From positions 24,412-88,411 of the forward strand of contig CATLFB010000007.1 in the NCBI GenBank assembly GCA_949927415.1: a stretch of DNA of 64,000 nucleotides. The letters are read 5' to 3'. This DNA comes from an uncultured Candidatus Melainabacteria bacterium (GTDB lineage: Bacteria; Cyanobacteriota; Vampirovibrionia; Gastranaerophilales; Gastranaerophilaceae). Position 1 is the first letter of the stretch. Each line of letters starts with the position of its first letter. Made by a program: the position numbers and the translations under genes. Positions 1 to 64,000 of the stretch are shown here, in pieces. The notes under the pieces are model-generated. The model was not told where the DNA came from and did not search any database. It worked only from the letters and a program-made list of their open reading frames with translations.

Positions 1-16
1 AATAAGGAGAGATGAT

Positions 17-355
17 ATGACTTTTTTAGCGATTGATTCACAGAAGAATTTATTCACATTACAAAAAAGCCAACTACAATTTGAGCAGACGTTAGTTATG
101 AACCAGGCAAACTGGTTAGCAAAGGCGATGGCTGATAGAGCTGAACAGCTTGAGGCTGCGGCAGGTGACGGTCAGGTTGACTTGGACAATGACGCGTTTT
201 ACGTATCGCTGCAAAAGCAGGAAGAGTATTTGACGACACGTCAAAACACGCTTGACACGCAGATTTCATTACTTGACAACGAAATCTCAAGTATGAAGAC
301 TATGGTACAGAACAACATCAAATCAAGCTGCAGCTTGAACCTCATCGGCGGCTAA
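17..355 (+). CDS. hypothetical small coiled-coil protein (112 aa)
   Basis: ATG at 17 is preceded by AAGGAG (4-9). The sequence is Q/L/E-rich and heptad-like, and no family was recognised. The TAA stop directly abuts the repeat sub-element starting at 357. Confidence 0.5.
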   Translation: MTFLAIDSQKNLFTLQKSQLQFEQTLVMNQANWLAKAMADRAEQLEAAAGDGQVDLDNDAFYVSLQKQEEYLTTRQNTLDTQISLLDNEISSMKTMVQNNIKSSCSLNLIGG

Positions 356-356
356 G

Positions 357-499
357 TGGATTTTGCGTAGAGTGAAGCGAAGCCGGAGCGCGATTAGCGC
401 AGAGGCGGAGCGGAACTCGAAGGAACGCCGAAAAAGTGAACGTCCATTTTGCGAGAGCAAAATAGAGTGAACGGCTTGAAGGCGTGAAGCAATAATCCA
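357..499. repeat. insertion-like sub-element (type 2) of the repeat family, copy A, 143 bp
   Basis: It starts TGGATTTT and ends AATAATCCA (inverted ends TGGATT/AATCCA). The interior is purine-rich with GAGCG/GTGAA motifs. It is homologous by eye to 39924-40050 and 50102-50305. Confidence 0.5.
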
Positions 500-990
500 G
501 GTGCTACGCACGTAGACACATTGGCTAGACATTAGTGATGGCGCTTTTGTAGATGTTTGTCATAGCATAGAAAAGTTAGTCAGGCCGCTGGTCTAGCGCA
601 ATGTCTTGCGCAGAAGTTCAAGAAGTGCTACAGGAGAATTAACGCACATAGACATATTGGAACTGTTATAACGGAGGTACTTTTGAAAGATTAAGGCGCG
701 AAAGTCCGGAATTAGGACAGATCCTTCGGGACGGACGCTGTTTTCTGGCAAAACTCTCAATCCCACGAAAATCGTCACACCCATCTCCAGGTAGAGGAGA
801 GGGCGGAATTTCAACTTGAGCCCGCTTGTGGCGCGCGAAAGTTGTGCTACGCACGTGGGAACATTGGAACTGAATTAGACAAAAGCCGCTTGTGAAAGAA
901 TTAGGTACAGAAATGCAGGATTAGGACGATGGCGCTTGGAACGGGCCAACGTTTTCTGACGATATTCAAAAAATGTCGCGGTGTTACACT
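357..990. repeat. composite tandem repeat array, locus A (one insertion-like sub-element, three ~140-bp units, one degenerate hairpin module)
   Basis: Anchors are CTACGCACGTAG at 504, a degenerate AACGCACATAG at 641, and CTACGCACGTGG at 846. Each is followed by ATTAG(G/A) sub-repeats, GCGCTT boxes and GT(C/T)TTNTGAC. The same family is seen at 39769-40690 and 49945-50850. Confidence 0.8.
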
Positions 991-1073
991 TATATCAATA
1001 GCAAAACTGCAAAATTTGCAACACATTTTTGAATTTCGACAATAAAAGCTACCGGATTTCTCGAAACGCTAAG

Positions 1074-1913
1074 TTAAACAAAACTTTTTTCAAAAAGTTC
1101 TACCGTATTGCTCATCAACATCGCAATCGTCATTGGCCCCACACCGCCCGGAACAGGTGTTATGTAGGAAGCATTTGAAGAAACCTCTTCAAAGTCAACA
1201 TCTCCGCGGGTTTTCCCGTTTTCATCCTTGAAAATCCCAACATCTATTACGACACAACCGGATTTTAACATATTTTTTCCAATTATTTTTCCCCCTACAG
1301 CAGAAACAACTATATCTGCTGTTTTTGTTATTTCAGCAAGATTTTTTGTGCGGCTGTGACATACTGTAACAGTGGCGTTTCTGGCTAAAAGCATTTGCGA
1401 AAGGGGTTTGCCGACTATATTTGAGCGACCTGCGATTACGACATGTTTACCTTCGATTTCTATGTTATATTCATCCAGAAGCCGTATAATTCCGCGAGGT
1501 GTGCAAGGATAGGCGTGCGGCTTGATGCCCGTAAAAAGTTTTCCGGAGTTTTCGATTGTAAATCCGTCGACATCTTTTTCCGGCTTGATTGCATTTATAA
1601 TGTTGAATTTATCTATGTGTTCTGGCAATGGCAGCTGTACAAGAATTGCTGTTATTGTTTCGTCATTGTTTAATTCTTCGATTTTTTTTAAAATGGTTGT
1701 TTCATCAACATTTGACGGGTAATTTATTACAACAGAATTTATTCCGAGTTTTTCGGCTGTTTTTTTCTTGTTGTTTACGTAAATCCTGCTTGCGGGATTG
1801 TCTCCGGCAAGGATGACGGCTAAAGTCGGCCTGCTGTCGTATTTTTCAAGCCGTTGTGCCAATTCTTCAAGTATTTTGTCTCTTAATTTTTTCCCGTCTA
1901 AAATTATTGCCAT
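1074..1913 (-). CDS. folD: bifunctional methylenetetrahydrofolate dehydrogenase/methenyl-THF cyclohydrolase
   Basis: 279 aa. Typical FolD N-terminus (ILDGKKL) and C-terminal PVPGGVGPMTIAMLM motif. Confidence 0.95.
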   Translation of the reverse strand: MAIILDGKKLRDKILEELAQRLEKYDSRPTLAVILAGDNPASRIYVNNKKKTAEKLGINSVVINYPSNVDETTILKKIEELNNDETITAILVQLPLPEHIDKFNIINAIKPEKDVDGFTIENSGKLFTGIKPHAYPCTPRGIIRLLDEYNIEIEGKHVVIAGRSNIVGKPLSQMLLARNATVTVCHSRTKNLAEITKTADIVVSAVGGKIIGKNMLKSGCVVIDVGIFKDENGKTRGDVDFEEVSSNASYITPVPGGVGPMTIAMLMSNTVELFEKSFV

Positions 1914-1919
1914 TTGTCC

Positions 1920-2666
1920 TCAATTCTTTATTTGCGGAAGGTTTAGCCTGAAATAAAACTGTTTTATCGCATCCTGAACAACTTTTGACTCTCTTTCCAT
2001 TTGATTCAGATTGTCATCAAACGGGATTACTCCCAAAACATCGAGTTCGTACTTGTTCAGAAGGTTGTAAATCGAGGCCGCTTCGTTGTTTTCAACCTTG
2101 TTAATCACAACGCCTAGCTGACCGCCGGCTGCATATTTTGAACTGAATTCTTCTATGCGTTTGGCAAGATGCGCGCTTTCATCTGTCGGATTTGCAACGA
2201 TTAGGGTTGTGTCTATGTCTGTGTCTACAAGCTGGTTGAGATATTTTAAATCGAACTCGCAGTCAAAAATCACTATGTCATATCTTTCTATCAACTTCAA
2301 AACAGCGTCGTTAATCTGGCCTGTAATCGGGCAACGGCAATCCTTTGAGCCGACAAACCATGAAACTATAATATCCACATTGTCGCTAATCGGCACGAGA
2401 ATATCTTCCATTGCCCATTCGACAAATTCCTGTTTGCTCATACCTTCCGGAATGCCGGTTTTGTATTCATGTTTGCCGCTGCGGATTCCGTAAATCGTAT
2501 TTCTGATATCAAGTCCGAAACTGTGGCCCAGTTCACTTGTCAAATCATTGTCAAAAAGCAGGATTGATTTTTCCGGATATAGTTCCCTGAAAATTTGTAA
2601 AAAAGCTTTTGTAATTGTTGTCTTGCCGCTTCCGCTTTTCCCTGTGATTGCAAGTTTAGTTGTCAA
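1920..2666 (-). CDS. CooC/AcsF-type P-loop metallochaperone-like ATPase (MinD/ParA superfamily)
   Basis: Deviant Walker A GKSGSGKTT at the N-terminus. A C-X-C motif (DCRCP) sits where CooC proteins carry their metal-binding CXC. Length is 248 aa. It overlaps the upstream gene by 11 nt. Confidence 0.7.
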   Translation of the reverse strand: MTTKLAITGKSGSGKTTITKAFLQIFRELYPEKSILLFDNDLTSELGHSFGLDIRNTIYGIRSGKHEYKTGIPEGMSKQEFVEWAMEDILVPISDNVDIIVSWFVGSKDCRCPITGQINDAVLKLIERYDIVIFDCEFDLKYLNQLVDTDIDTTLIVANPTDESAHLAKRIEEFSSKYAAGGQLGVVINKVENNEAASIYNLLNKYELDVLGVIPFDDNLNQMERESKVVQDAIKQFYFRLNLPQIKN

Positions 2667-3732
2667 TATTGTATCTCTCCTTTAGTCTCTTTGAAAGTTG
2701 GTTGGTCAAATCCATTGCCTTTTCGGCCAGCTCAACCGAGAGGATTCCCGCTCCGCAAGATGGCGTTATCAATGAATTTTCTATAATAAGTTTCTCATTA
2801 ATACCTTTTTTAGTCAAATATTTTATGGCGGTTTGGAATTTTTCTTCCAAATCTTGAATGGTAATATTTTCCAAAGCCTTTTTATCTAATGTAGGAACGA
2901 TTCCCCATGCGATTTTTCCTGTCCGTTCCAGAAAATTCCTGAGGCTATCTGTGAATAAACTCAAATTCTCAGCAAAAGAATACGCATCCGGATTGATAAT
3001 TTCCACACCCGAGTTGATTGGAATTGTCCAGTCGCATTTTCCGCAGCAATGAAGAGCCGGTATTGCGCCATTGTTTTTTAGAGTTTCGGTAATTTCTTTG
3101 AGCATTGAAATTACGTCATCTTTTGTTATGCCAACGTAAGCCGATGTTCCAAGCTGTGAAATCGAGGGTTCATCAATGAAAATAATCGGTGTTGTGTCAG
3201 GACTCAATTTTTTGATTTCTTTTATTTGCCATAGTGCTTTTAAAATAAGAGTTTTTAAAATTATTTCACGCAGAGTTTCATCGTACACAGCAGCCTCGCC
3301 GTTTTTTGTGCAAAGTGAAGACGCGAGCGTAAACGGGCCGACTATTTGACCTTTTGCAAACGGAGGTTTTGTAGTTTTTATAATATCTAAGTAACCTTGA
3401 AATGCTTTTGCGTGTGTGATTTTATACGTGTCGATTTTATCAGAATCCAAATCTGAAATTATTTCTTCAAAATCCAGAAAAAATTCTTCCAAATCTTCGA
3501 AAAATGAATCATATTCGGTGTCGAGAAATATTTTGTCGTTATCGCAAAAAAACGAGGGCATATTTTCCAAAAATTGGAAAATCATGTCCTCATTTTTATC
3601 AAGTTTTACAAGCTGCGGCCAGAAGGGAATGTTTTCAAAGTCCCGTTTAATCAGGCTCAGGGCTTGATTTATATCTGTATGAGGCAAAGAACCTATTGCC
3701 ATGCATTCAAGCGTTAGTTTGTTGTTTTTCAA
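2656..3732 (-). CDS. short cobalamin-independent methionine synthase-like (MetE C-terminal/core-MetE-like) protein
   Basis: 358 aa. GSLPH near the N-terminus. Candidate zinc ligands are LHCCG (H-x-C) and TPSCGAG (compare MetE PDCGLK). TTG start with a GAGGGA RBS. Confidence 0.65.
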   Translation of the reverse strand: MKNNKLTLECMAIGSLPHTDINQALSLIKRDFENIPFWPQLVKLDKNEDMIFQFLENMPSFFCDNDKIFLDTEYDSFFEDLEEFFLDFEEIISDLDSDKIDTYKITHAKAFQGYLDIIKTTKPPFAKGQIVGPFTLASSLCTKNGEAAVYDETLREIILKTLILKALWQIKEIKKLSPDTTPIIFIDEPSISQLGTSAYVGITKDDVISMLKEITETLKNNGAIPALHCCGKCDWTIPINSGVEIINPDAYSFAENLSLFTDSLRNFLERTGKIAWGIVPTLDKKALENITIQDLEEKFQTAIKYLTKKGINEKLIIENSLITPSCGAGILSVELAEKAMDLTNQLSKRLKERYNIDN

Positions 3733-3862
3733 TTTCGTCCCTCACTTGTGCGTGTATGTTCTTTGCTTTATCCGGATTGCGGCGTTTAGAACCCGTCGGA
3801 TTCTTTCCGGGCTTAGCCCTTAGAATGACTAAATTCCAGCCGCGTCACCAAATCCAATCAAA

Positions 3863-4360
3863 CTATTCTTCGATTGTTTCTTCAACTTCTTCAACGGCTT
3901 CTTTAACAACTTCTGATGCTGTAACAACAACCGGAACTTCACATTTAACTTTTGAAGTCAATTTGATAAGCATTGTGTATTCGCCGATTTTGTTGATAGG
4001 AGCGTTAAGTGTAACAACTTTTCTGTCAACTTCAACGCCTGATTTTGCCTGAAGTTCTTCAGTCAATTTTTTAGTTGTAATTGTACCGAACAATTTGCCT
4101 GATTCGCCGGCTTTTGCTGAAAGTTCAAGTTTGCCGAATTTTTCAAGCTGTTCAGCTTTTGCAACGGCTTCTGCGTGAAGTTTTTCTTGTTTAGCTTTGA
4201 TTCTTGCCAAATTTTGTTCTCTGTTTTTCAAAGCACCGTCTGTTGCGATTTCTGCCTGATTTTGCGGCAACAAGAAGTTTCTTGCGTAACCGTCTTTTAC
4301 ATTAACGATGTCACCTGCTTCGCCGAGGTTTTGAACGTCTTTTTTTAATATAACTTGCAT
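3863..4360 (-). CDS. rplI: 50S ribosomal protein L9
   Basis: MQVILKKDVQNLGEAGDIVNVKDGYARNFLLP is a canonical L9 N-terminus. The start is trimmed to the ATG at 4360, behind AAAGGAG. Acidic C-terminal tail. Confidence 0.9.
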   Translation of the reverse strand: MQVILKKDVQNLGEAGDIVNVKDGYARNFLLPQNQAEIATDGALKNREQNLARIKAKQEKLHAEAVAKAEQLEKFGKLELSAKAGESGKLFGTITTKKLTEELQAKSGVEVDRKVVTLNAPINKIGEYTMLIKLTSKVKCEVPVVVTASEVVKEAVEEVEETIEE

Positions 4361-4776
4361 TTTAAATTCTCCTTTAAATTTATATTTCTGCCAGTATGTC
4401 AATACTACAACAAGCATGGCTGTTTGTCGAGTGTTTATTATAAATTGTTAAGAATGCGCAAGATTTTGGAGGGTTTTGTCAGAGCGGGCTTGAAAAATTT
4501 TTTAAATAGTTTATAATATAAATGAAGGGAGAGGATGCGCTAACATCCTCATTTAAGCCCCTTAGTTGATGAAATGAAGCGCTAAGATAATTAACAAGAT
4601 TATTATTAGCGCTTTTTCGCTTACTGCGAAAATCATCCTTATCACCCCCTTTCATGGTAAACAAAATTTTAAGTTCGTGCCATAAAGTAAGATGAATTAC
4701 AGGGGCTGCCCTTCTATATAATAATACGCCTGCCGAAAGGCAAGCGCATCATTTGAAATATGGATTTATAAGTTAA

Positions 4777-5424
4777 TTATTTTATCGCGGGAAACAGGTA
4801 TTTGACACCCTCATCGCTTCTCCAACGTATGTATCCGGTTTTTGGCGTCCGGTCTAAATCGACGACTGTCACAAGCGCCCAGTTGCCGCGGATAACATTC
4901 AGTTTGATGTATTCCGGATGGTTGAGCTGCGAGACAACCTGCGAATTGTCTTCGGTTTTTGCATGCAAGGTAAGAATGCTCTCAGGTGCATCTTTCAGCG
5001 CTTTTAAACCATATTTGCGCCCGTATGAATTGTATAAATTTATCCAGGTCATAAATTTGTACGGGTCGTCTTTTTTCATCCAGCCGCTTTTGTTGTTTTT
5101 GTTGTCGTAAATCAGTTTTACCCAGTCTTCGTTTTCGTCCTCAACCGCCATCAGCGCAAGTTCTTTGGCTGAAACAAACACTGTAAAAACGTCATCGTAT
5201 GACAAATCTTCGGGCATCAATTTTTCTTTTGTCCAGCTGATTGTTTTGACTATTTTGGAGTTTTCGTTCGGCTCTTCGTGAAGTACAACCAACTTTGACA
5301 CCTGATAAAATCCATAGGTTTTTGTGTGGAGATTTGCTGAATATTTCGGCAGAACATCTGCGCAAAAAGCCGGAAGCGACAGTGTCATTGCAAGAAAAAT
5401 TGCTGCTAAAAGATTTCTAATCAT
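4777..5424 (-). CDS. secreted hypothetical protein, possible SH3b-like C-terminus
   Basis: N-terminal signal peptide (LAAIFLAMTLSLPAFCAD). No enzyme motifs. A hairpin plus T-rich tract lies downstream at about 4727-4750. Confidence 0.55.
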   Translation of the reverse strand: MIRNLLAAIFLAMTLSLPAFCADVLPKYSANLHTKTYGFYQVSKLVVLHEEPNENSKIVKTISWTKEKLMPEDLSYDDVFTVFVSAKELALMAVEDENEDWVKLIYDNKNNKSGWMKKDDPYKFMTWINLYNSYGRKYGLKALKDAPESILTLHAKTEDNSQVVSQLNHPEYIKLNVIRGNWALVTVVDLDRTPKTGYIRWRSDEGVKYLFPAIK

Positions 5425-5427
5425 ATT

Positions 5428-7908
5428 TTACTCCCTGAAGTTGATATCAGCGTAAGTTTTTTTGAGTTTGTCGCGGACTGAATTCATTTGTTTTTCAATG
5501 ACTTCGTCAGTCAAAGTTGCGTTTTCGTCCTGCATTTTTATGCGGAAAGCAACGCTTTTGTAACCTTCCTGAATATGTTCGCCTTCGTAAACGTCGAAAA
5601 CTTCGCTGCCTTTGAAAATGTTTTGCTGAATTGAACCCTTGATAACTTTTTGAATATCGTCAAAAGTTACGTCTTTGTTGATGACAAAAGCCAAATCGCG
5701 GCGGACTTCCGGGAATTGCGGAAGTTTTTTGAAGCGCGGTGTGCGTTCTTTGATAATCGAAATTACTTCGTCCAAATCAAGTTTGAAAATGAAAGCTTCC
5801 TGATTCAATTTGAGTTTGTCTTTCAAAATCGGGTGGATTTGTCCGAAATATCCGATAGCTTTGGGCGTTTTGCCTAAAAGCGTGATGACCGCTGTTTTGT
5901 AAGGGTGAAGAATTGCATGAGTTTTAGCTAACTCTGTTTTTTCAAGCGGTTGGAGTTTTATGCGTTTTGAAATTTCCAATTCTTCAAACAATTTTTCCAT
6001 AATGCCTTTAACTGTGTAAAAATCAGTTTCGGCATTCTTTTGCCAGAGCGAATTTTGAATATCGCCTGTGATAATACCTGCAAGGGTTTGGGTTTCTTTG
6101 ACGCCTGACGATTTTTCATCAGCGTCAGCAATTCTGTAATAAGTTTTGCCGATTTCGTAATTCCAGATGTTTTTCTGTCCGTTATCGAAGTTGTTTTTCA
6201 TAACGTTCAAAACGCTTGCGGCAAGAGTTTGGCGAAGCATTGTGTAATCTTCGCTTGCGGCATTTTTTACAAAAACTGCCTGATTTTCCAAAAACGGAAT
6301 CATAAATTTGTCCAAAAGAGGTTTGCCGATCAGAGAACTTGTGACAATTTCGTTCAGACCGCAGCCGTGCATTATGTTGTGAACTTTTGCCGTGATTTTT
6401 TCTTCGAGTGAAATTTCAGGCAATTGAACTTTTTGCGGCAGGGTCGGAGTGATTTTGTCGTAACCGTTGATGCGCGCAATTTCTTCAATCAAATCAATTT
6501 CGCGTGTCACGTCATAGGAACGGAATGAAGGAACTAAAAATTTTGCGGCCGCTTCGTTTCCGCCAAGCTTTTTGAACCCTAAATTTTCAAGAATATTAAT
6601 GCATCTGTCAGGTGCAATTTCAACGCCGAGCATTCTTTTGATTTGCGGATATCTCAAAGTTATTTCAATCGGTTCAAGTTTATTTCTGCCGGTTTCTACA
6701 ACGCCTTCGATTTTCGCGCCGGCAAGTTCTGTCAGCAATTGCATTGCGCGCATCAGGGCCGGTTTCACGGCTTCAATGTCAATTCCGCGTTCGAATCTGG
6801 CGCAGGCATCGCTTTTGTAACCTACGCTGTGAGAACTTTTGCGGTTGCTTGTCGGTGTGAAATATGCAGCTTCAAGCGCGATTGCGGTTGTGTTATCGTC
6901 GATTTCGGAATTTTCTCCGCCAAAAACACCTGCAAGACAAACGCCTTTTTCTTTGTCGGCAATTAAAATGCTGTCGGTTGTAAGAGTTCTTTCAACACTG
7001 TCGAGAGTTACGATTTTTTCGCCTTCTTTTGCGCGTCTTACGCAAAGATATCCGTCAAGTTTATTCAAATCGAACGCATGAAAAGGTGTTCCGTATTCAA
7101 GCATTACGTAATTTGTGATATCTACAACGTTGTTTATTGCGCGAACGCCTGAGGCGATAAGCCTTTTTTGCATCCACTCAGGAGACGGTTTTATTGTTAT
7201 GTTTTTCAAAATTCCCAGTGAATAATATTTGCAGACATCTTCATCCTTGATTTCAACTTTGAATTTGTCGGTTGTCAAATCAAGTGTGCATTCAATCGGG
7301 TTGAGTTTAAGCGGTTTGTTGAAGATTGCACTTAATTCTCTTGCAACGCCGATAACAGACATTTGGTCGCCGCGGTTTGCGGTCGGGGCAACGTCAAGGA
7401 TGTAATCTTTGTCAAATCCGAGGACATTTTCTACGTTTTCGCCGATACTGACGGTTGGGAAAATTCTGTTGAGAATCAAAATACCGTCTTCTTCCTGATA
7501 TCCGCGTTCCGAAACCCCGAGTTCATCAGCAGAGCAAAGCATTCCCTGAGATTCAACCCCGCGGATTACGGCTGGCGTGAGCGTGAACATTTCACCGGTT
7601 TTTCTGTCCAAAATCTGACTTCCGACGCTTGCGTAAGGAACAATTTGGCCTTCCTCGATATTTTGTGCGCCGCAGACGACTGTTTTAAGGCCTGAACCAG
7701 TGTTTACAGTTACAAGATGAAGTTTTTCGGAATTCGGATGATTGTCGATTTTTTCGATTTTAACGGTTTTGATGTTTGTGAATTTCGCCTTTAATTCTTC
7801 GACCGCTTCGACTTCCAAACCGCTCATAGTAAGTTCATGTGCGATTTGATTTACTTCAATATCGGATAAATCAACAAATTCATTTAACCAGTTTAATGAT
7901 ACCTGCAT
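5428..7908 (-). CDS. pheT: phenylalanine--tRNA ligase beta subunit
   Basis: 826 aa. N-terminal tRNA-binding domain, B3/4 and B5 regions, and a C-terminal anticodon-binding-like domain, all typical of PheT. No pheS is adjacent. Confidence 0.95.
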   Translation of the reverse strand: MQVSLNWLNEFVDLSDIEVNQIAHELTMSGLEVEAVEELKAKFTNIKTVKIEKIDNHPNSEKLHLVTVNTGSGLKTVVCGAQNIEEGQIVPYASVGSQILDRKTGEMFTLTPAVIRGVESQGMLCSADELGVSERGYQEEDGILILNRIFPTVSIGENVENVLGFDKDYILDVAPTANRGDQMSVIGVARELSAIFNKPLKLNPIECTLDLTTDKFKVEIKDEDVCKYYSLGILKNITIKPSPEWMQKRLIASGVRAINNVVDITNYVMLEYGTPFHAFDLNKLDGYLCVRRAKEGEKIVTLDSVERTLTTDSILIADKEKGVCLAGVFGGENSEIDDNTTAIALEAAYFTPTSNRKSSHSVGYKSDACARFERGIDIEAVKPALMRAMQLLTELAGAKIEGVVETGRNKLEPIEITLRYPQIKRMLGVEIAPDRCINILENLGFKKLGGNEAAAKFLVPSFRSYDVTREIDLIEEIARINGYDKITPTLPQKVQLPEISLEEKITAKVHNIMHGCGLNEIVTSSLIGKPLLDKFMIPFLENQAVFVKNAASEDYTMLRQTLAASVLNVMKNNFDNGQKNIWNYEIGKTYYRIADADEKSSGVKETQTLAGIITGDIQNSLWQKNAETDFYTVKGIMEKLFEELEISKRIKLQPLEKTELAKTHAILHPYKTAVITLLGKTPKAIGYFGQIHPILKDKLKLNQEAFIFKLDLDEVISIIKERTPRFKKLPQFPEVRRDLAFVINKDVTFDDIQKVIKGSIQQNIFKGSEVFDVYEGEHIQEGYKSVAFRIKMQDENATLTDEVIEKQMNSVRDKLKKTYADINFRE

Positions 7909-8031
7909 TTCTTATATTCCCTCTTTATTATTATTATATATCCGTTTAAATCTTATTACAAAAGTAATGAATTGTAAAACTTTTATTTCGGACGGTGATT
8001 TCGGGAATTTGTTGATAATAAAATTACAGCT

Positions 8032-8697
8032 ATGAAAATATCATTCAGACCTTCCGTCAAAAGAGAAAATACTCTCCCTTTTTTGCAAGAGAAAACAGTA
8101 TTAAAAACATCATTCTGCGGCCGTAAAGATTCTGATACCGTGCCGCTTTCCGTTGAGAACTGGGATGCGTATTTCGGCATTAAAAAACCTGAAATTTCAC
8201 CTTTGATAAAGTATGAAAAATTGCACAAAGAGGCTGTGGATGTTTTAAAAAATACACAAAAGCTTCACGCTGACAAAAACAGGAAAAACGGAAAAGTTGA
8301 TGAGGTTGAATATTACGACAATTTCAGAACAATCAAAACAATTTCAAAACTAAATTTTGAAAATAAAATGTACAAAAGCGAAAAAATATTTGAGTACAAT
8401 AAAGATGGTTCTGTGAAAAGTGTTTCGAATATAATTTTCCAAAAATTCGGCAAGTCTGCAGACAAAAAAGGAATAAGGGAAGAAATATCTTATGAAAAGG
8501 GAGGCAAAGCTGTTGAGAGAAGTATTTATGCTCTAAATTCGCAGGATTTTTCAATGCGCGGCAAGCTTGAATATACAGAATTTCTGAACCCTGAAACCGG
8601 GCGTGCCGTAAAGATAAAATCTGAAGGTTTGACATACTATCTTTCTGATGAAAAAAATATTGAAAGAATTGATAAACCCGGATTTTCTAAGAAATAA
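8032..8697 (+). CDS. hypothetical repeat protein, 5' part of a probably frameshifted gene
   Basis: 221 aa with recurring Y-x-x-D/G-K/G beta-hairpin-like repeats (FEYNKDGSVKS, ISYEKGGKAVE). It stops in an A-run at 8695-8697, and a neighbouring frame is open from 8691. Confidence 0.55.
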   Translation: MKISFRPSVKRENTLPFLQEKTVLKTSFCGRKDSDTVPLSVENWDAYFGIKKPEISPLIKYEKLHKEAVDVLKNTQKLHADKNRKNGKVDEVEYYDNFRTIKTISKLNFENKMYKSEKIFEYNKDGSVKSVSNIIFQKFGKSADKKGIREEISYEKGGKAVERSIYALNSQDFSMRGKLEYTEFLNPETGRAVKIKSEGLTYYLSDEKNIERIDKPGFSKK

Positions 8698-8876
8698 AAA
8701 GATATTCTGACGGATTTGAGATTGTTTCTTTCTTACAAACCCCATCCGGCAGTAATAGAGGAAGTTACATTTATAAAGAAACAAGAACGCCTTCCGGAGT
8801 TGAGATTGTTGAAACAATTCGTGATAACCAATCGTATTATGCGCGTCAGGAACTTCGTTACAGAGAAAATCGTTAT

Positions 8877-9224
8877 TTGCATTACGAAGGATATGACAGA
8901 GACGGAAACTTAAGAATTGAAGTTTCAAGAGAGCCGGAATCTCAGGAATTAATCAGATTGACAAGATATCCTGATAATCCGTGGGGGCAAATTTTTAAAG
9001 AAGAAGTCTTCAAAAAAGGTGATTCCTATGTTTTTGAACGTTACACCAAGCATGATGACAACCCGCACGGCAAGCGTATTCAGCTTCATTCATCAAAACT
9101 TGATAATGCCGACAGTTTCAAAGATGGTAAGCTTGCAAGAATCGATATTGACGAATCTAACAAAAAAATTCTGGATGGCCTTAAAGAATTTTCAAATGAA
9201 TTTGCGCATGTTTTGAACCGCTGA
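8877..9224 (+). CDS. hypothetical repeat protein, 3' part of the same gene (frame open from 8691)
   Basis: The same repeat style is present (HYEGYDRDGNLRIEV). There is no ATG/GTG/TTG between 8691 and 8877, although that stretch translates cleanly (RYSDGFEIVSFLQTPSG...). Confidence 0.5.
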   Translation: MHYEGYDRDGNLRIEVSREPESQELIRLTRYPDNPWGQIFKEEVFKKGDSYVFERYTKHDDNPHGKRIQLHSSKLDNADSFKDGKLARIDIDESNKKILDGLKEFSNEFAHVLNR

Positions 9225-9353
9225 ATTTAATATGAATTAAATGTTACTAAACTTTGCCGAAATCTTGCCAACAATCATGTTTGTGAGATAATTTTAATGA
9301 AGCTAAATATAAAATAGCAGAAGTACATAAATATAAAAAAGGAAAAACAAAAA

Positions 9354-11441
9354 ATGGCAAGAAAAACTCCATTAGAAAAAATCAGAAACATTGGTATTGC
9401 CGCTCACATCGACGCAGGTAAAACCACTACTACTGAACGTATTTTGTTTTACACAGGTAAAACCCACAAAATCGGTGAAACTCACGACGGTGCTGCTGTA
9501 ACTGACTTTATGGAACAAGAAAAAGAACGTGGTATTACAATCCAATCAGCTGCTGTAACTGCTGAATGGAAAGGACACCAGATTAACATTATCGACACAC
9601 CCGGCCACGTTGACTTCACTATCGAAGTTGAACGTTCACTCCGTGTATTAGACGGTGTTGTTGCTGTATTCTGTGCGGTTGGCGGTGTTCAATCTCAATC
9701 AGAAACAGTTTGGAGACAAGCTAACAGATACGAAGTTCCTCGTATGGTATTCGTAAACAAAATGGACAGAACAGGTGCAGATTTCTACAGAGTTGTAGAC
9801 CAAATCCAAAACAGACTTGGTGCTAACGCTGTTCCTATCCAGTTACCTATCGGTGCTGAAGATAAATTCACAGGTCTTGTTGACTTGATGACAATGAAAG
9901 CTGAAATTTATACTAACGATTTGGGTACTGATATCAGAGAAGAAGAAATCCCTGCTGAATTGGCTGAAAAAGCTAAAGAATACAGAGATGCAATGGTTGA
10001 AGCTATCGCATCTGAAGACGATGCTTTGATGGAAAAATTCTTTGAAGATCCTGAATCAATCACAGTTGACGAGTTAAGAGCAGGTTTGAGAAAAGCTGTT
10101 TGCGAAAACAAAATCGTTCCTGTTTGCTGCGGTACAGCTTTCAAAAACAAAGGTGTTCAATTATTGTTGAACAACGTAGTTTACTATATGCCGTCACCTG
10201 TTGACGTAAAAGCTATTGAAGGCGAACTTGAAGACGGCTCTAAAACTGAAAGACACTCATCAGATGATGAACCGTTCTCAGCTCTTGCATTCAAAGTTAT
10301 GACTGACCCTTACGTAGGTCGTTTAACATTCTTAAGAGTATATTCAGGCGTAATCACATCAGGTTCTTATGTTCTTAACGCTACAAACGGCAAAAAAGAA
10401 CGTATCGCTCGTTTGGTTCGTATGTACGCTGACCAAAGACAGGAAGAACAAGAAGTATACGCAGGCGACATCTGTGCAGCAGTTGGTTTGAAAGACACAA
10501 CTACAGGTGATACATTGTGTGACGAAAAAGCTCCTATCATCTTGGAAAGAATGAGCTTCCCTGAACCGGTTATCTCTGTTGCTATCGAACCTAAAACAAA
10601 AGCTGACCAGGATAAAATGGGTATTGCTCTTCAAAAATTGGCTGAAGAAGATCCTTCATTCAGAGTTAAATCTGATACCGAAACAGGTCAGACAATCATT
10701 TCAGGTATGGGTGAACTTCACCTTGATATCATCGTTGACCGTATGTTAAGAGAATTCAAAGTTGAAGCTAACATCGGTAAACCACAGGTTGCTTACCGCG
10801 AAACAATTCGCGGAAATGCTGATCAGGATTCTAAATTCATCCGTCAGTCAGGTGGTAAAGGTCAATACGGTCACGTTAAAGTTAGAATTTCACCGGCAGG
10901 CGAAAACGAAGGTTTTGTATTTGAAAACAAAATCGTCGGTGGTGCTGTTCCTCGTGAATACATCGAACCTGCAAGAAAAGGTATGGAAGAAGCTCTTGAA
11001 GGCGGTATCTTAGCAGGATTCCCGATGATTGACGTTAAAGTTGAACTTTACGACGGTTCATACCACGAAGTCGACTCTTCTGAAATGGCGTTCAAAATCG
11101 CTGGTTCTATGGCAATCAAAGAAGGCTGCCGCAAAGCTCAACCTTGCATCTTAGAACCTATGATGAAAGTTGAAATCGAAATTCCTGATGAATTCACAGG
11201 TACAATTATCGGTGATATTTCAAGAAGACGCGGACGTATTGAAGGTCAAGAACCTCAAGGCAATACAGGAAACGTAATCGTAAGATCAATGGTTCCTCTT
11301 GCAAATATGTTCGGTTACGCAACAGACTTGAGATCAAACACTCAAGGACGCGGAACATTCTCAATGGAATTCGACCATTACGAACAGGTTCCTGCTAACG
11401 TAGAAAAAGAAATCATCGAAAAAACAGGAGCTAAAGCTTAA
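9354..11441 (+). CDS. fusA: elongation factor G
   Basis: [20 protein letters not shown] and NKMD GTPase motifs. 695 aa. It is not flanked by rpsG or tuf in this window. Confidence 0.95.
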
Positions 11442-11493
11442 TTCTATTAGGACGGCGTTAATATTTGCCGCTGAAAGCAAAATTTGAAAACCA

Positions 11494-11529
11494 GAGACAA
11501 CCTGATATAAAAGCAGGTTGTCTTTTTTA
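11494..11529 (+). terminator. rho-independent terminator after fusA
   Basis: AGACAACCTG / CAGGTTGTCT 10-bp stem followed by TTTTT. Confidence 0.8.
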
Positions 11530-11565
11530 AACTCAAGCGCTATTTTTTTTACGCACAGTAATTAT

Positions 11566-11605
11566 AAAAACTTCCCCGTTGAACGTTCAACAGGGAAGTT
11601 TTTTT
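11566..11605 (-). terminator. bidirectional hairpin terminator (serves 11631-11963)
   Basis: CTTCCCCGTTGAA / TTCAACAGGGAAG stem with one mismatch. It is flanked by an A-run and a T-run. Confidence 0.7.
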
Positions 11606-11630
11606 CTTTGATTTAAAATTTTTGAATTCA

Positions 11631-11963
11631 CTATTGCATAAAAGTTTTAAACATGTTTTTTGCGCCTTCAGCCAAATGTCCGAAGTAATTCATAACCATT
11701 CTAAATGTTTTATTTTGAGGCTCAACGGCTTTTCCGTTCTCATAATATAATTCAACTGTTTTGTTCAAGCCTTTTTTGATTTGTTTTGCTTGTTTGCCTT
11801 CTGCCATAATTTCTATTCTGTCATGCCAAAAATTCGCACTAACCTGATTCTTTTTTACAAGGTCAGAAAGCTGATTGTACATAAACTTAAATTTCTTGTT
11901 TGTACCGGAACTCGGTACGACAAAAGATCCGGTAAATGCGGGGGAAATGTTTTGAGTTTTCAT
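11631..11963 (-). CDS. hypothetical protein (110 aa)
   Basis: Clean ORF with a downstream terminator. The N-terminus carries PAFTGS, similar to the SF-x-G motif in three other orphans. Confidence 0.5.
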   Translation of the reverse strand: MKTQNISPAFTGSFVVPSSGTNKKFKFMYNQLSDLVKKNQVSANFWHDRIEIMAEGKQAKQIKKGLNKTVELYYENGKAVEPQNKTFRMVMNYFGHLAEGAKNMFKTFMQ

Positions 11964-12314
11964 AGTAAATATAATCCTTTCATACGTACTACAAGTGTAC
12001 TACAAATATTCTTAAATTTACCTTGAATATTACAATATTTTAAGTCAAAAAAATATAAAATTTTCACTGAAATTTCGCGCGAAATTTTTAAAAAATTTTT
12101 CATAATTCAATACCTTGAAAACGTGTAAAACCAACACTTTTAGCCTTAAGGACAAGGTAAATTTTTGTAAAAATTACTACAAATATAGTACAAAAGTTTG
12201 AGAAAATTTTTTGAAAAAGTGGTATAATAAAATTAGAAGAGATGATAGTTCAAAAAATCTAATAAAGCCAATAATATAAATTTTGTATATCAGCAAAATT
12301 GAAAGGCATAAAAA

Positions 12315-13970
12315 ATGGGCAGCATACAATTTCACAACGACCTTGACAGATTGTTAGAGATTTTACCCCAAAAGGTAAAAAATCAGGTGACCTATGAGCA
12401 GATGGAGGATGTGATAGAAATCGTTCTCGACATCGGAAGGACTCCTGAAATCCGCCATGCCAACGGCAAAATCGAGTACATCGGAAGTGATTTTGTATCA
12501 GAAGATGACATAAATTTTATCACCTCAAACATTCAGGAATTTACATCAGATAACCGTTCAGGAATCCCCGGAACGCTCCACCGAATCAGTGCAATAAGAA
12601 ACCGTCAGGGAAAAGTGATAGGTCTTACTTGCAGAATAGGCCGGGTCGTTACGGGGACAATTGCTTGTATAAAAGATTTTTGTATGATGGGAAAAAGTAT
12701 TCTGTTTCTCGGACGGCCGGGGGTCGGAAAAACTACAAAACTTCGCGAAATTTCACGGTTAGTCGCGGACGAACTTTCAAAACGCGTGGTTGTAGTCGAT
12801 ACCTCAAACGAAATCGCCGGAGATGGCGACACCCCGCACCCTGCAATCGGCCATGCAAGACGCATGCAGGTGCGTCAGCCCGAATTTCAGAAGGATATAA
12901 TGATTGAAGCGGTTGAGAATCACACACCGGAAGTTATCGTTGTCGATGAAATTGGTACGGAAGCCGAAGCGCAAGCCGCCAGAACAATTGCAGAACGCGG
13001 TGTTATGCTGATTGCAACCGCTCACGGTACATCTTTGGAAAGCTTAATCAAAAACCCGACATTATCAGATCTTGTTGGCGGAATCCAATCGGTCACATTA
13101 GGTGATGATGAAGCAAGACGCCGTGCTTCTCAAAAAACTGTCCTTGAGCGCGAAAAACAGCCGACTTTTGATATCGTAATCGAAATTCTGGACAGAAACA
13201 CGCTTGCCGTATACAAAGATACTTCAGAAGCCGTTGACTATATACTTCGCGGCTGGCCAATCAGACCGGAAATCCGTAAAGTTGACAAGCTTTATGAGGC
13301 CGAAAATCCCCTGCCGGAAGTCAAGCAAACGGTCTTACCCGCCAATGAACACAATTCATTCAACGAAATCAAGGAAGAAATTCACAAACTCGATAACAAA
13401 GCATTGAAGGATTCCACCGACAGTTTGAAATATAGTTTTTCACGGCAAAAATATGTTAACGACGTGAAAAAATTCAAGAAAATTTATCTTTATGCAGTTT
13501 CAAGAACGATTGTGGAAAAAATTATCGAACGGCTGGATTTGAACGCCGAAATTACGCGAAATATTGATGATGCGGATATTGTAATCGCGCACAAAAATTT
13601 TGCAAAAGGCGGCGCAAGAATTTTGAGTACTGCAAACGATTATCGTCTGCAGGTTTTCTACATCAAAACAAATTCTATGGCGCAGATTCAGAAAGTTTTG
13701 AAAGACGCGCTTGATATAACCGAAACTTCCGAAACTTTGTGCGGATATTATGATGATGCAGAGCGCGCGCTGGATGAAGCGAAAGCCGCGATTAATAAGA
13801 TTCTTGCCGGGGCAGAACATGTTGAACTTACTCCGCAAAATCCGCACATCAGAAAATTGCAGCATGAACTTGTAGAACAGCACAATTTGGAAAGCAAATC
13901 AGTCGGAGAAGGTTCTGACAGGCACCTTCGGATTATTGGCGGAACCGACTACGATAAAAAATTCGGATAA
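12315..13970 (+). CDS. ycf45-like AAA ATPase with C-terminal R3H nucleic-acid-binding domain (SpoIIIAA-like)
   Basis: Walker A GRPGVGKTT and Walker B VIVVDEIG. DTSNEIAGDGDTPHPAIG is typical of Ycf45. The C-terminal H-x3-L...GEG-x-RHLRI region is R3H-like. Confidence 0.85.
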   Translation: MGSIQFHNDLDRLLEILPQKVKNQVTYEQMEDVIEIVLDIGRTPEIRHANGKIEYIGSDFVSEDDINFITSNIQEFTSDNRSGIPGTLHRISAIRNRQGKVIGLTCRIGRVVTGTIACIKDFCMMGKSILFLGRPGVGKTTKLREISRLVADELSKRVVVVDTSNEIAGDGDTPHPAIGHARRMQVRQPEFQKDIMIEAVENHTPEVIVVDEIGTEAEAQAARTIAERGVMLIATAHGTSLESLIKNPTLSDLVGGIQSVTLGDDEARRRASQKTVLEREKQPTFDIVIEILDRNTLAVYKDTSEAVDYILRGWPIRPEIRKVDKLYEAENPLPEVKQTVLPANEHNSFNEIKEEIHKLDNKALKDSTDSLKYSFSRQKYVNDVKKFKKIYLYAVSRTIVEKIIERLDLNAEITRNIDDADIVIAHKNFAKGGARILSTANDYRLQVFYIKTNSMAQIQKVLKDALDITETSETLCGYYDDAERALDEAKAAINKILAGAEHVELTPQNPHIRKLQHELVEQHNLESKSVGEGSDRHLRIIGGTDYDKKFG

Positions 13971-14037
13971 AACTTAACAAATACTTGCAAAATTTTTTAA
14001 AACCTCTATAATTGTAGTAAGTTATAGGGGTTTTTAT

Positions 14038-14301
14038 ATGAATAAAATAGATGTTTATACTTCGAGCAGTTGTCCTTATTGCACAAAGGCGAAAAAGTTG
14101 TTGCAAATGCTTGATTTGGAGTATTCGGAACATAATGTTGATGAAGATTTTGATGATATGTGCGAAGACCTTGCCTTGCAGTTTGGAAAGCCGATTCAAA
14201 CAGTTCCGCAAATTATTGTAAACGGCCGTTATGTCGGAGGCTACAGTGATTTGGAAGCCATGCAAAAAAGCGGCAAACTTAAAGAACTATTAAATCGTTA
14301 A
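14038..14301 (+). CDS. grxC: glutaredoxin
   Basis: 87 aa with a CPYC active site, TVPQI and GG motifs. Confidence 0.9.
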   Translation: MNKIDVYTSSSCPYCTKAKKLLQMLDLEYSEHNVDEDFDDMCEDLALQFGKPIQTVPQIIVNGRYVGGYSDLEAMQKSGKLKELLNR

Positions 14302-14396
14302 ATTTTTATATTATTAAAATATTTTTTTCTTTTTCTTTACTTAGATAAATTTTTTAAAACTTCTAAATGCAAAATATTGTAAATTTGTGAAAAGAT

Positions 14397-14606
14397 TTAT
14401 TTTAAAAGTTCATTAACGTCAATAGAAAGTGCATTTGCAATTTTTAAAATCGACAAAATTTTTGAATGCTGAATTCCGCATTCAACAAGTGAAATGGTAT
14501 GCCTTGTTGTATCCGCTAATTCGGCAAGTTCTTCTTGCGAGTATCCTTTGCGAACTCTTTCAACTTTAATGTTGCGCCCTATATTTATCAAATCCAGTTT
14601 ATACAT
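14397..14606 (-). CDS. XRE-family helix-turn-helix transcriptional regulator
   Basis: 69 aa with an HTH_3-like core (YSQEELAELADTTRHTISLVECG). It is divergent from the pilin-like gene. Confidence 0.8.
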   Translation of the reverse strand: MYKLDLINIGRNIKVERVRKGYSQEELAELADTTRHTISLVECGIQHSKILSILKIANALSIDVNELLK

Positions 14607-14651
14607 AATTATATGTTGTCATGTTGACTTTTTAAATTCTATATGGTATAA

Positions 14652-14687
14652 ATAACATTATGTTATGTATAGATAACACAATGTTAT
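14652..14687. promoter_or_regulatory. two operator-like palindromes in the divergent XRE/pilin promoter region
   Basis: ATAACAT-T-ATGTTAT (14652-14666) and ATAACA-CAA-TGTTAT (14673-14687). Confidence 0.4.
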
Positions 14688-14701
14688 TTAAGGATTGAAT
14701 T

Positions 14702-15421
14702 ATGAGGCTCCAAATAAGAAAAATAGGCTTTACGCTTTCTGAAGTATTGATTACGTTGGGTATCATCGGAATTGTCGCTGCTATGACTTTGCCTAATATA
14801 GTTGCAAAATATAAACAGATTGTGATGGTAAACCGATTGAAAAAAGCATACTCTGTTATGTCGCAGGCCATGCTTTTTACTGTTCAAAAAGATGGTGATT
14901 TAACATCCCTGAATGTCCGTAATGGCAGTCAGGAGTCAATTAATAACTGGTATAAATTTTCTCTCAAACCTTATATTAATGTTATAAAAGAATGTTATGA
15001 CGAAGCGGGTTGTTGGGCAAAAGATGTGAAAACAATCGGAGGAGTAACACCCTATTGGGGTTCTGATAAAGGTATTGGGGGAGGCGGAATTGTAACTTTT
15101 ACGACTGTTGACGGATTTAATGTTTCAATGGATGCCTTAGACAACATGGGAATGCGTTTTGGAGTAAAATCCGAAAACGGTGCATCAGATTTTTTACTTG
15201 TTTTTGTGGATGTAAACGGAAATAAAAGACCAAATATTGTAGGTAAAGATATACACGCATTCATGTTTAGTCCGTCGCGCGGGTTTGTCCCTGCCGGAAG
15301 AGATTTGTCAGATAAAGAATTAAATGCAAATTGCAATGCTTCTAATAAGACGGATTTCGGCGGGTATTACTGTTTTGAGAAGATTATGCGCAATGGCTGG
15401 CGTGTTGATAATGAATTTTGA
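14702..15421 (+). CDS. prepilin-type N-terminal cleavage/methylation domain protein (type IV pilin/pseudopilin-like)
   Basis: KIG|FTLSEVLITLGIIGIVAAMTLP with Gly-1, Phe+1 and Glu+5. The C-terminal VDVNGNKRPN motif is shared with paralogs at 34906-35613 and 56299-57075. Confidence 0.8.
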   Translation: MRLQIRKIGFTLSEVLITLGIIGIVAAMTLPNIVAKYKQIVMVNRLKKAYSVMSQAMLFTVQKDGDLTSLNVRNGSQESINNWYKFSLKPYINVIKECYDEAGCWAKDVKTIGGVTPYWGSDKGIGGGGIVTFTTVDGFNVSMDALDNMGMRFGVKSENGASDFLLVFVDVNGNKRPNIVGKDIHAFMFSPSRGFVPAGRDLSDKELNANCNASNKTDFGGYYCFEKIMRNGWRVDNEF

Positions 15422-15430
15422 GGTAATAAA

Positions 15431-15459
15431 AAGACAGGAATTAAATCCTGTCTTTTTTT
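15431..15459 (+). terminator. rho-independent terminator
   Basis: AAGACAGGA / TCCTGTCTT stem followed by a T-run. Confidence 0.75.
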
Positions 15460-15502
15460 ATGTCTTTAACTTTTTAACAAATATTTGGATTTGTTATGAA
15501 AG

Positions 15503-18148
15503 TTACTTGCCTTCAACAACAGCTTGCGCAGCGGCAAGTTTTGCCTGCGGAATTCTGAACGGTGAGCAAGAAACATAGTCAAGTCCGATTTTGTGGCAGA
15601 ACTTAACTGAATCCGGATCGCCGCCGTGTTCGCCGCAAACGCCGCCTAAAAGTGAAGGATTAACCGGTTTGCCTTTTGTCATTGACATTTCAACCAATTG
15701 ACCGACGCCTTTTGTATCAAGTGTTTCAAACGGGTTTGCCGGAAGAATTTTCTGTTCAACATAACGGTTGAGGAATTTTCCTTCAGCATCGTCTCTTGAA
15801 TAGCCAAATGTCATCTGTGTAAGGTCGTTTGTTCCGAATGAGAAGAATTCTGCATGTTCTGCAACTTCATCAGCAGTCAGAGCCGCACGCGGAATTTCAA
15901 TCATTGTTCCGAATTTGTACTCAACTTTGATGCCTTTTTCATTCATAACTTCTTCTGCAACGCGAACTAAAATTTCTTTTGCAACTTTAAGTTCGTTTAC
16001 ATGTCCAATCAAAGGAACCATAACCCATGGTTTTACGTTAACGCCTTCTTTTTTCAAGTCGCATGCAGCTTCAAAAATTGCTCTTACCTGCATTTCGTTG
16101 ATTTCAGGATAAGTTAATCCCAAACGGCATCCGCGCAAGCCCATCATCGGGTTAGATTCTGACAAACCTTCAACGATGTGAAGCATTTCTTCTTTTTCTT
16201 TAGCGTCTTTTCCTAAAGCTTTCAATGTTGCAACTTCCGCAATCAAATCTTCCTTATTCGGCAGGAATTCATGAAGCGGCGGGTCAAGAAGTCTGATTGT
16301 CATCGGTTTTTCACCCAGAGCTTTGAACATTGCATAGAAGTCTGAATATTGCATCGGAAGAAGTTTTGCTAAAGCTTCTTTTCTAGCTTCCGGAGTTCCT
16401 GCAATAATCATTTTCTGAACCCATGGAAGTCTGTCCGGATCCATAAACATGTGTTCCGTACGGCACAAACCAACACCTTCTGCACCGAATTTCAAAGCGT
16501 TTTCGATGTCTTTTGGGGTGTCAGCGTTTGCTTCAACTTTCATCTGCTTGATTTCGTCAACCCAGCCGAAGAATTTGTTCCAGTTTTCATCAATCTTAGC
16601 TTCTACAAGTTTAACCGCGCCGGCCATAACAATACCTTTGCCGCCGTCAAGAGAAATAATATCGTTTTTTTTGTAAACGGTTCCGTCAAAACCTGTCAAA
16701 GTTTCATTTGCCAAATCGATTTTCAAATCTTCACAACCTGAAACGCAAGGTTTGCCCATGCCTTTTGCAACAACTGCAGCGTGAGAAGTTGCGCCGCCAC
16801 GAAGAGTCAAAACGCCCTGTGCAACTGCCATACCGTGAATATCATCCGGACAGGTTTCTACACGAACAAGGATAACTTTTTCGCCAGCCGCGCCGCGTTC
16901 TGCTGCTTCTTCCGTATCAAATACGATTTTACCGACAGCCGCACCCGGAGATGCGTTTACGCCCTGTGCAATCTTGTGTGCTTCTGCCAATGCTTTGTCG
17001 TCAAAGCAGGGAAGAAGAATCTGGTTTACTGAATACGGGTCGACAAGCTGAATTGCGCGTTCTTTTGTAATGATGCCTTCAGCTTCCATTTCAACAGCAA
17101 TTCTGACTGCGGCTGTTGCTGTTCTTTTGCCGTTACGGGTTTGAAGAATCCATAATTTACCTTTTTCAATTGTGAATTCCATATCCTGAACGTCTTTGTA
17201 GCCGTTTTCAAGTTTTTTTGCAATATCAACATATTGTTTGTAAAGTTCAGGCATTTCAACTGCAAGTTCTGAAATTTCTTTCGGAGTTCTGATACCTGCA
17301 ACAACGTCTTCGCCCTGTGCGTTTGTCAAATATTCACCGTAGAATTTGTTTTCGCCTGTTGCAGGGTTACGTGTGAACGATACGCCTGTTGCGCAATCAT
17401 CACCCATGTTTCCGAATACCATTGTCTGAACGTTTACCGCTGTTCCGAAGTTGTGGTCGATTTTGTTCATGTTTCTGTAAGCAACCGCGCGCGGAATGTT
17501 CCATGAACGAAATACCGCTTCAATTGCTTCTTCAAGCTGAACGTACGGATCTTGCGGAAATTCTTTGCCTGTAACTTCTTTGATAACTTTTTTGTAAATC
17601 GGAATTAAAGATTTCCAGCCGTCTGCTGAAATTTTTGTATCTTCTTTAACGCCTTCTTTTTCTTTAAGTTTTTCAACTTCTGATTCAAAATATTTTTGTC
17701 TGTCCATATCCCAGGCAACTGATCCGAACATTGTCAAAAATCTGCGGTAGCTGTCATAGCAAAAACGCGGGTTTTTGGTCAGGTTAATCATAGCTTCGAC
17801 AGTTTCGTCGTTCATACCAAGGTTGAGGATTGTTTCCATCATACCCGGCATCGAAAGTCTTGCGCCTGAACGAACTGAAACTAACAACGGGTTTGTTTTG
17901 TCGCCGAATTTTTTGCCTGTTTGGTTTTCAACATCTTTCAATGCTGCTTTTACTTCATCCATCAAGCCTGCGGGCATTTTGTTGCCGTGGTTGATGTAAT
18001 CCATGCAGGTTTCGGTTGTTATAGTCAAGCCGGGAGGAACCGGAAGACCAAGGTTTGTCATTTCAGCGAGGTTTGCACCTTTGCCGCCCAAAAGGTTGCG
18101 CATTGTGCTGTTGCCTTCTCTGAAAAGCCATACGCGTTTGTCGCTCAT
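15503..18148 (-). CDS. ppdK: pyruvate, phosphate dikinase
   Basis: Phosphohistidine region GGATSHAAVVAKGMGKPCV and C-terminal CGEHGGDP. The start is trimmed to MSDKRVW behind AAGGAG. Confidence 0.95.
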   Translation of the reverse strand: MSDKRVWLFREGNSTMRNLLGGKGANLAEMTNLGLPVPPGLTITTETCMDYINHGNKMPAGLMDEVKAALKDVENQTGKKFGDKTNPLLVSVRSGARLSMPGMMETILNLGMNDETVEAMINLTKNPRFCYDSYRRFLTMFGSVAWDMDRQKYFESEVEKLKEKEGVKEDTKISADGWKSLIPIYKKVIKEVTGKEFPQDPYVQLEEAIEAVFRSWNIPRAVAYRNMNKIDHNFGTAVNVQTMVFGNMGDDCATGVSFTRNPATGENKFYGEYLTNAQGEDVVAGIRTPKEISELAVEMPELYKQYVDIAKKLENGYKDVQDMEFTIEKGKLWILQTRNGKRTATAAVRIAVEMEAEGIITKERAIQLVDPYSVNQILLPCFDDKALAEAHKIAQGVNASPGAAVGKIVFDTEEAAERGAAGEKVILVRVETCPDDIHGMAVAQGVLTLRGGATSHAAVVAKGMGKPCVSGCEDLKIDLANETLTGFDGTVYKKNDIISLDGGKGIVMAGAVKLVEAKIDENWNKFFGWVDEIKQMKVEANADTPKDIENALKFGAEGVGLCRTEHMFMDPDRLPWVQKMIIAGTPEARKEALAKLLPMQYSDFYAMFKALGEKPMTIRLLDPPLHEFLPNKEDLIAEVATLKALGKDAKEKEEMLHIVEGLSESNPMMGLRGCRLGLTYPEINEMQVRAIFEAACDLKKEGVNVKPWVMVPLIGHVNELKVAKEILVRVAEEVMNEKGIKVEYKFGTMIEIPRAALTADEVAEHAEFFSFGTNDLTQMTFGYSRDDAEGKFLNRYVEQKILPANPFETLDTKGVGQLVEMSMTKGKPVNPSLLGGVCGEHGGDPDSVKFCHKIGLDYVSCSPFRIPQAKLAAAQAVVEGK

Positions 18149-18218
18149 AATTTCTTTCTCCTTACGTTTAAATTTTGTATTAAACACTTTTTCTTATCGT
18201 ATCATGAACATGTGGTTA

Positions 18219-18740
18219 TTATCTATTCGGGTGTAGAAATGTAACAAATTTGCCCCCGTATTTTTTCTGTTTGATTATCTCAAAATTTGAAAAATCGACA
18301 TCTGTCACATGCTCAAGTATGACGATGTTTTGGGCGATTGGTTTTACTGCCTCAAGGCTTGCTTCGTAAATCCCTGAAAAATATGGCGGGTCAATGTATA
18401 TAACATCAAAAGTTTTGTCTGTTTTTTTTATTAATTTCAAAGCATCGCCCGTGTAAAGCTCCGGATGGGGCGTGAATTTTTTATAATTGTTTTTTATAAT
18501 CATAGCGGCTTTCGGGTGTTTTTCAAATGCCATGGCGTAAGAAAATCCCCTCGACAAAGCTTCAAGTCCCATAATTCCGGAACCTGCATACATGTCAAGA
18601 AAAGTTTTTCCATCAAAATCAATCATAGCCTGCAGAGTGTTAAAAACGCTCATCCTGACTTTTGAAAGCGTCGGGCGCGTAATTTTTTCGTCGGGTGCAG
18701 TGATTTTTTGTCCTTTGAAAATTCCAGCCGTAATGTTCAT
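18219..18740 (-). CDS. rsmD: 16S rRNA (guanine966-N2)-methyltransferase
   Basis: 173 aa with the SAM-binding motif LDMYAGSG and a DPPY motif (IYIDPPYF). Confidence 0.85.
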   Translation of the reverse strand: MNITAGIFKGQKITAPDEKITRPTLSKVRMSVFNTLQAMIDFDGKTFLDMYAGSGIMGLEALSRGFSYAMAFEKHPKAAMIIKNNYKKFTPHPELYTGDALKLIKKTDKTFDVIYIDPPYFSGIYEASLEAVKPIAQNIVILEHVTDVDFSNFEIIKQKKYGGKFVTFLHPNR

Positions 18741-18799
18741 AACTTTATTTTACAATGAACAAATTTTGATGTATAATATTCCTCATAAAAGGGAGTTTT

Positions 18800-20110
18800 A
18801 TGAGAGAATTCAGTGATAATAAAACAGAAGTGATAGTTGTCGGAGGCGGGCCTGCCGGAATTTCTGCAGCAATTACGATTGCGCGCGCGGGGCACGAGGT
18901 TGTGCTGATTGAGCGCGGAAGTTTTGCCGGAAGTAAAAATGTTTTCGGCGGTGCGATTTACGCACAACCAATGCGTGAAATTTTTCCGGATTTCGAAAGA
19001 GAAGCACCAATTGAAAGACTTAACGTCGCGCACAAATATGCAATTCTGTCAGATGATGAATCGACCGTGATTTCTTACCGCCATAAGGATGTTGAAAACC
19101 CGAGTTATTCGGTTATTCGCGGGAAATTCGATAGATGGATGGCAGAACAGGCGAAAAAAGAGGGCGTGATTCTTGTTGAAGAAACGGTTGTGAGAGAACT
19201 TCTTATTGAAAATGAGAAGGTTGTCGGGGTTAAAACCGAATTGGAAGAATATTTTGCTAATATTGTTATTTTGGCGGACGGCGTGAATTCTCTTCTTGCA
19301 AAGCAAATCGGGTTTAGAGATACGATTGAGCCGAAAGATGTTGCGCTCAGTGTTAAAGAGGTTATAAAACTCAATCGCGAAACGATTAATGAACGGTTCA
19401 ATCTGGCAGATGACGAGGGTTGTATTTATGAACTTTTCGGCGGGCCGATGCTTGGAATGCTGGGGCTCGGGTTTATTTATACAAACAAGGAGTCTGTAAG
19501 CATTGGTTTGGGTGTCGGGCTTGATGCGCTGGCTGAAAAAAATCTTAAACCTTACGAACTTCTTGACGCGCTAAAATCCCATCCGACAATTGCGCCGTTG
19601 ATTAAGGGGGGCGAACTTCTTGAATATTCTGCGCATTTGATTCCGGAAGGCGGGTATAAGAAACTTCCGACGCTTTTTGGCGCGGGTGTCATGATTGCGG
19701 GAGATGCCGCGATGATGGTTAATAATCTTCACTGGGAAGGGACAAATCTTGCGATGATTAGCGGCAAAATTGCCGGCGAAACGGCTGTCAGAGCGCTTGC
19801 GCGCGGAGATTTCAGCGAAAAAATGCTCTCCCGTTATCAAAAAGATTTGGAAAATTCTTTTGTTATGAAGGATTTGAAAACCTACAGGAATCTGATGGAT
19901 GAGGCGCACAAAAGAAGCGAATCGTTTATGGGATATTATATGCGCGAGGTTAACGGATTTTTCAAAATGTTTACGACGGTCGAAAGTATTCCGAAACGCG
20001 AAAAATTCCGCAAGTTCATTTTTGACTTTGTCAAAAAAAGAAATATAATAGAATTGTTTAAAGATGCAAACAGCGCAATCAAACTTTTATGGAGTATTTT
20101 GATAAAATGA
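18800..20110 (+). CDS. fixC: FixC-like FAD-dependent electron-transfer flavoprotein:quinone oxidoreductase
   Basis: The dinucleotide-binding motif VVGGGPAGISAA, the 436-aa length, and overlap with a FixX-like gene. Confidence 0.8.
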   Translation: MREFSDNKTEVIVVGGGPAGISAAITIARAGHEVVLIERGSFAGSKNVFGGAIYAQPMREIFPDFEREAPIERLNVAHKYAILSDDESTVISYRHKDVENPSYSVIRGKFDRWMAEQAKKEGVILVEETVVRELLIENEKVVGVKTELEEYFANIVILADGVNSLLAKQIGFRDTIEPKDVALSVKEVIKLNRETINERFNLADDEGCIYELFGGPMLGMLGLGFIYTNKESVSIGLGVGLDALAEKNLKPYELLDALKSHPTIAPLIKGGELLEYSAHLIPEGGYKKLPTLFGAGVMIAGDAAMMVNNLHWEGTNLAMISGKIAGETAVRALARGDFSEKMLSRYQKDLENSFVMKDLKTYRNLMDEAHKRSESFMGYYMREVNGFFKMFTTVESIPKREKFRKFIFDFVKKRNIIELFKDANSAIKLLWSILIK

Positions 20111-20382
20111 CTTTAGATGACAAACTTTTCACACTTAAATACAGACCTGATGATGTTTCGCATTTGCGACCGGATTTAGAAAAGTGCAAAGAATGCGTTT
20201 CAAAGGTTTGCACAACGATTTGTCCGGCAAAGGTTTACGAATGGAGCGAGGCGGAAGATAAGTTGATAATAAACTTTGAAAATTGTCTTGAATGCGGCGC
20301 CTGCAGGATTGTCTGCGAGAAAAAGTGTCTGGAATGGGAATATCCGAAGGGCACGAAGGGTGTGACGTTCAAGAACGGGTAG
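20089..20382 (+). CDS. fixX: FixX-like ferredoxin
   Basis: 97 aa. Cys clusters C-x2-C-x4-C-x3-CP and C-x2-C-x2-C-x3-C. Overlaps fixC. Confidence 0.8.
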   Translation: MEYFDKMTLDDKLFTLKYRPDDVSHLRPDLEKCKECVSKVCTTICPAKVYEWSEAEDKLIINFENCLECGACRIVCEKKCLEWEYPKGTKGVTFKNG

Positions 20383-20430
20383 AGGGACTCTCCCTCTCCT
20401 AATTTAGGAGAGGGTTGGGGTGAGGTTTTA
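20383..20430. repeat. solo copy of the CCCTCTCC/GGAGAGGG hairpin module
   Basis: CCCTCTCCT-AATTT-AGGAGAGGG followed by TTGGGGTGAGG, immediately after the fixX stop. It is related to modules at 40317-40400 and 50436-50515. Confidence 0.6.
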
Positions 20431-20478
20431 AAGTATATAAAAACATTTAAACATAAAAGATAAAGGAGACATTGGATT

Positions 20479-20856
20479 ATGAAAGAAGAGTACAGCAATC
20501 AGCATCGCAGATGGTATGACAAGGACCCTGTTTTATCACAGGCGGTTTCAACGCTTGAGCACAGCAGTGACGAAACTCAAATCAGAATTGCGTTGAACTT
20601 AATCAAGATTATCATCGAGCACAACATTGAAGACGAAAAATTCGAAGCGGTAGAAGATATTATCAACGCAGTAGGTTCAGGCCTTGACGACAACCGCAAA
20701 GGCCGCTGGTATGATATTGATTCGACACTTAGAACGGCAATGAACATGCTTCAAAATTGTCCGCCTGCAACCCAGCATTTGATTGCAAAAGAAATGGCAA
20801 AAATGGTTGTCGACAAAATCAAAACTGATGAAGATGAAAACGATGATGAGGAATAA
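20479..20856 (+). CDS. hypothetical acidic protein with internal duplication
   Basis: Two RWYD-led half-repeats (RRWYDKDPVLSQAV... and GRWYDIDSTLRTAM...). Acidic tail. A terminator follows. Confidence 0.6.
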   Translation: MKEEYSNQHRRWYDKDPVLSQAVSTLEHSSDETQIRIALNLIKIIIEHNIEDEKFEAVEDIINAVGSGLDDNRKGRWYDIDSTLRTAMNMLQNCPPATQHLIAKEMAKMVVDKIKTDEDENDDEE

Positions 20857-20862
20857 TTAAAA

Positions 20863-20888
20863 AAAGCGGGTTAATGACCCGCTTTTAT
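20863..20888 (+). terminator. rho-independent terminator
   Basis: AAGCGGGT / ACCCGCTT stem followed by a T-rich tract. Confidence 0.7.
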
Positions 20889-20992
20889 CTGCTTTGGGCT
20901 TTTTTTCGGGTGTAAAATTTATCGTCCGGCATGATTGTAAGATAGCAAAAAAATCTTTTCACATGTTTTGAATCTTCGGAAGGAGAAAAATC

Positions 20993-21121
20993 ATGATTCA
21001 AAACATTCAAAATGTAAATATATACAGATTAAATAACACATCTATTAATCACGGCAACAACACGACGGTTGTTGTAAATTCTATAAATTCAGATACAATT
21101 TCATTCAAAGGTAAAATGTAA
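20993..21121 (+). CDS. 42-codon SD-led ORF ending ...ISFKGKM-TAA; the frame stays open to 21298
   Basis: GGAAGGAG RBS 6 nt upstream of the ATG. The sequence after the TAA translates cleanly (EVFVDASTLSDLELLRDENPVIGFKGDGR). Confidence 0.4.
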   Translation: MIQNIQNVNIYRLNNTSINHGNNTTVVVNSINSDTISFKGKM

Positions 21122-21207
21122 GAAGTTTTTGTTGACGCGTCAACCCTGTCTGATCTTGAACTGCTGCGCGATGAAAATCCTGTAATCGGGTTCAAGGGTG
21201 ACGGCAG

Positions 21208-21603
21208 ATGGCTTCTGCCGAATTTAAGACTGACTGCCGTCAAAGATTCAATCTTTATATGCCTGATGGCAAACAACTCTCTTATCATAAAGGCATGAAC
21301 AACGATTTTGTCGTTTTTTCTTTGAAAAAGAACTGTTCAAATGAGAAAACATTATCTCATGTAAGACTTCCTTTCAACAATAAGCATAATGAAAGCGAAA
21401 AACTCATGAAAACCAGAAACGATAAGGTTCTAATGTTCAGAATAAATTTGAAAGATGACAAATACGGGCAGTTCAAAAAAGGACAGGTCGAAAAGCTTAT
21501 TAATAAAGGAAACGGCAATTTTGAAGAATCTCAACTATTCTCTCAGAGTGAAATCAAAGAAATTAACAGGATTCTCAAAGATTATCTTCCAAGCTTCTTT
21601 TAG
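21208..21603 (+). CDS. hypothetical protein (131 aa), possibly the 3' part of a disrupted gene starting at 20993
   Basis: Clean ORF with a terminator at 21640. No family recognised. Confidence 0.5.
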   Translation: MASAEFKTDCRQRFNLYMPDGKQLSYHKGMNNDFVVFSLKKNCSNEKTLSHVRLPFNNKHNESEKLMKTRNDKVLMFRINLKDDKYGQFKKGQVEKLINKGNGNFEESQLFSQSEIKEINRILKDYLPSFF

Positions 21604-21639
21604 AATCTCTTAAATTTCTGATTGAGCCAATTTTATTTC

Positions 21640-21675
21640 ATAACCCGGAACGAAAAATTTCCGGGTTATATTTGA
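21640..21675. terminator. bidirectional hairpin terminator
   Basis: ATAACCCGGAA / TTCCGGGTTAT 11-bp stem between convergent genes. Confidence 0.75.
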
Positions 21676-21739
21676 ATAAATTTATCCTTAATAATTGATT
21701 TTTCTATCCGGACTTATAATCCTTTTGCCCGAATTTTGG

Positions 21740-21970
21740 CTAGTTTCTGAAGTAGTCGCAGATTAATTTTTTTTTGCGCGGAAGAATTGATTTGATATTT
21801 TTCAGAAATTTGTTTTCATTCAACTCTTCAAGTTCTTTTTTCAGGATTGCCTTTTCCAAAACGACTTTGTTATAAAGATCGGAACAAATTGAACTCTTCT
21901 CGACATGCTCTTTTAATTTCGACAATTGAACTTCTTTTTCTTTTATGGATTTGATTAGTTCTTTTTTCAC
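21740..21970 (-). CDS. small coiled-coil hypothetical protein (GTG start)
   Basis: 76 aa, K/E-rich heptads. It lies downstream of the oxidoreductase operon. Weak AGAGG RBS. Confidence 0.4.
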   Translation of the reverse strand: MKKELIKSIKEKEVQLSKLKEHVEKSSICSDLYNKVVLEKAILKKELEELNENKFLKNIKSILPRKKKLICDYFRN

Positions 21971-22046
21971 TTTTTGAAGACCTCTTGAACTTTACCATAC
22001 AAGAATAATATCAATCTGAAATTTTGAAATCGACTTTTTAGTTGAT

Positions 22047-22598
22047 TTAAGCTTTTGCGGCTAATAAATCATACTCATAGCCTAGTTTCAAAGCCTTGAT
22101 ATTAAGCGGCAGAAGGTTCTTTCTGTGCGGCGGAAGAACTGTATCAAGCGCTTGTGTCAAATGTTCAAGCGAAATCATTTTTGTCGCTTTTGCAAGAACG
22201 CCCAGCGCAAGAATGTTTGCCATCTTAATATTTCCAAGTTCCTCTGCCAGTTTTGAAATCGGTGCGAAAAGATAATTTATATCGCTTCTGTTCTTCAATT
22301 CTTTAACAAGCGTAGAATTCGATATCATAATTCCGCCGTTTTTGATTTTTTTCATGAATTTATCAAAAGACGCCTGATTTAGCGCAACAATAAAATCTGT
22401 GTCAATTTTATTAACAGAACTTACGTCTTCATCACTGGTCACAATCTCGCAATTAACGGTTCCGCCGCGCATCTCGGCGCCGTAACTCGGGTACCACGTA
22501 ACTTTTTTACCGGCAAGCATGAATGCCGTTGCAAGAACTTCTCCGGCCAAAAGTACGCCCTGTCCGCCAAATCCTGCTATTATAAAATTCTTTTCCAT
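22047..22598 (-). CDS. 2-oxoacid:ferredoxin oxidoreductase, gamma subunit
   Basis: 183 aa with the GFGGQGVLLAG motif. It is the last gene of the delta-alpha-beta-gamma operon. Confidence 0.9.
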   Translation of the reverse strand: MEKNFIIAGFGGQGVLLAGEVLATAFMLAGKKVTWYPSYGAEMRGGTVNCEIVTSDEDVSSVNKIDTDFIVALNQASFDKFMKKIKNGGIMISNSTLVKELKNRSDINYLFAPISKLAEELGNIKMANILALGVLAKATKMISLEHLTQALDTVLPPHRKNLLPLNIKALKLGYEYDLLAAKA

Positions 22599-22753
22599 TT
22601 TTTTTAACCTCTTTATAAATATTCGTTTGGTGCCCAGATTAATCTCTGTCGCTTCGCTATTACTCTTATTTATCTTTTTTTGTAACTTTTTCGGAGAACG
22701 CTTGCTCCCGCTCGTATTATTCCACGAAATAATTTACCCTTCAGGCAAAAGAA

Positions 22754-23506
22754 TTATTCTTTTGTTGTCACATCCTTATAAACGCCCGGAACAAACACTT
22801 TCATCATTTCTTCACGAACTCTTTCATGTGCCTTGTCCGGTGACATTTTCCAGTTTGTCGGGCATGTCGAAAGTATTTCCACAAAACCCAATCCAAGACC
22901 CTGAAGTTGAACTTCAAAAGCCTTTTTAATCGCCTGCTTAGCTTTTCTTATGTTTGCCACCGTGTCAAGTGAAACGCGCGCCGAAAATGCCGTTCCGTCG
23001 CACAAAGCAACGTGTTCTGCAATTTTTATCGGATATCCGTAATATTCGATATTGCGGCCTGTTGGTGAAGTTGTTGTTTTCTGCCCGACAAGCGTTGTCG
23101 GCCCTAATTGTCCGCCGGTCATGCCGTAAGTTGTGTTGTTTATGCAGATTGCGCTTAAGTTTTCTCCGCGTAGTGCCGCATGCAAACTTTCTGCAAGCCC
23201 GATTGATGCAAAATCTCCGTCTCCCTGATATGTAAATACAAATTTGTCAGGTCTTGCGCGTTTAACACCCGTTGCAACCGCCAGCGCCCTTCCGTGAGGC
23301 GCCTCAATTGAATCAACGTTCAAAAAATCGTATGATGTTACCGAACATCCGATAGATGCCGCCAATATTGCTTTTTCCTGCAAGCCCAATTCATCAAGAA
23401 CTTCAGCCACAAGTCTAATTGCAACACCATGGTCACATCCCGGACAAAATGAATATTTCACGTTTTCCCTTAATGATTCGGGTATTTTAAAAACTTGTGT
23501 CGCCAT
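22754..23506 (-). CDS. 2-oxoacid:ferredoxin oxidoreductase, beta (TPP-binding) subunit
   Basis: CPGCDHG near the N-terminus and the TPP motif GDGD...NN. 250 aa. Confidence 0.9.
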   Translation of the reverse strand: MATQVFKIPESLRENVKYSFCPGCDHGVAIRLVAEVLDELGLQEKAILAASIGCSVTSYDFLNVDSIEAPHGRALAVATGVKRARPDKFVFTYQGDGDFASIGLAESLHAALRGENLSAICINNTTYGMTGGQLGPTTLVGQKTTTSPTGRNIEYYGYPIKIAEHVALCDGTAFSARVSLDTVANIRKAKQAIKKAFEVQLQGLGLGFVEILSTCPTNWKMSPDKAHERVREEMMKVFVPGVYKDVTTKE

Positions 23507-24573
23507 TATATTAAATCCTCAATTTGTGCTGCTATTTCTTCCGGTGCCGGAGGAGCTCCGACAGGTTTGTGAATAAGTTCTGTCGGTACTTTTCCGTTAA
23601 CTGCAAGTCTTACATCGTTCACCATCTGACCCATGTTGACTTCGACAGTTATGAATTTTTTAGTTTTTTCTGAAAGTTCCTGCAATCTTTTTGTCGGGAA
23701 CGGGAAAAGCGTTATTGGTCTGAAAAATCCCGCTTTAATTCCTTTTTCGCGGCAGATTTTCATCGCGGTTTTAACGTTTCTCGATGTGCTTCCGAAGCTT
23801 ACAAGAATAACATCCGCATCTTCCGTTCCGATTTCTTCCCATTCGGTTTCGTTTTCTTCGATTGCTCTGTATTTTTGATAAAGTTTTTCCAAAAATACAC
23901 ACTGATTTTCAGCCAAAGGTGCGTATGAACGGATAATTCTGCCATCTCGTCCTTTTGCCCCGTCAAGCGCCCAGTCTGAATTGTCGATTTTTTCATAAGG
24001 GTACCCGCCAAATTCCACCGGCTCCATCATTTGACCCAAAAGCCCGTCTGCCAGAAGAACTGTCGGATTTTTGTATTTGTGCGCCAGATAAAAGGCTTTG
24101 TAAGTCAAATCAACACATTCCTGAACTGTTGAAGGCGCTAAAACTATGAGTTTGTAATCCCCGTTTCCGCCGCCTTTTGTTGACTGGAAATAATCTCCCT
24201 GAGACGGATAAATGTTTCCGAGCCCCGGCCCGCCGCGCATAACGCTTACAAGAACAACCGGAAGTTCATCTGCCGTTGCGTAAGATAACGCTTCCTGCAT
24301 CAGAGCAACCGCACAGCTTGAAGATGAAGTCATTGCTTTTGCTCCGGTTGAACAGGCGCCCAATACCATATTGATTGCCGCAAGTTCGCTTTCTGCTGAA
24401 ACATAAGCTCTTTTAAGCTCCTGCATTTTTCCGCTCATAAATTCTCCGATTTCGCTCTGAGGCGTAATCGGATAGCCAAAATAGCATTCGCATCCGGCAT
24501 TAACTGCCGCTTGTGCGATTGCGTAATTTCCTTTTGTTAAAACTTTTTTATTTGTTACACATTGTGTTGTCAT
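23506..24573 (-). CDS. 2-oxoacid:ferredoxin oxidoreductase, alpha subunit
   Basis: GNYAIAQAAVNAGC...YPITPQSEI is typical of Kor/Vor/Por alpha subunits. The start is trimmed to the ATG at 24573. Confidence 0.9.
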   Translation of the reverse strand: MTTQCVTNKKVLTKGNYAIAQAAVNAGCECYFGYPITPQSEIGEFMSGKMQELKRAYVSAESELAAINMVLGACSTGAKAMTSSSSCAVALMQEALSYATADELPVVLVSVMRGGPGLGNIYPSQGDYFQSTKGGGNGDYKLIVLAPSTVQECVDLTYKAFYLAHKYKNPTVLLADGLLGQMMEPVEFGGYPYEKIDNSDWALDGAKGRDGRIIRSYAPLAENQCVFLEKLYQKYRAIEENETEWEEIGTEDADVILVSFGSTSRNVKTAMKICREKGIKAGFFRPITLFPFPTKRLQELSEKTKKFITVEVNMGQMVNDVRLAVNGKVPTELIHKPVGAPPAPEEIAAQIEDLI

Positions 24574-24575
24574 AA

Positions 24576-24788
24576 TTATCCTCTGTAAACTTCTTTTATC
24601 GCTAAATCCGGACAGCGGGTTGCGCACATGGCGCATCCGATACAGTTTTTATTAGGGTCAGAAAATTCCACAATGTGATTTCCGAGACTATTTGTTTCAC
24701 TGCTGATTTTTATAAGATTTTTCGGGCATTCTTTTATGCAAAGATAGCATGCTTTGCATTTGTCCCTGTCTATTACTATATGGCTCAT
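24576..24788 (-). CDS. 2-oxoacid:ferredoxin oxidoreductase, delta (2x[4Fe-4S]) subunit
   Basis: CKACYLCIKECP and CIGCAMCATRCP motifs. The start is trimmed to MSHIV behind GAAGAGG. Confidence 0.85.
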   Translation of the reverse strand: MSHIVIDRDKCKACYLCIKECPKNLIKISSETNSLGNHIVEFSDPNKNCIGCAMCATRCPDLAIKEVYRG

Positions 24789-24957
24789 TAACACCTCTTC
24801 AATACATGTCTTTAATATAATTATATCACTTAAACTCAAAACAAACCCATTTATCTTTACAATTGTAATAAAATCACTTAATAATTTGCTCTTTGTTTGG
24901 GGGTTCTGGTAAAATGTTACAGTAGGGATATTTTAAATTTATTAAGGAAAAGCGCAA

Positions 24958-27900
24958 ATGGCACAGACTGAAACAGATGAACTTTTAAATTCGATAAAAG
25001 CAGAGTACCAACTGAACAGTGAGATGTTTGGCAAAGCACTTACGGACATAAATTCAAAGCTTGAAGATATTGCACATGATAGTGCGGCAGCGGAGTTAAT
25101 GAATACGGGACTTCAGGATTTGACGGCTGAACTTGGCAACCGGCACCGGTTTATTTCGGAAAAGTTTGAGAATATTAAAGATTCATTTGAAATTTTGAAT
25201 CAGAATCAGGATTTGCTTGTTAAGAATTCCGATTTGAAAATAATGTTTAATATCCTTAATGAAAACGTGGATCATTTTGCGCATGAGCTTTCCGAACAAC
25301 AGGCTTTGATTAGCGATATGGAATCAAAGTTTACTGAATTCAGAAACGACACTTCAAGAAAAGATGAAATTATTCAGAATGTTTCTGTTGTAAAAGAGGG
25401 GATTGATGAGGTTAACAGAGGCTTGCAGGCTTCAATTATGGAGGTGAACTCAAACCTTCGCGGAATCACAAAAACTCTTATGACAATGGATGCAACAGAG
25501 CAGAACGATATTATGAAAAGGGAGTTGGAGAATATTTACCTTGCGGCAAATGCGGTTCTTTCTTCGATTCAGATTCTTGATCAGAAAAATGACGGGCTTG
25601 CGAAAAATATCGTTTGTAAAGATGATTTGATTAATCTTGCCGGAAAAATCGACAATTCATTTGCGATTGTTTCTGAGAGAATTGATTCTTATGAGAGTGG
25701 GTCGGTTGAGGATACGAAAAAAATTCTTGCTGAAATTGAAAAATGCAGAAGCGAATTTAACGGATTTAATGAAAATATAGTTGTGCGCCTTTCTGAATAT
25801 TTGAATTCAGTGAGGGATGTTCTGGCAAATTGTATTGATGAAATTAAGCAGAGTCAGGCGCTTTCGAATATCGAAAGCGACAGTATTGCGCGTCAGAAGT
25901 TTGAAAATCTTGAAAAACTTTCCGGTGAGATTAAGAATATCGATTCTGCGATTTCTACTCAAAACGACACTTATATCGGACTTGTTAATGACAAGATTAA
26001 GGAACTGGGTTCAGTTATCGGGGATTTCAAGACGTATTTCACGGAAATCCATGCGGGGGATGAAAATGCGCTGCAAATTAAATTTGACAGTTTGGACAAT
26101 TTGCTGGCTCAGGGAAATGCAATTTTGCAGGATAAATTCTCTGAACTTCAGGTGAAAGTTGAAAATGCTGTAAGCATTATTAATCAGTTTGCGGAAGATA
26201 ATAATATTAAACTCGGAAATTCGCTTTCTGAAATTTCTGACATCAAATCTGAGATTTCCCGGATTCTTGATAATATGACATCGTTCAATTCTCATCAGGA
26301 TGCGCATTTGACGCATATTGACGGAAGGTTGGAAGGTGATTTTGCCGAGTTGAAGAACAATTTGAACGGATTCTGCAGTAGTTTTGAGGCGTTAAAATAT
26401 AATCTTGAGCAGTCAAATATTGATAACCGTGAACTTTTAGCGGAAATTGTTGAAAGTGCTTCGGCTAAAACCCGCGAAATTGTTCAAAATCTGGCAAATT
26501 CTTCAGGGGAAAACGCGGCAAAAACTCTCAACATGCAGATGGAATTTTTGCAGGAACAGTTTAATGATTTGAAAAATGTTTTCACATCAATTGCGGCGCA
26601 AAATGTTCAAAATATTCTCTCTGTGATTGAAAACGCGTTTGGCAAGGTTGATGCGGCGGGCGAAAATCTTGCCGGTAAGTTTGATGAAAAATTTACGGAA
26701 GTTCGTGACTTGCTGGCTTTTTCCGGCAGTGAAAACAAGCAGCAGATTGCGGAACTCGGCGACAGAATTAATGCGGCTGCACAATTCAATACAGGTAATA
26801 TAATTTCCGGAATTGAAACTGTTTCATCAAAGATTGACATGATGGGGGTGGATTTATCTACTGAAATTGACAATAATTTTGAAATGGTAAGGGATTTTAT
26901 TGAAAAATCAAACGCGGATAAAGATCAGCATAACGCTGATATTACGGCGTTGTCTGACTGCATTAAAATTCTTGAGACAGAATTTACAAACAATACGGAA
27001 AAATTTAAAAATGTTCTGACCGAACAAATGGACAGCCTCGACAATTATATTTCTGTTCTAAAGGAATGCAATTCAAAAGAAGAGGAAGAAAATCCAAATA
27101 CGGAGGAATTCAACAAGCTTAATGAAAAAATGCTTGCGATAGAAACTGCGATGCATGAGGCAGGCGAAAATTTCAGCGATAATCTTATGATGGTTCAAAA
27201 TAAGATTGCGGATTATGCGCATGCGCTTGATGCTGTTTCTGATGAGACCGGCGAAAAGCTGGACAATTCGTTGATTGAAATTTCTTCTGTCAAATTTGAA
27301 CTTGTGAAAATTCTTGAAACACTTTCACAATCGGGTGAAGATGTTTCTTCAAAGGTTTCTGAAACCTTAAAAGATTTGATTGTAAAGTTTGAAGATATTG
27401 CAATGAATGTTACTGATATAAAATCAGATGTAAACAGCAATATTACATCTTCAATTCAGGAAAATTCCGCAATTATTGAAGAAAAATTCTTTATACTGCA
27501 GGAACTTTTGAATGACAACAACCTTCGAAACTTTGACAGAATAAGCGAGTGCGACGAAACTCTCAGAAATAAAATCGAAGATTTGAAACAGGAAATCGGA
27601 CTTATAAATACCGATATTACAGATATAATCACCGCCAGAACCGAATCTTTGACGTATGAATTCGCGCCGCTGAAAGAAGCGATTGATAAATTCCTCAATG
27701 AAGATTTTGACAAAATTATAGACGGCGTTAAATCCCAAATCGAACTTTCATACCTGAATTTTTCTGCGGATGTAAATGAAAATCTGACAGAAAACCATGA
27801 CAACTATGTTCAGTTGAATGAAGCTTATCAGACTTTGACAGGCAAGTTTGCGCTCGTTGAAGAAGTCATTAATGATTTGGTCCAAAACCAGATTGGCATA

Positions 27901-30519
27901 ATGACTTCAACAATTGAAAAAGTTGAATATAATGTTGCAAACAGTTTTGACAAAAACAACGAAATCATTCAAAGCTGGAAAGATGATTTACAAAAACTTG
28001 AAAACAAATTGGACGAAAATTCGAGAAATGCACAAGATTTACTGAGCGGCTCTCTCAAAGAATTTTCAGAAGATTTTAAAACAACCTCAACCGCCGCAAA
28101 AGATGAAATTATCTCAAACATCGGAGCCTTAGAATTAGATTTGATTTCTCAAATGGATTCTATAAAAGAGGATTACGCAAACGGCCGCGAAAAGCTGGAT
28201 TCCGTGTTGAACGCCTTGAATGAAAAAGTTGACATTCTTGCGCTTTCGGATACTTCGTCAAATATCGAAGAGCTGGTAGGTTCTCTGCGCGAAAAAATAG
28301 ATGCAATAGCAGATACCGAAAGCGATACCAAACTAAAAAGCATTGAATCCGCATTGGATACGCTCAGCAGTAAAATCGATATTCTGGCGCTTTCAGATGA
28401 CGAAACAGCCTTAGAAGAAGTTTCAGGCGCTATACAGTCAATCAATGACAAACTTTCGGATTTCTCAGCTAAGATAGAAAATTCAAAACAAAATGAACTG
28501 GAAAAACTTCTAAATATATTGAACGATAAAATAGATATAATCGCGCTTTCAGACGATAATACAGCGGCAGAAGAAATTGAAGGCGTCATAAAATCTTTGC
28601 ATGAAAAAATAGATATTTTAGCCCTGAGCGATAGCGATTCAAAACTTGATGAACTTGAAGATGTCATGAATTCACTGCATGCAAAATTAGATTTGATGGT
28701 GGAATCTTCTGAGGATACAAAATTAGATGAAATCGGAGATTCTGTAAAATCGCTGCATGCAAAATTGGATTTGATAGTCGAAAGCAGCGAAGAATCTAAA
28801 TTAGATGAAATCGACAGCACAGTCAAAAACTTGAATGATAAAATTGATGTCCTCGCAATTTCTGACGACAATGCAAAATTTGAAGAACTTGAAGATGTAA
28901 TCAAATCACTTCACGACAAGTTCGACCTGCTCGCAGAATCAGAAGATGAAACCAAACTTTTTGAAATAGAAGATTCAATCAAATCCTTGCACGAGAAATT
29001 TGACCTTATTGTTGAAACAGATGACAATTCAAAACTTGAGAAAATCGACAATGCTGTCAAAACTTTGCATGAAAAAATGGAACTTCTCTCAAATTCAAGC
29101 GATGTCGAAAAACTTGCAGGACTTGAAAATATCATAAAATCACTCGATGAAAAAATTGATATAATCGCCTCATCTGACGATGACACCAAACTCATTGAAC
29201 TTGAAGACGGAATCAAATCCCTTCACTCAAAAGTCGATGTAATAGCCTCATCTGATAATGAAGAAAAAATAGAAAACATGGTTCAGGCGCTCCATGACAA
29301 GGTGGATGTACTTGCCTCATCTGAGGATGCGGAATTGTACACAGAAATTCAGGACATAAAAGGCCTGATTGTAGAACAAAGAAAGCAAATCGAACAATTC
29401 GGAAACACAGAGCGCTCAGTTAATGTCGGAAAATATCTTGAAGATTTGGAAAACCGGCTTGCCGCACTCGATTTTGAGAAAAACGCAAGCGATATAAAGG
29501 ATTCCGTTATGAACGCAATCCTTGCTGTCGCAGACCAGATTACTTTTGCGGAAGAAACCGAAGAAATCAAAGACTTTGTTGAAGAAAGAACTGACGAAAT
29601 CAACAAAAATCTTCTCGATGTAAAAAAACAATTAAACAATATCGCCTGCAGTTCAGACGGCTGGGATTACTCATACACAATGCAGGATATCGAATCAGAT
29701 ATCGCAAAATTGAGAATAATCCTGAACGATATTTCATCCTCAACTTCAAAAGATGAAATAAACGAAATCTCTCAAAACATGCACAAAATCGCAGCCTCTG
29801 TAAACACTCTTCACAGCACGCTTACAGAAGAACAAATCCTTGAACTTAAAACCGATATCGAAAAAATCAATTCCGATGTCATAAGCCTGAGTTCAAGAAC
29901 AAACAAACTTCTTCTCTCATCCGATGAATCCTACAAAGCCCTCACCGACGGCCTTGATGAATTCAGCAGAGTAACCAACCAGCTGCAAAAACGTATCGAT
30001 GAACTTGATAACAGCGCACTCTCTGAAATCATCGAAAAGAAACTCGATAATATCAACGATGCTGTCACTTCTTCTGCAAATTCAGACAACATAATGCGTC
30101 AGGTAATGCTATATCTCGGCGAATGGATTGATGAGGCAAGTGCAAAATTAGACACAATCTCAAACGATACATCAAATTTGTCGCTCGTGAATTCAGAACT
30201 TTGCCTGCTCAAATCGAAACTTGACGACAAAGCTTTGATTGACACTGTTGAATCAAAATTCGAAGAACAGGAAAGCCGTATCGAAAGTTTGGAAAGAAAG
30301 CTTGAAGCAGTCTTGAATGCAGTCGAAAATTCAGGAAGCCAAAATCCTCAAATAAATAACGTGATGGAACTTTTTGATGATAAAATAAATTCAGTGGATG
30401 ATAAAATGTCTAATCTTGAAGAAAAAATTACAGCACTGAATTGCAAACTCGAAAAACTTGACGATAAATTAGACAAACTCTCAAAAGGAATAGAAAAACT
30501 GGCGTCTTATGTTGACTAA
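24958..30519 (+). CDS. giant acidic coiled-coil protein (1853 aa) with a tandem 26-residue repeat block
   Basis: Single uninterrupted ORF with an AAGGAAAA RBS region. There is no signal peptide or TM segment. It is E/D/K/L/I/N-rich throughout. Its stop overlaps the next gene's start by 11 nt. Confidence 0.85.
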   Translation: MAQTETDELLNSIKAEYQLNSEMFGKALTDINSKLEDIAHDSAAAELMNTGLQDLTAELGNRHRFISEKFENIKDSFEILNQNQDLLVKNSDLKIMFNILNENVDHFAHELSEQQALISDMESKFTEFRNDTSRKDEIIQNVSVVKEGIDEVNRGLQASIMEVNSNLRGITKTLMTMDATEQNDIMKRELENIYLAANAVLSSIQILDQKNDGLAKNIVCKDDLINLAGKIDNSFAIVSERIDSYESGSVEDTKKILAEIEKCRSEFNGFNENIVVRLSEYLNSVRDVLANCIDEIKQSQALSNIESDSIARQKFENLEKLSGEIKNIDSAISTQNDTYIGLVNDKIKELGSVIGDFKTYFTEIHAGDENALQIKFDSLDNLLAQGNAILQDKFSELQVKVENAVSIINQFAEDNNIKLGNSLSEISDIKSEISRILDNMTSFNSHQDAHLTHIDGRLEGDFAELKNNLNGFCSSFEALKYNLEQSNIDNRELLAEIVESASAKTREIVQNLANSSGENAAKTLNMQMEFLQEQFNDLKNVFTSIAAQNVQNILSVIENAFGKVDAAGENLAGKFDEKFTEVRDLLAFSGSENKQQIAELGDRINAAAQFNTGNIISGIETVSSKIDMMGVDLSTEIDNNFEMVRDFIEKSNADKDQHNADITALSDCIKILETEFTNNTEKFKNVLTEQMDSLDNYISVLKECNSKEEEENPNTEEFNKLNEKMLAIETAMHEAGENFSDNLMMVQNKIADYAHALDAVSDETGEKLDNSLIEISSVKFELVKILETLSQSGEDVSSKVSETLKDLIVKFEDIAMNVTDIKSDVNSNITSSIQENSAIIEEKFFILQELLNDNNLRNFDRISECDETLRNKIEDLKQEIGLINTDITDIITARTESLTYEFAPLKEAIDKFLNEDFDKIIDGVKSQIELSYLNFSADVNENLTENHDNYVQLNEAYQTLTGKFALVEEVINDLVQNQIGIMTSTIEKVEYNVANSFDKNNEIIQSWKDDLQKLENKLDENSRNAQDLLSGSLKEFSEDFKTTSTAAKDEIISNIGALELDLISQMDSIKEDYANGREKLDSVLNALNEKVDILALSDTSSNIEELVGSLREKIDAIADTESDTKLKSIESALDTLSSKIDILALSDDETALEEVSGAIQSINDKLSDFSAKIENSKQNELEKLLNILNDKIDIIALSDDNTAAEEIEGVIKSLHEKIDILALSDSDSKLDELEDVMNSLHAKLDLMVESSEDTKLDEIGDSVKSLHAKLDLIVESSEESKLDEIDSTVKNLNDKIDVLAISDDNAKFEELEDVIKSLHDKFDLLAESEDETKLFEIEDSIKSLHEKFDLIVETDDNSKLEKIDNAVKTLHEKMELLSNSSDVEKLAGLENIIKSLDEKIDIIASSDDDTKLIELEDGIKSLHSKVDVIASSDNEEKIENMVQALHDKVDVLASSEDAELYTEIQDIKGLIVEQRKQIEQFGNTERSVNVGKYLEDLENRLAALDFEKNASDIKDSVMNAILAVADQITFAEETEEIKDFVEERTDEINKNLLDVKKQLNNIACSSDGWDYSYTMQDIESDIAKLRIILNDISSSTSKDEINEISQNMHKIAASVNTLHSTLTEEQILELKTDIEKINSDVISLSSRTNKLLLSSDESYKALTDGLDEFSRVTNQLQKRIDELDNSALSEIIEKKLDNINDAVTSSANSDNIMRQVMLYLGEWIDEASAKLDTISNDTSNLSLVNSELCLLKSKLDDKALIDTVESKFEEQESRIESLERKLEAVLNAVENSGSQNPQINNVMELFDDKINSVDDKMSNLEEKITALNCKLEKLDDKLDKLSKGIEKLASYVD
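28200..29350 (+). repeat. in-frame tandem repeat, about 15 copies of a 78-nt/26-aa unit
   Basis: The unit consensus is roughly LEDxIKSLHxKxDxLAxSxDxxKLxE, for example LEDVIKSLHDKFDLLAESEDETKLFE and IEDSIKSLHEKFDLIVETDDNSKLEK. Confidence 0.85.
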
Positions 30520-31894
30520 AAACAATATAATAAAAGATTTAAAAACAATTTTACCCCGCGAAAACGTTCTCACAGAGCTTGAAGAGCGCTACGCCTACAG
30601 TCAGGATGCCACAAACCTTCCTGATATAAAAAATCTAGCAGACGCAGTTGTTTTTGTCGAAACTATTCAGGAAGTCCAAAATGTTGTCCGCCTTGCGCGA
30701 AAATACAAAACGCCGGTAATCTGCCGCGGCGCGGGCACAAACGTCGTCGGTGCATGCGCCGCTGAACATGGCGGAATCATTCTGAATTTTTCCAGAATGA
30801 ATAAAATTCTGGAACTGAATCGCCAAAACATGACCGCCCGCGTTCAGCCCGGAGTTGTTGTGGGTGTCTTGCAACAAATGGCCGAAAATGTCGGACTTTA
30901 CTATCCGCCTGACCCTTCAAACCTTGCAGTTTCCACAATGGGCGGAAGCATCGCGCAATCATCAGGAGGCGCCAGAACCTTCAAATACGGTTCCACAAAA
31001 GACTACATTATAGATTTGAAAGTCGTTATGGCAGACGGTGAAATTCTTCAAACCGGCGCAAATACAATAAAAAATGCCACCGGATACAACCTCTCAAGTT
31101 TGTTTGTCGGAAGCGAAGGCACCCTCGGAATTGTCGTTGAAGCAACCGTAAAACTTATCCCAAAACCCGAAGATAAGCGCGTTTTGATGGCATACTTCGA
31201 CAAAATCGAAGATTCGGTTGCTGCCGTCGACAGCATTATTGAACAGCGGGTTTTCCCGACCACAATTGATTTTATGGACCAAAACGCAATCCAAACCGTT
31301 GAAAAATTTTACCCTTCAAATCTTTTGACAGACAAAGAAGCGGCTCTGGTAATCGAAGTAGACGGCTTTAAAAATGCAGTCGAATATCAAAGCGAAATTA
31401 TAAAATCAATTTTGCATTCCGCAAACGCCTCAGCAATTCAATGTTCCACAAACGAAGAAGAGTATAATAAAATCTGGACAGCGCGCCGCTCCTCAATGGG
31501 CGCCTGCGCCAAGTTAAAACCCAATGTCACAACAGATGATGTCATTGTCCCGCGCGAAAATCTTGCAAAATTGGTCATCGGAATCCGTGAAATCTGCGAA
31601 AAATACAATCTCGCAGTCTGCATGGTAGGTCATGTGGGAGATGGAAGCGTTCATCCACAAATCCCGATTGATTATAGAGATACGGATGAATATCACAGAT
31701 TCAAACTCGCAAAATCAGAAATATATGATTTAACCGCCCGCCTTGACGGAATTCTCTCCGGCGAACACGGAATCGGCTCTTTAAAAAGAGATTATATCCA
31801 TCTTGTCGTGAACAATACGGCGCTTGATTACATGCGGACAATCAAAAAAACTTTTGACCCTGATAATATCTTGAATCCGTATAAAATATTTTAA
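30509..31894 (+). CDS. FAD-linked oxidase (GlcD / D-lactate dehydrogenase family)
   Basis: 461 aa with an FAD_binding_4-like N-terminal half (RGAGTNVVG). The C-terminal GEHGIG motif is typical of GlcD-like enzymes. Confidence 0.85.
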   Translation: MLTKNNIIKDLKTILPRENVLTELEERYAYSQDATNLPDIKNLADAVVFVETIQEVQNVVRLARKYKTPVICRGAGTNVVGACAAEHGGIILNFSRMNKILELNRQNMTARVQPGVVVGVLQQMAENVGLYYPPDPSNLAVSTMGGSIAQSSGGARTFKYGSTKDYIIDLKVVMADGEILQTGANTIKNATGYNLSSLFVGSEGTLGIVVEATVKLIPKPEDKRVLMAYFDKIEDSVAAVDSIIEQRVFPTTIDFMDQNAIQTVEKFYPSNLLTDKEAALVIEVDGFKNAVEYQSEIIKSILHSANASAIQCSTNEEEYNKIWTARRSSMGACAKLKPNVTTDDVIVPRENLAKLVIGIREICEKYNLAVCMVGHVGDGSVHPQIPIDYRDTDEYHRFKLAKSEIYDLTARLDGILSGEHGIGSLKRDYIHLVVNNTALDYMRTIKKTFDPDNILNPYKIF

Positions 31895-31896
31895 TT

Positions 31897-31926
31897 AAAA
31901 AAGGAGCCGTCAAGGCTCCTTTAAAA
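31897..31926. terminator. bidirectional hairpin terminator
   Basis: AAGGAGCC / GGCTCCTT stem flanked by A and T runs, between convergent genes. Confidence 0.75.
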
Positions 31927-31927
31927 T

Positions 31928-32269
31928 TTAGTTGTCCGGCCCGATACTGTTCAGCCCGACACTCAAAATCGACAGCAGCAGCGCCCCTAAGAATGCACTG
32001 AAGAAATTGTCCACTTCAAATCCGGGCGCTATGTAGCCTGCAAACATGAACAATAAAGCGTTGATTACAAGCGTAAAAAGCCCGAGTGTCACAATGTTTA
32101 TCGGCAGAGTTACCAGCATCAAAACCGGCTTGATAAACACGTTTATGAATGCGATTATTACAGCCACAATCAGCGCGTTCAAAAATCCCGAAACATTTAT
32201 CCCCGGAACAACCCATGAGATAAACATTATCACTAATGCAAAACCTATCCAACGTAGAAATAATAACAT
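31928..32269 (-). CDS. four-TM membrane protein of the phage-holin-4_2 (YvlD-like) family
   Basis: 113 aa. The pattern ...INVFIKPVLMLVTLPINIVTLGLFTLVINAL...GF.V..F is characteristic of that family. Confidence 0.7.
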   Translation of the reverse strand: MLLFLRWIGFALVIMFISWVVPGINVSGFLNALIVAVIIAFINVFIKPVLMLVTLPINIVTLGLFTLVINALLFMFAGYIAPGFEVDNFFSAFLGALLLSILSVGLNSIGPDN

Positions 32270-32519
32270 AACAGTCTCCTTATTTTTATGTATTTATTAT
32301 AAAAATTTTTCTCAATCGCTTCATTATCTGAAATGAGGATATAGAAGACTGTTCGGCCTAGGTAGAAAGTTTTAAAAATGAATCCATGTTGACTTTTTTT
32401 TAAAAATTCTTAAAAATCATGCAAAACCCATCCAAACAGATGATTTTTTTCTGAGAAAATACGTCAAACTGGTAATAGTACCGTATAATCATGAAAAAAG
32501 CAAAAAAAGAGGAAAAATT

Positions 32520-33218
32520 ATGAGAATCAATGGCGGAATTCGATATATGGAACGTGGAATTGACCTTTCGATAAGGGCAATGCAGGTTCAAACCGAATTG
32601 ATGTCAATCGCAAATGAGAACGTAAACGGTTTTGACAAAATCGGCTATCAAAGGCAGGAAGCCGTTGTTTCATCATTTACGGAATTTTTAGGCACAAACG
32701 GGATCTCCAAAACAACGGATACAAAAGTCGGCCGAATTTCAATGTCAGCCAACCCTCTTGACTTTGCAATCGCAAAAGAAGGCTATTTCCAAACCGAAGG
32801 CGATGACGGAATCAAACTTACACGCGACGGCCGCTTCAAAATCGACAAAGAAGGAAACCTTCTAACACTCGATGACAGACGCGTCCTCTCAAATTCCGGA
32901 ATGCCGATTGTTCTTCCTCTTGTACCTGAAAAACTCGAGCATATCAAAGTTGACGAAGAAGGGCTTGTAAAAGTTTTGAACAAAACAACAGGCGAGATGG
33001 AAATCGCAGGAACAATCGGTGTCGTTGACGCAAACGGGCTTGTTGTTATGGAACCTCAGGTTAAACAGGGTTACAACGAATATTCAAACGTCGCCCTACA
33101 AAATGAATTCATTGGAATGATGCCTGTTATAAGAAATTTTGAAGCAAACAGACAGCTTTTCATGATTCAAAACCAGAATCTTCAGAAAGTAATCTCGCAG
33201 CTCGGAAGCACTTCATAA
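32520..33218 (+). CDS. flgF: flagellar basal-body rod protein, FlgF-like
   Basis: N-terminal ANENVNGFDKIGYQRQ and C-terminal SNVALQNEFIGMMPVIRNFEAN rod-family motifs. AGAGGAAAA RBS. Confidence 0.75.
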   Translation: MRINGGIRYMERGIDLSIRAMQVQTELMSIANENVNGFDKIGYQRQEAVVSSFTEFLGTNGISKTTDTKVGRISMSANPLDFAIAKEGYFQTEGDDGIKLTRDGRFKIDKEGNLLTLDDRRVLSNSGMPIVLPLVPEKLEHIKVDEEGLVKVLNKTTGEMEIAGTIGVVDANGLVVMEPQVKQGYNEYSNVALQNEFIGMMPVIRNFEANRQLFMIQNQNLQKVISQLGSTS

Positions 33219-33279
33219 AATCCCGCAATCGTTCGGATTCATAAATAACAAATGGAAAAGTAAAAAGGATTAAAAAATT

Positions 33280-33993
33280 ATGCAAAACTTGCAGGCAATC
33301 ATCAGAAAAAGTGTAAACAACGTAACAAACCAGTGGGACAGACTGGGTTACGTTGCAAACGACCTTGCAAACTACAACACGCATGGGTATAAATCCGTAA
33401 GATTTGAACAAATGCTTAACGAAGACGGCTATTTGACCGGCGCAATCCGTTCAGATCACAGAACCGGTTCAATCCGGGTTACAAGTAATCCTTTTGACGT
33501 CGCAATTACAGGCCCCGGCTATATTCCGGTCGTCTCTCCGAAAGGCGAAATCCAATACACACGCGACGGCGCTTTCAAACAGGGTAAAGAAGGCTATCTG
33601 ATGACAAACGATGACTGGATTGTCGGCGAAGGCATAAAAATTCCGGCCAACTGCTACAAATTTCTGATAAAACCAAACGGAGATGTTATCGTCCATGATG
33701 AGGTAGATTCCCCGGGTAAAAAAATCGGAAATATTCCGCTCGTGCAATTTGACAACCCCGAAGGCTTAGAGCAGGGCGGCTTGAACAAACTTGTTCCGAC
33801 AGAAGATTCCGGCGAGCCGCGATTGGTTAAAAATCATGACTACATTGCGCAAAATAATATTGAAAATTCCAATGTGAATATTTACGACAATGTCAACATC
33901 ATGCTTCGCCTGAACGCCTCAATGCTTGCAAGCACAAGGCTTATGAAAGTCGTTGATGATATGTACAACAAATCTATTAATATCAGAGATTAA
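33280..33993 (+). CDS. flgG: flagellar basal-body rod protein, FlgG-like
   Basis: N-terminal ANDLANYNTHGYKSVRF and C-terminal IENSNVNIYDNVNIMLRLNASM motifs. Confidence 0.8.
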   Translation: MQNLQAIIRKSVNNVTNQWDRLGYVANDLANYNTHGYKSVRFEQMLNEDGYLTGAIRSDHRTGSIRVTSNPFDVAITGPGYIPVVSPKGEIQYTRDGAFKQGKEGYLMTNDDWIVGEGIKIPANCYKFLIKPNGDVIVHDEVDSPGKKIGNIPLVQFDNPEGLEQGGLNKLVPTEDSGEPRLVKNHDYIAQNNIENSNVNIYDNVNIMLRLNASMLASTRLMKVVDDMYNKSINIRD

Positions 33994-34064
33994 TAAATTT
34001 AAAACGGGTTAAAGATTCGGCAGGGAAACAGAATCAAATTTAAAAAAACAGAGAAAGGACAAAA

Positions 34065-34412
34065 ATGTTTACAGCACTGGACAATATGGGAAAAGTCGGA
34101 CTAATGATGGATCTGATTACGCAAAGACAGGTCGCATTAGGTTCCAATCTTGCAAACATGGACACCCCCGGTTATGTCAGACGAGATGTGAATTTTTCCG
34201 AATATCTGGGAACAATGAACAGTCCTTTAGAAACAAAACTTTCAGAAAAGCTTGGTGCCTCCGCCGTGATTTCAGAGCGTACATACGAAGAAATCCGGCC
34301 GGATAAAGAGTTTATGGAACTTCAAAACAACGCCCTTCTATACACAATGGCAACACGGCGTATGTCAAACATAATTACGGAGATGAAAACCGTAATCAAC
34401 GTAGGTAAGTAA
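34065..34412 (+). CDS. flgB: flagellar basal-body rod protein FlgB
   Basis: 115 aa with SNLANMDTPGYVRRDVNF. Confidence 0.85.
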   Translation: MFTALDNMGKVGLMMDLITQRQVALGSNLANMDTPGYVRRDVNFSEYLGTMNSPLETKLSEKLGASAVISERTYEEIRPDKEFMELQNNALLYTMATRRMSNIITEMKTVINVGK

Positions 34413-34459
34413 TATTGAGGCACTTTAAAAATCCCTCAGCAAGAACAGGAGCATAAATT

Positions 34460-34903
34460 ATGAGTCTAATGGGTTCAATGGATATAGGTCAAAGAGCACT
34501 CCGCTCACATGGATTGCGGCTTGACGTGCATTCCCGAAATATGGCAAATGTTGATACGCCAAATTATGTCAGACGCATTCCTGTTCTTAATGCGACTGAA
34601 GAAATCTCTTTCCACGGGCTTTTGAACGAAATGAAAGAAGATGTTTTCGGCATCGGTACCCTTCCGCTGCTTCAAGGCGGAGTTGTTTTCAACGGCTGTA
34701 TAGAAGACCCGACGCTTGGCGAAAAAATCTACAAACCCGGTCATCCTGACGCTGATGAAAACGGGTACATAAGAGCCTCAAACGTAAACCCGATGGTTGA
34801 AATGGCCGACGCTATTATGGCGCAAAGAGCCTATGAAGCCAACCTTGCGCTTGTCAATATCACAAAATCAATGGCTCAGCGTGCAACTGAAATCGGAAGA
34901 TAA
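34460..34903 (+). CDS. flgC: flagellar basal-body rod protein FlgC
   Basis: 147 aa with SRNMANVDTPNYVRR and C-terminal RAYEANLALVNITKSM. Confidence 0.9.
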   Translation: MSLMGSMDIGQRALRSHGLRLDVHSRNMANVDTPNYVRRIPVLNATEEISFHGLLNEMKEDVFGIGTLPLLQGGVVFNGCIEDPTLGEKIYKPGHPDADENGYIRASNVNPMVEMADAIMAQRAYEANLALVNITKSMAQRATEIGR

Positions 34904-34905
34904 TT

Positions 34906-35613
34906 TTAGCGGACATCTTCAGGGTCGACTTTCCAGTTGTTTTTCATTATTTTTGAAAAACAGAAATATCCTTTTGTCCTGCAGTTCTCTTCAACTTCAT
35001 TATCAGGACAATCTATTCCTGCCGGCAGCAATCCTCTTTCAGTCATTACATAAATAAATACATCTTTTCCCAGCGTATTCGGTTTCTTGAACCCGTTAAC
35101 GTCAACCGCCATAACAACTATTGCCGAATTGTTTGTTACATTAACGCCAAAAGCATTTGTAACATTCTCCGCATGATTAAACGACCATGTATCTATTGTA
35201 AAAGCATAGCCGTCTATTGTTGTAAATCCTACAACTCCGGAACCGATTCCTTTTTCATTTCCGTATTTGCTGCCGTTTTTCAAATATGTTTGTGCCCAGC
35301 AGCCTGCTTTGTTTTCGCAATAACTTTGAACCTTAAACTGCGGCTTAAGATAATTTTCATAAAAATATTTAGCGCTTTCTGTTCATCCGCCGTCTTTTAT
35401 CAGCGAAAGATATCTGAAATCCCCGTCCGGCACAGCCCGCAGCATTGCCTGATATGTTATGGTATAAATTTTCTTCAACTGTGTTGAAAGTACATTGCTT
35501 TGATATTTTGCAACAAGCGCCGGCAGTGTCATGGCCGCAACTATTCCTGTAATTCCAAGTATTATTAAAACTTCTGCAAGAGTAAAGGATTCTAAGCTAT
35601 TCTTTCGGTTCAT
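34906..35613 (-). pseudogene. prepilin-type pseudopilin paralog interrupted by one in-frame TGA (35383-35385)
   Basis: ORFs 35383-35613 and 34906-35283 are in the same frame. The 33 codons between them translate as TESAKYFYENYLKPQFKVQSYCENKAGCWAQTY, which aligns with the intact paralog 14702-15421. The -1 residue of the prepilin site is Ser, not Gly. Confidence 0.75.
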
Positions 35614-35711
35614 AATCGCTCCTTTTTTTATCGTTACTTAAATTATAAATTTAATTTTAAATTATTAATTTAAAATTGTCAATAATTTTTAAAATAAGCT
35701 ATGCTTAAATA

Positions 35712-35921
35712 ATGGGCATTTGTAACGAAATAAAAAAAATAATGATTGATAAAGATATGACATTGACTCAGCTTTCGCAAATTATTTCTGAGAAAAAGAA
35801 CAAGCATTATACTGTGCAAAATCTTTCGCAAAAGCTTCGCAATAACACTTTGAATGCCCTTGAAATCGAGATTATTCTGCAGGCATTGGAGCATAAAATT
35901 ATATTTTATCCGAATTCTTGA
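35712..35921 (+). CDS. small HTH (XRE-like) regulator, divergent from the interrupted pilin gene
   Basis: 69 aa with MTLTQLSQIISEKKNKHYTVQNLSQKL, which resembles an HTH_3 core. Confidence 0.5.
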   Translation: MGICNEIKKIMIDKDMTLTQLSQIISEKKNKHYTVQNLSQKLRNNTLNALEIEIILQALEHKIIFYPNS

Positions 35922-35975
35922 TTATGTTATAATTTTTTGGGGCGCGAACTGCCTTAAAAATAGCAGGAGAATATT

Positions 35976-36965
35976 ATGACAAAAATTTCCGTAATTATGC
36001 CGGTTTATAATGTTGAGAAGTATCTGCCGCAGTGTTTGGAAAGCGTTTTGGCGCAAACCCTTTCTGATATTGAAATTATTTGTGTAAACGACGGTTCGAC
36101 AGACGATTCTTTGAAAGTTTTGCAAGAATATAAATCACGTGATGAGCGAATTGTGATTATTGATAAAGCAAACGAAGGTTCCGGGGTTGCCAGAAACACC
36201 GCGCTTGCGATTGCAAAGGGCGAATTTGTGTATTTTGTGGATTCCGACGACTGGCTGGACAATGCAAATGTTCTTGAAAAAATTTACGAAAAAGCAACTG
36301 CCGACAATTTGGATATTTTGATTTTCGGCGGGCTTTCCTGCTATGAAAAAGACGGAAAAATCATAAAAAGCAAAGGCGGTTACAGCCTTAAAAATATCGA
36401 CAAAAAATATTTTAACCATGTTTTCTCGGCAAAAGATATCAAAAAAGATGTTTTCAAATTTCCCTCAACCACCTGGACAAAACTTTACCGACGCGAATTT
36501 TTGTTAGAGAACAACATAAAATTCCAGCACATAAAAGTCGGGCAGGACCAGCTTCCGTTTTTCCATTCGATGATTTTGGCGCGACGGATAGAAGTTGTCG
36601 GTGAATACTATTACTGCTACCGCAAAAACCGTGCGGGAAGTGCGATGACAGTGAAAAAAAAGAAAAATTTTTCGCCGATATATGTAGCGCGTGCGGTGGA
36701 AAAACTTTTGAAAAATTTGGGTAAGGAAAAAGAATATGGCGAACTTGCGCTTGGAAAATATTTTGCAAAAGCGACCTCATGGCTTGGCAAATTTGAGGAT
36801 GATTTGAAGGATGAATATTATGCAGAGTACATCGGGCTTTTGACGCACCTTCAAAACACACAAAACGGCTGGTGGAAATACTTTAATCCGACGGTAAAAG
36901 ACGGATATTGGACATTAAAAATGAAACAATTTGTAGCAAAAAAGAAATTCATGCTTTTAAAATAA
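35976..36965 (+). CDS. family 2 glycosyltransferase
   Basis: ISVIMPVYNVEKYLPQCLESVLAQT...VNDGSTD...DSDD motifs. Confidence 0.85.
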   Translation: MTKISVIMPVYNVEKYLPQCLESVLAQTLSDIEIICVNDGSTDDSLKVLQEYKSRDERIVIIDKANEGSGVARNTALAIAKGEFVYFVDSDDWLDNANVLEKIYEKATADNLDILIFGGLSCYEKDGKIIKSKGGYSLKNIDKKYFNHVFSAKDIKKDVFKFPSTTWTKLYRREFLLENNIKFQHIKVGQDQLPFFHSMILARRIEVVGEYYYCYRKNRAGSAMTVKKKKNFSPIYVARAVEKLLKNLGKEKEYGELALGKYFAKATSWLGKFEDDLKDEYYAEYIGLLTHLQNTQNGWWKYFNPTVKDGYWTLKMKQFVAKKKFMLLK

Positions 36966-37106
36966 AATTTTTGTGATAAGATAAGTCATGCAAAAGCAAG
37001 GTTGTTGAAAAATCTAAAATCTTGCGGCAATAACATTAAGGGCAAGACAGATTTTGATATCTGAAAACCTTAACAGATAAAGTGAAAATCAAATAAAAAT
37101 CGAAAT

Positions 37107-37187
37107 GTCGTAGTGGCGGAATGGTATACGCGCACGTTTGAGGGGCGTGTGGAGAGATCCGTGCGGGTTCAAGTCCCGCCTACGACA
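37107..37187 (+). tRNA. tRNA-Leu (anticodon GAG), class II with long variable arm, no encoded CCA
   Basis: The 7-bp acceptor GTCGTAG/CTACGAC is perfect. The anticodon stem is CACGT/GCGTG with loop TTGAGGG. The variable arm is 13 nt. The T arm is GCGGG-TTCAAGT-CCCGC. The D region GGCGGAATGGTATACGC resembles bacterial tRNA-Leu. Confidence 0.85.
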
Positions 37188-37211
37188 TTTTTTCATTTAA
37201 GGAGTGTGTGC

Positions 37212-37415
37212 ATGAAAGTTCCGATTATTAATCCAAATGCCGGGTTAGTTAAAAATCTTTCGCACTTCTTTAAAAGAATATTTGAACCTTTTAAAACTTT
37301 AGTAAAAAATATTTCTAATGCAATTTTTATATATAATAAAATTTTTGAAAATTCTAATATCGTAAATCAAAATATTGTAGAAATCAGGGAGTTACTTCAA
37401 AAGGTGTTAAATTAA
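37212..37415 (+). CDS. small hypothetical protein (67 aa)
   Basis: ATG behind AAGGAG. The longer ORF-track version (from 37113) overlaps the tRNA and was trimmed. Confidence 0.35.
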   Translation: MKVPIINPNAGLVKNLSHFFKRIFEPFKTLVKNISNAIFIYNKIFENSNIVNQNIVEIRELLQKVLN

Positions 37416-37710
37416 TTCAATATGCATTCTGAAGAGCTCTTTAATGTTCATTATGCACAAACAAAACATGTTGTAATATTCTTTTAAATATTGTTTCAAA
37501 ATAAAACTTAACTTGCCTAAATGTTATTTTTAAGAAAAATCAACTTTATGCCGCTAAATCGCGCCATATATTGATTGTCGTTTCACAGGATTTGCATTTT
37601 GTGAGTTGTTTCAGTGTGAAGAATTGTTAAAAAAACTGATATTCCGGCAATTTAATATATTCATCGTATTTGTATTTTTTGTGTAAGTTAACTATGAAAG
37701 GAAACTTGTT

Positions 37711-37998
37711 ATGTTGAATATGTCAAATGTATCTTTTCAGGGCAAGCCTAATTTGGATAGAGCATTTAATAAGCTTAAAGTGTTAGATTCCAAATGCCGA
37801 TATGGCAGAAAGCTTGTGCAAATAGAACCAAAAATAAACTTTTATAAATATGCAGGCGAAAGAGGAATTTTGCAAATCCATCTTGATAAATTAGAAAAAT
37901 ATTTAAAATTTCATCCGGAAGATATCAATGCTCAAGCGGATGCTGCTAAATTAAGACAGTCTTTAAAAGCTTACGATCAGAAATGTTTTTCAAACTGA
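37711..37998 (+). CDS. hypothetical protein (95 aa) with N-terminal VSFQGK motif
   Basis: ATG behind GAAAGGAAA. No family recognised. Confidence 0.5.
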   Translation: MLNMSNVSFQGKPNLDRAFNKLKVLDSKCRYGRKLVQIEPKINFYKYAGERGILQIHLDKLEKYLKFHPEDINAQADAAKLRQSLKAYDQKCFSN

Positions 37999-38166
37999 TT
38001 TCAATATATTTTAAGTTGTTTCGGAAAATGTATTAAGAAATGTTAATCAATGTTTTTCGGAAACCTCCCCTTTTGTTTCCAATCGGTGCCTTTGTTACTG
38101 AAAAGTGCTTTATTTACATACTTTCAGTAGTGGCCTATCATCAAAATGTAAACAAAAGGAGGTTTT

Positions 38167-38601
38167 ATGAAAGATATTATTGTTAAACATTACGAAAAAA
38201 TCGAGCCGGAAGTTAATACCCAAAACGGAAATTCATTTGCGGTAAAAAACATCATTCCGCCTGATATGACAGACAAATGCTGTGCAAACTTCGTTGAAGT
38301 TGAGCCGGGAAATTTTGCATACGGGTACCATTACCACGAAGAAAATGAAGAAATTTTCTATATTATTAGCGGTAAAGCTTCTGTTAAAACTCTTCAAGGT
38401 GAAATCTTTTTGACACAGGGCGATGTTATCTGCTTCCCGGCAAATGAAAACGGCTCGCATGTGATTTCAAACCCTTCAAAGGATGAAAAACTTCTCTACC
38501 TTGATATTGGCTCCGCAAACAAGCCGGATGTAGTACATTTTACAGGAACTAATCAGGGTATGGTAATTACAAAAAACGAAATGTACAAATTTTCAAAATA
38601 A
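38167..38601 (+). CDS. cupin-domain protein
   Basis: GYHYHEENEEIFYIISGKA (cupin motif 1) and GDVICFPANENGSH (motif 2). Confidence 0.8.
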   Translation: MKDIIVKHYEKIEPEVNTQNGNSFAVKNIIPPDMTDKCCANFVEVEPGNFAYGYHYHEENEEIFYIISGKASVKTLQGEIFLTQGDVICFPANENGSHVISNPSKDEKLLYLDIGSANKPDVVHFTGTNQGMVITKNEMYKFSK

Positions 38602-38694
38602 ACATGCGGGAACAATTCTCTAAAAGAATTGTTCCCAATTTTTATCTTTATTTAAAGCCGTCATTAATTCACGTTGTTTTTAAATTTAAAAAAT

Positions 38695-39486
38695 CTACAT
38701 CCACTCGCAAGCATCATGGTTGCAAAGAGTTTTTTCTAAATCCGTCATAACTTCTGCCTTTGTCATTTCGTAAGTCACAGGCGTAACTGATATCTTGTTG
38801 TTTCTAACCGCCGCAATGTCAGAGTTCGAATCGTTCGGCTCATTTGTCAACTCGCCCGCCATCCAGTAATAAACCTTGCCGCGCGGATCAACACGTTTTT
38901 CGTAAGTGTTCGTAAACATTTTTGCCCCGAGTTCGGTTATCGCAATGCCTGCAATGTCTTCTGCATCAAGCAATGGTACATTCACGTTTAGCAAAGTCTT
39001 TTGCGGAAAATTGAAATCCTTCAGGCGTTTCAGCATTCCGCGTACAAACTGCGCCGTAAATTTAAAATCATCATAATCTGACTGCATACTGGCTAAAGAC
39101 ACAGCAATGCTTGGAATTCCCATCATTGCGCCTTCCATCGCGCAGCTTACGGTGCCGGAATACAAAATATCAGAACCCAGGTTTGGGCCATGGTTGATTC
39201 CGGAAATCACTATATCCGGCTGCTCTTCTTTTGATAAAATCGCATTTATCCCGATTTTAACGCAATCCCCGGGAGTTCCTGTCGTAACCCATGTTCTTTT
39301 TGCGCCGTTTATCGGGTCAAGTTCCTCAACCCTCAAGGGTGTATGAAGTGTCAGTGAATGGCCGGCCGCACTCCGTTCTCTGTCCGGTGCGATAACATAT
39401 ACATCATGCTCTTGTGAAAGTTCTTTTGTCAGCATTCTGATTCCGTTTGCCGCAATTCCGTCATCGTTTGAAATTAATATCTTCAT
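38695..39486 (-). CDS. surE: 5'/3'-nucleotidase SurE
   Basis: The MKILISNDDGI N-terminus and GINHGPNLG motif. Confidence 0.9.
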   Translation of the reverse strand: MKILISNDDGIAANGIRMLTKELSQEHDVYVIAPDRERSAAGHSLTLHTPLRVEELDPINGAKRTWVTTGTPGDCVKIGINAILSKEEQPDIVISGINHGPNLGSDILYSGTVSCAMEGAMMGIPSIAVSLASMQSDYDDFKFTAQFVRGMLKRLKDFNFPQKTLLNVNVPLLDAEDIAGIAITELGAKMFTNTYEKRVDPRGKVYYWMAGELTNEPNDSNSDIAAVRNNKISVTPVTYEMTKAEVMTDLEKTLCNHDACEWM

Positions 39487-39740
39487 ATATTCTCCCCTTC
39501 TGTAATAATCCTATTTCTCTACTATATTTTATATTCCCCGAAAAGACAACTTTTTAATATCCCAAGATGTTAAGTTTTGTAACTAAATATAAGAAAAATA
39601 TCACAAGTATGGCAATTTTATATACAAAAAATACTTTATATATATGAACACGAGGAACGCTTAAAATTGAGGAATCAAAGAGATTTTAAGCACACACTAC
39701 ACTTCACACTATTTGAGGAATGAATCAAAAGTTTATTCCA

Positions 39741-39768
39741 AGAGCCCCCTAAAAAGGGCTCTTTTTTT
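39741..39768 (+). terminator. orphan plus-strand rho-independent terminator
   Basis: AGAGCCC / GGGCTCT stem followed by T6-7. There is no annotated plus-strand gene upstream. Confidence 0.55.
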
Positions 39769-40690
39769 GTGCTACGCACGTAGACATATTGGCACTGAAT
39801 TAGGTGAAGAGCGCTTTTGCAAGAATTAGGCGCTAGATATTCTGAATTAGGACGAAACCGCTTGGAATAGCAATGTCTTCTGACTATTGTTGTGAAACGT
39901 GACGGGTTTATTACGCACGTAGATGGATTTTCGCACACGTGTAAGGAGCATGAGCGACTGTAACCCGAAAGAGCAACAATTCAACGGAGTGGCGTAAAGC
40001 CGTAAGGTTTTAAAAGCGGAGGCTTGAATTGTGCGTACCCGAATAATTCAGACATATAGGAACTGGATTAGATGAAGGGCGCTTGTGGAAGGATTAGACA
40101 TAGAAGTTCAGGATTAGGACGTGGGCGCTGGGAGCGATTGACGTCTTTTGACGATATTCAAAAATGCTATGATTAATTGACGCACGTAGGAACTTCGGGC
40201 TGGAAACAATTGAGAGGTGCATTTGGAAGAATCAGACGCTTGACGTTCAGGTTTAGGACAAAAGCGCTGGGTAAGGGCAACGTTTTTTGACGACACTCCG
40301 AAGTTTTAACTATAATCGTCGCAAAACCCCTCTCCTGGTAGAGGAGAGGGAAGAATTTCTTAACGAACCTCCGGTGAGTTTAGAAATTCGGGTGAGGTAC
40401 TACGTACGTAGATATATTGTCACAGAATTAGGCGAGAGGCGCTTTTGAAAGAATTAGTCATGGAAGTACAGAATTAGGACAATTGCGCTGTGAGATGGCG
40501 TCGTCTTGTGACGATTAATGTGAAATTGTGGCTGCTAGGTTACGTACGTAGCCATATTGTCACAGAATTAGGCAAAGCGCGCTTTAAAAAGAAGTAGACG
40601 CGAAAGTTCATAATTAGGACAAAGCTGCTAGGAAAAGCCGACGTCTTCCTGTGATATTTGTAAAATGCCGCGCTGAATTGCTGAACGCAA
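39769..40690. repeat. composite tandem repeat array, locus B (five ~140-bp units, one 127-bp insert, one ~85-bp hairpin module)
   Basis: Palindromic anchors are at 39772 (CTACGCACGTAG), 39912, 40180, 40400 (CTACGTACGTAG) and 40541. Each unit has three (G/A)(A/G)ATTAGG sub-repeats, GCGCT boxes and a GTCTTNTGAC(G) mini-hairpin. Confidence 0.85.
39924..40050. repeat. insertion-like sub-element (type 2), copy B, 127 bp, splitting a unit anchor
   Basis: The anchor reads ...CGTAGA | TGGATTTTCGC ... GAATAATTCA | GACATATAGG, whereas uninterrupted units read CGTAGACATATTGG. Confidence 0.5.
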
Positions 40691-40691
40691 T

Positions 40692-41843
40692 TTACAGACC
40701 CGGCCTTTGGTTAAGTTTCAACTCCTCAACCAATTCAAATACTGAAAGAAGTTCATCGAAAAGCTCCATGAATGTGTGGCTGTCGGTTTCTTTGTTGTAA
40801 TGCGACATCGCAAACAAATCGCGGCCGGCATGCAGTGCAAGTGTGATTTTTCCGTCTTTAAACGCTACACGCATGTATTTTGCTTTGAATGCGGTTTTGA
40901 TATTCTTTATTCTTTCGATAAACGCCGTTGTCAAAACGTAACGCGCCTCAACCTGATTATCTGAATAGATTTTATACATTTTGCCAAACTCTGTATCTTC
41001 AAGCTTTACTTCCTCAAACTTTGAACGGTTAAATTTTATCGTACGGCTTGTTTTTGCTCTTTCAAGGATAAATGTGTGTCCTTCAAAGTTTTTATTCATT
41101 TCAAATTCAACCACAACCCCGCGGAAAGGTGCCCTGCGTGTGCATTTCCAAAACAGAAAAATCGGCAAACCTAAAATTCCGATAAACATAAATGGCGGCC
41201 AGATAAAACTCAAAATTACGAAAATAATTGCATAAACAGAAAACCCGAAAGAGATTGCAAATATGCCTGCGGCAATATAAGCCATAATATTTTTTACGGA
41301 CGAAAGTGACGTATCGCATTCTAAAATATTAAAATTCACCCCCTTGTAATTTCCGCAAATTATATCGTCATAGCTTAAGAATAAATGCGGAGGCATAATA
41401 TTCAATAGTTTAAAATTTCTCGAATCCGGCATTATACCAAAATTCCTGCCTGTTAGAATTCTTAAAGCCTGCGGCCCCCAAAAAAGTTTATCAGAAAAAA
41501 TCTGCAAAAATTCCGGCATATATTTAACTTTGAAATCGTCTTCACTCATAATATTTATTTTGCCGCTCTTATCAGTCGCCAGCTTTGCTACTGCGAACAC
41601 AGAAACAAACCCAAGTATTGTCAAGAAAAGACCAAGTTTAATTATAATAGGCGTTTTGCCATTAATCGTAAAACCTCCAAAAAGACTCAATAACAGAAAG
41701 CCTGAAAGAATGCTGATAACTGAAAATTTCTGCACCGTTGAATATTTGCGGGCAATATTCAAGTTTTGAAGCTCAGGCTTAATCTTGTTAAAATAGAACT
41801 CTCTGAGTTCCGCTCTCATCTGCGAAATGCTTTTTTCTTCCAT
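40692..41843 (-). CDS. DUF3137-like membrane protein
   Basis: Multiple TM helices are present. The C-terminal block FGKMYKIYSDNQVEARYVLTTAFIERI resembles the DUF3137 signature as I recall it. Confidence 0.6.
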   Translation of the reverse strand: MEEKSISQMRAELREFYFNKIKPELQNLNIARKYSTVQKFSVISILSGFLLLSLFGGFTINGKTPIIIKLGLFLTILGFVSVFAVAKLATDKSGKINIMSEDDFKVKYMPEFLQIFSDKLFWGPQALRILTGRNFGIMPDSRNFKLLNIMPPHLFLSYDDIICGNYKGVNFNILECDTSLSSVKNIMAYIAAGIFAISFGFSVYAIIFVILSFIWPPFMFIGILGLPIFLFWKCTRRAPFRGVVVEFEMNKNFEGHTFILERAKTSRTIKFNRSKFEEVKLEDTEFGKMYKIYSDNQVEARYVLTTAFIERIKNIKTAFKAKYMRVAFKDGKITLALHAGRDLFAMSHYNKETDSHTFMELFDELLSVFELVEELKLNQRPGL

Positions 41844-41852
41844 AACCGTACC

Positions 41853-42647
41853 TTAAAATTTCGGAATTACATCTTCGAGATTACCATAATAACCTTCGTC
41901 AAGCAATTCGAAAAAACGTTGACAAGTAAAAGGCGCAAGCGCTTCAACCCATTCTCTGTCCAGATAAAGCCCTTCCACAAACCGCGCAAAAAGTTCTGTC
42001 GGACGTTTGTAATATTTGTTCAATTTATTTATGCGCGATGTTATGCGAGTCTGTTTTTTGGTATAAGATTTAAGTCTGATATACGCCGCAAACGCAGGCG
42101 GCATGTCCGGGAAACAGGCTTCTATCGTGTTGACTGTATAAATTTTCGGGGAAAACCTAAAAAATCCGCCCATAAGTTTTACCCTGTCATATTTTAAAAG
42201 ATATTTCGCATCTGAGCGCTTGATGTATTTGTCGAATTCTTTGAATTTCTTTGAACGCTTAAAATTCGGGTAGTCTTTCTTGATTGTTGAATCAAGTTCG
42301 AGGATTTTCTCTTTGACCCTTTCTTTGTGCTCTGTCAATCTTATGCAAAGTGAACTTTCATCAACAAAATTTGTCACTTTAAAAAGTTCTTCTGCTATAA
42401 CCGGATTTTCTGATTGAAAAAGTTTTTGAAAAGTTCCGCCGGTTTTCGGCATATCAGGTTCAAGCCCGAAATGTATGTAGTGCGCGAATTCATGCAGCAT
42501 TGTCGGCACAACCCTGTTCTGGGGAATATTTTTTGAAATATCAATTCTGTTTCTGCAGAAAAACCCTTGATGTCCGCGGGCTTTTGTTGTTGTGTGAACC
42601 TTAATTCCAAGACTTTTAAAATATTTCACCAGCGATTTTTTATCCAT
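41853..42647 (-). CDS. HExxH zinc-metallopeptidase-like protein (SprT-like context)
   Basis: ARGHQGFFCRNRIDISKN...TMLHEFAHYIH. The family assignment is uncertain. Confidence 0.55.
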   Translation of the reverse strand: MDKKSLVKYFKSLGIKVHTTTKARGHQGFFCRNRIDISKNIPQNRVVPTMLHEFAHYIHFGLEPDMPKTGGTFQKLFQSENPVIAEELFKVTNFVDESSLCIRLTEHKERVKEKILELDSTIKKDYPNFKRSKKFKEFDKYIKRSDAKYLLKYDRVKLMGGFFRFSPKIYTVNTIEACFPDMPPAFAAYIRLKSYTKKQTRITSRINKLNKYYKRPTELFARFVEGLYLDREWVEALAPFTCQRFFELLDEGYYGNLEDVIPKF

Positions 42648-42833
42648 GATTAATATTATAGCGCAATAAAATTCGACAATTAAACAAATCTGTAAAGCCC
42701 CTCTGTAATTGCGTAATATTACTTAAAAAAATCTTGAAGTTTGACCATATCGGATAAATAATAATTAGGCAGGACAAAATAATAATCTTCATTTATAAGA
42801 TTAACGCCATAGCTGGCGGCAGAAAGGATTAAA

Positions 42834-43847
42834 ATGGTATTAGAATTAGCATCCGGGCAACTAGAACGCGCAATTAACCCCACTCACGATATTAAACTTT
42901 TTGCAGGCCGTTCAAATACCAAACTTGCTCAGGAAATCGCAGATTATCTCGGAACCTCAATCGGTCCGATGGTTATTAAAAATTTTGCTGACGGTGAAAT
43001 TTATGTTCAGGTAAAAGAAAGCGTCCGCGGAGATGATGTTTTCATTATCCAGCCGCTTTGCAATCCTGTTAACGAAAACCTTATGGAACTGCTAATCATA
43101 ATTGACGCTTTCAAACGCGCAAGCGCAAAATCAATTACGGCAGTAATCCCTTACTACGGATACGCAAGACAGGACAGAAAAACTTCCGGCAGAGAAGCAA
43201 TTACTGCAAAACTTGTTGCGGATTTGTTGACAACAGCAGGCGCAAACAGAGTTCTTGCAATGGACTTGCACACCGGACAAATTCAAGGTTTCTTCAATAT
43301 TCTTGTTGACCATATTTTTGCAACACCGATTTTAGTCAATTACATCAAGAGCTTAAATATCGACCCTGATGATATGGTTGCAGTAAGCCCTGATACGGGC
43401 GGTGTTCAGCGCACAAGACATTTTGCAAAAGCTATCGGATGTTCTTTAGCGATTATCGACAAACGCCGCGACAAGCATAATGAAGCTATTGCATCTCATG
43501 TTATCGGTGATGTTCAGGACAAAATTTGTATAATGTTTGACGATATAATTGACACGGCAGGAACAATCTGCGAAGCGGCTAAACTTCTGAAACGCGAAGG
43601 CGCAAAAGATGTTTATGTCTGCGCGGCTCACCCTGTTTTCTCAGGCCCTGCCATTGAAAGACTTGCAAATGCTCCGATTAAGGAATGCATTGTGACAAAT
43701 ACAATTCCGCTTGATATGTCTAAAATGCCGCCGAATGTAAAACAACTTTCGGTTGCACCGCTTCTCGGTCAGGCAATTTCCAGAATCCATGATGATGAAA
43801 GCGTAAGTTCGCTTTTCGGATTTGAAAAAGATATTCAGGTAAACTAA
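42834..43847 (+). CDS. prs: ribose-phosphate pyrophosphokinase
   Basis: DLHTGQIQGFF and the PRPP-binding motif DDIIDTAGT. Confidence 0.95.
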   Translation: MVLELASGQLERAINPTHDIKLFAGRSNTKLAQEIADYLGTSIGPMVIKNFADGEIYVQVKESVRGDDVFIIQPLCNPVNENLMELLIIIDAFKRASAKSITAVIPYYGYARQDRKTSGREAITAKLVADLLTTAGANRVLAMDLHTGQIQGFFNILVDHIFATPILVNYIKSLNIDPDDMVAVSPDTGGVQRTRHFAKAIGCSLAIIDKRRDKHNEAIASHVIGDVQDKICIMFDDIIDTAGTICEAAKLLKREGAKDVYVCAAHPVFSGPAIERLANAPIKECIVTNTIPLDMSKMPPNVKQLSVAPLLGQAISRIHDDESVSSLFGFEKDIQVN

Positions 43848-43885
43848 CAAACCAAAAACTAATTGGAAGTAATAAGAAAAAGATT

Positions 43886-43918
43886 GCCGCTTTTGATTTT
43901 TTCAAAGCGGCGTTTTTC
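43886..43918 (+). terminator. rho-independent terminator after prs
   Basis: GCCGCTTTTGA / TCAAAGCGGC stem followed by GTTTTT. Confidence 0.8.
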
Positions 43919-44315
43919 TTTGCTGTAAGAATAAGAACAATTTTTACGCCGGAAATAGTGCTTTGAAGAGTAACTATGCGGCAGCGCCTCCGGGCTTTCG
44001 GCCTTAAATCAATAAAAAAAAGCCGTCTTTAATAAGAACGGCTACCAGACTTGGGGAGGAGGTATGAAAAACTTTCGTTTTCCATATCTGTATTATTTAA
44101 AACGGCTTTGGAAATTAAAAACTTTTACAAAATGCACAAATCTCATCCGTTTGATGTAGCTAAACAAGCCGCAGAAAACTCAAAAAAGAGGAGCTGCGCG
44201 GGGAAAAGTAAAGGAGCGGGCAGGCACAAACTTTACGCTAATGAAAAAATAACAGGCGCACTTTATTGTCAAATTCTGCGATTGTATTTTCTCTGAAATT
44301 TGCTATAATAAGCCT

Positions 44316-45062
44316 ATGAGCGAGATTGAAAAAAATTACGAAGACTTTATTTCGACCGTAAGCCATGAATTGCGCACGCCGTTGACCTCAATCAGAGGCT
44401 TTTCGCAAACAATGCTTTCATCATGGGACAAGCTTGATGATGAAAGCAAAAAAAGGTTTCTGAAAATCATCGAAGACCAGTCAAACAGGCTCATCAATCT
44501 TGTCGAAAACATGCTCTCAGTCACCCGCATCTCAGGCGGCAGAGAAAATCTTATCTTTAAAGAAATCAACGTAAAACCGGTTGTCGAAACAGTTGTGTCG
44601 ATTTTGAAAAACCAGTATAAAAATAAGAATTTTCAAATCGAAATAAATGAAAAAACTCCCCCGATACTTGCGGACAAAGACAAATTCCAGCAGATAATCA
44701 CAAATCTTACTGAAAACGCCGCAAAATACGGTGATGATACATCTCCGATTACAATCAGTACAGAATTTTGCAGGAATTGCGAATTTGTAGCGATAAAAAT
44801 TTCAAACTACGGAATCGAAATTAAAAAAGAAGATTACGAGCGGATTTTTACCAAATTTTCGCGCATTGACAATCCTCTGACGCGCAAGGTTCAAGGCAGC
44901 GGGCTCGGTCTTTACATCACCAAAAATCTGGTTGAAAAAATGAACGGAACAATTGGCGTTGAATGCAAAGCTGAAGGCAGCGGAAGGTTTTTGACTCAGT
45001 TTGAAGTGCTTTTGCCTGCCGCAGATATCGAAAAACAAGCGAGGGCAAAATGCAATCTGTAA
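44316..45062 (+). CDS. sensor-less histidine kinase (DHp + catalytic domain only)
   Basis: H-box STVSHELRTPLTSIRG, plus an N-box and a G-box (GSGLGLYI). 248 aa with no TM or sensor domain. Confidence 0.85.
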   Translation: MSEIEKNYEDFISTVSHELRTPLTSIRGFSQTMLSSWDKLDDESKKRFLKIIEDQSNRLINLVENMLSVTRISGGRENLIFKEINVKPVVETVVSILKNQYKNKNFQIEINEKTPPILADKDKFQQIITNLTENAAKYGDDTSPITISTEFCRNCEFVAIKISNYGIEIKKEDYERIFTKFSRIDNPLTRKVQGSGLGLYITKNLVEKMNGTIGVECKAEGSGRFLTQFEVLLPAADIEKQARAKCNL

Positions 45063-46345
45063 CTTTAATCATCGACAAACGCCGCGAACTTTCCGTGAAG
45101 TACAAAAAACTTCTCGAAAACGAACTTTCGACAGTCATCATCAGCAAAAACCTGATTTCTGCAATGAAATTAATTCAGGACAAAGAGCCGGATTTGATAA
45201 TCATTTCAGACAGCATTGACGGTGATTTGGGCGATTATTGCAAAAAAATTCGGGCGCTTACATACAACATGCGGCCCGTCATTGTTGCACTGTCAAAATC
45301 GGCGGAAGTTCAGGACAGACTGAATGCGCTTGTTTCGGGGGCTGATGATTTTTTGAGCGAGCCGGTTAACAGTGAAGAATTCATAATGCGAATGAAGGCG
45401 CACCTTCGCCGCGAATTCGAGTCAAACCTTGACAGCAAAAAGCTTTTGCCGAACAAAAATTACTCAATGCGAGCGCTGAAAAGGGTTTTAACGGCAAAAG
45501 AGGCATGGGGATGTCTTTATATCAGCATTGAAAATTTCTCGAACTATCGCGAAACATACACCGAACTTGCCTCAGACAAACTTATCCAGACCTATTGCGC
45601 AATCATGCAGTCGGCATTGAATGAAGAAGATTATCTGGGCGGAATTTCAGAAAACGAATTTTTGATAATCACAAATGCGCTAAAGGCTGAAAAAATCGCA
45701 AACTTTTTAGTTTTTGCGTTTGATTCTGTTGCGAAAAAATTCTATTCAGCGCAGGATATAAACCGCGGTTATGTAATCATGCAAGGAGATGAACTTGCCG
45801 GAAGGCGTTCAAACTTCGTCCACACAACCATTGGCGTTGTGACAAACGAGGTTCAAAAATACACTGACACAAACCGGCTTTTGACTTCTTTGAAAAATAT
45901 CCATGCTCTTGCGGATTTGCCCGACAGGTCGAATTACCTGATAGAGCGCGCAAAGATTTCGGGCGATGTAGAGACAAAACCCTTCAGTCATAAAATCGTC
46001 ATAATAGAGCCTGATGAGGCCATGAATATTCTCCTTAAAACTATTTTGGAACTTCAAGGATATGAAATCACGCTTTGCTCTGACATAACGGAAATAAGTG
46101 CTGAACAAAAGCCTTCTCTTCTTATTCTTGATGCCGGAAATGCCTCGGATTTGAAGGGTTTAGAGATGTGCAGACTTTTGCGCGAAAACCCCGAATTTTC
46201 AAATACAAAATTAATCGTAACTTCAATAATTCATGACAAAGAACTTGTCCTGAACTGCGGGGCTGATTTATATTTGCCAAAACCTTATGAACTTTCGAGT
46301 TTAATCAAATGGGTCAAAAAATTTGCAGACGAATTTCAGGCATAA
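45050..46345 (+). CDS. response regulator: degenerate REC - degenerate GGDEF-like - REC
   Basis: The first REC lacks the conserved Lys and one acidic residue. The middle domain has LGGISENEF in place of GGDEF. The C-terminal REC retains D (LLILD), T (VTS) and K (LPKP). It overlaps the kinase gene by 13 nt. Confidence 0.7.
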   Translation: MQSVTLIIDKRRELSVKYKKLLENELSTVIISKNLISAMKLIQDKEPDLIIISDSIDGDLGDYCKKIRALTYNMRPVIVALSKSAEVQDRLNALVSGADDFLSEPVNSEEFIMRMKAHLRREFESNLDSKKLLPNKNYSMRALKRVLTAKEAWGCLYISIENFSNYRETYTELASDKLIQTYCAIMQSALNEEDYLGGISENEFLIITNALKAEKIANFLVFAFDSVAKKFYSAQDINRGYVIMQGDELAGRRSNFVHTTIGVVTNEVQKYTDTNRLLTSLKNIHALADLPDRSNYLIERAKISGDVETKPFSHKIVIIEPDEAMNILLKTILELQGYEITLCSDITEISAEQKPSLLILDAGNASDLKGLEMCRLLRENPEFSNTKLIVTSIIHDKELVLNCGADLYLPKPYELSSLIKWVKKFADEFQA

Positions 46346-46417
46346 TTTTTCTGCTGTCTTCACGCATGACGGTCTCAAATCAATTATCCAAATGCACGGA
46401 AAAGAGAATCTGAGAAC

Positions 46418-48406
46418 TTAACCGTTTCCGTTGTGGATTCTGATGTAGTTCCAGTAGCTTCTGAAAACTTTTTTTACATAATTCTGTGTCTCAGGATATG
46501 GAATTTGTTCAACAAAATCGTCGCTGTCGTTGTAATAAAGCGTTTTTTGCCACTTTGTAACAGCACCGATTCCGCCGTTGTACGAGGCAATTGCAGAAAT
46601 ATCATGGCCTGAGAGAAGGCTTTTTATGTATGCATAATAGTAATTTCCGAGTTTTATATTGGATTCGGCATCATAAAGATTATACGCGCCAAGCCCTTTG
46701 ATTTTTGCGATTTCATCCGCCGTTGCAGGCATTATTTGCATAAGCCCTCTTGCGCCGACTCCGCTTGACGCTTCCGGATTGAAATAACTCTCTTCGCGTG
46801 TCAAACCAAGCATTAAAGGCGCATTGTTTCCGGTGCGGTCAGCGTATTTTTTGATTTCGTCATAATAATGAACCGGATACACAAGTCGCCAGCGCAAATC
46901 GTATTTATCGGGTTTTTCTTCCAATTTTTCCATCGCGTTTCTGGCTATCAGCATGGAACGCGAAAATTCACCATGTTTATACAAAATCCAGCTTTTTACA
47001 AATTCATCAGATCCGGCGATTTCGTTTAATACGTCGTAATCCTGCAATTCGACAAGTTTTTTGACTGTGGAATTTTTTATATTGTAAGGATATTCAACCG
47101 GTTTCGGGTTTATATAATCAATTATCAATGGTCCCGGGCGGTGATTCAGCCGAAGATACGCGCGGTATGCATAGTAGCTGTCGGGATAGGTTGAGATGAC
47201 TTTTTTGTAAATCCCCATGTATTCGCTGTAATCACGTGTCTTTTCCGCAAGTTTTCCCGTCCAGAACATTACCATTGGCGCAGATTCCCTGTCGCGGTAG
47301 CGGTTCAGGTAATCCTGTCCGATTTTTTTTGCATTGTTTATGTCGTTTGCCCGAACTGCATTCATAAATATTTCAGCCAGCGCTTTGTCTGTATATTTGC
47401 CGTTGGGGTAGGTGACGTAGAAATCTTTGTAACACTTGAGTTTGTCAGGCGCAGGTGAATATTTGCACTTCAAACTCGAAACATAATCAACGCCTTTTCC
47501 CGACAACTTCGACAAAAGCGTGTTCGCAGTTTGGAATTTTCCGGCCCCGCTCAAATCAAAATAAAGATTTATCGCATCAACCATATCGTCTTCCGAGACA
47601 TAAGATGTTTCGCCTGCAAAACCGTTTTCCAAAACCGAAAGCGCTTCTGCCTTGTGCCCTGTGACACTGAGGTTTTCGGCATTCAAAACCCAGCTTTCAT
47701 AAGAATTCGTATGCTCAAGAAGTTCTTTCACCCGCGGATATTCCCCAAACTTGAAAAGTGAATTCGCCATTATGAGATAATCATCGCCCGATATTGTTTT
47801 ATCAATCGAAAGCCAGTCGTTCACAACGTTTACGGCAAGCCTTCCGCCCGGCGCTTTTTTCAGATAATGCCTGAAATGCTCTTCAACATCATGTTTTTTC
47901 GATAGCGGGAAAATCGCATTTTCAGACTTTGTATATTCATTCATTGTAATTAGCCCTGAATAATATTCAGCAGCAATGGCATAATCGGAGTCAGGTGCAT
48001 CTTTTATTATTTGTTCAAAATATTTTCTTGCCTGCTTTGGATTGTCATCAACAAGCATTTGGGCGGCAAGATATTTTGAGCGCGTGCTTAAAGGATTTTT
48101 CGGATATTTTCCGAACAAAAACTGATACTTTCTTAAGGTCGAATCCTTGTCCCCGATTGCTTTTGCACATTCTGCCTGACGGTAAAGTGCCGCCGGCTTC
48201 AAATCAGACATCATCGAAATTTTCGAAAACAGATAATATGAATTTGAGTAATCCTCGCGCTTGAAGTCAGAAAGGGCTTCTCTGTATATTTTCATTGACT
48301 TTAAAGGCGTCTGGTAAAGCTTGTTGTAAAGGATTCCGCCGGCAAAACACAAAACAACCAGCGTTGAAGAAATAATTATTTTTTCACGTTTATTCATACC
48401 AATCAT
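46418..48406 (-). CDS. soluble lytic murein transglycosylase (Slt family) with TPR-like N-terminal region
   Basis: SLT motif REESYFNPEASSGVGARGLMQIMPATA, plus AYNGG and a signal/anchor sequence. Confidence 0.85.
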   Translation of the reverse strand: MIGMNKREKIIISSTLVVLCFAGGILYNKLYQTPLKSMKIYREALSDFKREDYSNSYYLFSKISMMSDLKPAALYRQAECAKAIGDKDSTLRKYQFLFGKYPKNPLSTRSKYLAAQMLVDDNPKQARKYFEQIIKDAPDSDYAIAAEYYSGLITMNEYTKSENAIFPLSKKHDVEEHFRHYLKKAPGGRLAVNVVNDWLSIDKTISGDDYLIMANSLFKFGEYPRVKELLEHTNSYESWVLNAENLSVTGHKAEALSVLENGFAGETSYVSEDDMVDAINLYFDLSGAGKFQTANTLLSKLSGKGVDYVSSLKCKYSPAPDKLKCYKDFYVTYPNGKYTDKALAEIFMNAVRANDINNAKKIGQDYLNRYRDRESAPMVMFWTGKLAEKTRDYSEYMGIYKKVISTYPDSYYAYRAYLRLNHRPGPLIIDYINPKPVEYPYNIKNSTVKKLVELQDYDVLNEIAGSDEFVKSWILYKHGEFSRSMLIARNAMEKLEEKPDKYDLRWRLVYPVHYYDEIKKYADRTGNNAPLMLGLTREESYFNPEASSGVGARGLMQIMPATADEIAKIKGLGAYNLYDAESNIKLGNYYYAYIKSLLSGHDISAIASYNGGIGAVTKWQKTLYYNDSDDFVEQIPYPETQNYVKKVFRSYWNYIRIHNGNG

Positions 48407-48563
48407 ATTTTACAATAATATCAGAAACTTCGCCAAAACAAAAATTTTTCAAGAAAAGTTACATTTATTAGCCAACAAATTACCTTTTTTTGATAATTTA
48501 TAATATAATAATCGTAAGAGATATATATGCCGTCGAAATGTTGCGGATAAAAGAGGAGTAAAA

Positions 48564-49961
48564 ATGTTCGGAATTATACTTGCCGGGGGTTCAGGAAGCA
48601 GATTGTGGCCGTTATCAAGGGATTTATGCCCTAAACAGCTTTTGAATTTGACAGGCGAAAACAGTCTTATCCAATCGACTTTCGAAAGGCTGCAGCATTG
48701 CATGCCTTCAGAAAATATTTTGAGCATAACTAACACAAAGCATCTTGCAAATATCAGAATGCAGTTGAAAGAACTGTACCAGAATCCGCTTGTACTCTCA
48801 GAATCGGTTTCAAAAAATACAGCTCCTGCAATCGCGCTTTCGACAAAATTTATTGCTGAAAATTACGGGAAAGACGAAATAATTCTTGCAGTTCCCTCTG
48901 ATCATCTGATAAATGACATTGAAAAATTTAAAAATTCTATTCAGCAGGGGGAAGAACTTGCAAAAGCAGGTTATATTGTAACTTTTGGGGTAAAACCTTC
49001 ATATTGCGAAACCGGTTTTGGATACATAAAATGCGCAGAAAAATGTTCTGATGGGTTCAGAGTAAAACAATTCTCGGAAAAGCCGGATATTGAAACCGCG
49101 CAAGAATATCTTCAGGATGAGACATGTTTTTGGAACAGCGGAATTTTCATGTTCAAAGCCTCGGTTTTGCTGGAAGAGATGCACATGCACTGTCCTGAAA
49201 TTTTCGAAATCTCACAAAGAATTGATATGAAAGACACGACAGAAATTCCGTTTGTGGAATTTGACAAGATGCCGAACATTTCGATAGATTACGCGCTTAT
49301 GGAAAAGTCTAAAAATCTTGTGATGGTTGAACTTGCGAGCGACTGGAAGGATGTCGGAAGCTGGGATGCGATTTATGATATAAGCAAAAAAGATGAGCGA
49401 AACAACGTGTTTGTCGGGCATGTTATGGATGAGAATTCAAAGAATTGTCTGGTATATTCATCTTCCAAGCTTGTTGCGACAATCGGCTTAGAGGATACGG
49501 TAATTGTTGAAACCGAAGATGCGATTCTTGCCTGCCGAAAGGACAAAACGCAGGATGTAAAACATATTTACGAAACATTAAAAGAGCAAAATGACGACAC
49601 ATCTCTTGTACACAAAACGGTTTACCGCCCATGGGGATTTTACACGGTAATTGCGCAGGGTGCGGGATTTTTGACGAAGATAATACATGTAAATCCGAAA
49701 CAGAAATTGTCGCTGCAGTCGCACAATCACAGGAGCGAGCACTGGGTTATTTTATCTGGCACCGCAAAGGTTGTACTGGGTTCAAAGGAATTAATTTTGA
49801 ATTCCGGCCACAGCGTGGATATTCCGGTAAAAGCGGTGCATTCACTTCAAAATCCGTACGATGAAGCCGTTGAAGTCATCGAGGTACAAAAAGGCGACAT
49901 CCTAATCGAAGAAGACATCATCCGCTACGAAGACATGTACGGCCGGGTGCTACGCACTTAG
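48564..49961 (+). CDS. manC: mannose-1-phosphate guanylyltransferase / mannose-6-phosphate isomerase
   Basis: ILAGGSGSRLWPLSR N-terminus and a C-terminal cupin (RPWGFY...HNHRSEHW). The last 4 codons and the stop lie inside a repeat anchor. Confidence 0.9.
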   Translation: MFGIILAGGSGSRLWPLSRDLCPKQLLNLTGENSLIQSTFERLQHCMPSENILSITNTKHLANIRMQLKELYQNPLVLSESVSKNTAPAIALSTKFIAENYGKDEIILAVPSDHLINDIEKFKNSIQQGEELAKAGYIVTFGVKPSYCETGFGYIKCAEKCSDGFRVKQFSEKPDIETAQEYLQDETCFWNSGIFMFKASVLLEEMHMHCPEIFEISQRIDMKDTTEIPFVEFDKMPNISIDYALMEKSKNLVMVELASDWKDVGSWDAIYDISKKDERNNVFVGHVMDENSKNCLVYSSSKLVATIGLEDTVIVETEDAILACRKDKTQDVKHIYETLKEQNDDTSLVHKTVYRPWGFYTVIAQGAGFLTKIIHVNPKQKLSLQSHNHRSEHWVILSGTAKVVLGSKELILNSGHSVDIPVKAVHSLQNPYDEAVEVIEVQKGDILIEEDIIRYEDMYGRVLRT

Positions 49962-50850
49962 ACACCCTGGGTCTGTCATACAAGTGGCGCTTGTGAAGGA
50001 ATTAGGCGCGGAAGCGCAGAATTAGGATGAATGCGCTAAGAAAAAGCTATGTCTTTTGACGATTGTTGTGAAATTGTTACGGTTTTTATTACGCACGTAG
50101 ATGGATTTTCGCACACGTGAAAAGAGCGTGAGCGACTGGAACCCGTAACATCCAAAGCACCGTAGCGAGCGCGAGTCGGCAGAGGGTGAAAAGCATTGCG
50201 TGGAGCAACGCTTTGGAACCCGTTTAGCGCCGCCGAGCAAGACAGCGGCAAAATCGCGTGAGCGATTTGTAGCGAGCATAAGGTGCAGGACAGCCGAATA
50301 ATCCAGACACATTGGAACTGAATTAGGTGAATAGCTCTTTTAAAGATATAGACGCTGGACGTTCAGAAATAGGACGGAGGCGCTGGTAACAGACGCCCTC
50401 TTATGGCGACATCTGCAAAATGCTGACGAAAATCGTCGCATCCCCTCTCCTGGTAGAGGAGAGGGAAGAATTTCTTAACGAGCCAATGCGAGTTTAGAAA
50501 TTCGGGTGAGGTACTACGTACGTAGGCACATCGGAACGGTTATACCGTGGGTGCTTTTGAAAGAAACAGACAAAGAAATCTGAAATTATGACAAGGCCGC
50601 TTGGAAAGGCCAATGTCTTCTGATGATTATCACCAAATGTCACGATGTATTTGATGTACGTAGGCACATCGGAACGGTTATACCGTGGGCGCTTTTGAAA
50701 GAATTAGACAAAAAAACGGAAATTATGACAAAGCCGCTTGGAAAGTCCAATGTCTTTTGACAATTTCGAAAAAGCCCCGATGAAATTACGCATGTAAACA
50801 TATTAGGTCTGAATCAGGCCATAGGCACCGGCGAAGAATTTATCGCTTCC
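49945..50850. repeat. composite tandem repeat array, locus C (about 4.5 units, one 204-bp insert, one hairpin module)
   Basis: Anchors are at 49950 (CTACGCACTTAG), 50089, 50514 (CTACGTACGTAG), 50656 and a degenerate one at 50787. The architecture matches locus B. Confidence 0.85.
50102..50305. repeat. insertion-like sub-element (type 2), copy C, 204 bp with internal duplication
   Basis: TGGATTTTCGCACACGTG... ...GCCGAATAATCCA, inserted at the same position of the anchor as copy B. GGAACCCGT and GTGAGCGA motifs occur twice. Confidence 0.5.
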
Positions 50851-51341
50851 TCTACAATAATTTATCCTTAAATTTGCTCAATAATGCCCCAAACCACAAC
50901 AAACAAACGAAAACCTTCCGGATTTATTCACCGCCAATTCCCCTGCCGTGAAGTCAGAAAATCCAGATTCTGCAACACTATGCGCAATCCAACGTTGCAA
51001 AAAGTTCCCTTAAAATTTTTAATCTCCGGCTTGGCGCCTATTTTGTCACCAGAATATTAACCCAAGCCAGTTTTCCGCGTTTCGGCGTCTTCAGGGTAAT
51101 TTCTTTCTTTGTCTTTTCGGGGGTAAAATCTGATTTTTGATAGTTAATTAAAAATCGCATAAATTCAGGGCTGAACATTAACACTCCTTTATCACACTTT
51201 TTGAGAATCTAAATAATACACATACTACCACTTGTATATATATAAAAACATAAATCCGGAAATTTTTGTCTATTTTTAAATAATTATTTACATATATTAA
51301 TAACGCCTTTTTTCATGTATAATTTCTAAAGAGGAAAATTT

Positions 51342-52001
51342 ATGAAACAAACATCAATTATTGATATAATTTCTCCGGTAATGGTAGGCCCTTCAAGTTC
51401 GCATACGGCAGGTGCCGTGCGTCTCGGGCTTCTTGCAAAAAATATTTATAACGATATTCCGGACAAAGTTATTTTTAAACTTTACAATTCATACGCCCAA
51501 ACCGGCAAAGGTCATGGCACCGACAAAGGTTTGCTGGCTGGTGTTCTCGGCCTAAGTGTGGATGATGTCAGAATTAAAGATATTTTTGATTCTGATATCG
51601 CAAAAACATTTAACTACGAATTTCAATACTTCGAAGACTTTAACCGCCACCCGAACGCTGTGGATTTTGTCTTTGAAGGCCGCCGCAATATGATGATTTC
51701 CGGAAATTCGGTTGGGGCAGGCGAAGTCGAAATTACAAACATTGACGGTTTTTCCGTAAACCTTACCGGCAAATATAATACACTTCTTTTAGTGTACAAA
51801 GATGTTCCGAACATGATTTCAAGAGTGACAAATTCAATTCAGGTGAATATCGCATCTTTCCACTGCGACCGCTCTGGAAAGGGGCGCGAAGCCTCTATGG
51901 CAATCTGTCTGGATGGCGAAATTAATCAGAAAGTAATTGATTTTCTGGGTCTGATTGATGATGTTTATATGATTAGATACATTAAGAAATTGGAAAGTTA
52001 G
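51342..52001 (+). CDS. sdaAB: L-serine dehydratase, iron-sulfur-dependent, beta subunit
   Basis: IISPVMVGPSSSHTAGAVRLG is the typical N-terminus. The C-terminus is ACT-like. Confidence 0.9.
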   Translation: MKQTSIIDIISPVMVGPSSSHTAGAVRLGLLAKNIYNDIPDKVIFKLYNSYAQTGKGHGTDKGLLAGVLGLSVDDVRIKDIFDSDIAKTFNYEFQYFEDFNRHPNAVDFVFEGRRNMMISGNSVGAGEVEITNIDGFSVNLTGKYNTLLLVYKDVPNMISRVTNSIQVNIASFHCDRSGKGREASMAICLDGEINQKVIDFLGLIDDVYMIRYIKKLES

Positions 52002-52002
52002 T

Positions 52003-52881
52003 ATGATGATTAATATAAATACCTTTGAAGAGTTGCAAAATGCCTGCAATGCGTCGGGGAAAAAGATTTATGAAATAACTCAGGAATATGAGGCAGAATT
52101 AGCCGAAACAACGGTTCCGGAAATTCGTGCAATAGTCAAAAAATCACTCGATGCAATGAAAGACGCTATTAAAACAGGCTTGAAAAGTAATGAAATGTCT
52201 ATCAGCGGCATGTGCGGCGACGACTGCGACAGACTGCAGAAGAGATTTAATCAAGAAAAATCAATTTTCGGCAAGACTTTTGAAAAAATTACAACCTACG
52301 CACTTGCCACAATCGAGGAAAACCTTCGCATGGGAAAAATTGCGGCCTGCCCGACAGCCGGCTCCTGCGCGATTGTTCCGTCGGTTTTAGTTGGCGTGAG
52401 CGAGGATTTGGGTATCTGTGAAGAAGAACAGATTAATGCCTTGATAACAGCAGGTGCAATCGGAAGGATTATTTCGAACAAAGTGGCGCTTGCAGGTGCT
52501 GTTGCAGGCTGTCAGGCTGAATGCGGGGTTGCATCTGCAATGAGCGCGGGTGCTTTGACGCAAATGCGCGGCGGAAGCGTTGAGCAGGTCTTGAATGCGG
52601 TTGCGCTTGCGATGAAAAACCTTTTGGGGCTGACTTGCGATCCGGTTTGCGGGCTTGTTGAAATCCCTTGCGTTAAACGAAATCCTTTTCTGGCAATTCA
52701 TGCTGTGACGGCATCTGAACTTGCTCTTGCTGATATCAAGACAAAAATTCCGTTTGACGAAGTTATTGACGCGCTTGAGCAAACCGGAAAATTGATGTCT
52801 CCGATGCTCAAAGAAAGTTCGCAGGCTGGTCTTGCAACAACTAAAACAGCATTGGAATTGAAGGCTAAGTTGTTTAAATAA
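52003..52881 (+). CDS. sdaAA: L-serine dehydratase, iron-sulfur-dependent, alpha subunit
   Basis: Cys ligand context (AACPTAGSCAIVP, GCQAECG, LTCDPV). It is adjacent to sdaAB. Confidence 0.9.
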   Translation: MMININTFEELQNACNASGKKIYEITQEYEAELAETTVPEIRAIVKKSLDAMKDAIKTGLKSNEMSISGMCGDDCDRLQKRFNQEKSIFGKTFEKITTYALATIEENLRMGKIAACPTAGSCAIVPSVLVGVSEDLGICEEEQINALITAGAIGRIISNKVALAGAVAGCQAECGVASAMSAGALTQMRGGSVEQVLNAVALAMKNLLGLTCDPVCGLVEIPCVKRNPFLAIHAVTASELALADIKTKIPFDEVIDALEQTGKLMSPMLKESSQAGLATTKTALELKAKLFK

Positions 52882-52993
52882 TTTGCCTTTCAAGCTTATT
52901 GTATTTAAAAAGGCTCATGAATATTTCATGGCCTTTTTGCTTGCTAAATCCCTTAATTTTTGCGCGTTTGAATGTTGTGCGATGGCGTGGCAT

Positions 52994-53839
52994 CTAATTA
53001 TCCAAAACATATTTTATTACAGCATTGCTGCCTTGTGATGATATATATAAAATGTTGCCTGAAATATGCATTCCGTAAGGTTTGGGAACGTTCGACAATA
53101 AAATTGTTGCCGCACCGTCTGATGAGACTTTTAAGATGTTATTAGTGTTGTAATTTGAGATGTAAATATTTCCGTTGCTATCGCTTACCATGCCGATGGG
53201 GCCGTTAACCCGGACATCTTTTATATATACAAGTTTCTTGCCGTCGGGTGTTATCTTATAGATTGTATTGTCAGAAAATCCTGCAACATAAACATTGCCT
53301 TCGGTGTCGGTTGTGATTCCGGTCGGGCTTGGGATATCGTTAAACACGTTGTTTGAGGGCGGAACTTTTGTTTGTTCGGCTTCTTTTGCCTTTTCTTCTT
53401 TCTTGATTGTCTGCATGTCGGTTTGCAGCTGGCGCGCAAGTTGCTGCGCTTTAGGCGCAATTTGAGCGCTTGATGGGATTATTGAAAGATATGATTTCGC
53501 CTTATCGTTCTGGCCGGTTTTCATGCTTAAATATGCGGCTTTGTATACAGCCTCGTAATCATCGGGTTTGCGCACAATAATCTGTTTGAATACCGTCAAA
53601 GCTTCGTTATATTGCTGTAAATGCTCAAGAACGGTTCCAAGATTGTAGTATGCGTCGATGTAATTTGAATCCAGTTCGGTTGCTTTTCTGAATGCAGCCA
53701 TTGACCTTTCGTATTCGCCTAGTTTGTAAAGTTCAACGCCTTCGTTATAAATAAGTTTTGCGGCATTAGGCGGTTCTGCAAAAGCCGCGGCAGATGTAAG
53801 AGATGCCAGAATTAATAATGCAGTAAGTGTTTTTTTCAT
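52994..53839 (-). CDS. secreted TPR plus NHL-repeat (beta-propeller) protein
   Basis: Signal peptide, TPR motifs (AYYNLGTVLEHLQQYNEAL), and NHL-like repeats (GNVYVAGFSDNTIYKITPDGK). Confidence 0.7.
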   Translation of the reverse strand: MKKTLTALLILASLTSAAAFAEPPNAAKLIYNEGVELYKLGEYERSMAAFRKATELDSNYIDAYYNLGTVLEHLQQYNEALTVFKQIIVRKPDDYEAVYKAAYLSMKTGQNDKAKSYLSIIPSSAQIAPKAQQLARQLQTDMQTIKKEEKAKEAEQTKVPPSNNVFNDIPSPTGITTDTEGNVYVAGFSDNTIYKITPDGKKLVYIKDVRVNGPIGMVSDSNGNIYISNYNTNNILKVSSDGAATILLSNVPKPYGMHISGNILYISSQGSNAVIKYVLDN

Positions 53840-53931
53840 AATGTAACCCCGTGTTTAGGTTTCTACCGATTTTAGCGGTCTTTATTTGAGAAAGGCGCCG
53901 CGCATGCGCGGCGCTCTTTTATAATATCAAA

Positions 53932-55788
53932 TTATCCGAGATTTGACAATTCATCAATCAAGCCTTGATATTTTGACGTGAATTCTTGTCCGCGTGCGAT
54001 GATTGCGCGTTTCAAGATGTCAGCAAGGTTTATCGGCGTCAAATCTTTGAAGTTGTTCGGCAGTCTCAAACTCCAGTTTTCATCGCCAGAAGTTCCCGGA
54101 CGGTTGTAAACGTCATAGATTTTGAAGAAATCAGTGAAGAAAATCTGTACGTTTTCTGCTTTTGACGCAAAAATCTCAACAAGCTTTGTTTGTGTCAAAA
54201 ATTCAGCGTCTTTTGTCATATTAGTGATGATTTCGTCCTTATTTGAGCATTCTCCGAAAAGATCGTCAACAAGATTTTTTACATGCAAATATCCTTCATG
54301 CGAATTAACCATTGAATTTGCCCACATCGCAATAGGTTCGTTGTCATGTGTTCCGACCATTGCCCAGCAGCGGCTGTCAATATTGCAGCAACGGTAAGGG
54401 TGTTCCGGTTTTTCCGGAACAACAAACTGTGTCAGACGCATTCCCTGAAGTCCGTATTCTTTCATAACTGCCGCAACCGGCGTTGTCAATGTGCCCAAAT
54501 CCTCGCAGACAATCGCATCTTTATCAAGCCCTTCTTCTTCAGCTGCCGCAATAACGATTTTTTCAATAAGTCTGCCGTATTTGCGGATTTGTTCTGCTGA
54601 AAGCGTTTTGACTCGTTTTTCTTTGTCTGCTTCCAATTCTGTGTTCAAATCTTCCATTCTCGCAATCGCATATCTCGAAAGTTCAGGATGCTCCGGAGAT
54701 GAGAAAAGTCGTCCTGCGCCCTGTTCGATTTTCGGCTTTTTGCCTGCTTTGTAAACCCACGGGTCAATTAGCCCTACAATGTGGTCGATTCTGACACCGC
54801 CCGGGTTTTCGCGGAACATTTTTTTGTATAAATTTTTCATCAGAATTCCGCCTTCATCCAAAGATCCGTCTTCGTTGTACATTCTATCCGGATCCATTAC
54901 CGGGAATCCCCACGCCTGACCGTCTTTTGAAAAGTAATCCGGCGGACATCCCAGCATCCAGCCATCTAAAAATAATGACTGATATGCCCATGTGTCACGG
55001 TCTGAAAATGCAACCTGACGGTCCGCAATCATTCTTATGCCGGCATTTTTGGCGTATTCACGGGTCTTTTCGTTCTGTTTATTCAAGATAAATTGGATGA
55101 ACTTATATTTGTCAATTTCGTCTTTGTATTTTTCCGAAATCTCGTTTATTCTTTTTGAATATTCGATTTTTTCTTCGGTTGATTTCGGATTGAAAAGGTT
55201 TTTGTCTGTTTCTGAATTCCACAAAGGCCAGTAATCATTACCATGTTCAATTGACAAGGCTTCGTAAAGACTGTCTTTGTCAAGCCATGAATCGTTTTCA
55301 AGTTTGTAGCTTTCGAATTGTTCTTTTAATGCGGCGCTTCCGTGATGCTTAAAGTTGTTCCAGCATTCCGTGAGCGCTTCATCCTGCTGTTTGTAGGCGT
55401 ACGAGTAAGCTGTTTTATTCGTATCTTTGTTCGGATTATGCGAAACTATCCCGTTATAAGTTTCTTCTGATAAAATATTGTTCCACTCCGGGGTTGTAAG
55501 CTGTTTAAGGTCAATAAACAGCGGGTTCCCGGAGAAAATAGTTCCGGTATAGGGAGAAGAATCACAGCTTTTGGTTTTGCCGGCAGGCCCGAGCTGAATT
55601 GCATTGAAAATTCCTTTTGCAAAATCAATTACTTCTTTTCCGCCGTTTGAATTTATGGTTCCAAAACCTGTATTTTCACCATCTGCTGACGGAAAGCTTC
55701 CGCTGTGCATGATAAGTGCAAAATTCTTTTTGTCTAAAGCTTTGAGAGCTTTTTGAATAACGTCTGTGTAGTTTACAGTACAAACCAT
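53932..55788 (-). CDS. malQ: 4-alpha-glucanotransferase (amylomaltase, GH77)
   Basis: GH77-like blocks (GVRIDHIVGL, GTHDN). The start is trimmed to MVCTVNY behind GAGGAG. A GC-rich palindromic terminator lies at about 53888-53920. Confidence 0.85.
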   Translation of the reverse strand: MVCTVNYTDVIQKALKALDKKNFALIMHSGSFPSADGENTGFGTINSNGGKEVIDFAKGIFNAIQLGPAGKTKSCDSSPYTGTIFSGNPLFIDLKQLTTPEWNNILSEETYNGIVSHNPNKDTNKTAYSYAYKQQDEALTECWNNFKHHGSAALKEQFESYKLENDSWLDKDSLYEALSIEHGNDYWPLWNSETDKNLFNPKSTEEKIEYSKRINEISEKYKDEIDKYKFIQFILNKQNEKTREYAKNAGIRMIADRQVAFSDRDTWAYQSLFLDGWMLGCPPDYFSKDGQAWGFPVMDPDRMYNEDGSLDEGGILMKNLYKKMFRENPGGVRIDHIVGLIDPWVYKAGKKPKIEQGAGRLFSSPEHPELSRYAIARMEDLNTELEADKEKRVKTLSAEQIRKYGRLIEKIVIAAAEEEGLDKDAIVCEDLGTLTTPVAAVMKEYGLQGMRLTQFVVPEKPEHPYRCCNIDSRCWAMVGTHDNEPIAMWANSMVNSHEGYLHVKNLVDDLFGECSNKDEIITNMTKDAEFLTQTKLVEIFASKAENVQIFFTDFFKIYDVYNRPGTSGDENWSLRLPNNFKDLTPINLADILKRAIIARGQEFTSKYQGLIDELSNLG

Positions 55789-56048
55789 TAATAATTTCTC
55801 CTCTTCCCTAAAATAACACAAGCAAATGATAGCATAAGAGATTTTTTTTTACAATATGGCCTAAACGGGCGGTTTTGAAAAAAGTTGAATTTTGCTTAAT
55901 ATTTTGTAAAAACTAATACTAAAGTATTAAGACTATAGAATTATTGAATTGTTTTAAAAAGCCGCTTTGCGCAAGAGTTTGAGCCGGAATTATCTATGTT
56001 TTATGCACAAAATATGTAACAATTATGGGTCTCATATCTTTGAAGGAC

Positions 56049-56077
56049 TTGACAATATCTGAATAAAGATATAAAAT
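56049..56077 (+). promoter_or_regulatory. near-consensus sigma70-type promoter (TTGACA-17-TAAAAT)
   Basis: TTGACA at 56049-56054, a 17-nt spacer, and TAAAAT at 56072-56077. This implies a ~215-nt leader before the pilin-like ATG at 56299. Confidence 0.5.
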
Positions 56078-56298
56078 AAATTTATAACAAATAGTTTTCT
56101 AAATAATTGCACCTTATGGATTTTTCAATTTACACGAGAGTTGAGAGGTGGAAAAGATAAGCCGGCAGGTGCAGTAAGAAATATTTGTACATAGTTGGTT
56201 TTCGGGATTGCGTTATGCCCGGAGGTTATCAGAAATACCGTATCGGTGAGAGAATAGGTATCCGGTATTTCAAAACAGTTAAAAGAAAGGTGAGAATT

Positions 56299-57075
56299 AT
56301 GACAAAATTCAAAGGTTTTACTCTTGCAGAAGTATTGATTACTTTGGGTATTATCGGTGTTGTAGCCGCAATGACAATGCCTACATTGATTAACTCAACA
56401 CAAGGTGCTCAGTACAAAACAGCATACAAAAAAGCACTATCAGTAATGTCTCAGGCTGTAGTTATGAACATTGCGCTTGATGACTATGATTTGTCTCAAA
56501 CAACTGAAGGTGCTGCTGCTACTGCCGGTACTGCTGGTTCTGAATATACTGATGATACACAATCATTATATACTTTGTTCAAAAACAGAATGAACGTAGT
56601 TAAAGTTGCAGCAACTGATGATTTCCAAGGAGATACAAATGGCAATTCTGACTACTACAAAATTGTAAGTGTTGGCGACAACGATAAAACTGACTATACT
56701 GCATTTGCTACTAAACACGTAACTGCTAGCGGAAATGCATTCCCTGTATTGACAACTGGCGGCAAATGGCCAACAGGTTTGACAATGTTGTTCTACAACG
56801 ATGGTATTACATTCATTTATGATAACACTCAAGGCGGATGTGCAGCAGCTACAGCAACAACTAATGATGAATACTGCTTTGGTTTTATCGATGTAAACGG
56901 ACAAAAAGCTCCTAACAGAGTTGTAGCTTGCGACGCTGGTGATATTGATGATTCAGGTGAAGATAATGCAGCTTGTGTTGTATCAAACCCGACAGATATC
57001 TACCCGGTTGCATTGTATGACCAATCAATCGTTCCGGCTTCTGCAGCAGCAAGAGCAGTTCTTTACGCTAAGTAA
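56299..57075 (+). CDS. prepilin-type N-terminal cleavage/methylation domain protein (pilin-like)
   Basis: MTKFKG|FTLAEVLITLGIIGVVAAMTMP and a C-terminal FIDVNGQKAPN motif. The start is trimmed from 56185 to the ATG behind AAAGGTGAG. Confidence 0.8.
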   Translation: MTKFKGFTLAEVLITLGIIGVVAAMTMPTLINSTQGAQYKTAYKKALSVMSQAVVMNIALDDYDLSQTTEGAAATAGTAGSEYTDDTQSLYTLFKNRMNVVKVAATDDFQGDTNGNSDYYKIVSVGDNDKTDYTAFATKHVTASGNAFPVLTTGGKWPTGLTMLFYNDGITFIYDNTQGGCAAATATTNDEYCFGFIDVNGQKAPNRVVACDAGDIDDSGEDNAACVVSNPTDIYPVALYDQSIVPASAAARAVLYAK

Positions 57076-57126
57076 GAAGTCTGACAGGTTAATTAACCGT
57101 TTATAATATTGTTTGTATAACATTAC

Positions 57127-57165
57127 AAAAGGCATTCTCAAGTTTTGAGAGTGCCTTTTGGTTTG
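57127..57165 (+). terminator. rho-independent terminator
   Basis: AAAAGGCATTCTCAA / TTGAGAGTGCCTTTT stem followed by a T-rich tail. Confidence 0.8.
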
Positions 57166-57264
57166 TTTAAGCATCCGGGGCAAAATAAAAAATCTAGCCA
57201 ACTGGCCAATAGACAAATGAAATTTCTTAATTATGATATAAAAATATATATTTTGTAATTAAGT

Positions 57265-58620
57265 ATGGATATTAAGAATTTAGCGAAAAAGATTTTAATA
57301 ACTGCATTAGCCGGAATAGTCTGTTTGCCGGTAGCGGCTGAGGAGTTAGATTTTAAAGAGTTTGTATCAGCGGCTTTTGAGAACTCATACAATATGAAAC
57401 TTGCGAAAATAGAGCGCTCGATTGCCAGCAAGGGTATAAAAGAAGCGCAATCCGGCTATTATCCAACATTGAATGCGTTTGCAACTACAGAAAGGTACAA
57501 TGATTTGACCCATGGGCAGGCGCAGATTACGGCAGTCGGAAATGAGATTTTGTTAAACCGTAATTATTATCAGGATATGGCATCTGTGGGGTTAACTTAT
57601 AATGTGTTTGATTTTGGGATAAGGCGCAAGGGGTTAGAAATTGCTAAAGCTGATGAAAAGCAAAAAGAACTGCTTTTAATGAAAACTTCAAGAGACTTGC
57701 GGCTGGATACGGTTGATATTTATGGCGAAATTCTGAATTTATACAAAATAGTAAAAATCAAAACAGAAACTTTGGATTTACAAAATGAGTTAATTGCAAT
57801 AAACAAACGGCTGCGGGGAGCTGGGGAGCTTTCGGAAATCGACCTTGTTGAAGGCGAAATTGCGGCAGTGGAAACTAAGAGTGAATTGGATAAAACTAAA
57901 AATCATCTGGCAAAAATTTTGACGGAAGTTTCCTATTACACAAACCGGAGTTATAATCCTGAAGATTTGACAGTGTCAGATTTTCCGTCAAGTACAGAGG
58001 ATGTTTTGTCCGACGGTGTTTTGTACTTGTCTGCCGATATATTGGATTTTGTTCCGGAAAACTCATTTGAAGCGCAGGCCGCAGATTTAGAAATCTTAAA
58101 GAAGAAAAAAGATTATGAGATTCAGAAGAAATCGAATTTCCCAAAAGTCCGGTTTGATACGCGTTACAACTTTTATGGTTCTGATACGTCGAATTTTTTC
58201 TACGGAATTGAGGATATCTCACAGCGGAGTTTGACAATCCGGCTTTCCGCCTCAATGGTTTTGTTTGACGGGTTCAAAAACTCGTCTGCTGTCTCAAAGA
58301 AAAAGTTTGAGATAGAGAAAGCAAAAGTAGAAAAAGAGTGTCAGCTTGCGGAATTGAAGAAAAAATATGAACAAATAATTCTGGATGCGAAAAATTCTAA
58401 AATTCAATATGAGAACAATATTTTGGCATTAGAACTGGTTAATAAAAATCTTGAGAATTTAAGACGTTTAAAACAAAGCGGTCTGGTCTCGCAAGCGGAA
58501 TGCATACAAAAGCAGATAGCCTTATTGAGGAAGAAGCAGGAATTGGAGGAGTCGCAAATAAAAATTTACACAGCATGTTACAAGTTAAAGGTGCTGCAAG
58601 CCACAAAAGGAGAGCTTTGA
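57265..58620 (+). CDS. TolC-family outer-membrane channel protein
   Basis: 451 aa with a signal peptide. It has two repeats of the coiled-coil/beta architecture, and Y-P-x-L and L-x-L-x-Y-N-V-F-D-F-G strand motifs typical of OEP/TolC proteins. Confidence 0.8.
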   Translation: MDIKNLAKKILITALAGIVCLPVAAEELDFKEFVSAAFENSYNMKLAKIERSIASKGIKEAQSGYYPTLNAFATTERYNDLTHGQAQITAVGNEILLNRNYYQDMASVGLTYNVFDFGIRRKGLEIAKADEKQKELLLMKTSRDLRLDTVDIYGEILNLYKIVKIKTETLDLQNELIAINKRLRGAGELSEIDLVEGEIAAVETKSELDKTKNHLAKILTEVSYYTNRSYNPEDLTVSDFPSSTEDVLSDGVLYLSADILDFVPENSFEAQAADLEILKKKKDYEIQKKSNFPKVRFDTRYNFYGSDTSNFFYGIEDISQRSLTIRLSASMVLFDGFKNSSAVSKKKFEIEKAKVEKECQLAELKKKYEQIILDAKNSKIQYENNILALELVNKNLENLRRLKQSGLVSQAECIQKQIALLRKKQELEESQIKIYTACYKLKVLQATKGEL

Positions 58621-58659
58621 GAAAATTATAAAAATACCGCATCTGTGAAAATTTACAAG

Positions 58660-58731
58660 AAATATTAGCCATGTGGCTAATATGATTTTAATTAAACTTG
58701 TAATATTATATATAAAATGGAGTTAAGGATG
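58660..58731 (+). promoter_or_regulatory. 70-nt conserved intergenic module, copy 1 (10-2-10 palindrome, AT-rich promoter-like tract, RBS)
   Basis: ATATTAGCCA-TG-TGGCTAATAT at 58662-58683, then TTGTAATATTATATATAAA, GGAG and ATG. It is nearly identical by eye to 60588-60658. Confidence 0.7.
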
Positions 58732-59787
58732 GATAAATTGATTCAATTTGTTAAGAAACACTTAAAAACTTTTTTGATAATGTTTTTAATTATAGTTTGT
58801 TTGTATTTGGTTAGGCATCGTTATGAAATTTTAAGTTTTATTGATTCTAAAGGGTTTTATGCGCAAGAAGAAGTTATATTAAATGCTAATTTAAAACTTA
58901 GCCAATGCTTTTATAATAAAAAAAGATTGCTTGAAAAGTCATTTGCATTAAAAAGTCTTCTTGAATTTTATAATTCACAAAAAGAATATGAAAAATCTAT
59001 TGTATTATATGAAAGTTATATTCAAAAAGATGAGTGGAGAAAACTTGCAAGATATGTAACTTTTCCTCCAAATATAGATAAAGCCGGTGTTTACAGCGAT
59101 TTGGCGGAGCTTTATTATCTAAATGGACAGTATGAAAAAGCTGTATCATTTTATAATAAAGCTATTGAATTGAAATCTCTAACCCCATATTCAGAACTTT
59201 TATCTAATGATATATACGATATTGCTGAAGAATATAATGGACTTGTTGTTACATATTTAGCTATGCACGACATTGCCTGTGCAAAAGCAAACCTTGATAA
59301 ATCTTTAAATATCGTAAATTTATTGCCGAAAAATTCACTTCAAACTCGTTTTTTTACTAATTTAACAGCCTCAACATTTTATCTTGAAACGCAAAATTAT
59401 CCAAAAGCAGAATATTATGCAACCCAACTGTTTTTAACAATTCCATCGCAAACCTTACCTGTAGAATCTTATATCAGATATCAAAGTTATTACAATATAA
59501 TTGCAAACAGCCAAATGGGAAAAATAAAGTTTCGCGAAAATAATTACAACGAAGCTGAGACGTTTCAACGTAAAGCATTATTCATGACAGAAGAATTTTA
59601 TGGTGTTAACTCCGCCTCAACATTATGTTCGTATAACACTTTATTGCAAACTTTAGATAAATTAGACCAAAATGTCAGGTATACAGATTATATTGAACAA
59701 AGGTTACTTAAAATTGGGAAAAAACTTGTGAAGTTCCAAGGTAAAGATATAACCTTGGATGATATTACAAAATTTTGTGAAAAATAA
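58717..59787 (+). CDS. membrane-anchored TPR protein (accessory gene of cassette 1)
   Basis: N-terminal TM segment (FLIMFLIIVCLYLV) and TPR motifs (AELYYLNGQYEKAVSFYNKAIEL). By homology with copy 2, the start is probably the ATG at 58729. Confidence 0.65.
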   Translation: MELRMDKLIQFVKKHLKTFLIMFLIIVCLYLVRHRYEILSFIDSKGFYAQEEVILNANLKLSQCFYNKKRLLEKSFALKSLLEFYNSQKEYEKSIVLYESYIQKDEWRKLARYVTFPPNIDKAGVYSDLAELYYLNGQYEKAVSFYNKAIELKSLTPYSELLSNDIYDIAEEYNGLVVTYLAMHDIACAKANLDKSLNIVNLLPKNSLQTRFFTNLTASTFYLETQNYPKAEYYATQLFLTIPSQTLPVESYIRYQSYYNIIANSQMGKIKFRENNYNEAETFQRKALFMTEEFYGVNSASTLCSYNTLLQTLDKLDQNVRYTDYIEQRLLKIGKKLVKFQGKDITLDDITKFCEK

Positions 59788-59884
59788 ATAGGAGTAGGAA
59801 CATGACTAAAAGTACAACAAAATATGAACAAAGCATTTGTGATTAAAAGATAAAGGATTTGGTTGTATTCCATTAGGAGACGGT

Positions 59885-60589
59885 TTGATTGCTGTATATG
59901 AAGAAAGTAAATTTTCAGATAATATGACAGTAAGAATTTGGGATGTAAATGAAAAGTCCTATGTCTCAAACAGTGTATTTGGTAATCCTGCAAAAGGAAC
60001 TATAACTTCAGAGGATTATATGCATTTAAAATTGAGTTCTAGCAAATACACATTAGAAGTTACGGATTCGAATAAAATTATTATTAGTTCAAAAATAGAA
60101 GACTCAACTCCAATAATGGTTCCTACAACATCTATGTATACTTGTGAACAGAATGGAAATAGCATATCATTATTGGTTGTCGGTGGTGTTGTAATAGCTG
60201 TTGTAATAAGTGCTGCAATATTTTATATAACCAAAAATCCACCCATAGCAAGTGAAGTTGGTTTAACTGCTGCTGAAACGGTTGGTGGAACTGTATTAAA
60301 AGAAGCTGTTGGGAAAGTGCTTAATATTCTAGGATCATATTTTGTTATTAATCTAATAAATGATAATGGTAAGGCTACAGGTTTTGCCGCCTCGTTCACT
60401 CAAGCCGAAAAGCAGTATCATTTTCAGCCGACGGATCCATTGATAATAGATTTGGATGGAGACGGTTTTGAAACTGTCGCAGTATCAGATGGAATCTATT
60501 TTGATCATGATTTAGACGGCTTTGCCGAAACCTCCTCCTGGGTTGACGATGATGACGGGGTTGAGAATTTAGAAAAGTTAGTAGCCTAA
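59885..60589 (+). CDS. orphan N-terminal head: unique TM-containing domain fused to the conserved RTX junction box, truncated 8 codons after the box
   Basis: TTG start behind AGGAGA. TM segment ISLLVVGGVVIAVVISAAIFYIT. The C-terminal FTQAEKQYHFQPTDPLIIDLDGDGFETVAVSDGIYFDHDLDGFAETSSWVDDDDGV is 54/56 identical to residues in ORF 62023-62892. Confidence 0.6.
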   Translation: MIAVYEESKFSDNMTVRIWDVNEKSYVSNSVFGNPAKGTITSEDYMHLKLSSSKYTLEVTDSNKIIISSKIEDSTPIMVPTTSMYTCEQNGNSISLLVVGGVVIAVVISAAIFYITKNPPIASEVGLTAAETVGGTVLKEAVGKVLNILGSYFVINLINDNGKATGFAASFTQAEKQYHFQPTDPLIIDLDGDGFETVAVSDGIYFDHDLDGFAETSSWVDDDDGVENLEKLVA

Positions 60590-60658
60590 ATATTAGCCAT
60601 GTGGCTAATATGATTTTGTTTAAAGTTGTAATATTATATATAAATTGGAGTAAGAATG
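60588..60658 (+). promoter_or_regulatory. 70-nt conserved intergenic module, copy 2
   Basis: ATATTAGCCA-TG-TGGCTAATAT at 60590-60611. The module begins inside the stop codon of the orphan head. Confidence 0.7.
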
Positions 60659-61858
60659 AAATTTAAATTAAAAAAAGGTTTAACTTTTATAAGTTTATTT
60701 TTAGCATTATTTATATCTTTTGGGGTTTTATCTAATCGTCAAAATACTTTAAAAGTTATACATGTTGGGGATTTTACCAGTCCTAAAATTTGTCATAATG
60801 TAACAGTTGTCGATGATAATAATATTGTAATCTTAGGTGGGTATAATAATTTTTCTGATAGTGATTCAAATTATGCCGAAATTTTTAATTTAGAAAAACA
60901 AAACTCTTCAAATCTATTTAAAAGCAATTTCAATAATAAATATGGCAATTATGCTTTTGTTCATGCACTCTGCAACTCTAAAAATAACGAAGGAACTATA
61001 TGCAATAATAAAAAAAGTATTATTAATATACAACCAATCAAGTTAAAACAAGATGATAAATATGGCATAGAAATATATAATTTTGACACCAGAAAGTTGT
61101 CCTTAATCCAAACTGTACTAATCCCGCGTGGAGGAAAAGAAAGTCCGGTTTATTATAAAAGTGAGGATAATATATATATTAGCGGTGGGTATCAGTTTAA
61201 TAATAATGTGTACGTATCCAAATTTGAAAATGTTAGTTTAGATAACTATAAGATCAAAATAATAGATACGTTTGGAATTGAGAAAGCTGGAATATATAGT
61301 GGCATTCTATTTGGTGGAATTTATAATTCAATGCCGCAGCTTCAGGCAATTAGTCTAAAGACAAAAAAGACAATTGCAACCTTACATTCTCAAGTGTTAA
61401 ATCCGAAACTTTATTTTTTGGAGTATCATTTGCTTGCTGTGGACGGGCCGGAAATAATAGTAGTCGATACAACTAATCCTGAAAATCCAGATATCCAGCG
61501 AATTATATTGTCTGATTTACCGGCGATATATGAAAGAGTTTCTTTGCCTGTACAAATACCCAAAATTTTAAATAAATATGCAATAGAGTCCGCAATACAA
61601 GCAGATGATTATAATATACTGTTTGTTTTTAATAAAAATGGAAAAAGGTATATTGCTAAATATTTCGTAGGGGGCGGTAAACTGGAAATTCTTGGTTATT
61701 ATAAATCAGCGTATAAATTCCCAAAATATGTATATATAAACCAGAAGTTATATATTATAGGCGGAGCAGCAGGACTTAATGATACATTTAAGTGCGGTGA
61801 TGAAATTCCCGAAGATGCGGATGTCTCTAATTCTATTTATGAAATTTTGATAAATTAA
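60656..61858 (+). CDS. secreted/anchored protein, possibly Kelch-like beta-propeller (accessory gene of cassette 2)
   Basis: Signal/anchor sequence (LTFISLFLALFISFGVLS). Recurrent GG-Y blades (ILGGYNN, ISGGYQF, FGGIYN, YIIGGAAG). The fold call is tentative. Confidence 0.55.
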   Translation: MKFKLKKGLTFISLFLALFISFGVLSNRQNTLKVIHVGDFTSPKICHNVTVVDDNNIVILGGYNNFSDSDSNYAEIFNLEKQNSSNLFKSNFNNKYGNYAFVHALCNSKNNEGTICNNKKSIINIQPIKLKQDDKYGIEIYNFDTRKLSLIQTVLIPRGGKESPVYYKSEDNIYISGGYQFNNNVYVSKFENVSLDNYKIKIIDTFGIEKAGIYSGILFGGIYNSMPQLQAISLKTKKTIATLHSQVLNPKLYFLEYHLLAVDGPEIIVVDTTNPENPDIQRIILSDLPAIYERVSLPVQIPKILNKYAIESAIQADDYNILFVFNKNGKRYIAKYFVGGGKLEILGYYKSAYKFPKYVYINQKLYIIGGAAGLNDTFKCGDEIPEDADVSNSIYEILIN

Positions 61859-62022
61859 GGTAGAAGAAAAGGAGTAACTTCATGACTACAAATCCAACAA
61901 ATAATAAAGAGTTCAACGAAATATCATCATTAATAACTTTAAGTTTTGATTCTTGCTAAAAGGAAAAGTTTGGTAAAGAACCACCCCAAAAAGACGATGC
62001 TGAATATTCCACATACGGAACT

Positions 62023-62892
62023 TTGAAAAATGCATATGGACATGCATATGCTTCTGCTTATCTTGCATATAAATATTCACCTGAAGATTCAAAATTATTA
62101 GGTATTCTAAAAGAAATTGCGACATTAGATAAGGAAATAAATAATCATAGTCTAAATGGAACTGATATTGAACGAGGTAAGTATATTGCATTCAAGGATG
62201 GTAGCCGTGATATGTGGAATAATATGCAATGGATTAAGTATGCAATATGCGGAATTGCAGACTTAAAAGGTTTTGGTGATGTTTCAAAACAAATTTTTGA
62301 TAATTTGTTTTCTGGTAATGATTTTATTATAGATTTTAATATTGATGAAAGAACGTGGAACGAAACAAAAAATATTGAAGATTATAAAAATTCGTTATAT
62401 AAAGAACTTTTATCTTCAATTCCGAAAAGTTTTATAAATATACTAATATCCCTTGAGCCTAATTATATAAATCATTTATTAAATGCATATGAAAAGACAG
62501 ATTTAAGAATCAAAGATTTGATATTAAATATGCCTATCCCAAATAAAATAAAAATGGGTATCTACAATACCTTCACTCAAGCTGAAAAGCAGTATCATTT
62601 TCAGCCGACGGATCCTTTGATAATAGATTTGGATGGCGATGGTTTCGAAACGGTCGCTGTATCTGATGGAATATTCTTCGACCATGACCTGGACGGCTTT
62701 GCCGAAACCTCCTCCTGGGTTGACAATGATGACGGGGTTCTCGCTATTGATGTCAACAACAATGGTATAATCGACGACGGCTCTGAACTTTTTGGAGACC
62801 ACTTCCTCAAGTCTGACGGAACTCTTGCAACTTCAGGCTTTGACGCTCTTGCGGATTTCGATTCTAACGGCGATGGCAAGGTGAGCGCATAA
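62023..62892 (+). CDS. RTX protein, N-terminal head 2 plus junction box and first Ca-binding module (ends at in-frame TAA 62890-62892)
   Basis: Unique N-terminal domain, then the FTQAEKQYHFQPTDPLIIDLDGDG...WVDNDDGVLAIDVNNNGIIDDGSELFGD...DSNGDGKVSA module typical of large RTX proteins. Confidence 0.7.
   Translation: MKNAYGHAYASAYLAYKYSPEDSKLLGILKEIATLDKEINNHSLNGTDIERGKYIAFKDGSRDMWNNMQWIKYAICGIADLKGFGDVSKQIFDNLFSGNDFIIDFNIDERTWNETKNIEDYKNSLYKELLSSIPKSFINILISLEPNYINHLLNAYEKTDLRIKDLILNMPIPNKIKMGIYNTFTQAEKQYHFQPTDPLIIDLDGDGFETVAVSDGIFFDHDLDGFAETSSWVDNDDGVLAIDVNNNGIIDDGSELFGDHFLKSDGTLATSGFDALADFDSNGDGKVSA

Positions 62893-64000: not shown

What the first reader, a model, noticed from the sequence alone, without database searches (positions are those of the whole stretch)
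39769..40690. Undescribed ~140-bp tandem intergenic repeat family opening with a CTACG(C/T)ACGTAG palindrome
Five head-to-tail units lie between the DUF3137-like gene's 3' end and surE. Each unit starts with an inverted-repeat anchor: CTACGCACGTAG at 39772, and the perfect 12-bp palindrome CTACGTACGTAG at 40400. Each unit then contains three spaced (G/A)AATTAGG boxes, two GCGCT(T/G) boxes, and a conserved GTCTTNTGACGAT mini-hairpin. Units are diverged (roughly 70-85 percent identical by eye) but collinear. The same family forms arrays at 357-990 and 49945-50850, so about 2.4 kb, or 4 percent of this window, is this repeat. The arrays are not CRISPR, REP/BIME-like short palindromes, or any named family I recognise. 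The regular internal boxes would suit an array of protein-binding sites. They would equally suit tandem small-RNA genes, as with the NsiR1 repeats of Nostoc. I could not find a convincing promoter or terminator per unit.
Basis: seen in the sequence. Interest (0 to 1): 0.7.

Follow-up and report, generated by a model that had tools for sequence, protein, structure and literature searches.

The report
Modular intergenic repeat family after stop codons
The ~140-bp repeats are real and belong to an undescribed family of non-coding DNA modules in uncultured human-gut Melainabacteria that sit directly behind the ends of genes, vary in copy number between strains and keep short conserved sequence boxes; they behave like the interspersed repeats known from mycobacteria and E. 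coli, not like small-RNA genes.

Summary
A profile finds 12 units plus a fragment of ~140 bp, all on the + strand, in three arrays (357-986, 39770-40690, 49948-50843). The arrays are mosaics, not pure tandems. The unit (U) is interleaved with a two-hairpin module (H) and a module with inverted ends (B).

The organism is a gut Gastranaerophilales MAG close to Candidatus Scatenecus faecavium. The family occurs in at least three related lineages, and one further relative has no unit in the loci held. At seven distinct sites the modules start at, or within about two bases of, the end of a co-oriented gene or sRNA. Two sites are inside ribosomal-protein operons. Natural stops abutted by a module are TAG, against 12% TAG in the window.

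Copy number differs between strains, and empty sites exist. U has no conserved RNA fold and no per-unit promoter or terminator. Its boxes stay about 82% identical within and between species, while other columns fall to 40-47%.

I read this as a MIRU/BIME-like modular intergenic repeat family with protein-recognised boxes. Tandem sRNA genes are not supported. It is a new member of a known kind, and of moderate interest.

The parts
357..499 (+). B-type module (ends GGATTTT...AATAATCC) that opens array 1, two bases after the TAA stop of ORF 17-355
   Evidence: Sequence. The same ends occur in the B copies at 39923 and 50101, and directly after the rplC stop in L163 and L160.
501..641 (+). U unit, array 1, unit 1 (subtype with ACATTAG boxes); anchor GTGCTACGCACGTAG at 501-515
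   Evidence: nhmmer E = 5e-8. Same subtype as the rplF-rplR units in L130.
642..765 (+). U unit, array 1, unit 2, with its 3' end replaced by H
   Evidence: nhmmer E = 2e-17.
766..844 (+). H module (two hairpins), older and degenerate copy
   Evidence: 77-82% identical to the H copies at 40327 and 50442 (families D10 and D11).
845..986 (+). U unit, array 1, unit 3
   Evidence: nhmmer E = 9e-38.
39610..39769 (+). Conserved sRNA-like block with an intrinsic terminator (39740-39769). This is the co-oriented transcription unit that array 2 abuts.
   Evidence: 97.5% identical to S. faecavium, against 79% for surE. Fold z = -4.97. Terminator scan.
39770..39910 (+). U unit, array 2, unit 1; starts right after the terminator T-run
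   Evidence: nhmmer E = 1e-36. An orthologous unit sits at the same place in L136.
39911..39922 (+). Anchor of array 2 unit 2, split from its body by the B insertion
   Evidence: Sequence. Alignment of arrays 2 and 3.
39923..40051 (+). B module inserted after the anchor ...ACGTAG
   Evidence: Its 5' half is about 93% identical to the copy at 50101.
40052..40177 (+). Body of array 2 unit 2
   Evidence: nhmmer E = 1e-32.
40178..40312 (+). U unit, array 2, unit 3
   Evidence: nhmmer E = 1e-18.
40313..40397 (+). H module: hairpin 1 is 40328-40335 with 40343-40350; hairpin 2 is 40353-40360 with 40382-40389; tail GGGTGAGG is 40390-40397
   Evidence: Sub-threshold Rfam whalefall-1 match at 19.2 bits. 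The hairpin 2 stem differs completely in three lineages while pairing is kept.
40398..40538 (+). U unit, array 2, unit 4 (anchor is the perfect palindrome CTACGTACGTAG)
   Evidence: nhmmer E = 8e-36.
40539..40690 (+). U unit, array 2, unit 5, and the end of the array, next to the DUF3137 stop codon
   Evidence: nhmmer E = 1e-35.
49948..50088 (+). U unit, array 3, unit 1. Its anchor GTGCTACGCACTTAG supplies the last four codons and the TAG stop (49959-49961) of the manC-like gene.
50089..50100 (+). Anchor of array 3 unit 2, split from its body by B
50101..50306 (+). B module, long form
   Evidence: A solo reversed copy lies at about L130:3170-3375.
50307..50432 (+). Body of array 3 unit 2
   Evidence: nhmmer E = 4e-19.
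50433..50511 (+). H module, 96-100% identical to the copy at 40313-40397
   Evidence: (families D11, D17), and whalefall-1 at 19.1 bits.
50512..50650 (+). U unit, array 3, unit 3
   Evidence: nhmmer E = 4e-36.
50651..50786 (+). U unit, array 3, unit 4 (83% identical to unit 3, so a recent duplication)
50786..50843 (+). Truncated U fragment that closes array 3
   Evidence: nhmmer E = 1e-3.

Best explanation
This is a lineage-restricted family of non-coding, modular intergenic DNA elements in Candidatus Scatenecus-like Gastranaerophilales. It is analogous to mycobacterial MIRUs and enterobacterial BIMEs. Three module types take part. U is a ~140-bp unit with a palindromic anchor. It carries two copies of a ~28-nt bipartite motif (AATTAGG, then 6 bases, then GCGCT), a third ATTAG box and a small hairpin. 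H is two hairpins plus GGGTGAGG. B has inverted ends GGATTTT/AATAATCC. Shown: the modules settle at, or within about two bases of, the 3' end of a gene or sRNA, in that gene's orientation. Usually they sit just 3' of a TAG. Sometimes they replace the last codons and supply the stop themselves. Inferred: insertion is directed to the 3' side of TAG on one strand, and only insertions at a stop codon or in a spacer survive. That would explain both the abutment and the co-orientation. Shown by strain comparison: once in place, the arrays gain, lose and exchange modules. Inferred: this happens by recombination at the palindromic anchors. Inferred from position only: the arrays are carried on the 3' UTR or intercistronic RNA of the upstream gene. 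They are not independent genes. Shown: the boxes are held by purifying selection. Inferred, with the partner unknown: they are recognition sequences for a protein, either the mobilising enzyme or a host DNA- or RNA-binding factor, and not RNA structure.
For: Dispersal and taxonomy: units occur in the window MAG (GCA_948474565.1), in S. faecavium (L118, L136, L139-146, L157-164) and in a third lineage (L147). Position: at seven distinct sites the modules are co-oriented with, and start at or within about two bases of, the upstream feature. The sites are rplC, rplF, the 112-aa ORF, the sRNA, manC, recA and a 234-aa gene. TAG: natural stops abutted by a module are TAG at rplF, rplC and the 234-aa gene. 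For the 112-aa ORF the stop is TAG in three of five lineages, including the empty site. The window background is 5 TAG in 42 stops. Presence and absence: the site after the 112-aa ORF is empty in L151, holds U+H in L147, and holds B-U-U-H-U in the window. recA has an array in one lineage and none in a relative whose RecA is at least 90% identical. Copy number: the recA array has 2 or 3 U units in strains with identical RecA. Array lengths also differ between assemblies of the window species. Module exchange: directly after the rplC stop there is a B module in some genomes and an H module in others. Selection: box columns are 0.82 identical within species and 0.83 between. Non-box columns are 0.47 and 0.40. 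surE four-fold degenerate sites between the two species are 0.37. The orthologous unit at the surE site is 74% identical overall, and 62% at non-box columns. Hairpins: the type II anchor stem (GCACAC / GTGGAC / GCGGAC, each with its complement) and the H hairpin 2 stem change on both sides while pairing is kept. Not RNA genes.
Against: No transposase, recombinase or other candidate mobilising gene lies next to any array in about 250 kb of held sequence. No target-site duplication could be shown, because the flanks of filled and empty sites are too diverged. Three junctions are not preceded by TAG: the sRNA terminator, manC and recA. Other TAG-ending genes in the window carry no module. Per-copy conservation of the boxes over a time in which synonymous sites have saturated is more than a purely selfish element needs. 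It points to a host or cis function that I cannot name. All four arrays of the window species are on one strand, which is also the G-rich and probably leading strand. Orientation could therefore follow replication and not transcription. Transcription was not observed. The genome-wide census failed, because my genome-contig scan was wasted.
Confidence: 0.55

Rival explanations
1. The modules are host cis-acting 3'-end elements. They are kept because they do something for the upstream transcript or the local DNA. Examples would be a platform of single-stranded RNA motifs for an RNA-binding protein or RNase, hairpins that block 3' exonucleases as REP does, or binding sites for gyrase or a nucleoid protein at the ends of transcription units as BIME does. 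On this reading, mobility is secondary.
For: The boxes are conserved equally within and between species, while the other columns are near saturation. The orthologous unit at the surE site is conserved well above neutral sites. The position is always at the 3' end of a co-oriented unit, including inside r-protein operons, where the array must be transcribed. G.U cells in the mini-hairpin fit the + strand only. The units are moderately purine-rich, like sense strands.
Against: Presence is patchy. The same gene has an array in one lineage and none in a sister lineage. Different modules can replace each other at one junction. Copy number varies between strains. No partner protein was identified. 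GGA motifs are not enriched, and no CsrA, Hfq or FliW gene lies in the held DNA.
Confidence: 0.25
2. The arrays are non-coding cassette arrays built by site-specific recombination. Each body plus palindromic anchor would be a cassette inserted at an anchor by a dedicated recombinase, integron-like or Xer-like. That would give anchor-(body-anchor)n arrays in one orientation.
For: Arrays start with an anchor and end with a usually degenerate one. B is inserted exactly after the anchor's GTAG in two arrays. H and B alternate at the same junction after rplC. The anchors keep their palindromy through compensatory changes.
Against: There is no integrase or recombinase gene near any array. There is no attC-like pair of inverse core and core sites, since all ATTAG boxes are direct repeats. 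Arrays sit at many loci and not at one platform. Arrays 2 and 3 are collinear copies of each other, which fits duplication of whole arrays better.
Confidence: 0.1
3. The units are tandem small-RNA genes, each one an independently transcribed sRNA as in the NsiR1 arrays of Nostoc. This was one of the first reader's two suggestions.
For: The units are of sRNA size and all in one orientation. One strong promoter-like site (TTGACG, 18-nt spacer, TATAAT; 40287-40316) would start transcription at the H module of array 2.
Against: That promoter is not present at the equivalent position in the other arrays. Promoter-like and terminator-like sites are no more frequent than in shuffles and do not recur per unit. 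There is no conserved fold, and folding energies equal those of shuffles. No Rfam family matches.
Confidence: 0.04
4. The repeat is a neutral local minisatellite: plain slippage or duplication products with no dispersal mechanism and no constraint.
For: Neighbouring units can be very similar (83-93% for the last two units of array 3). Copy number varies between strains.
Against: The family sits at seven or more unlinked sites in three lineages, with the same boxes. Box conservation is far above that of four-fold degenerate sites. The placement at gene ends is non-random.
Confidence: 0.03

Closest known systems
MIRU (mycobacterial interspersed repetitive units)
   Same: MIRUs are tandem direct units dispersed over many intergenic sites, including inside operons. 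They are transcribed with the flanking genes, and their ends overlap the neighbouring genes. Filled and empty sites are found between species, and copy number is polymorphic between strains. This description of MIRU comes from the Delihas review (PMC3184786).
   Different: The units here are longer (~140 bp against 40-100 bp) and unrelated in origin (Melainabacteria against Actinobacteria). They hold no small ORFs coupled to the flanking genes. They are mixed with two other module types. No tetranucleotide direct repeats could be shown at filled sites.
REP/BIME (bacterial interspersed mosaic elements) of enterobacteria
   Same: Both are mosaics of several short motif types at the 3' ends of genes and between cistrons. 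Both have palindromic modules with compensatory changes. REP has a conserved GTAG-type tetranucleotide at its palindrome (from my own knowledge of the REP/RAYT literature), and GTAG is the invariant core of the anchors here.
   Different: REPs are 20-40 bp GC-rich palindromes arranged in alternating orientation. Here the main unit is a 140-bp non-palindromic direct repeat with sequence boxes. No RAYT-type (REP-associated tyrosine transposase) gene was seen.
BOX elements of Streptococcus pneumoniae
   Same: BOX elements are modular (boxA, a variable number of boxB, boxC), non-coding, intergenic and transcribed (PMC3184786).
   Different: The modules are different. BOX elements form one long hairpin, which U does not. 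BOX has no reported preference for the position directly after stop codons.
Whalefall-1 RNA motif (Rfam RF01762)
   Same: The H module of the window species aligns over the whole model. The match is CCUCUCC...GGAGAGG, then a variable second hairpin, then GGGUGAGG. [quoted passage not shown]
   Different: The score is 19.2 bits against a gathering score of 37. The loop of hairpin 2 is 21 nt against 6. H copies of S. faecavium give no match. nhmmer finds nothing in either direction. The flanks of the whale-fall contigs show no U units. This is a resemblance, not membership.
NsiR1 tandem sRNA genes of Nostoc
   Same: Both are head-to-tail non-coding units of sRNA size.
   Different: Each NsiR1 repeat has its own promoter and terminator (my own knowledge). 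Neither recurs here, and there is no conserved fold.
IS200/IS605-derived non-autonomous elements (PATEs)
   Same: Both show strand-specific insertion immediately 3' of a short fixed sequence with no evident target duplication. Both have hairpins near the element ends. Both show one-strand bias.
   Different: No Y1 transposase was found. The left ends of U, H and B differ. Tandem arrays are not typical of PATEs. This is an analogy for the mechanism only.

Membership tests
Any Rfam 15 family | A covariance-model score at or above the family's gathering threshold | tested here: not met
   Across the whole window only a tRNA passes. Permissive scans of all three arrays give nothing better than whalefall-1 at 19 bits.
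Whalefall-1 RNA (RF01762) | [quoted passage not shown] | tested here: met
   The H module aligns to model positions 1-56 of 56, with both stems and GGGUGAGG.
Whalefall-1 RNA (RF01762) | Score at or above the gathering score of 37 bits, and recognisable across H copies | tested here: not met
   19.2 and 19.1 bits. There is no match for S. faecavium H copies and no nhmmer match.
CRISPR array | Short (about 23-47 bp) near-identical repeats separated by unique spacers of similar length, usually with cas genes | tested here: not met
   The units are about 140 bp and 57-83% identical, and homologous along their whole length. No cas domains were found in the window.
REP/BIME | 20-40 bp imperfect palindromes, clustered in alternating orientation | tested here: not met
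   All units are direct and on one strand. Only the 12-15 bp anchors and the H hairpins are palindromic.
REP/BIME | An associated RAYT (Y1 transposase) in the genome | not testable with these tools
   The whole genome is not held. No Y1_Tnp domain appears in the gene tables.
MIRU-like interspersed tandem units | Tandem direct units at many intergenic sites, including within operons, co-oriented with the flanking genes | tested here: met
   Seven sites. rplF-rplR and rplC-rplD lie inside r-protein operons.
MIRU-like interspersed tandem units | Unit ends overlap the stop or start codons of the flanking genes | tested here: met
   The manC and recA stop codons lie inside the first anchor.
MIRU-like interspersed tandem units | Copy-number polymorphism between strains, and filled versus empty sites between species | tested here: met
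MIRU-like interspersed tandem units | Small ORFs within units that are translationally coupled to the neighbouring genes, and sequence homology to mycobacterial MIRUs | tested here: not met
   No ORF runs through the arrays. Homology to MIRU sequences was not tested and is not expected. This is an analogy, not membership.
NsiR1-type tandem sRNA genes | A promoter and a terminator in every unit | tested here: not met
MITE | Terminal inverted repeats plus a target-site duplication | tested here: inconclusive
   B has inverted ends GGATT(T/A)TT. An AGA duplication is possible at two copies but is absent at the others. U has no terminal inverted repeats.
Integron cassette array | attC sites with paired inverse core and core, and an intI integrase with attI nearby | tested here: not met
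   All ATTAG boxes are in direct orientation. No integrase lies in the window or the flanking loci.
Type III toxin-antitoxin (ToxI-like repeats) | A short tandem RNA repeat array immediately upstream of its endoRNase toxin gene | tested here: not met
   The downstream genes differ at every site: rplR, folD, DUF3137, sdaB and a hypothetical gene.

The most novel reading that the evidence does not exclude
U, H and B may be interchangeable non-coding cassettes of one so far unknown insertion system that recognises the 3' side of TAG, and so places cargo directly behind stop codons in the sense orientation. The box-rich U units would then have been retained by the host as protein-binding platforms on 3' UTRs or on DNA at the ends of transcription units. 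That would be a stop-codon-adjacent cassette system with no described counterpart.
Probability: 0.15. Interest if true: 0.7.

Novelty: new member of a known kind. Interest (0 to 1): 0.4.

Why it matters
Interspersed intergenic repeats have not, as far as I could find, been described for Melainabacteria, the non-photosynthetic sister group of cyanobacteria that lives in the human gut. This family fills about 4% of the window and breaks MAG assemblies, since contigs end inside arrays. It alters the C-termini of housekeeping proteins (ManC, RecA) and sits inside ribosomal-protein operons. Its copy-number variation could serve for strain typing, as MIRU-VNTR does. The strict placement behind TAG stops, and the swapping of modules at one junction, point to a targeted insertion or recombination mechanism. 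The per-copy conservation of the boxes points to an unidentified binding partner. Both can be tested.

Tried and rejected
1. My genome-contig scan used a 17-letter pattern that was too unspecific.
2. A 24-base two-gap pattern found only 3 metagenome loci and none in viral contigs.
3. A structured-RNA reading of U is rejected.
4. A CsrA-sponge reading is rejected. GGA is not enriched (z = 1.4), and no CsrA, FliW or Hfq gene lies in the held DNA.
5. A three-frame TAG stop-trap idea is rejected. TAG is only weakly enriched (z = 2.1), and several units lack a TAG in one frame.
6. Small peptide genes starting at the conserved ATGTCTT are rejected. The ATG is ACG in about a third of units, and the reading frames differ in length.
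7. A LexA-box or NtcA-box reading of the anchors is rejected because the spacing does not fit. This was by eye only.
8. An association with the DUF6613/HTH gene pairs is not consistent across loci.
9. Membership of H in whalefall-1 is not sustained.
10. No target-site duplication could be read, because the flanks of filled and empty sites are too diverged.
11. Walking further along the contig found no more arrays in the next 10 kb downstream.
Full report

Yes. The anchors are at the stated positions. A profile built from eight seed units finds 12 units and one fragment, all on the + strand. They lie in three arrays at 502-984, 39770-40678 and 49948-50833, and nowhere else in the 64 kb. TRF and the repeat finder find the same family.

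The arrays are mosaics, not pure tandems.
- The ~140-bp unit, which I call U, is the main component.
- H is an ~85-bp module with two hairpins and a GGGTGAGG tail (766-844, 40313-40397, 50433-50511).
- B is a module with inverted ends GGATTTT...AATAATCC (357-499, 39923-40051, 50101-50306).
- Each array holds one H and one B.
- In arrays 2 and 3, B sits exactly after the ...ACGTAG anchor of the second unit and splits that anchor from its body.
- Arrays 2 and 3 are collinear copies of each other. H plus the next anchor is 96-100% identical, the 5' half of B is about 93% identical, and the U bodies are about 70% identical.

No ORF runs through the arrays.

**2. Organism and distribution**

The window matches contig CAOLBY010000007.1 of MAG GCA_948474565.1 and many human-gut assemblies. 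The repeat pattern found three further human-gut metagenome loci and no viral contig.

The RecA protein next to one of those loci is that of Candidatus Scatenecus faecavium (Gastranaerophilales, Melainabacteria). Other proteins of the related loci carry the same name. The window species is a relative. Its surE gene is 79% identical in DNA to that of S. faecavium, and four-fold degenerate sites are only 37% identical.

Units occur in the window species, in S. faecavium and in a third lineage (L147). A further relative (L121-L129) has none in 21 kb around recA. There is nothing similar in phage or plasmid collections. I found no description in the literature searched. My genome-contig scan was wasted on a pattern that was too short, so there is no wider census.

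**3. Context**

At every site seen, the first module starts at, or within about two bases of, the end of a co-oriented gene or sRNA.

| Upstream feature | Genome | Junction and modules |
|---|---|---|
| rplF | window species, between rplF and rplR in the spc operon | AAATAG followed by TGCTACGCACGTAG, two U units |
| rplC | window species and two S. faecavium strains, between rplC and rplD | TAG followed by a B module |
| rplC | five other S. faecavium strains, same junction | TAG followed by an H module |
| 112-aa ORF before folD | L151 lineage | empty site, 28-bp spacer |
| 112-aa ORF before folD | L147 lineage | TAG followed by U+H |
| 112-aa ORF before folD | S. faecavium | U...H, or U-U |
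| 112-aa ORF before folD | window | B-U-U-H-U |
| sRNA-like block next to surE | window and S. faecavium | array starts right after the terminator T-run |
| manC | window | the anchor GTGCTACGCACTTAG supplies four codons and the stop |
| recA | S. faecavium | the anchor GCACACGTAGTGTGC replaces the last codon and the stop |
| 234-aa gene | S. faecavium | a solo H module after its TAG |

That makes seven distinct sites, all co-oriented. Natural stops abutted by a module are TAG, although only 5 of 42 stops in the window are TAG. Other TAG-ending genes in the window carry no module, so TAG is not sufficient.

All four arrays of the window species are on the + strand. That strand is also G-rich throughout, so transcription and replication orientation cannot be separated here.

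**4. Dynamics**

- The recA array has two or three U units in strains with identical RecA.
- Array lengths differ between assemblies of the window species, and contigs often break inside arrays.
- H and B replace each other at the rplC junction.
- The ~10-kb segment between arrays 2 and 3 is absent between surE and sdaB in S. faecavium.

**5. Anatomy and constraint**

U has no conserved secondary structure.
- RNAalifold finds only the 4-bp mini-hairpin, at -1.6 kcal/mol.
- Single units fold like shuffles on both strands.
- The mini-hairpin is 91% paired but shows no double-sided change. Its 15 G.U cells would be mismatches on the other strand, which is a weak hint for the + strand.
- There is no recurrent promoter or terminator. 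One strong promoter-like site before H in array 2 is not shared by the other arrays.

What U does have is sequence boxes.
- 53 of 141 columns are at least 80% conserved, and these columns are clustered (p = 0.001).
- They include two copies per unit of a ~28-nt bipartite motif (CWGAATTAGG, 6 bases, GCGCT, 3 bases, GAAAG), read from the consensus.
- Box columns are 0.82 identical within species and 0.83 between species. Other columns are 0.47 and 0.40, against a random expectation of 0.26.
- The orthologous first unit at the surE site is 74% identical between the two species, and 62% identical at non-box columns. surE four-fold degenerate sites are 37% identical.

So individual old copies have been kept under purifying selection.

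The palindromic parts do covary. Type II anchors read GCACAC-GTA-GTGTGC, GTGGAC-GTA-GTCCAC and GCGGAC-GTA-GTCCGC. Hairpin 2 of H has three unrelated 8-bp stems: GAATTTCT/AGAAATTC, GTCAGTGT/ACACTGAC and TTCGGAGT/ACTCCGAA. All pairs are Watson-Crick, so the strand, and the choice between DNA and RNA, cannot be read from them.

**6. What it most likely is**

The behaviour is that of interspersed intergenic repeat families. The features that fit are:
- dispersal to many intergenic sites;
- co-orientation with the upstream gene and overlap of gene ends;
- presence inside operons;
- filled and empty sites;
- copy-number polymorphism;
- a mosaic of modules.

The closest match in behaviour is MIRU, and BIME and BOX match in their mosaic make-up (PMC3184786). 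I infer strand-specific insertion 3' of TAG, with survival only at stop codons or in spacers. That explains the abutment and the orientation together. I infer recombination at the anchors for array growth, loss and module exchange.

The boxes are best read as protein recognition sequences. Whether the protein is a mobilising enzyme or a host factor, and whether it reads DNA or RNA, is open. The per-copy conservation argues that the elements are more than decaying junk, and this keeps a host cis function as the main rival.

Tandem sRNA genes, a structured cis-RNA, a CsrA sponge, CRISPR, integron cassettes and a type III antitoxin all fail specific tests. The membership table gives the details.

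**7. H and whalefall-1**

H of the window species aligns over the full whalefall-1 model, with both stems and the purine-rich tail. The score is only 19 bits against a threshold of 37. H copies of S. faecavium do not match, and sequence profiles find nothing. This is a resemblance worth recording, not membership.

**8. Verdict**

The sRNA-gene reading is not supported, and the binding-site reading remains possible. The finding is a new member of a known kind (interspersed modular intergenic repeats) in a phylum where none had been described. Two features deserve follow-up: the placement behind TAG stops with module exchange at one junction, and the long-term conservation of the boxes. Interest is 0.4.

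Noticed in passing
window 39610-39769 (+): A ~160-nt block is 97.5% identical between the window species and S. faecavium, while the adjacent surE gene is 79% identical. It folds with z = -4.97, ends in an intrinsic terminator and carries three GAGGAA motifs. It is a candidate conserved sRNA with no Rfam match.
   Followed up: partly
L163:6194-6325, L160:6139-6260, L157:6135-6225 (rplC-rplD junction): Directly after the rplC TAG stop, the window species and two S. faecavium strains carry a B module. Five other S. faecavium strains carry an H module at the same junction. This looks like module replacement at one site inside the S10 operon.
   Followed up: partly
L130:2954-4398 and 4798-6604: The spc ribosomal-protein operon of this lineage is interrupted. 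About 1.4 kb lies between rpsN and rpsH, including a terminator, a reversed solo B module and small ORFs. GerE-like, DUF6613 and HTH genes lie between rpsH and rplF. DUF6613+HTH pairs sit at different loci in different relatives (L136, L151), as if they were mobile.
   Followed up: no
window 40692-49961 compared with L136:838-4792: The ~10-kb segment from the DUF3137 gene to manC, bounded by the collinear direct arrays 2 and 3, is absent between surE and sdaB in S. faecavium. This is compatible with recombination between arrays, or with integration of a circle that carried an array.
   Followed up: no
window 28282-29329 (inside ORF 24958-30519, 1853 aa): There are coding tandem repeats with a 78-bp period (26 aa), at least a dozen diverged copies, in a giant protein.
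   Followed up: no
window 3733-3862 (downstream of the rplI-like gene 3863-4417, - strand): The 130-bp spacer after this gene's TAG stop starts with TTTGATTGGATTTGG and ends near AAAGAATCC. It may be a small relative of the B module. I only saw this by eye.
   Followed up: no
window 58660-58723 / 60588-60651 and 60395-60562 / 62572-62739: Direct repeats 90-94% identical flank and overlap the paralogous SPM, TPR and Kelch-like genes. This looks like a recently duplicated gene cassette.
   Followed up: no
L157:5288-5498 (between rpsJ and rplC in S. faecavium): This 212-bp spacer has GC-rich, apparently structured sequence (GGCGCGGAGGGTGAAAGTCCCGAAGG...). It may be an r-protein leader or another RNA element. 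I did not analyse it.
   Followed up: no
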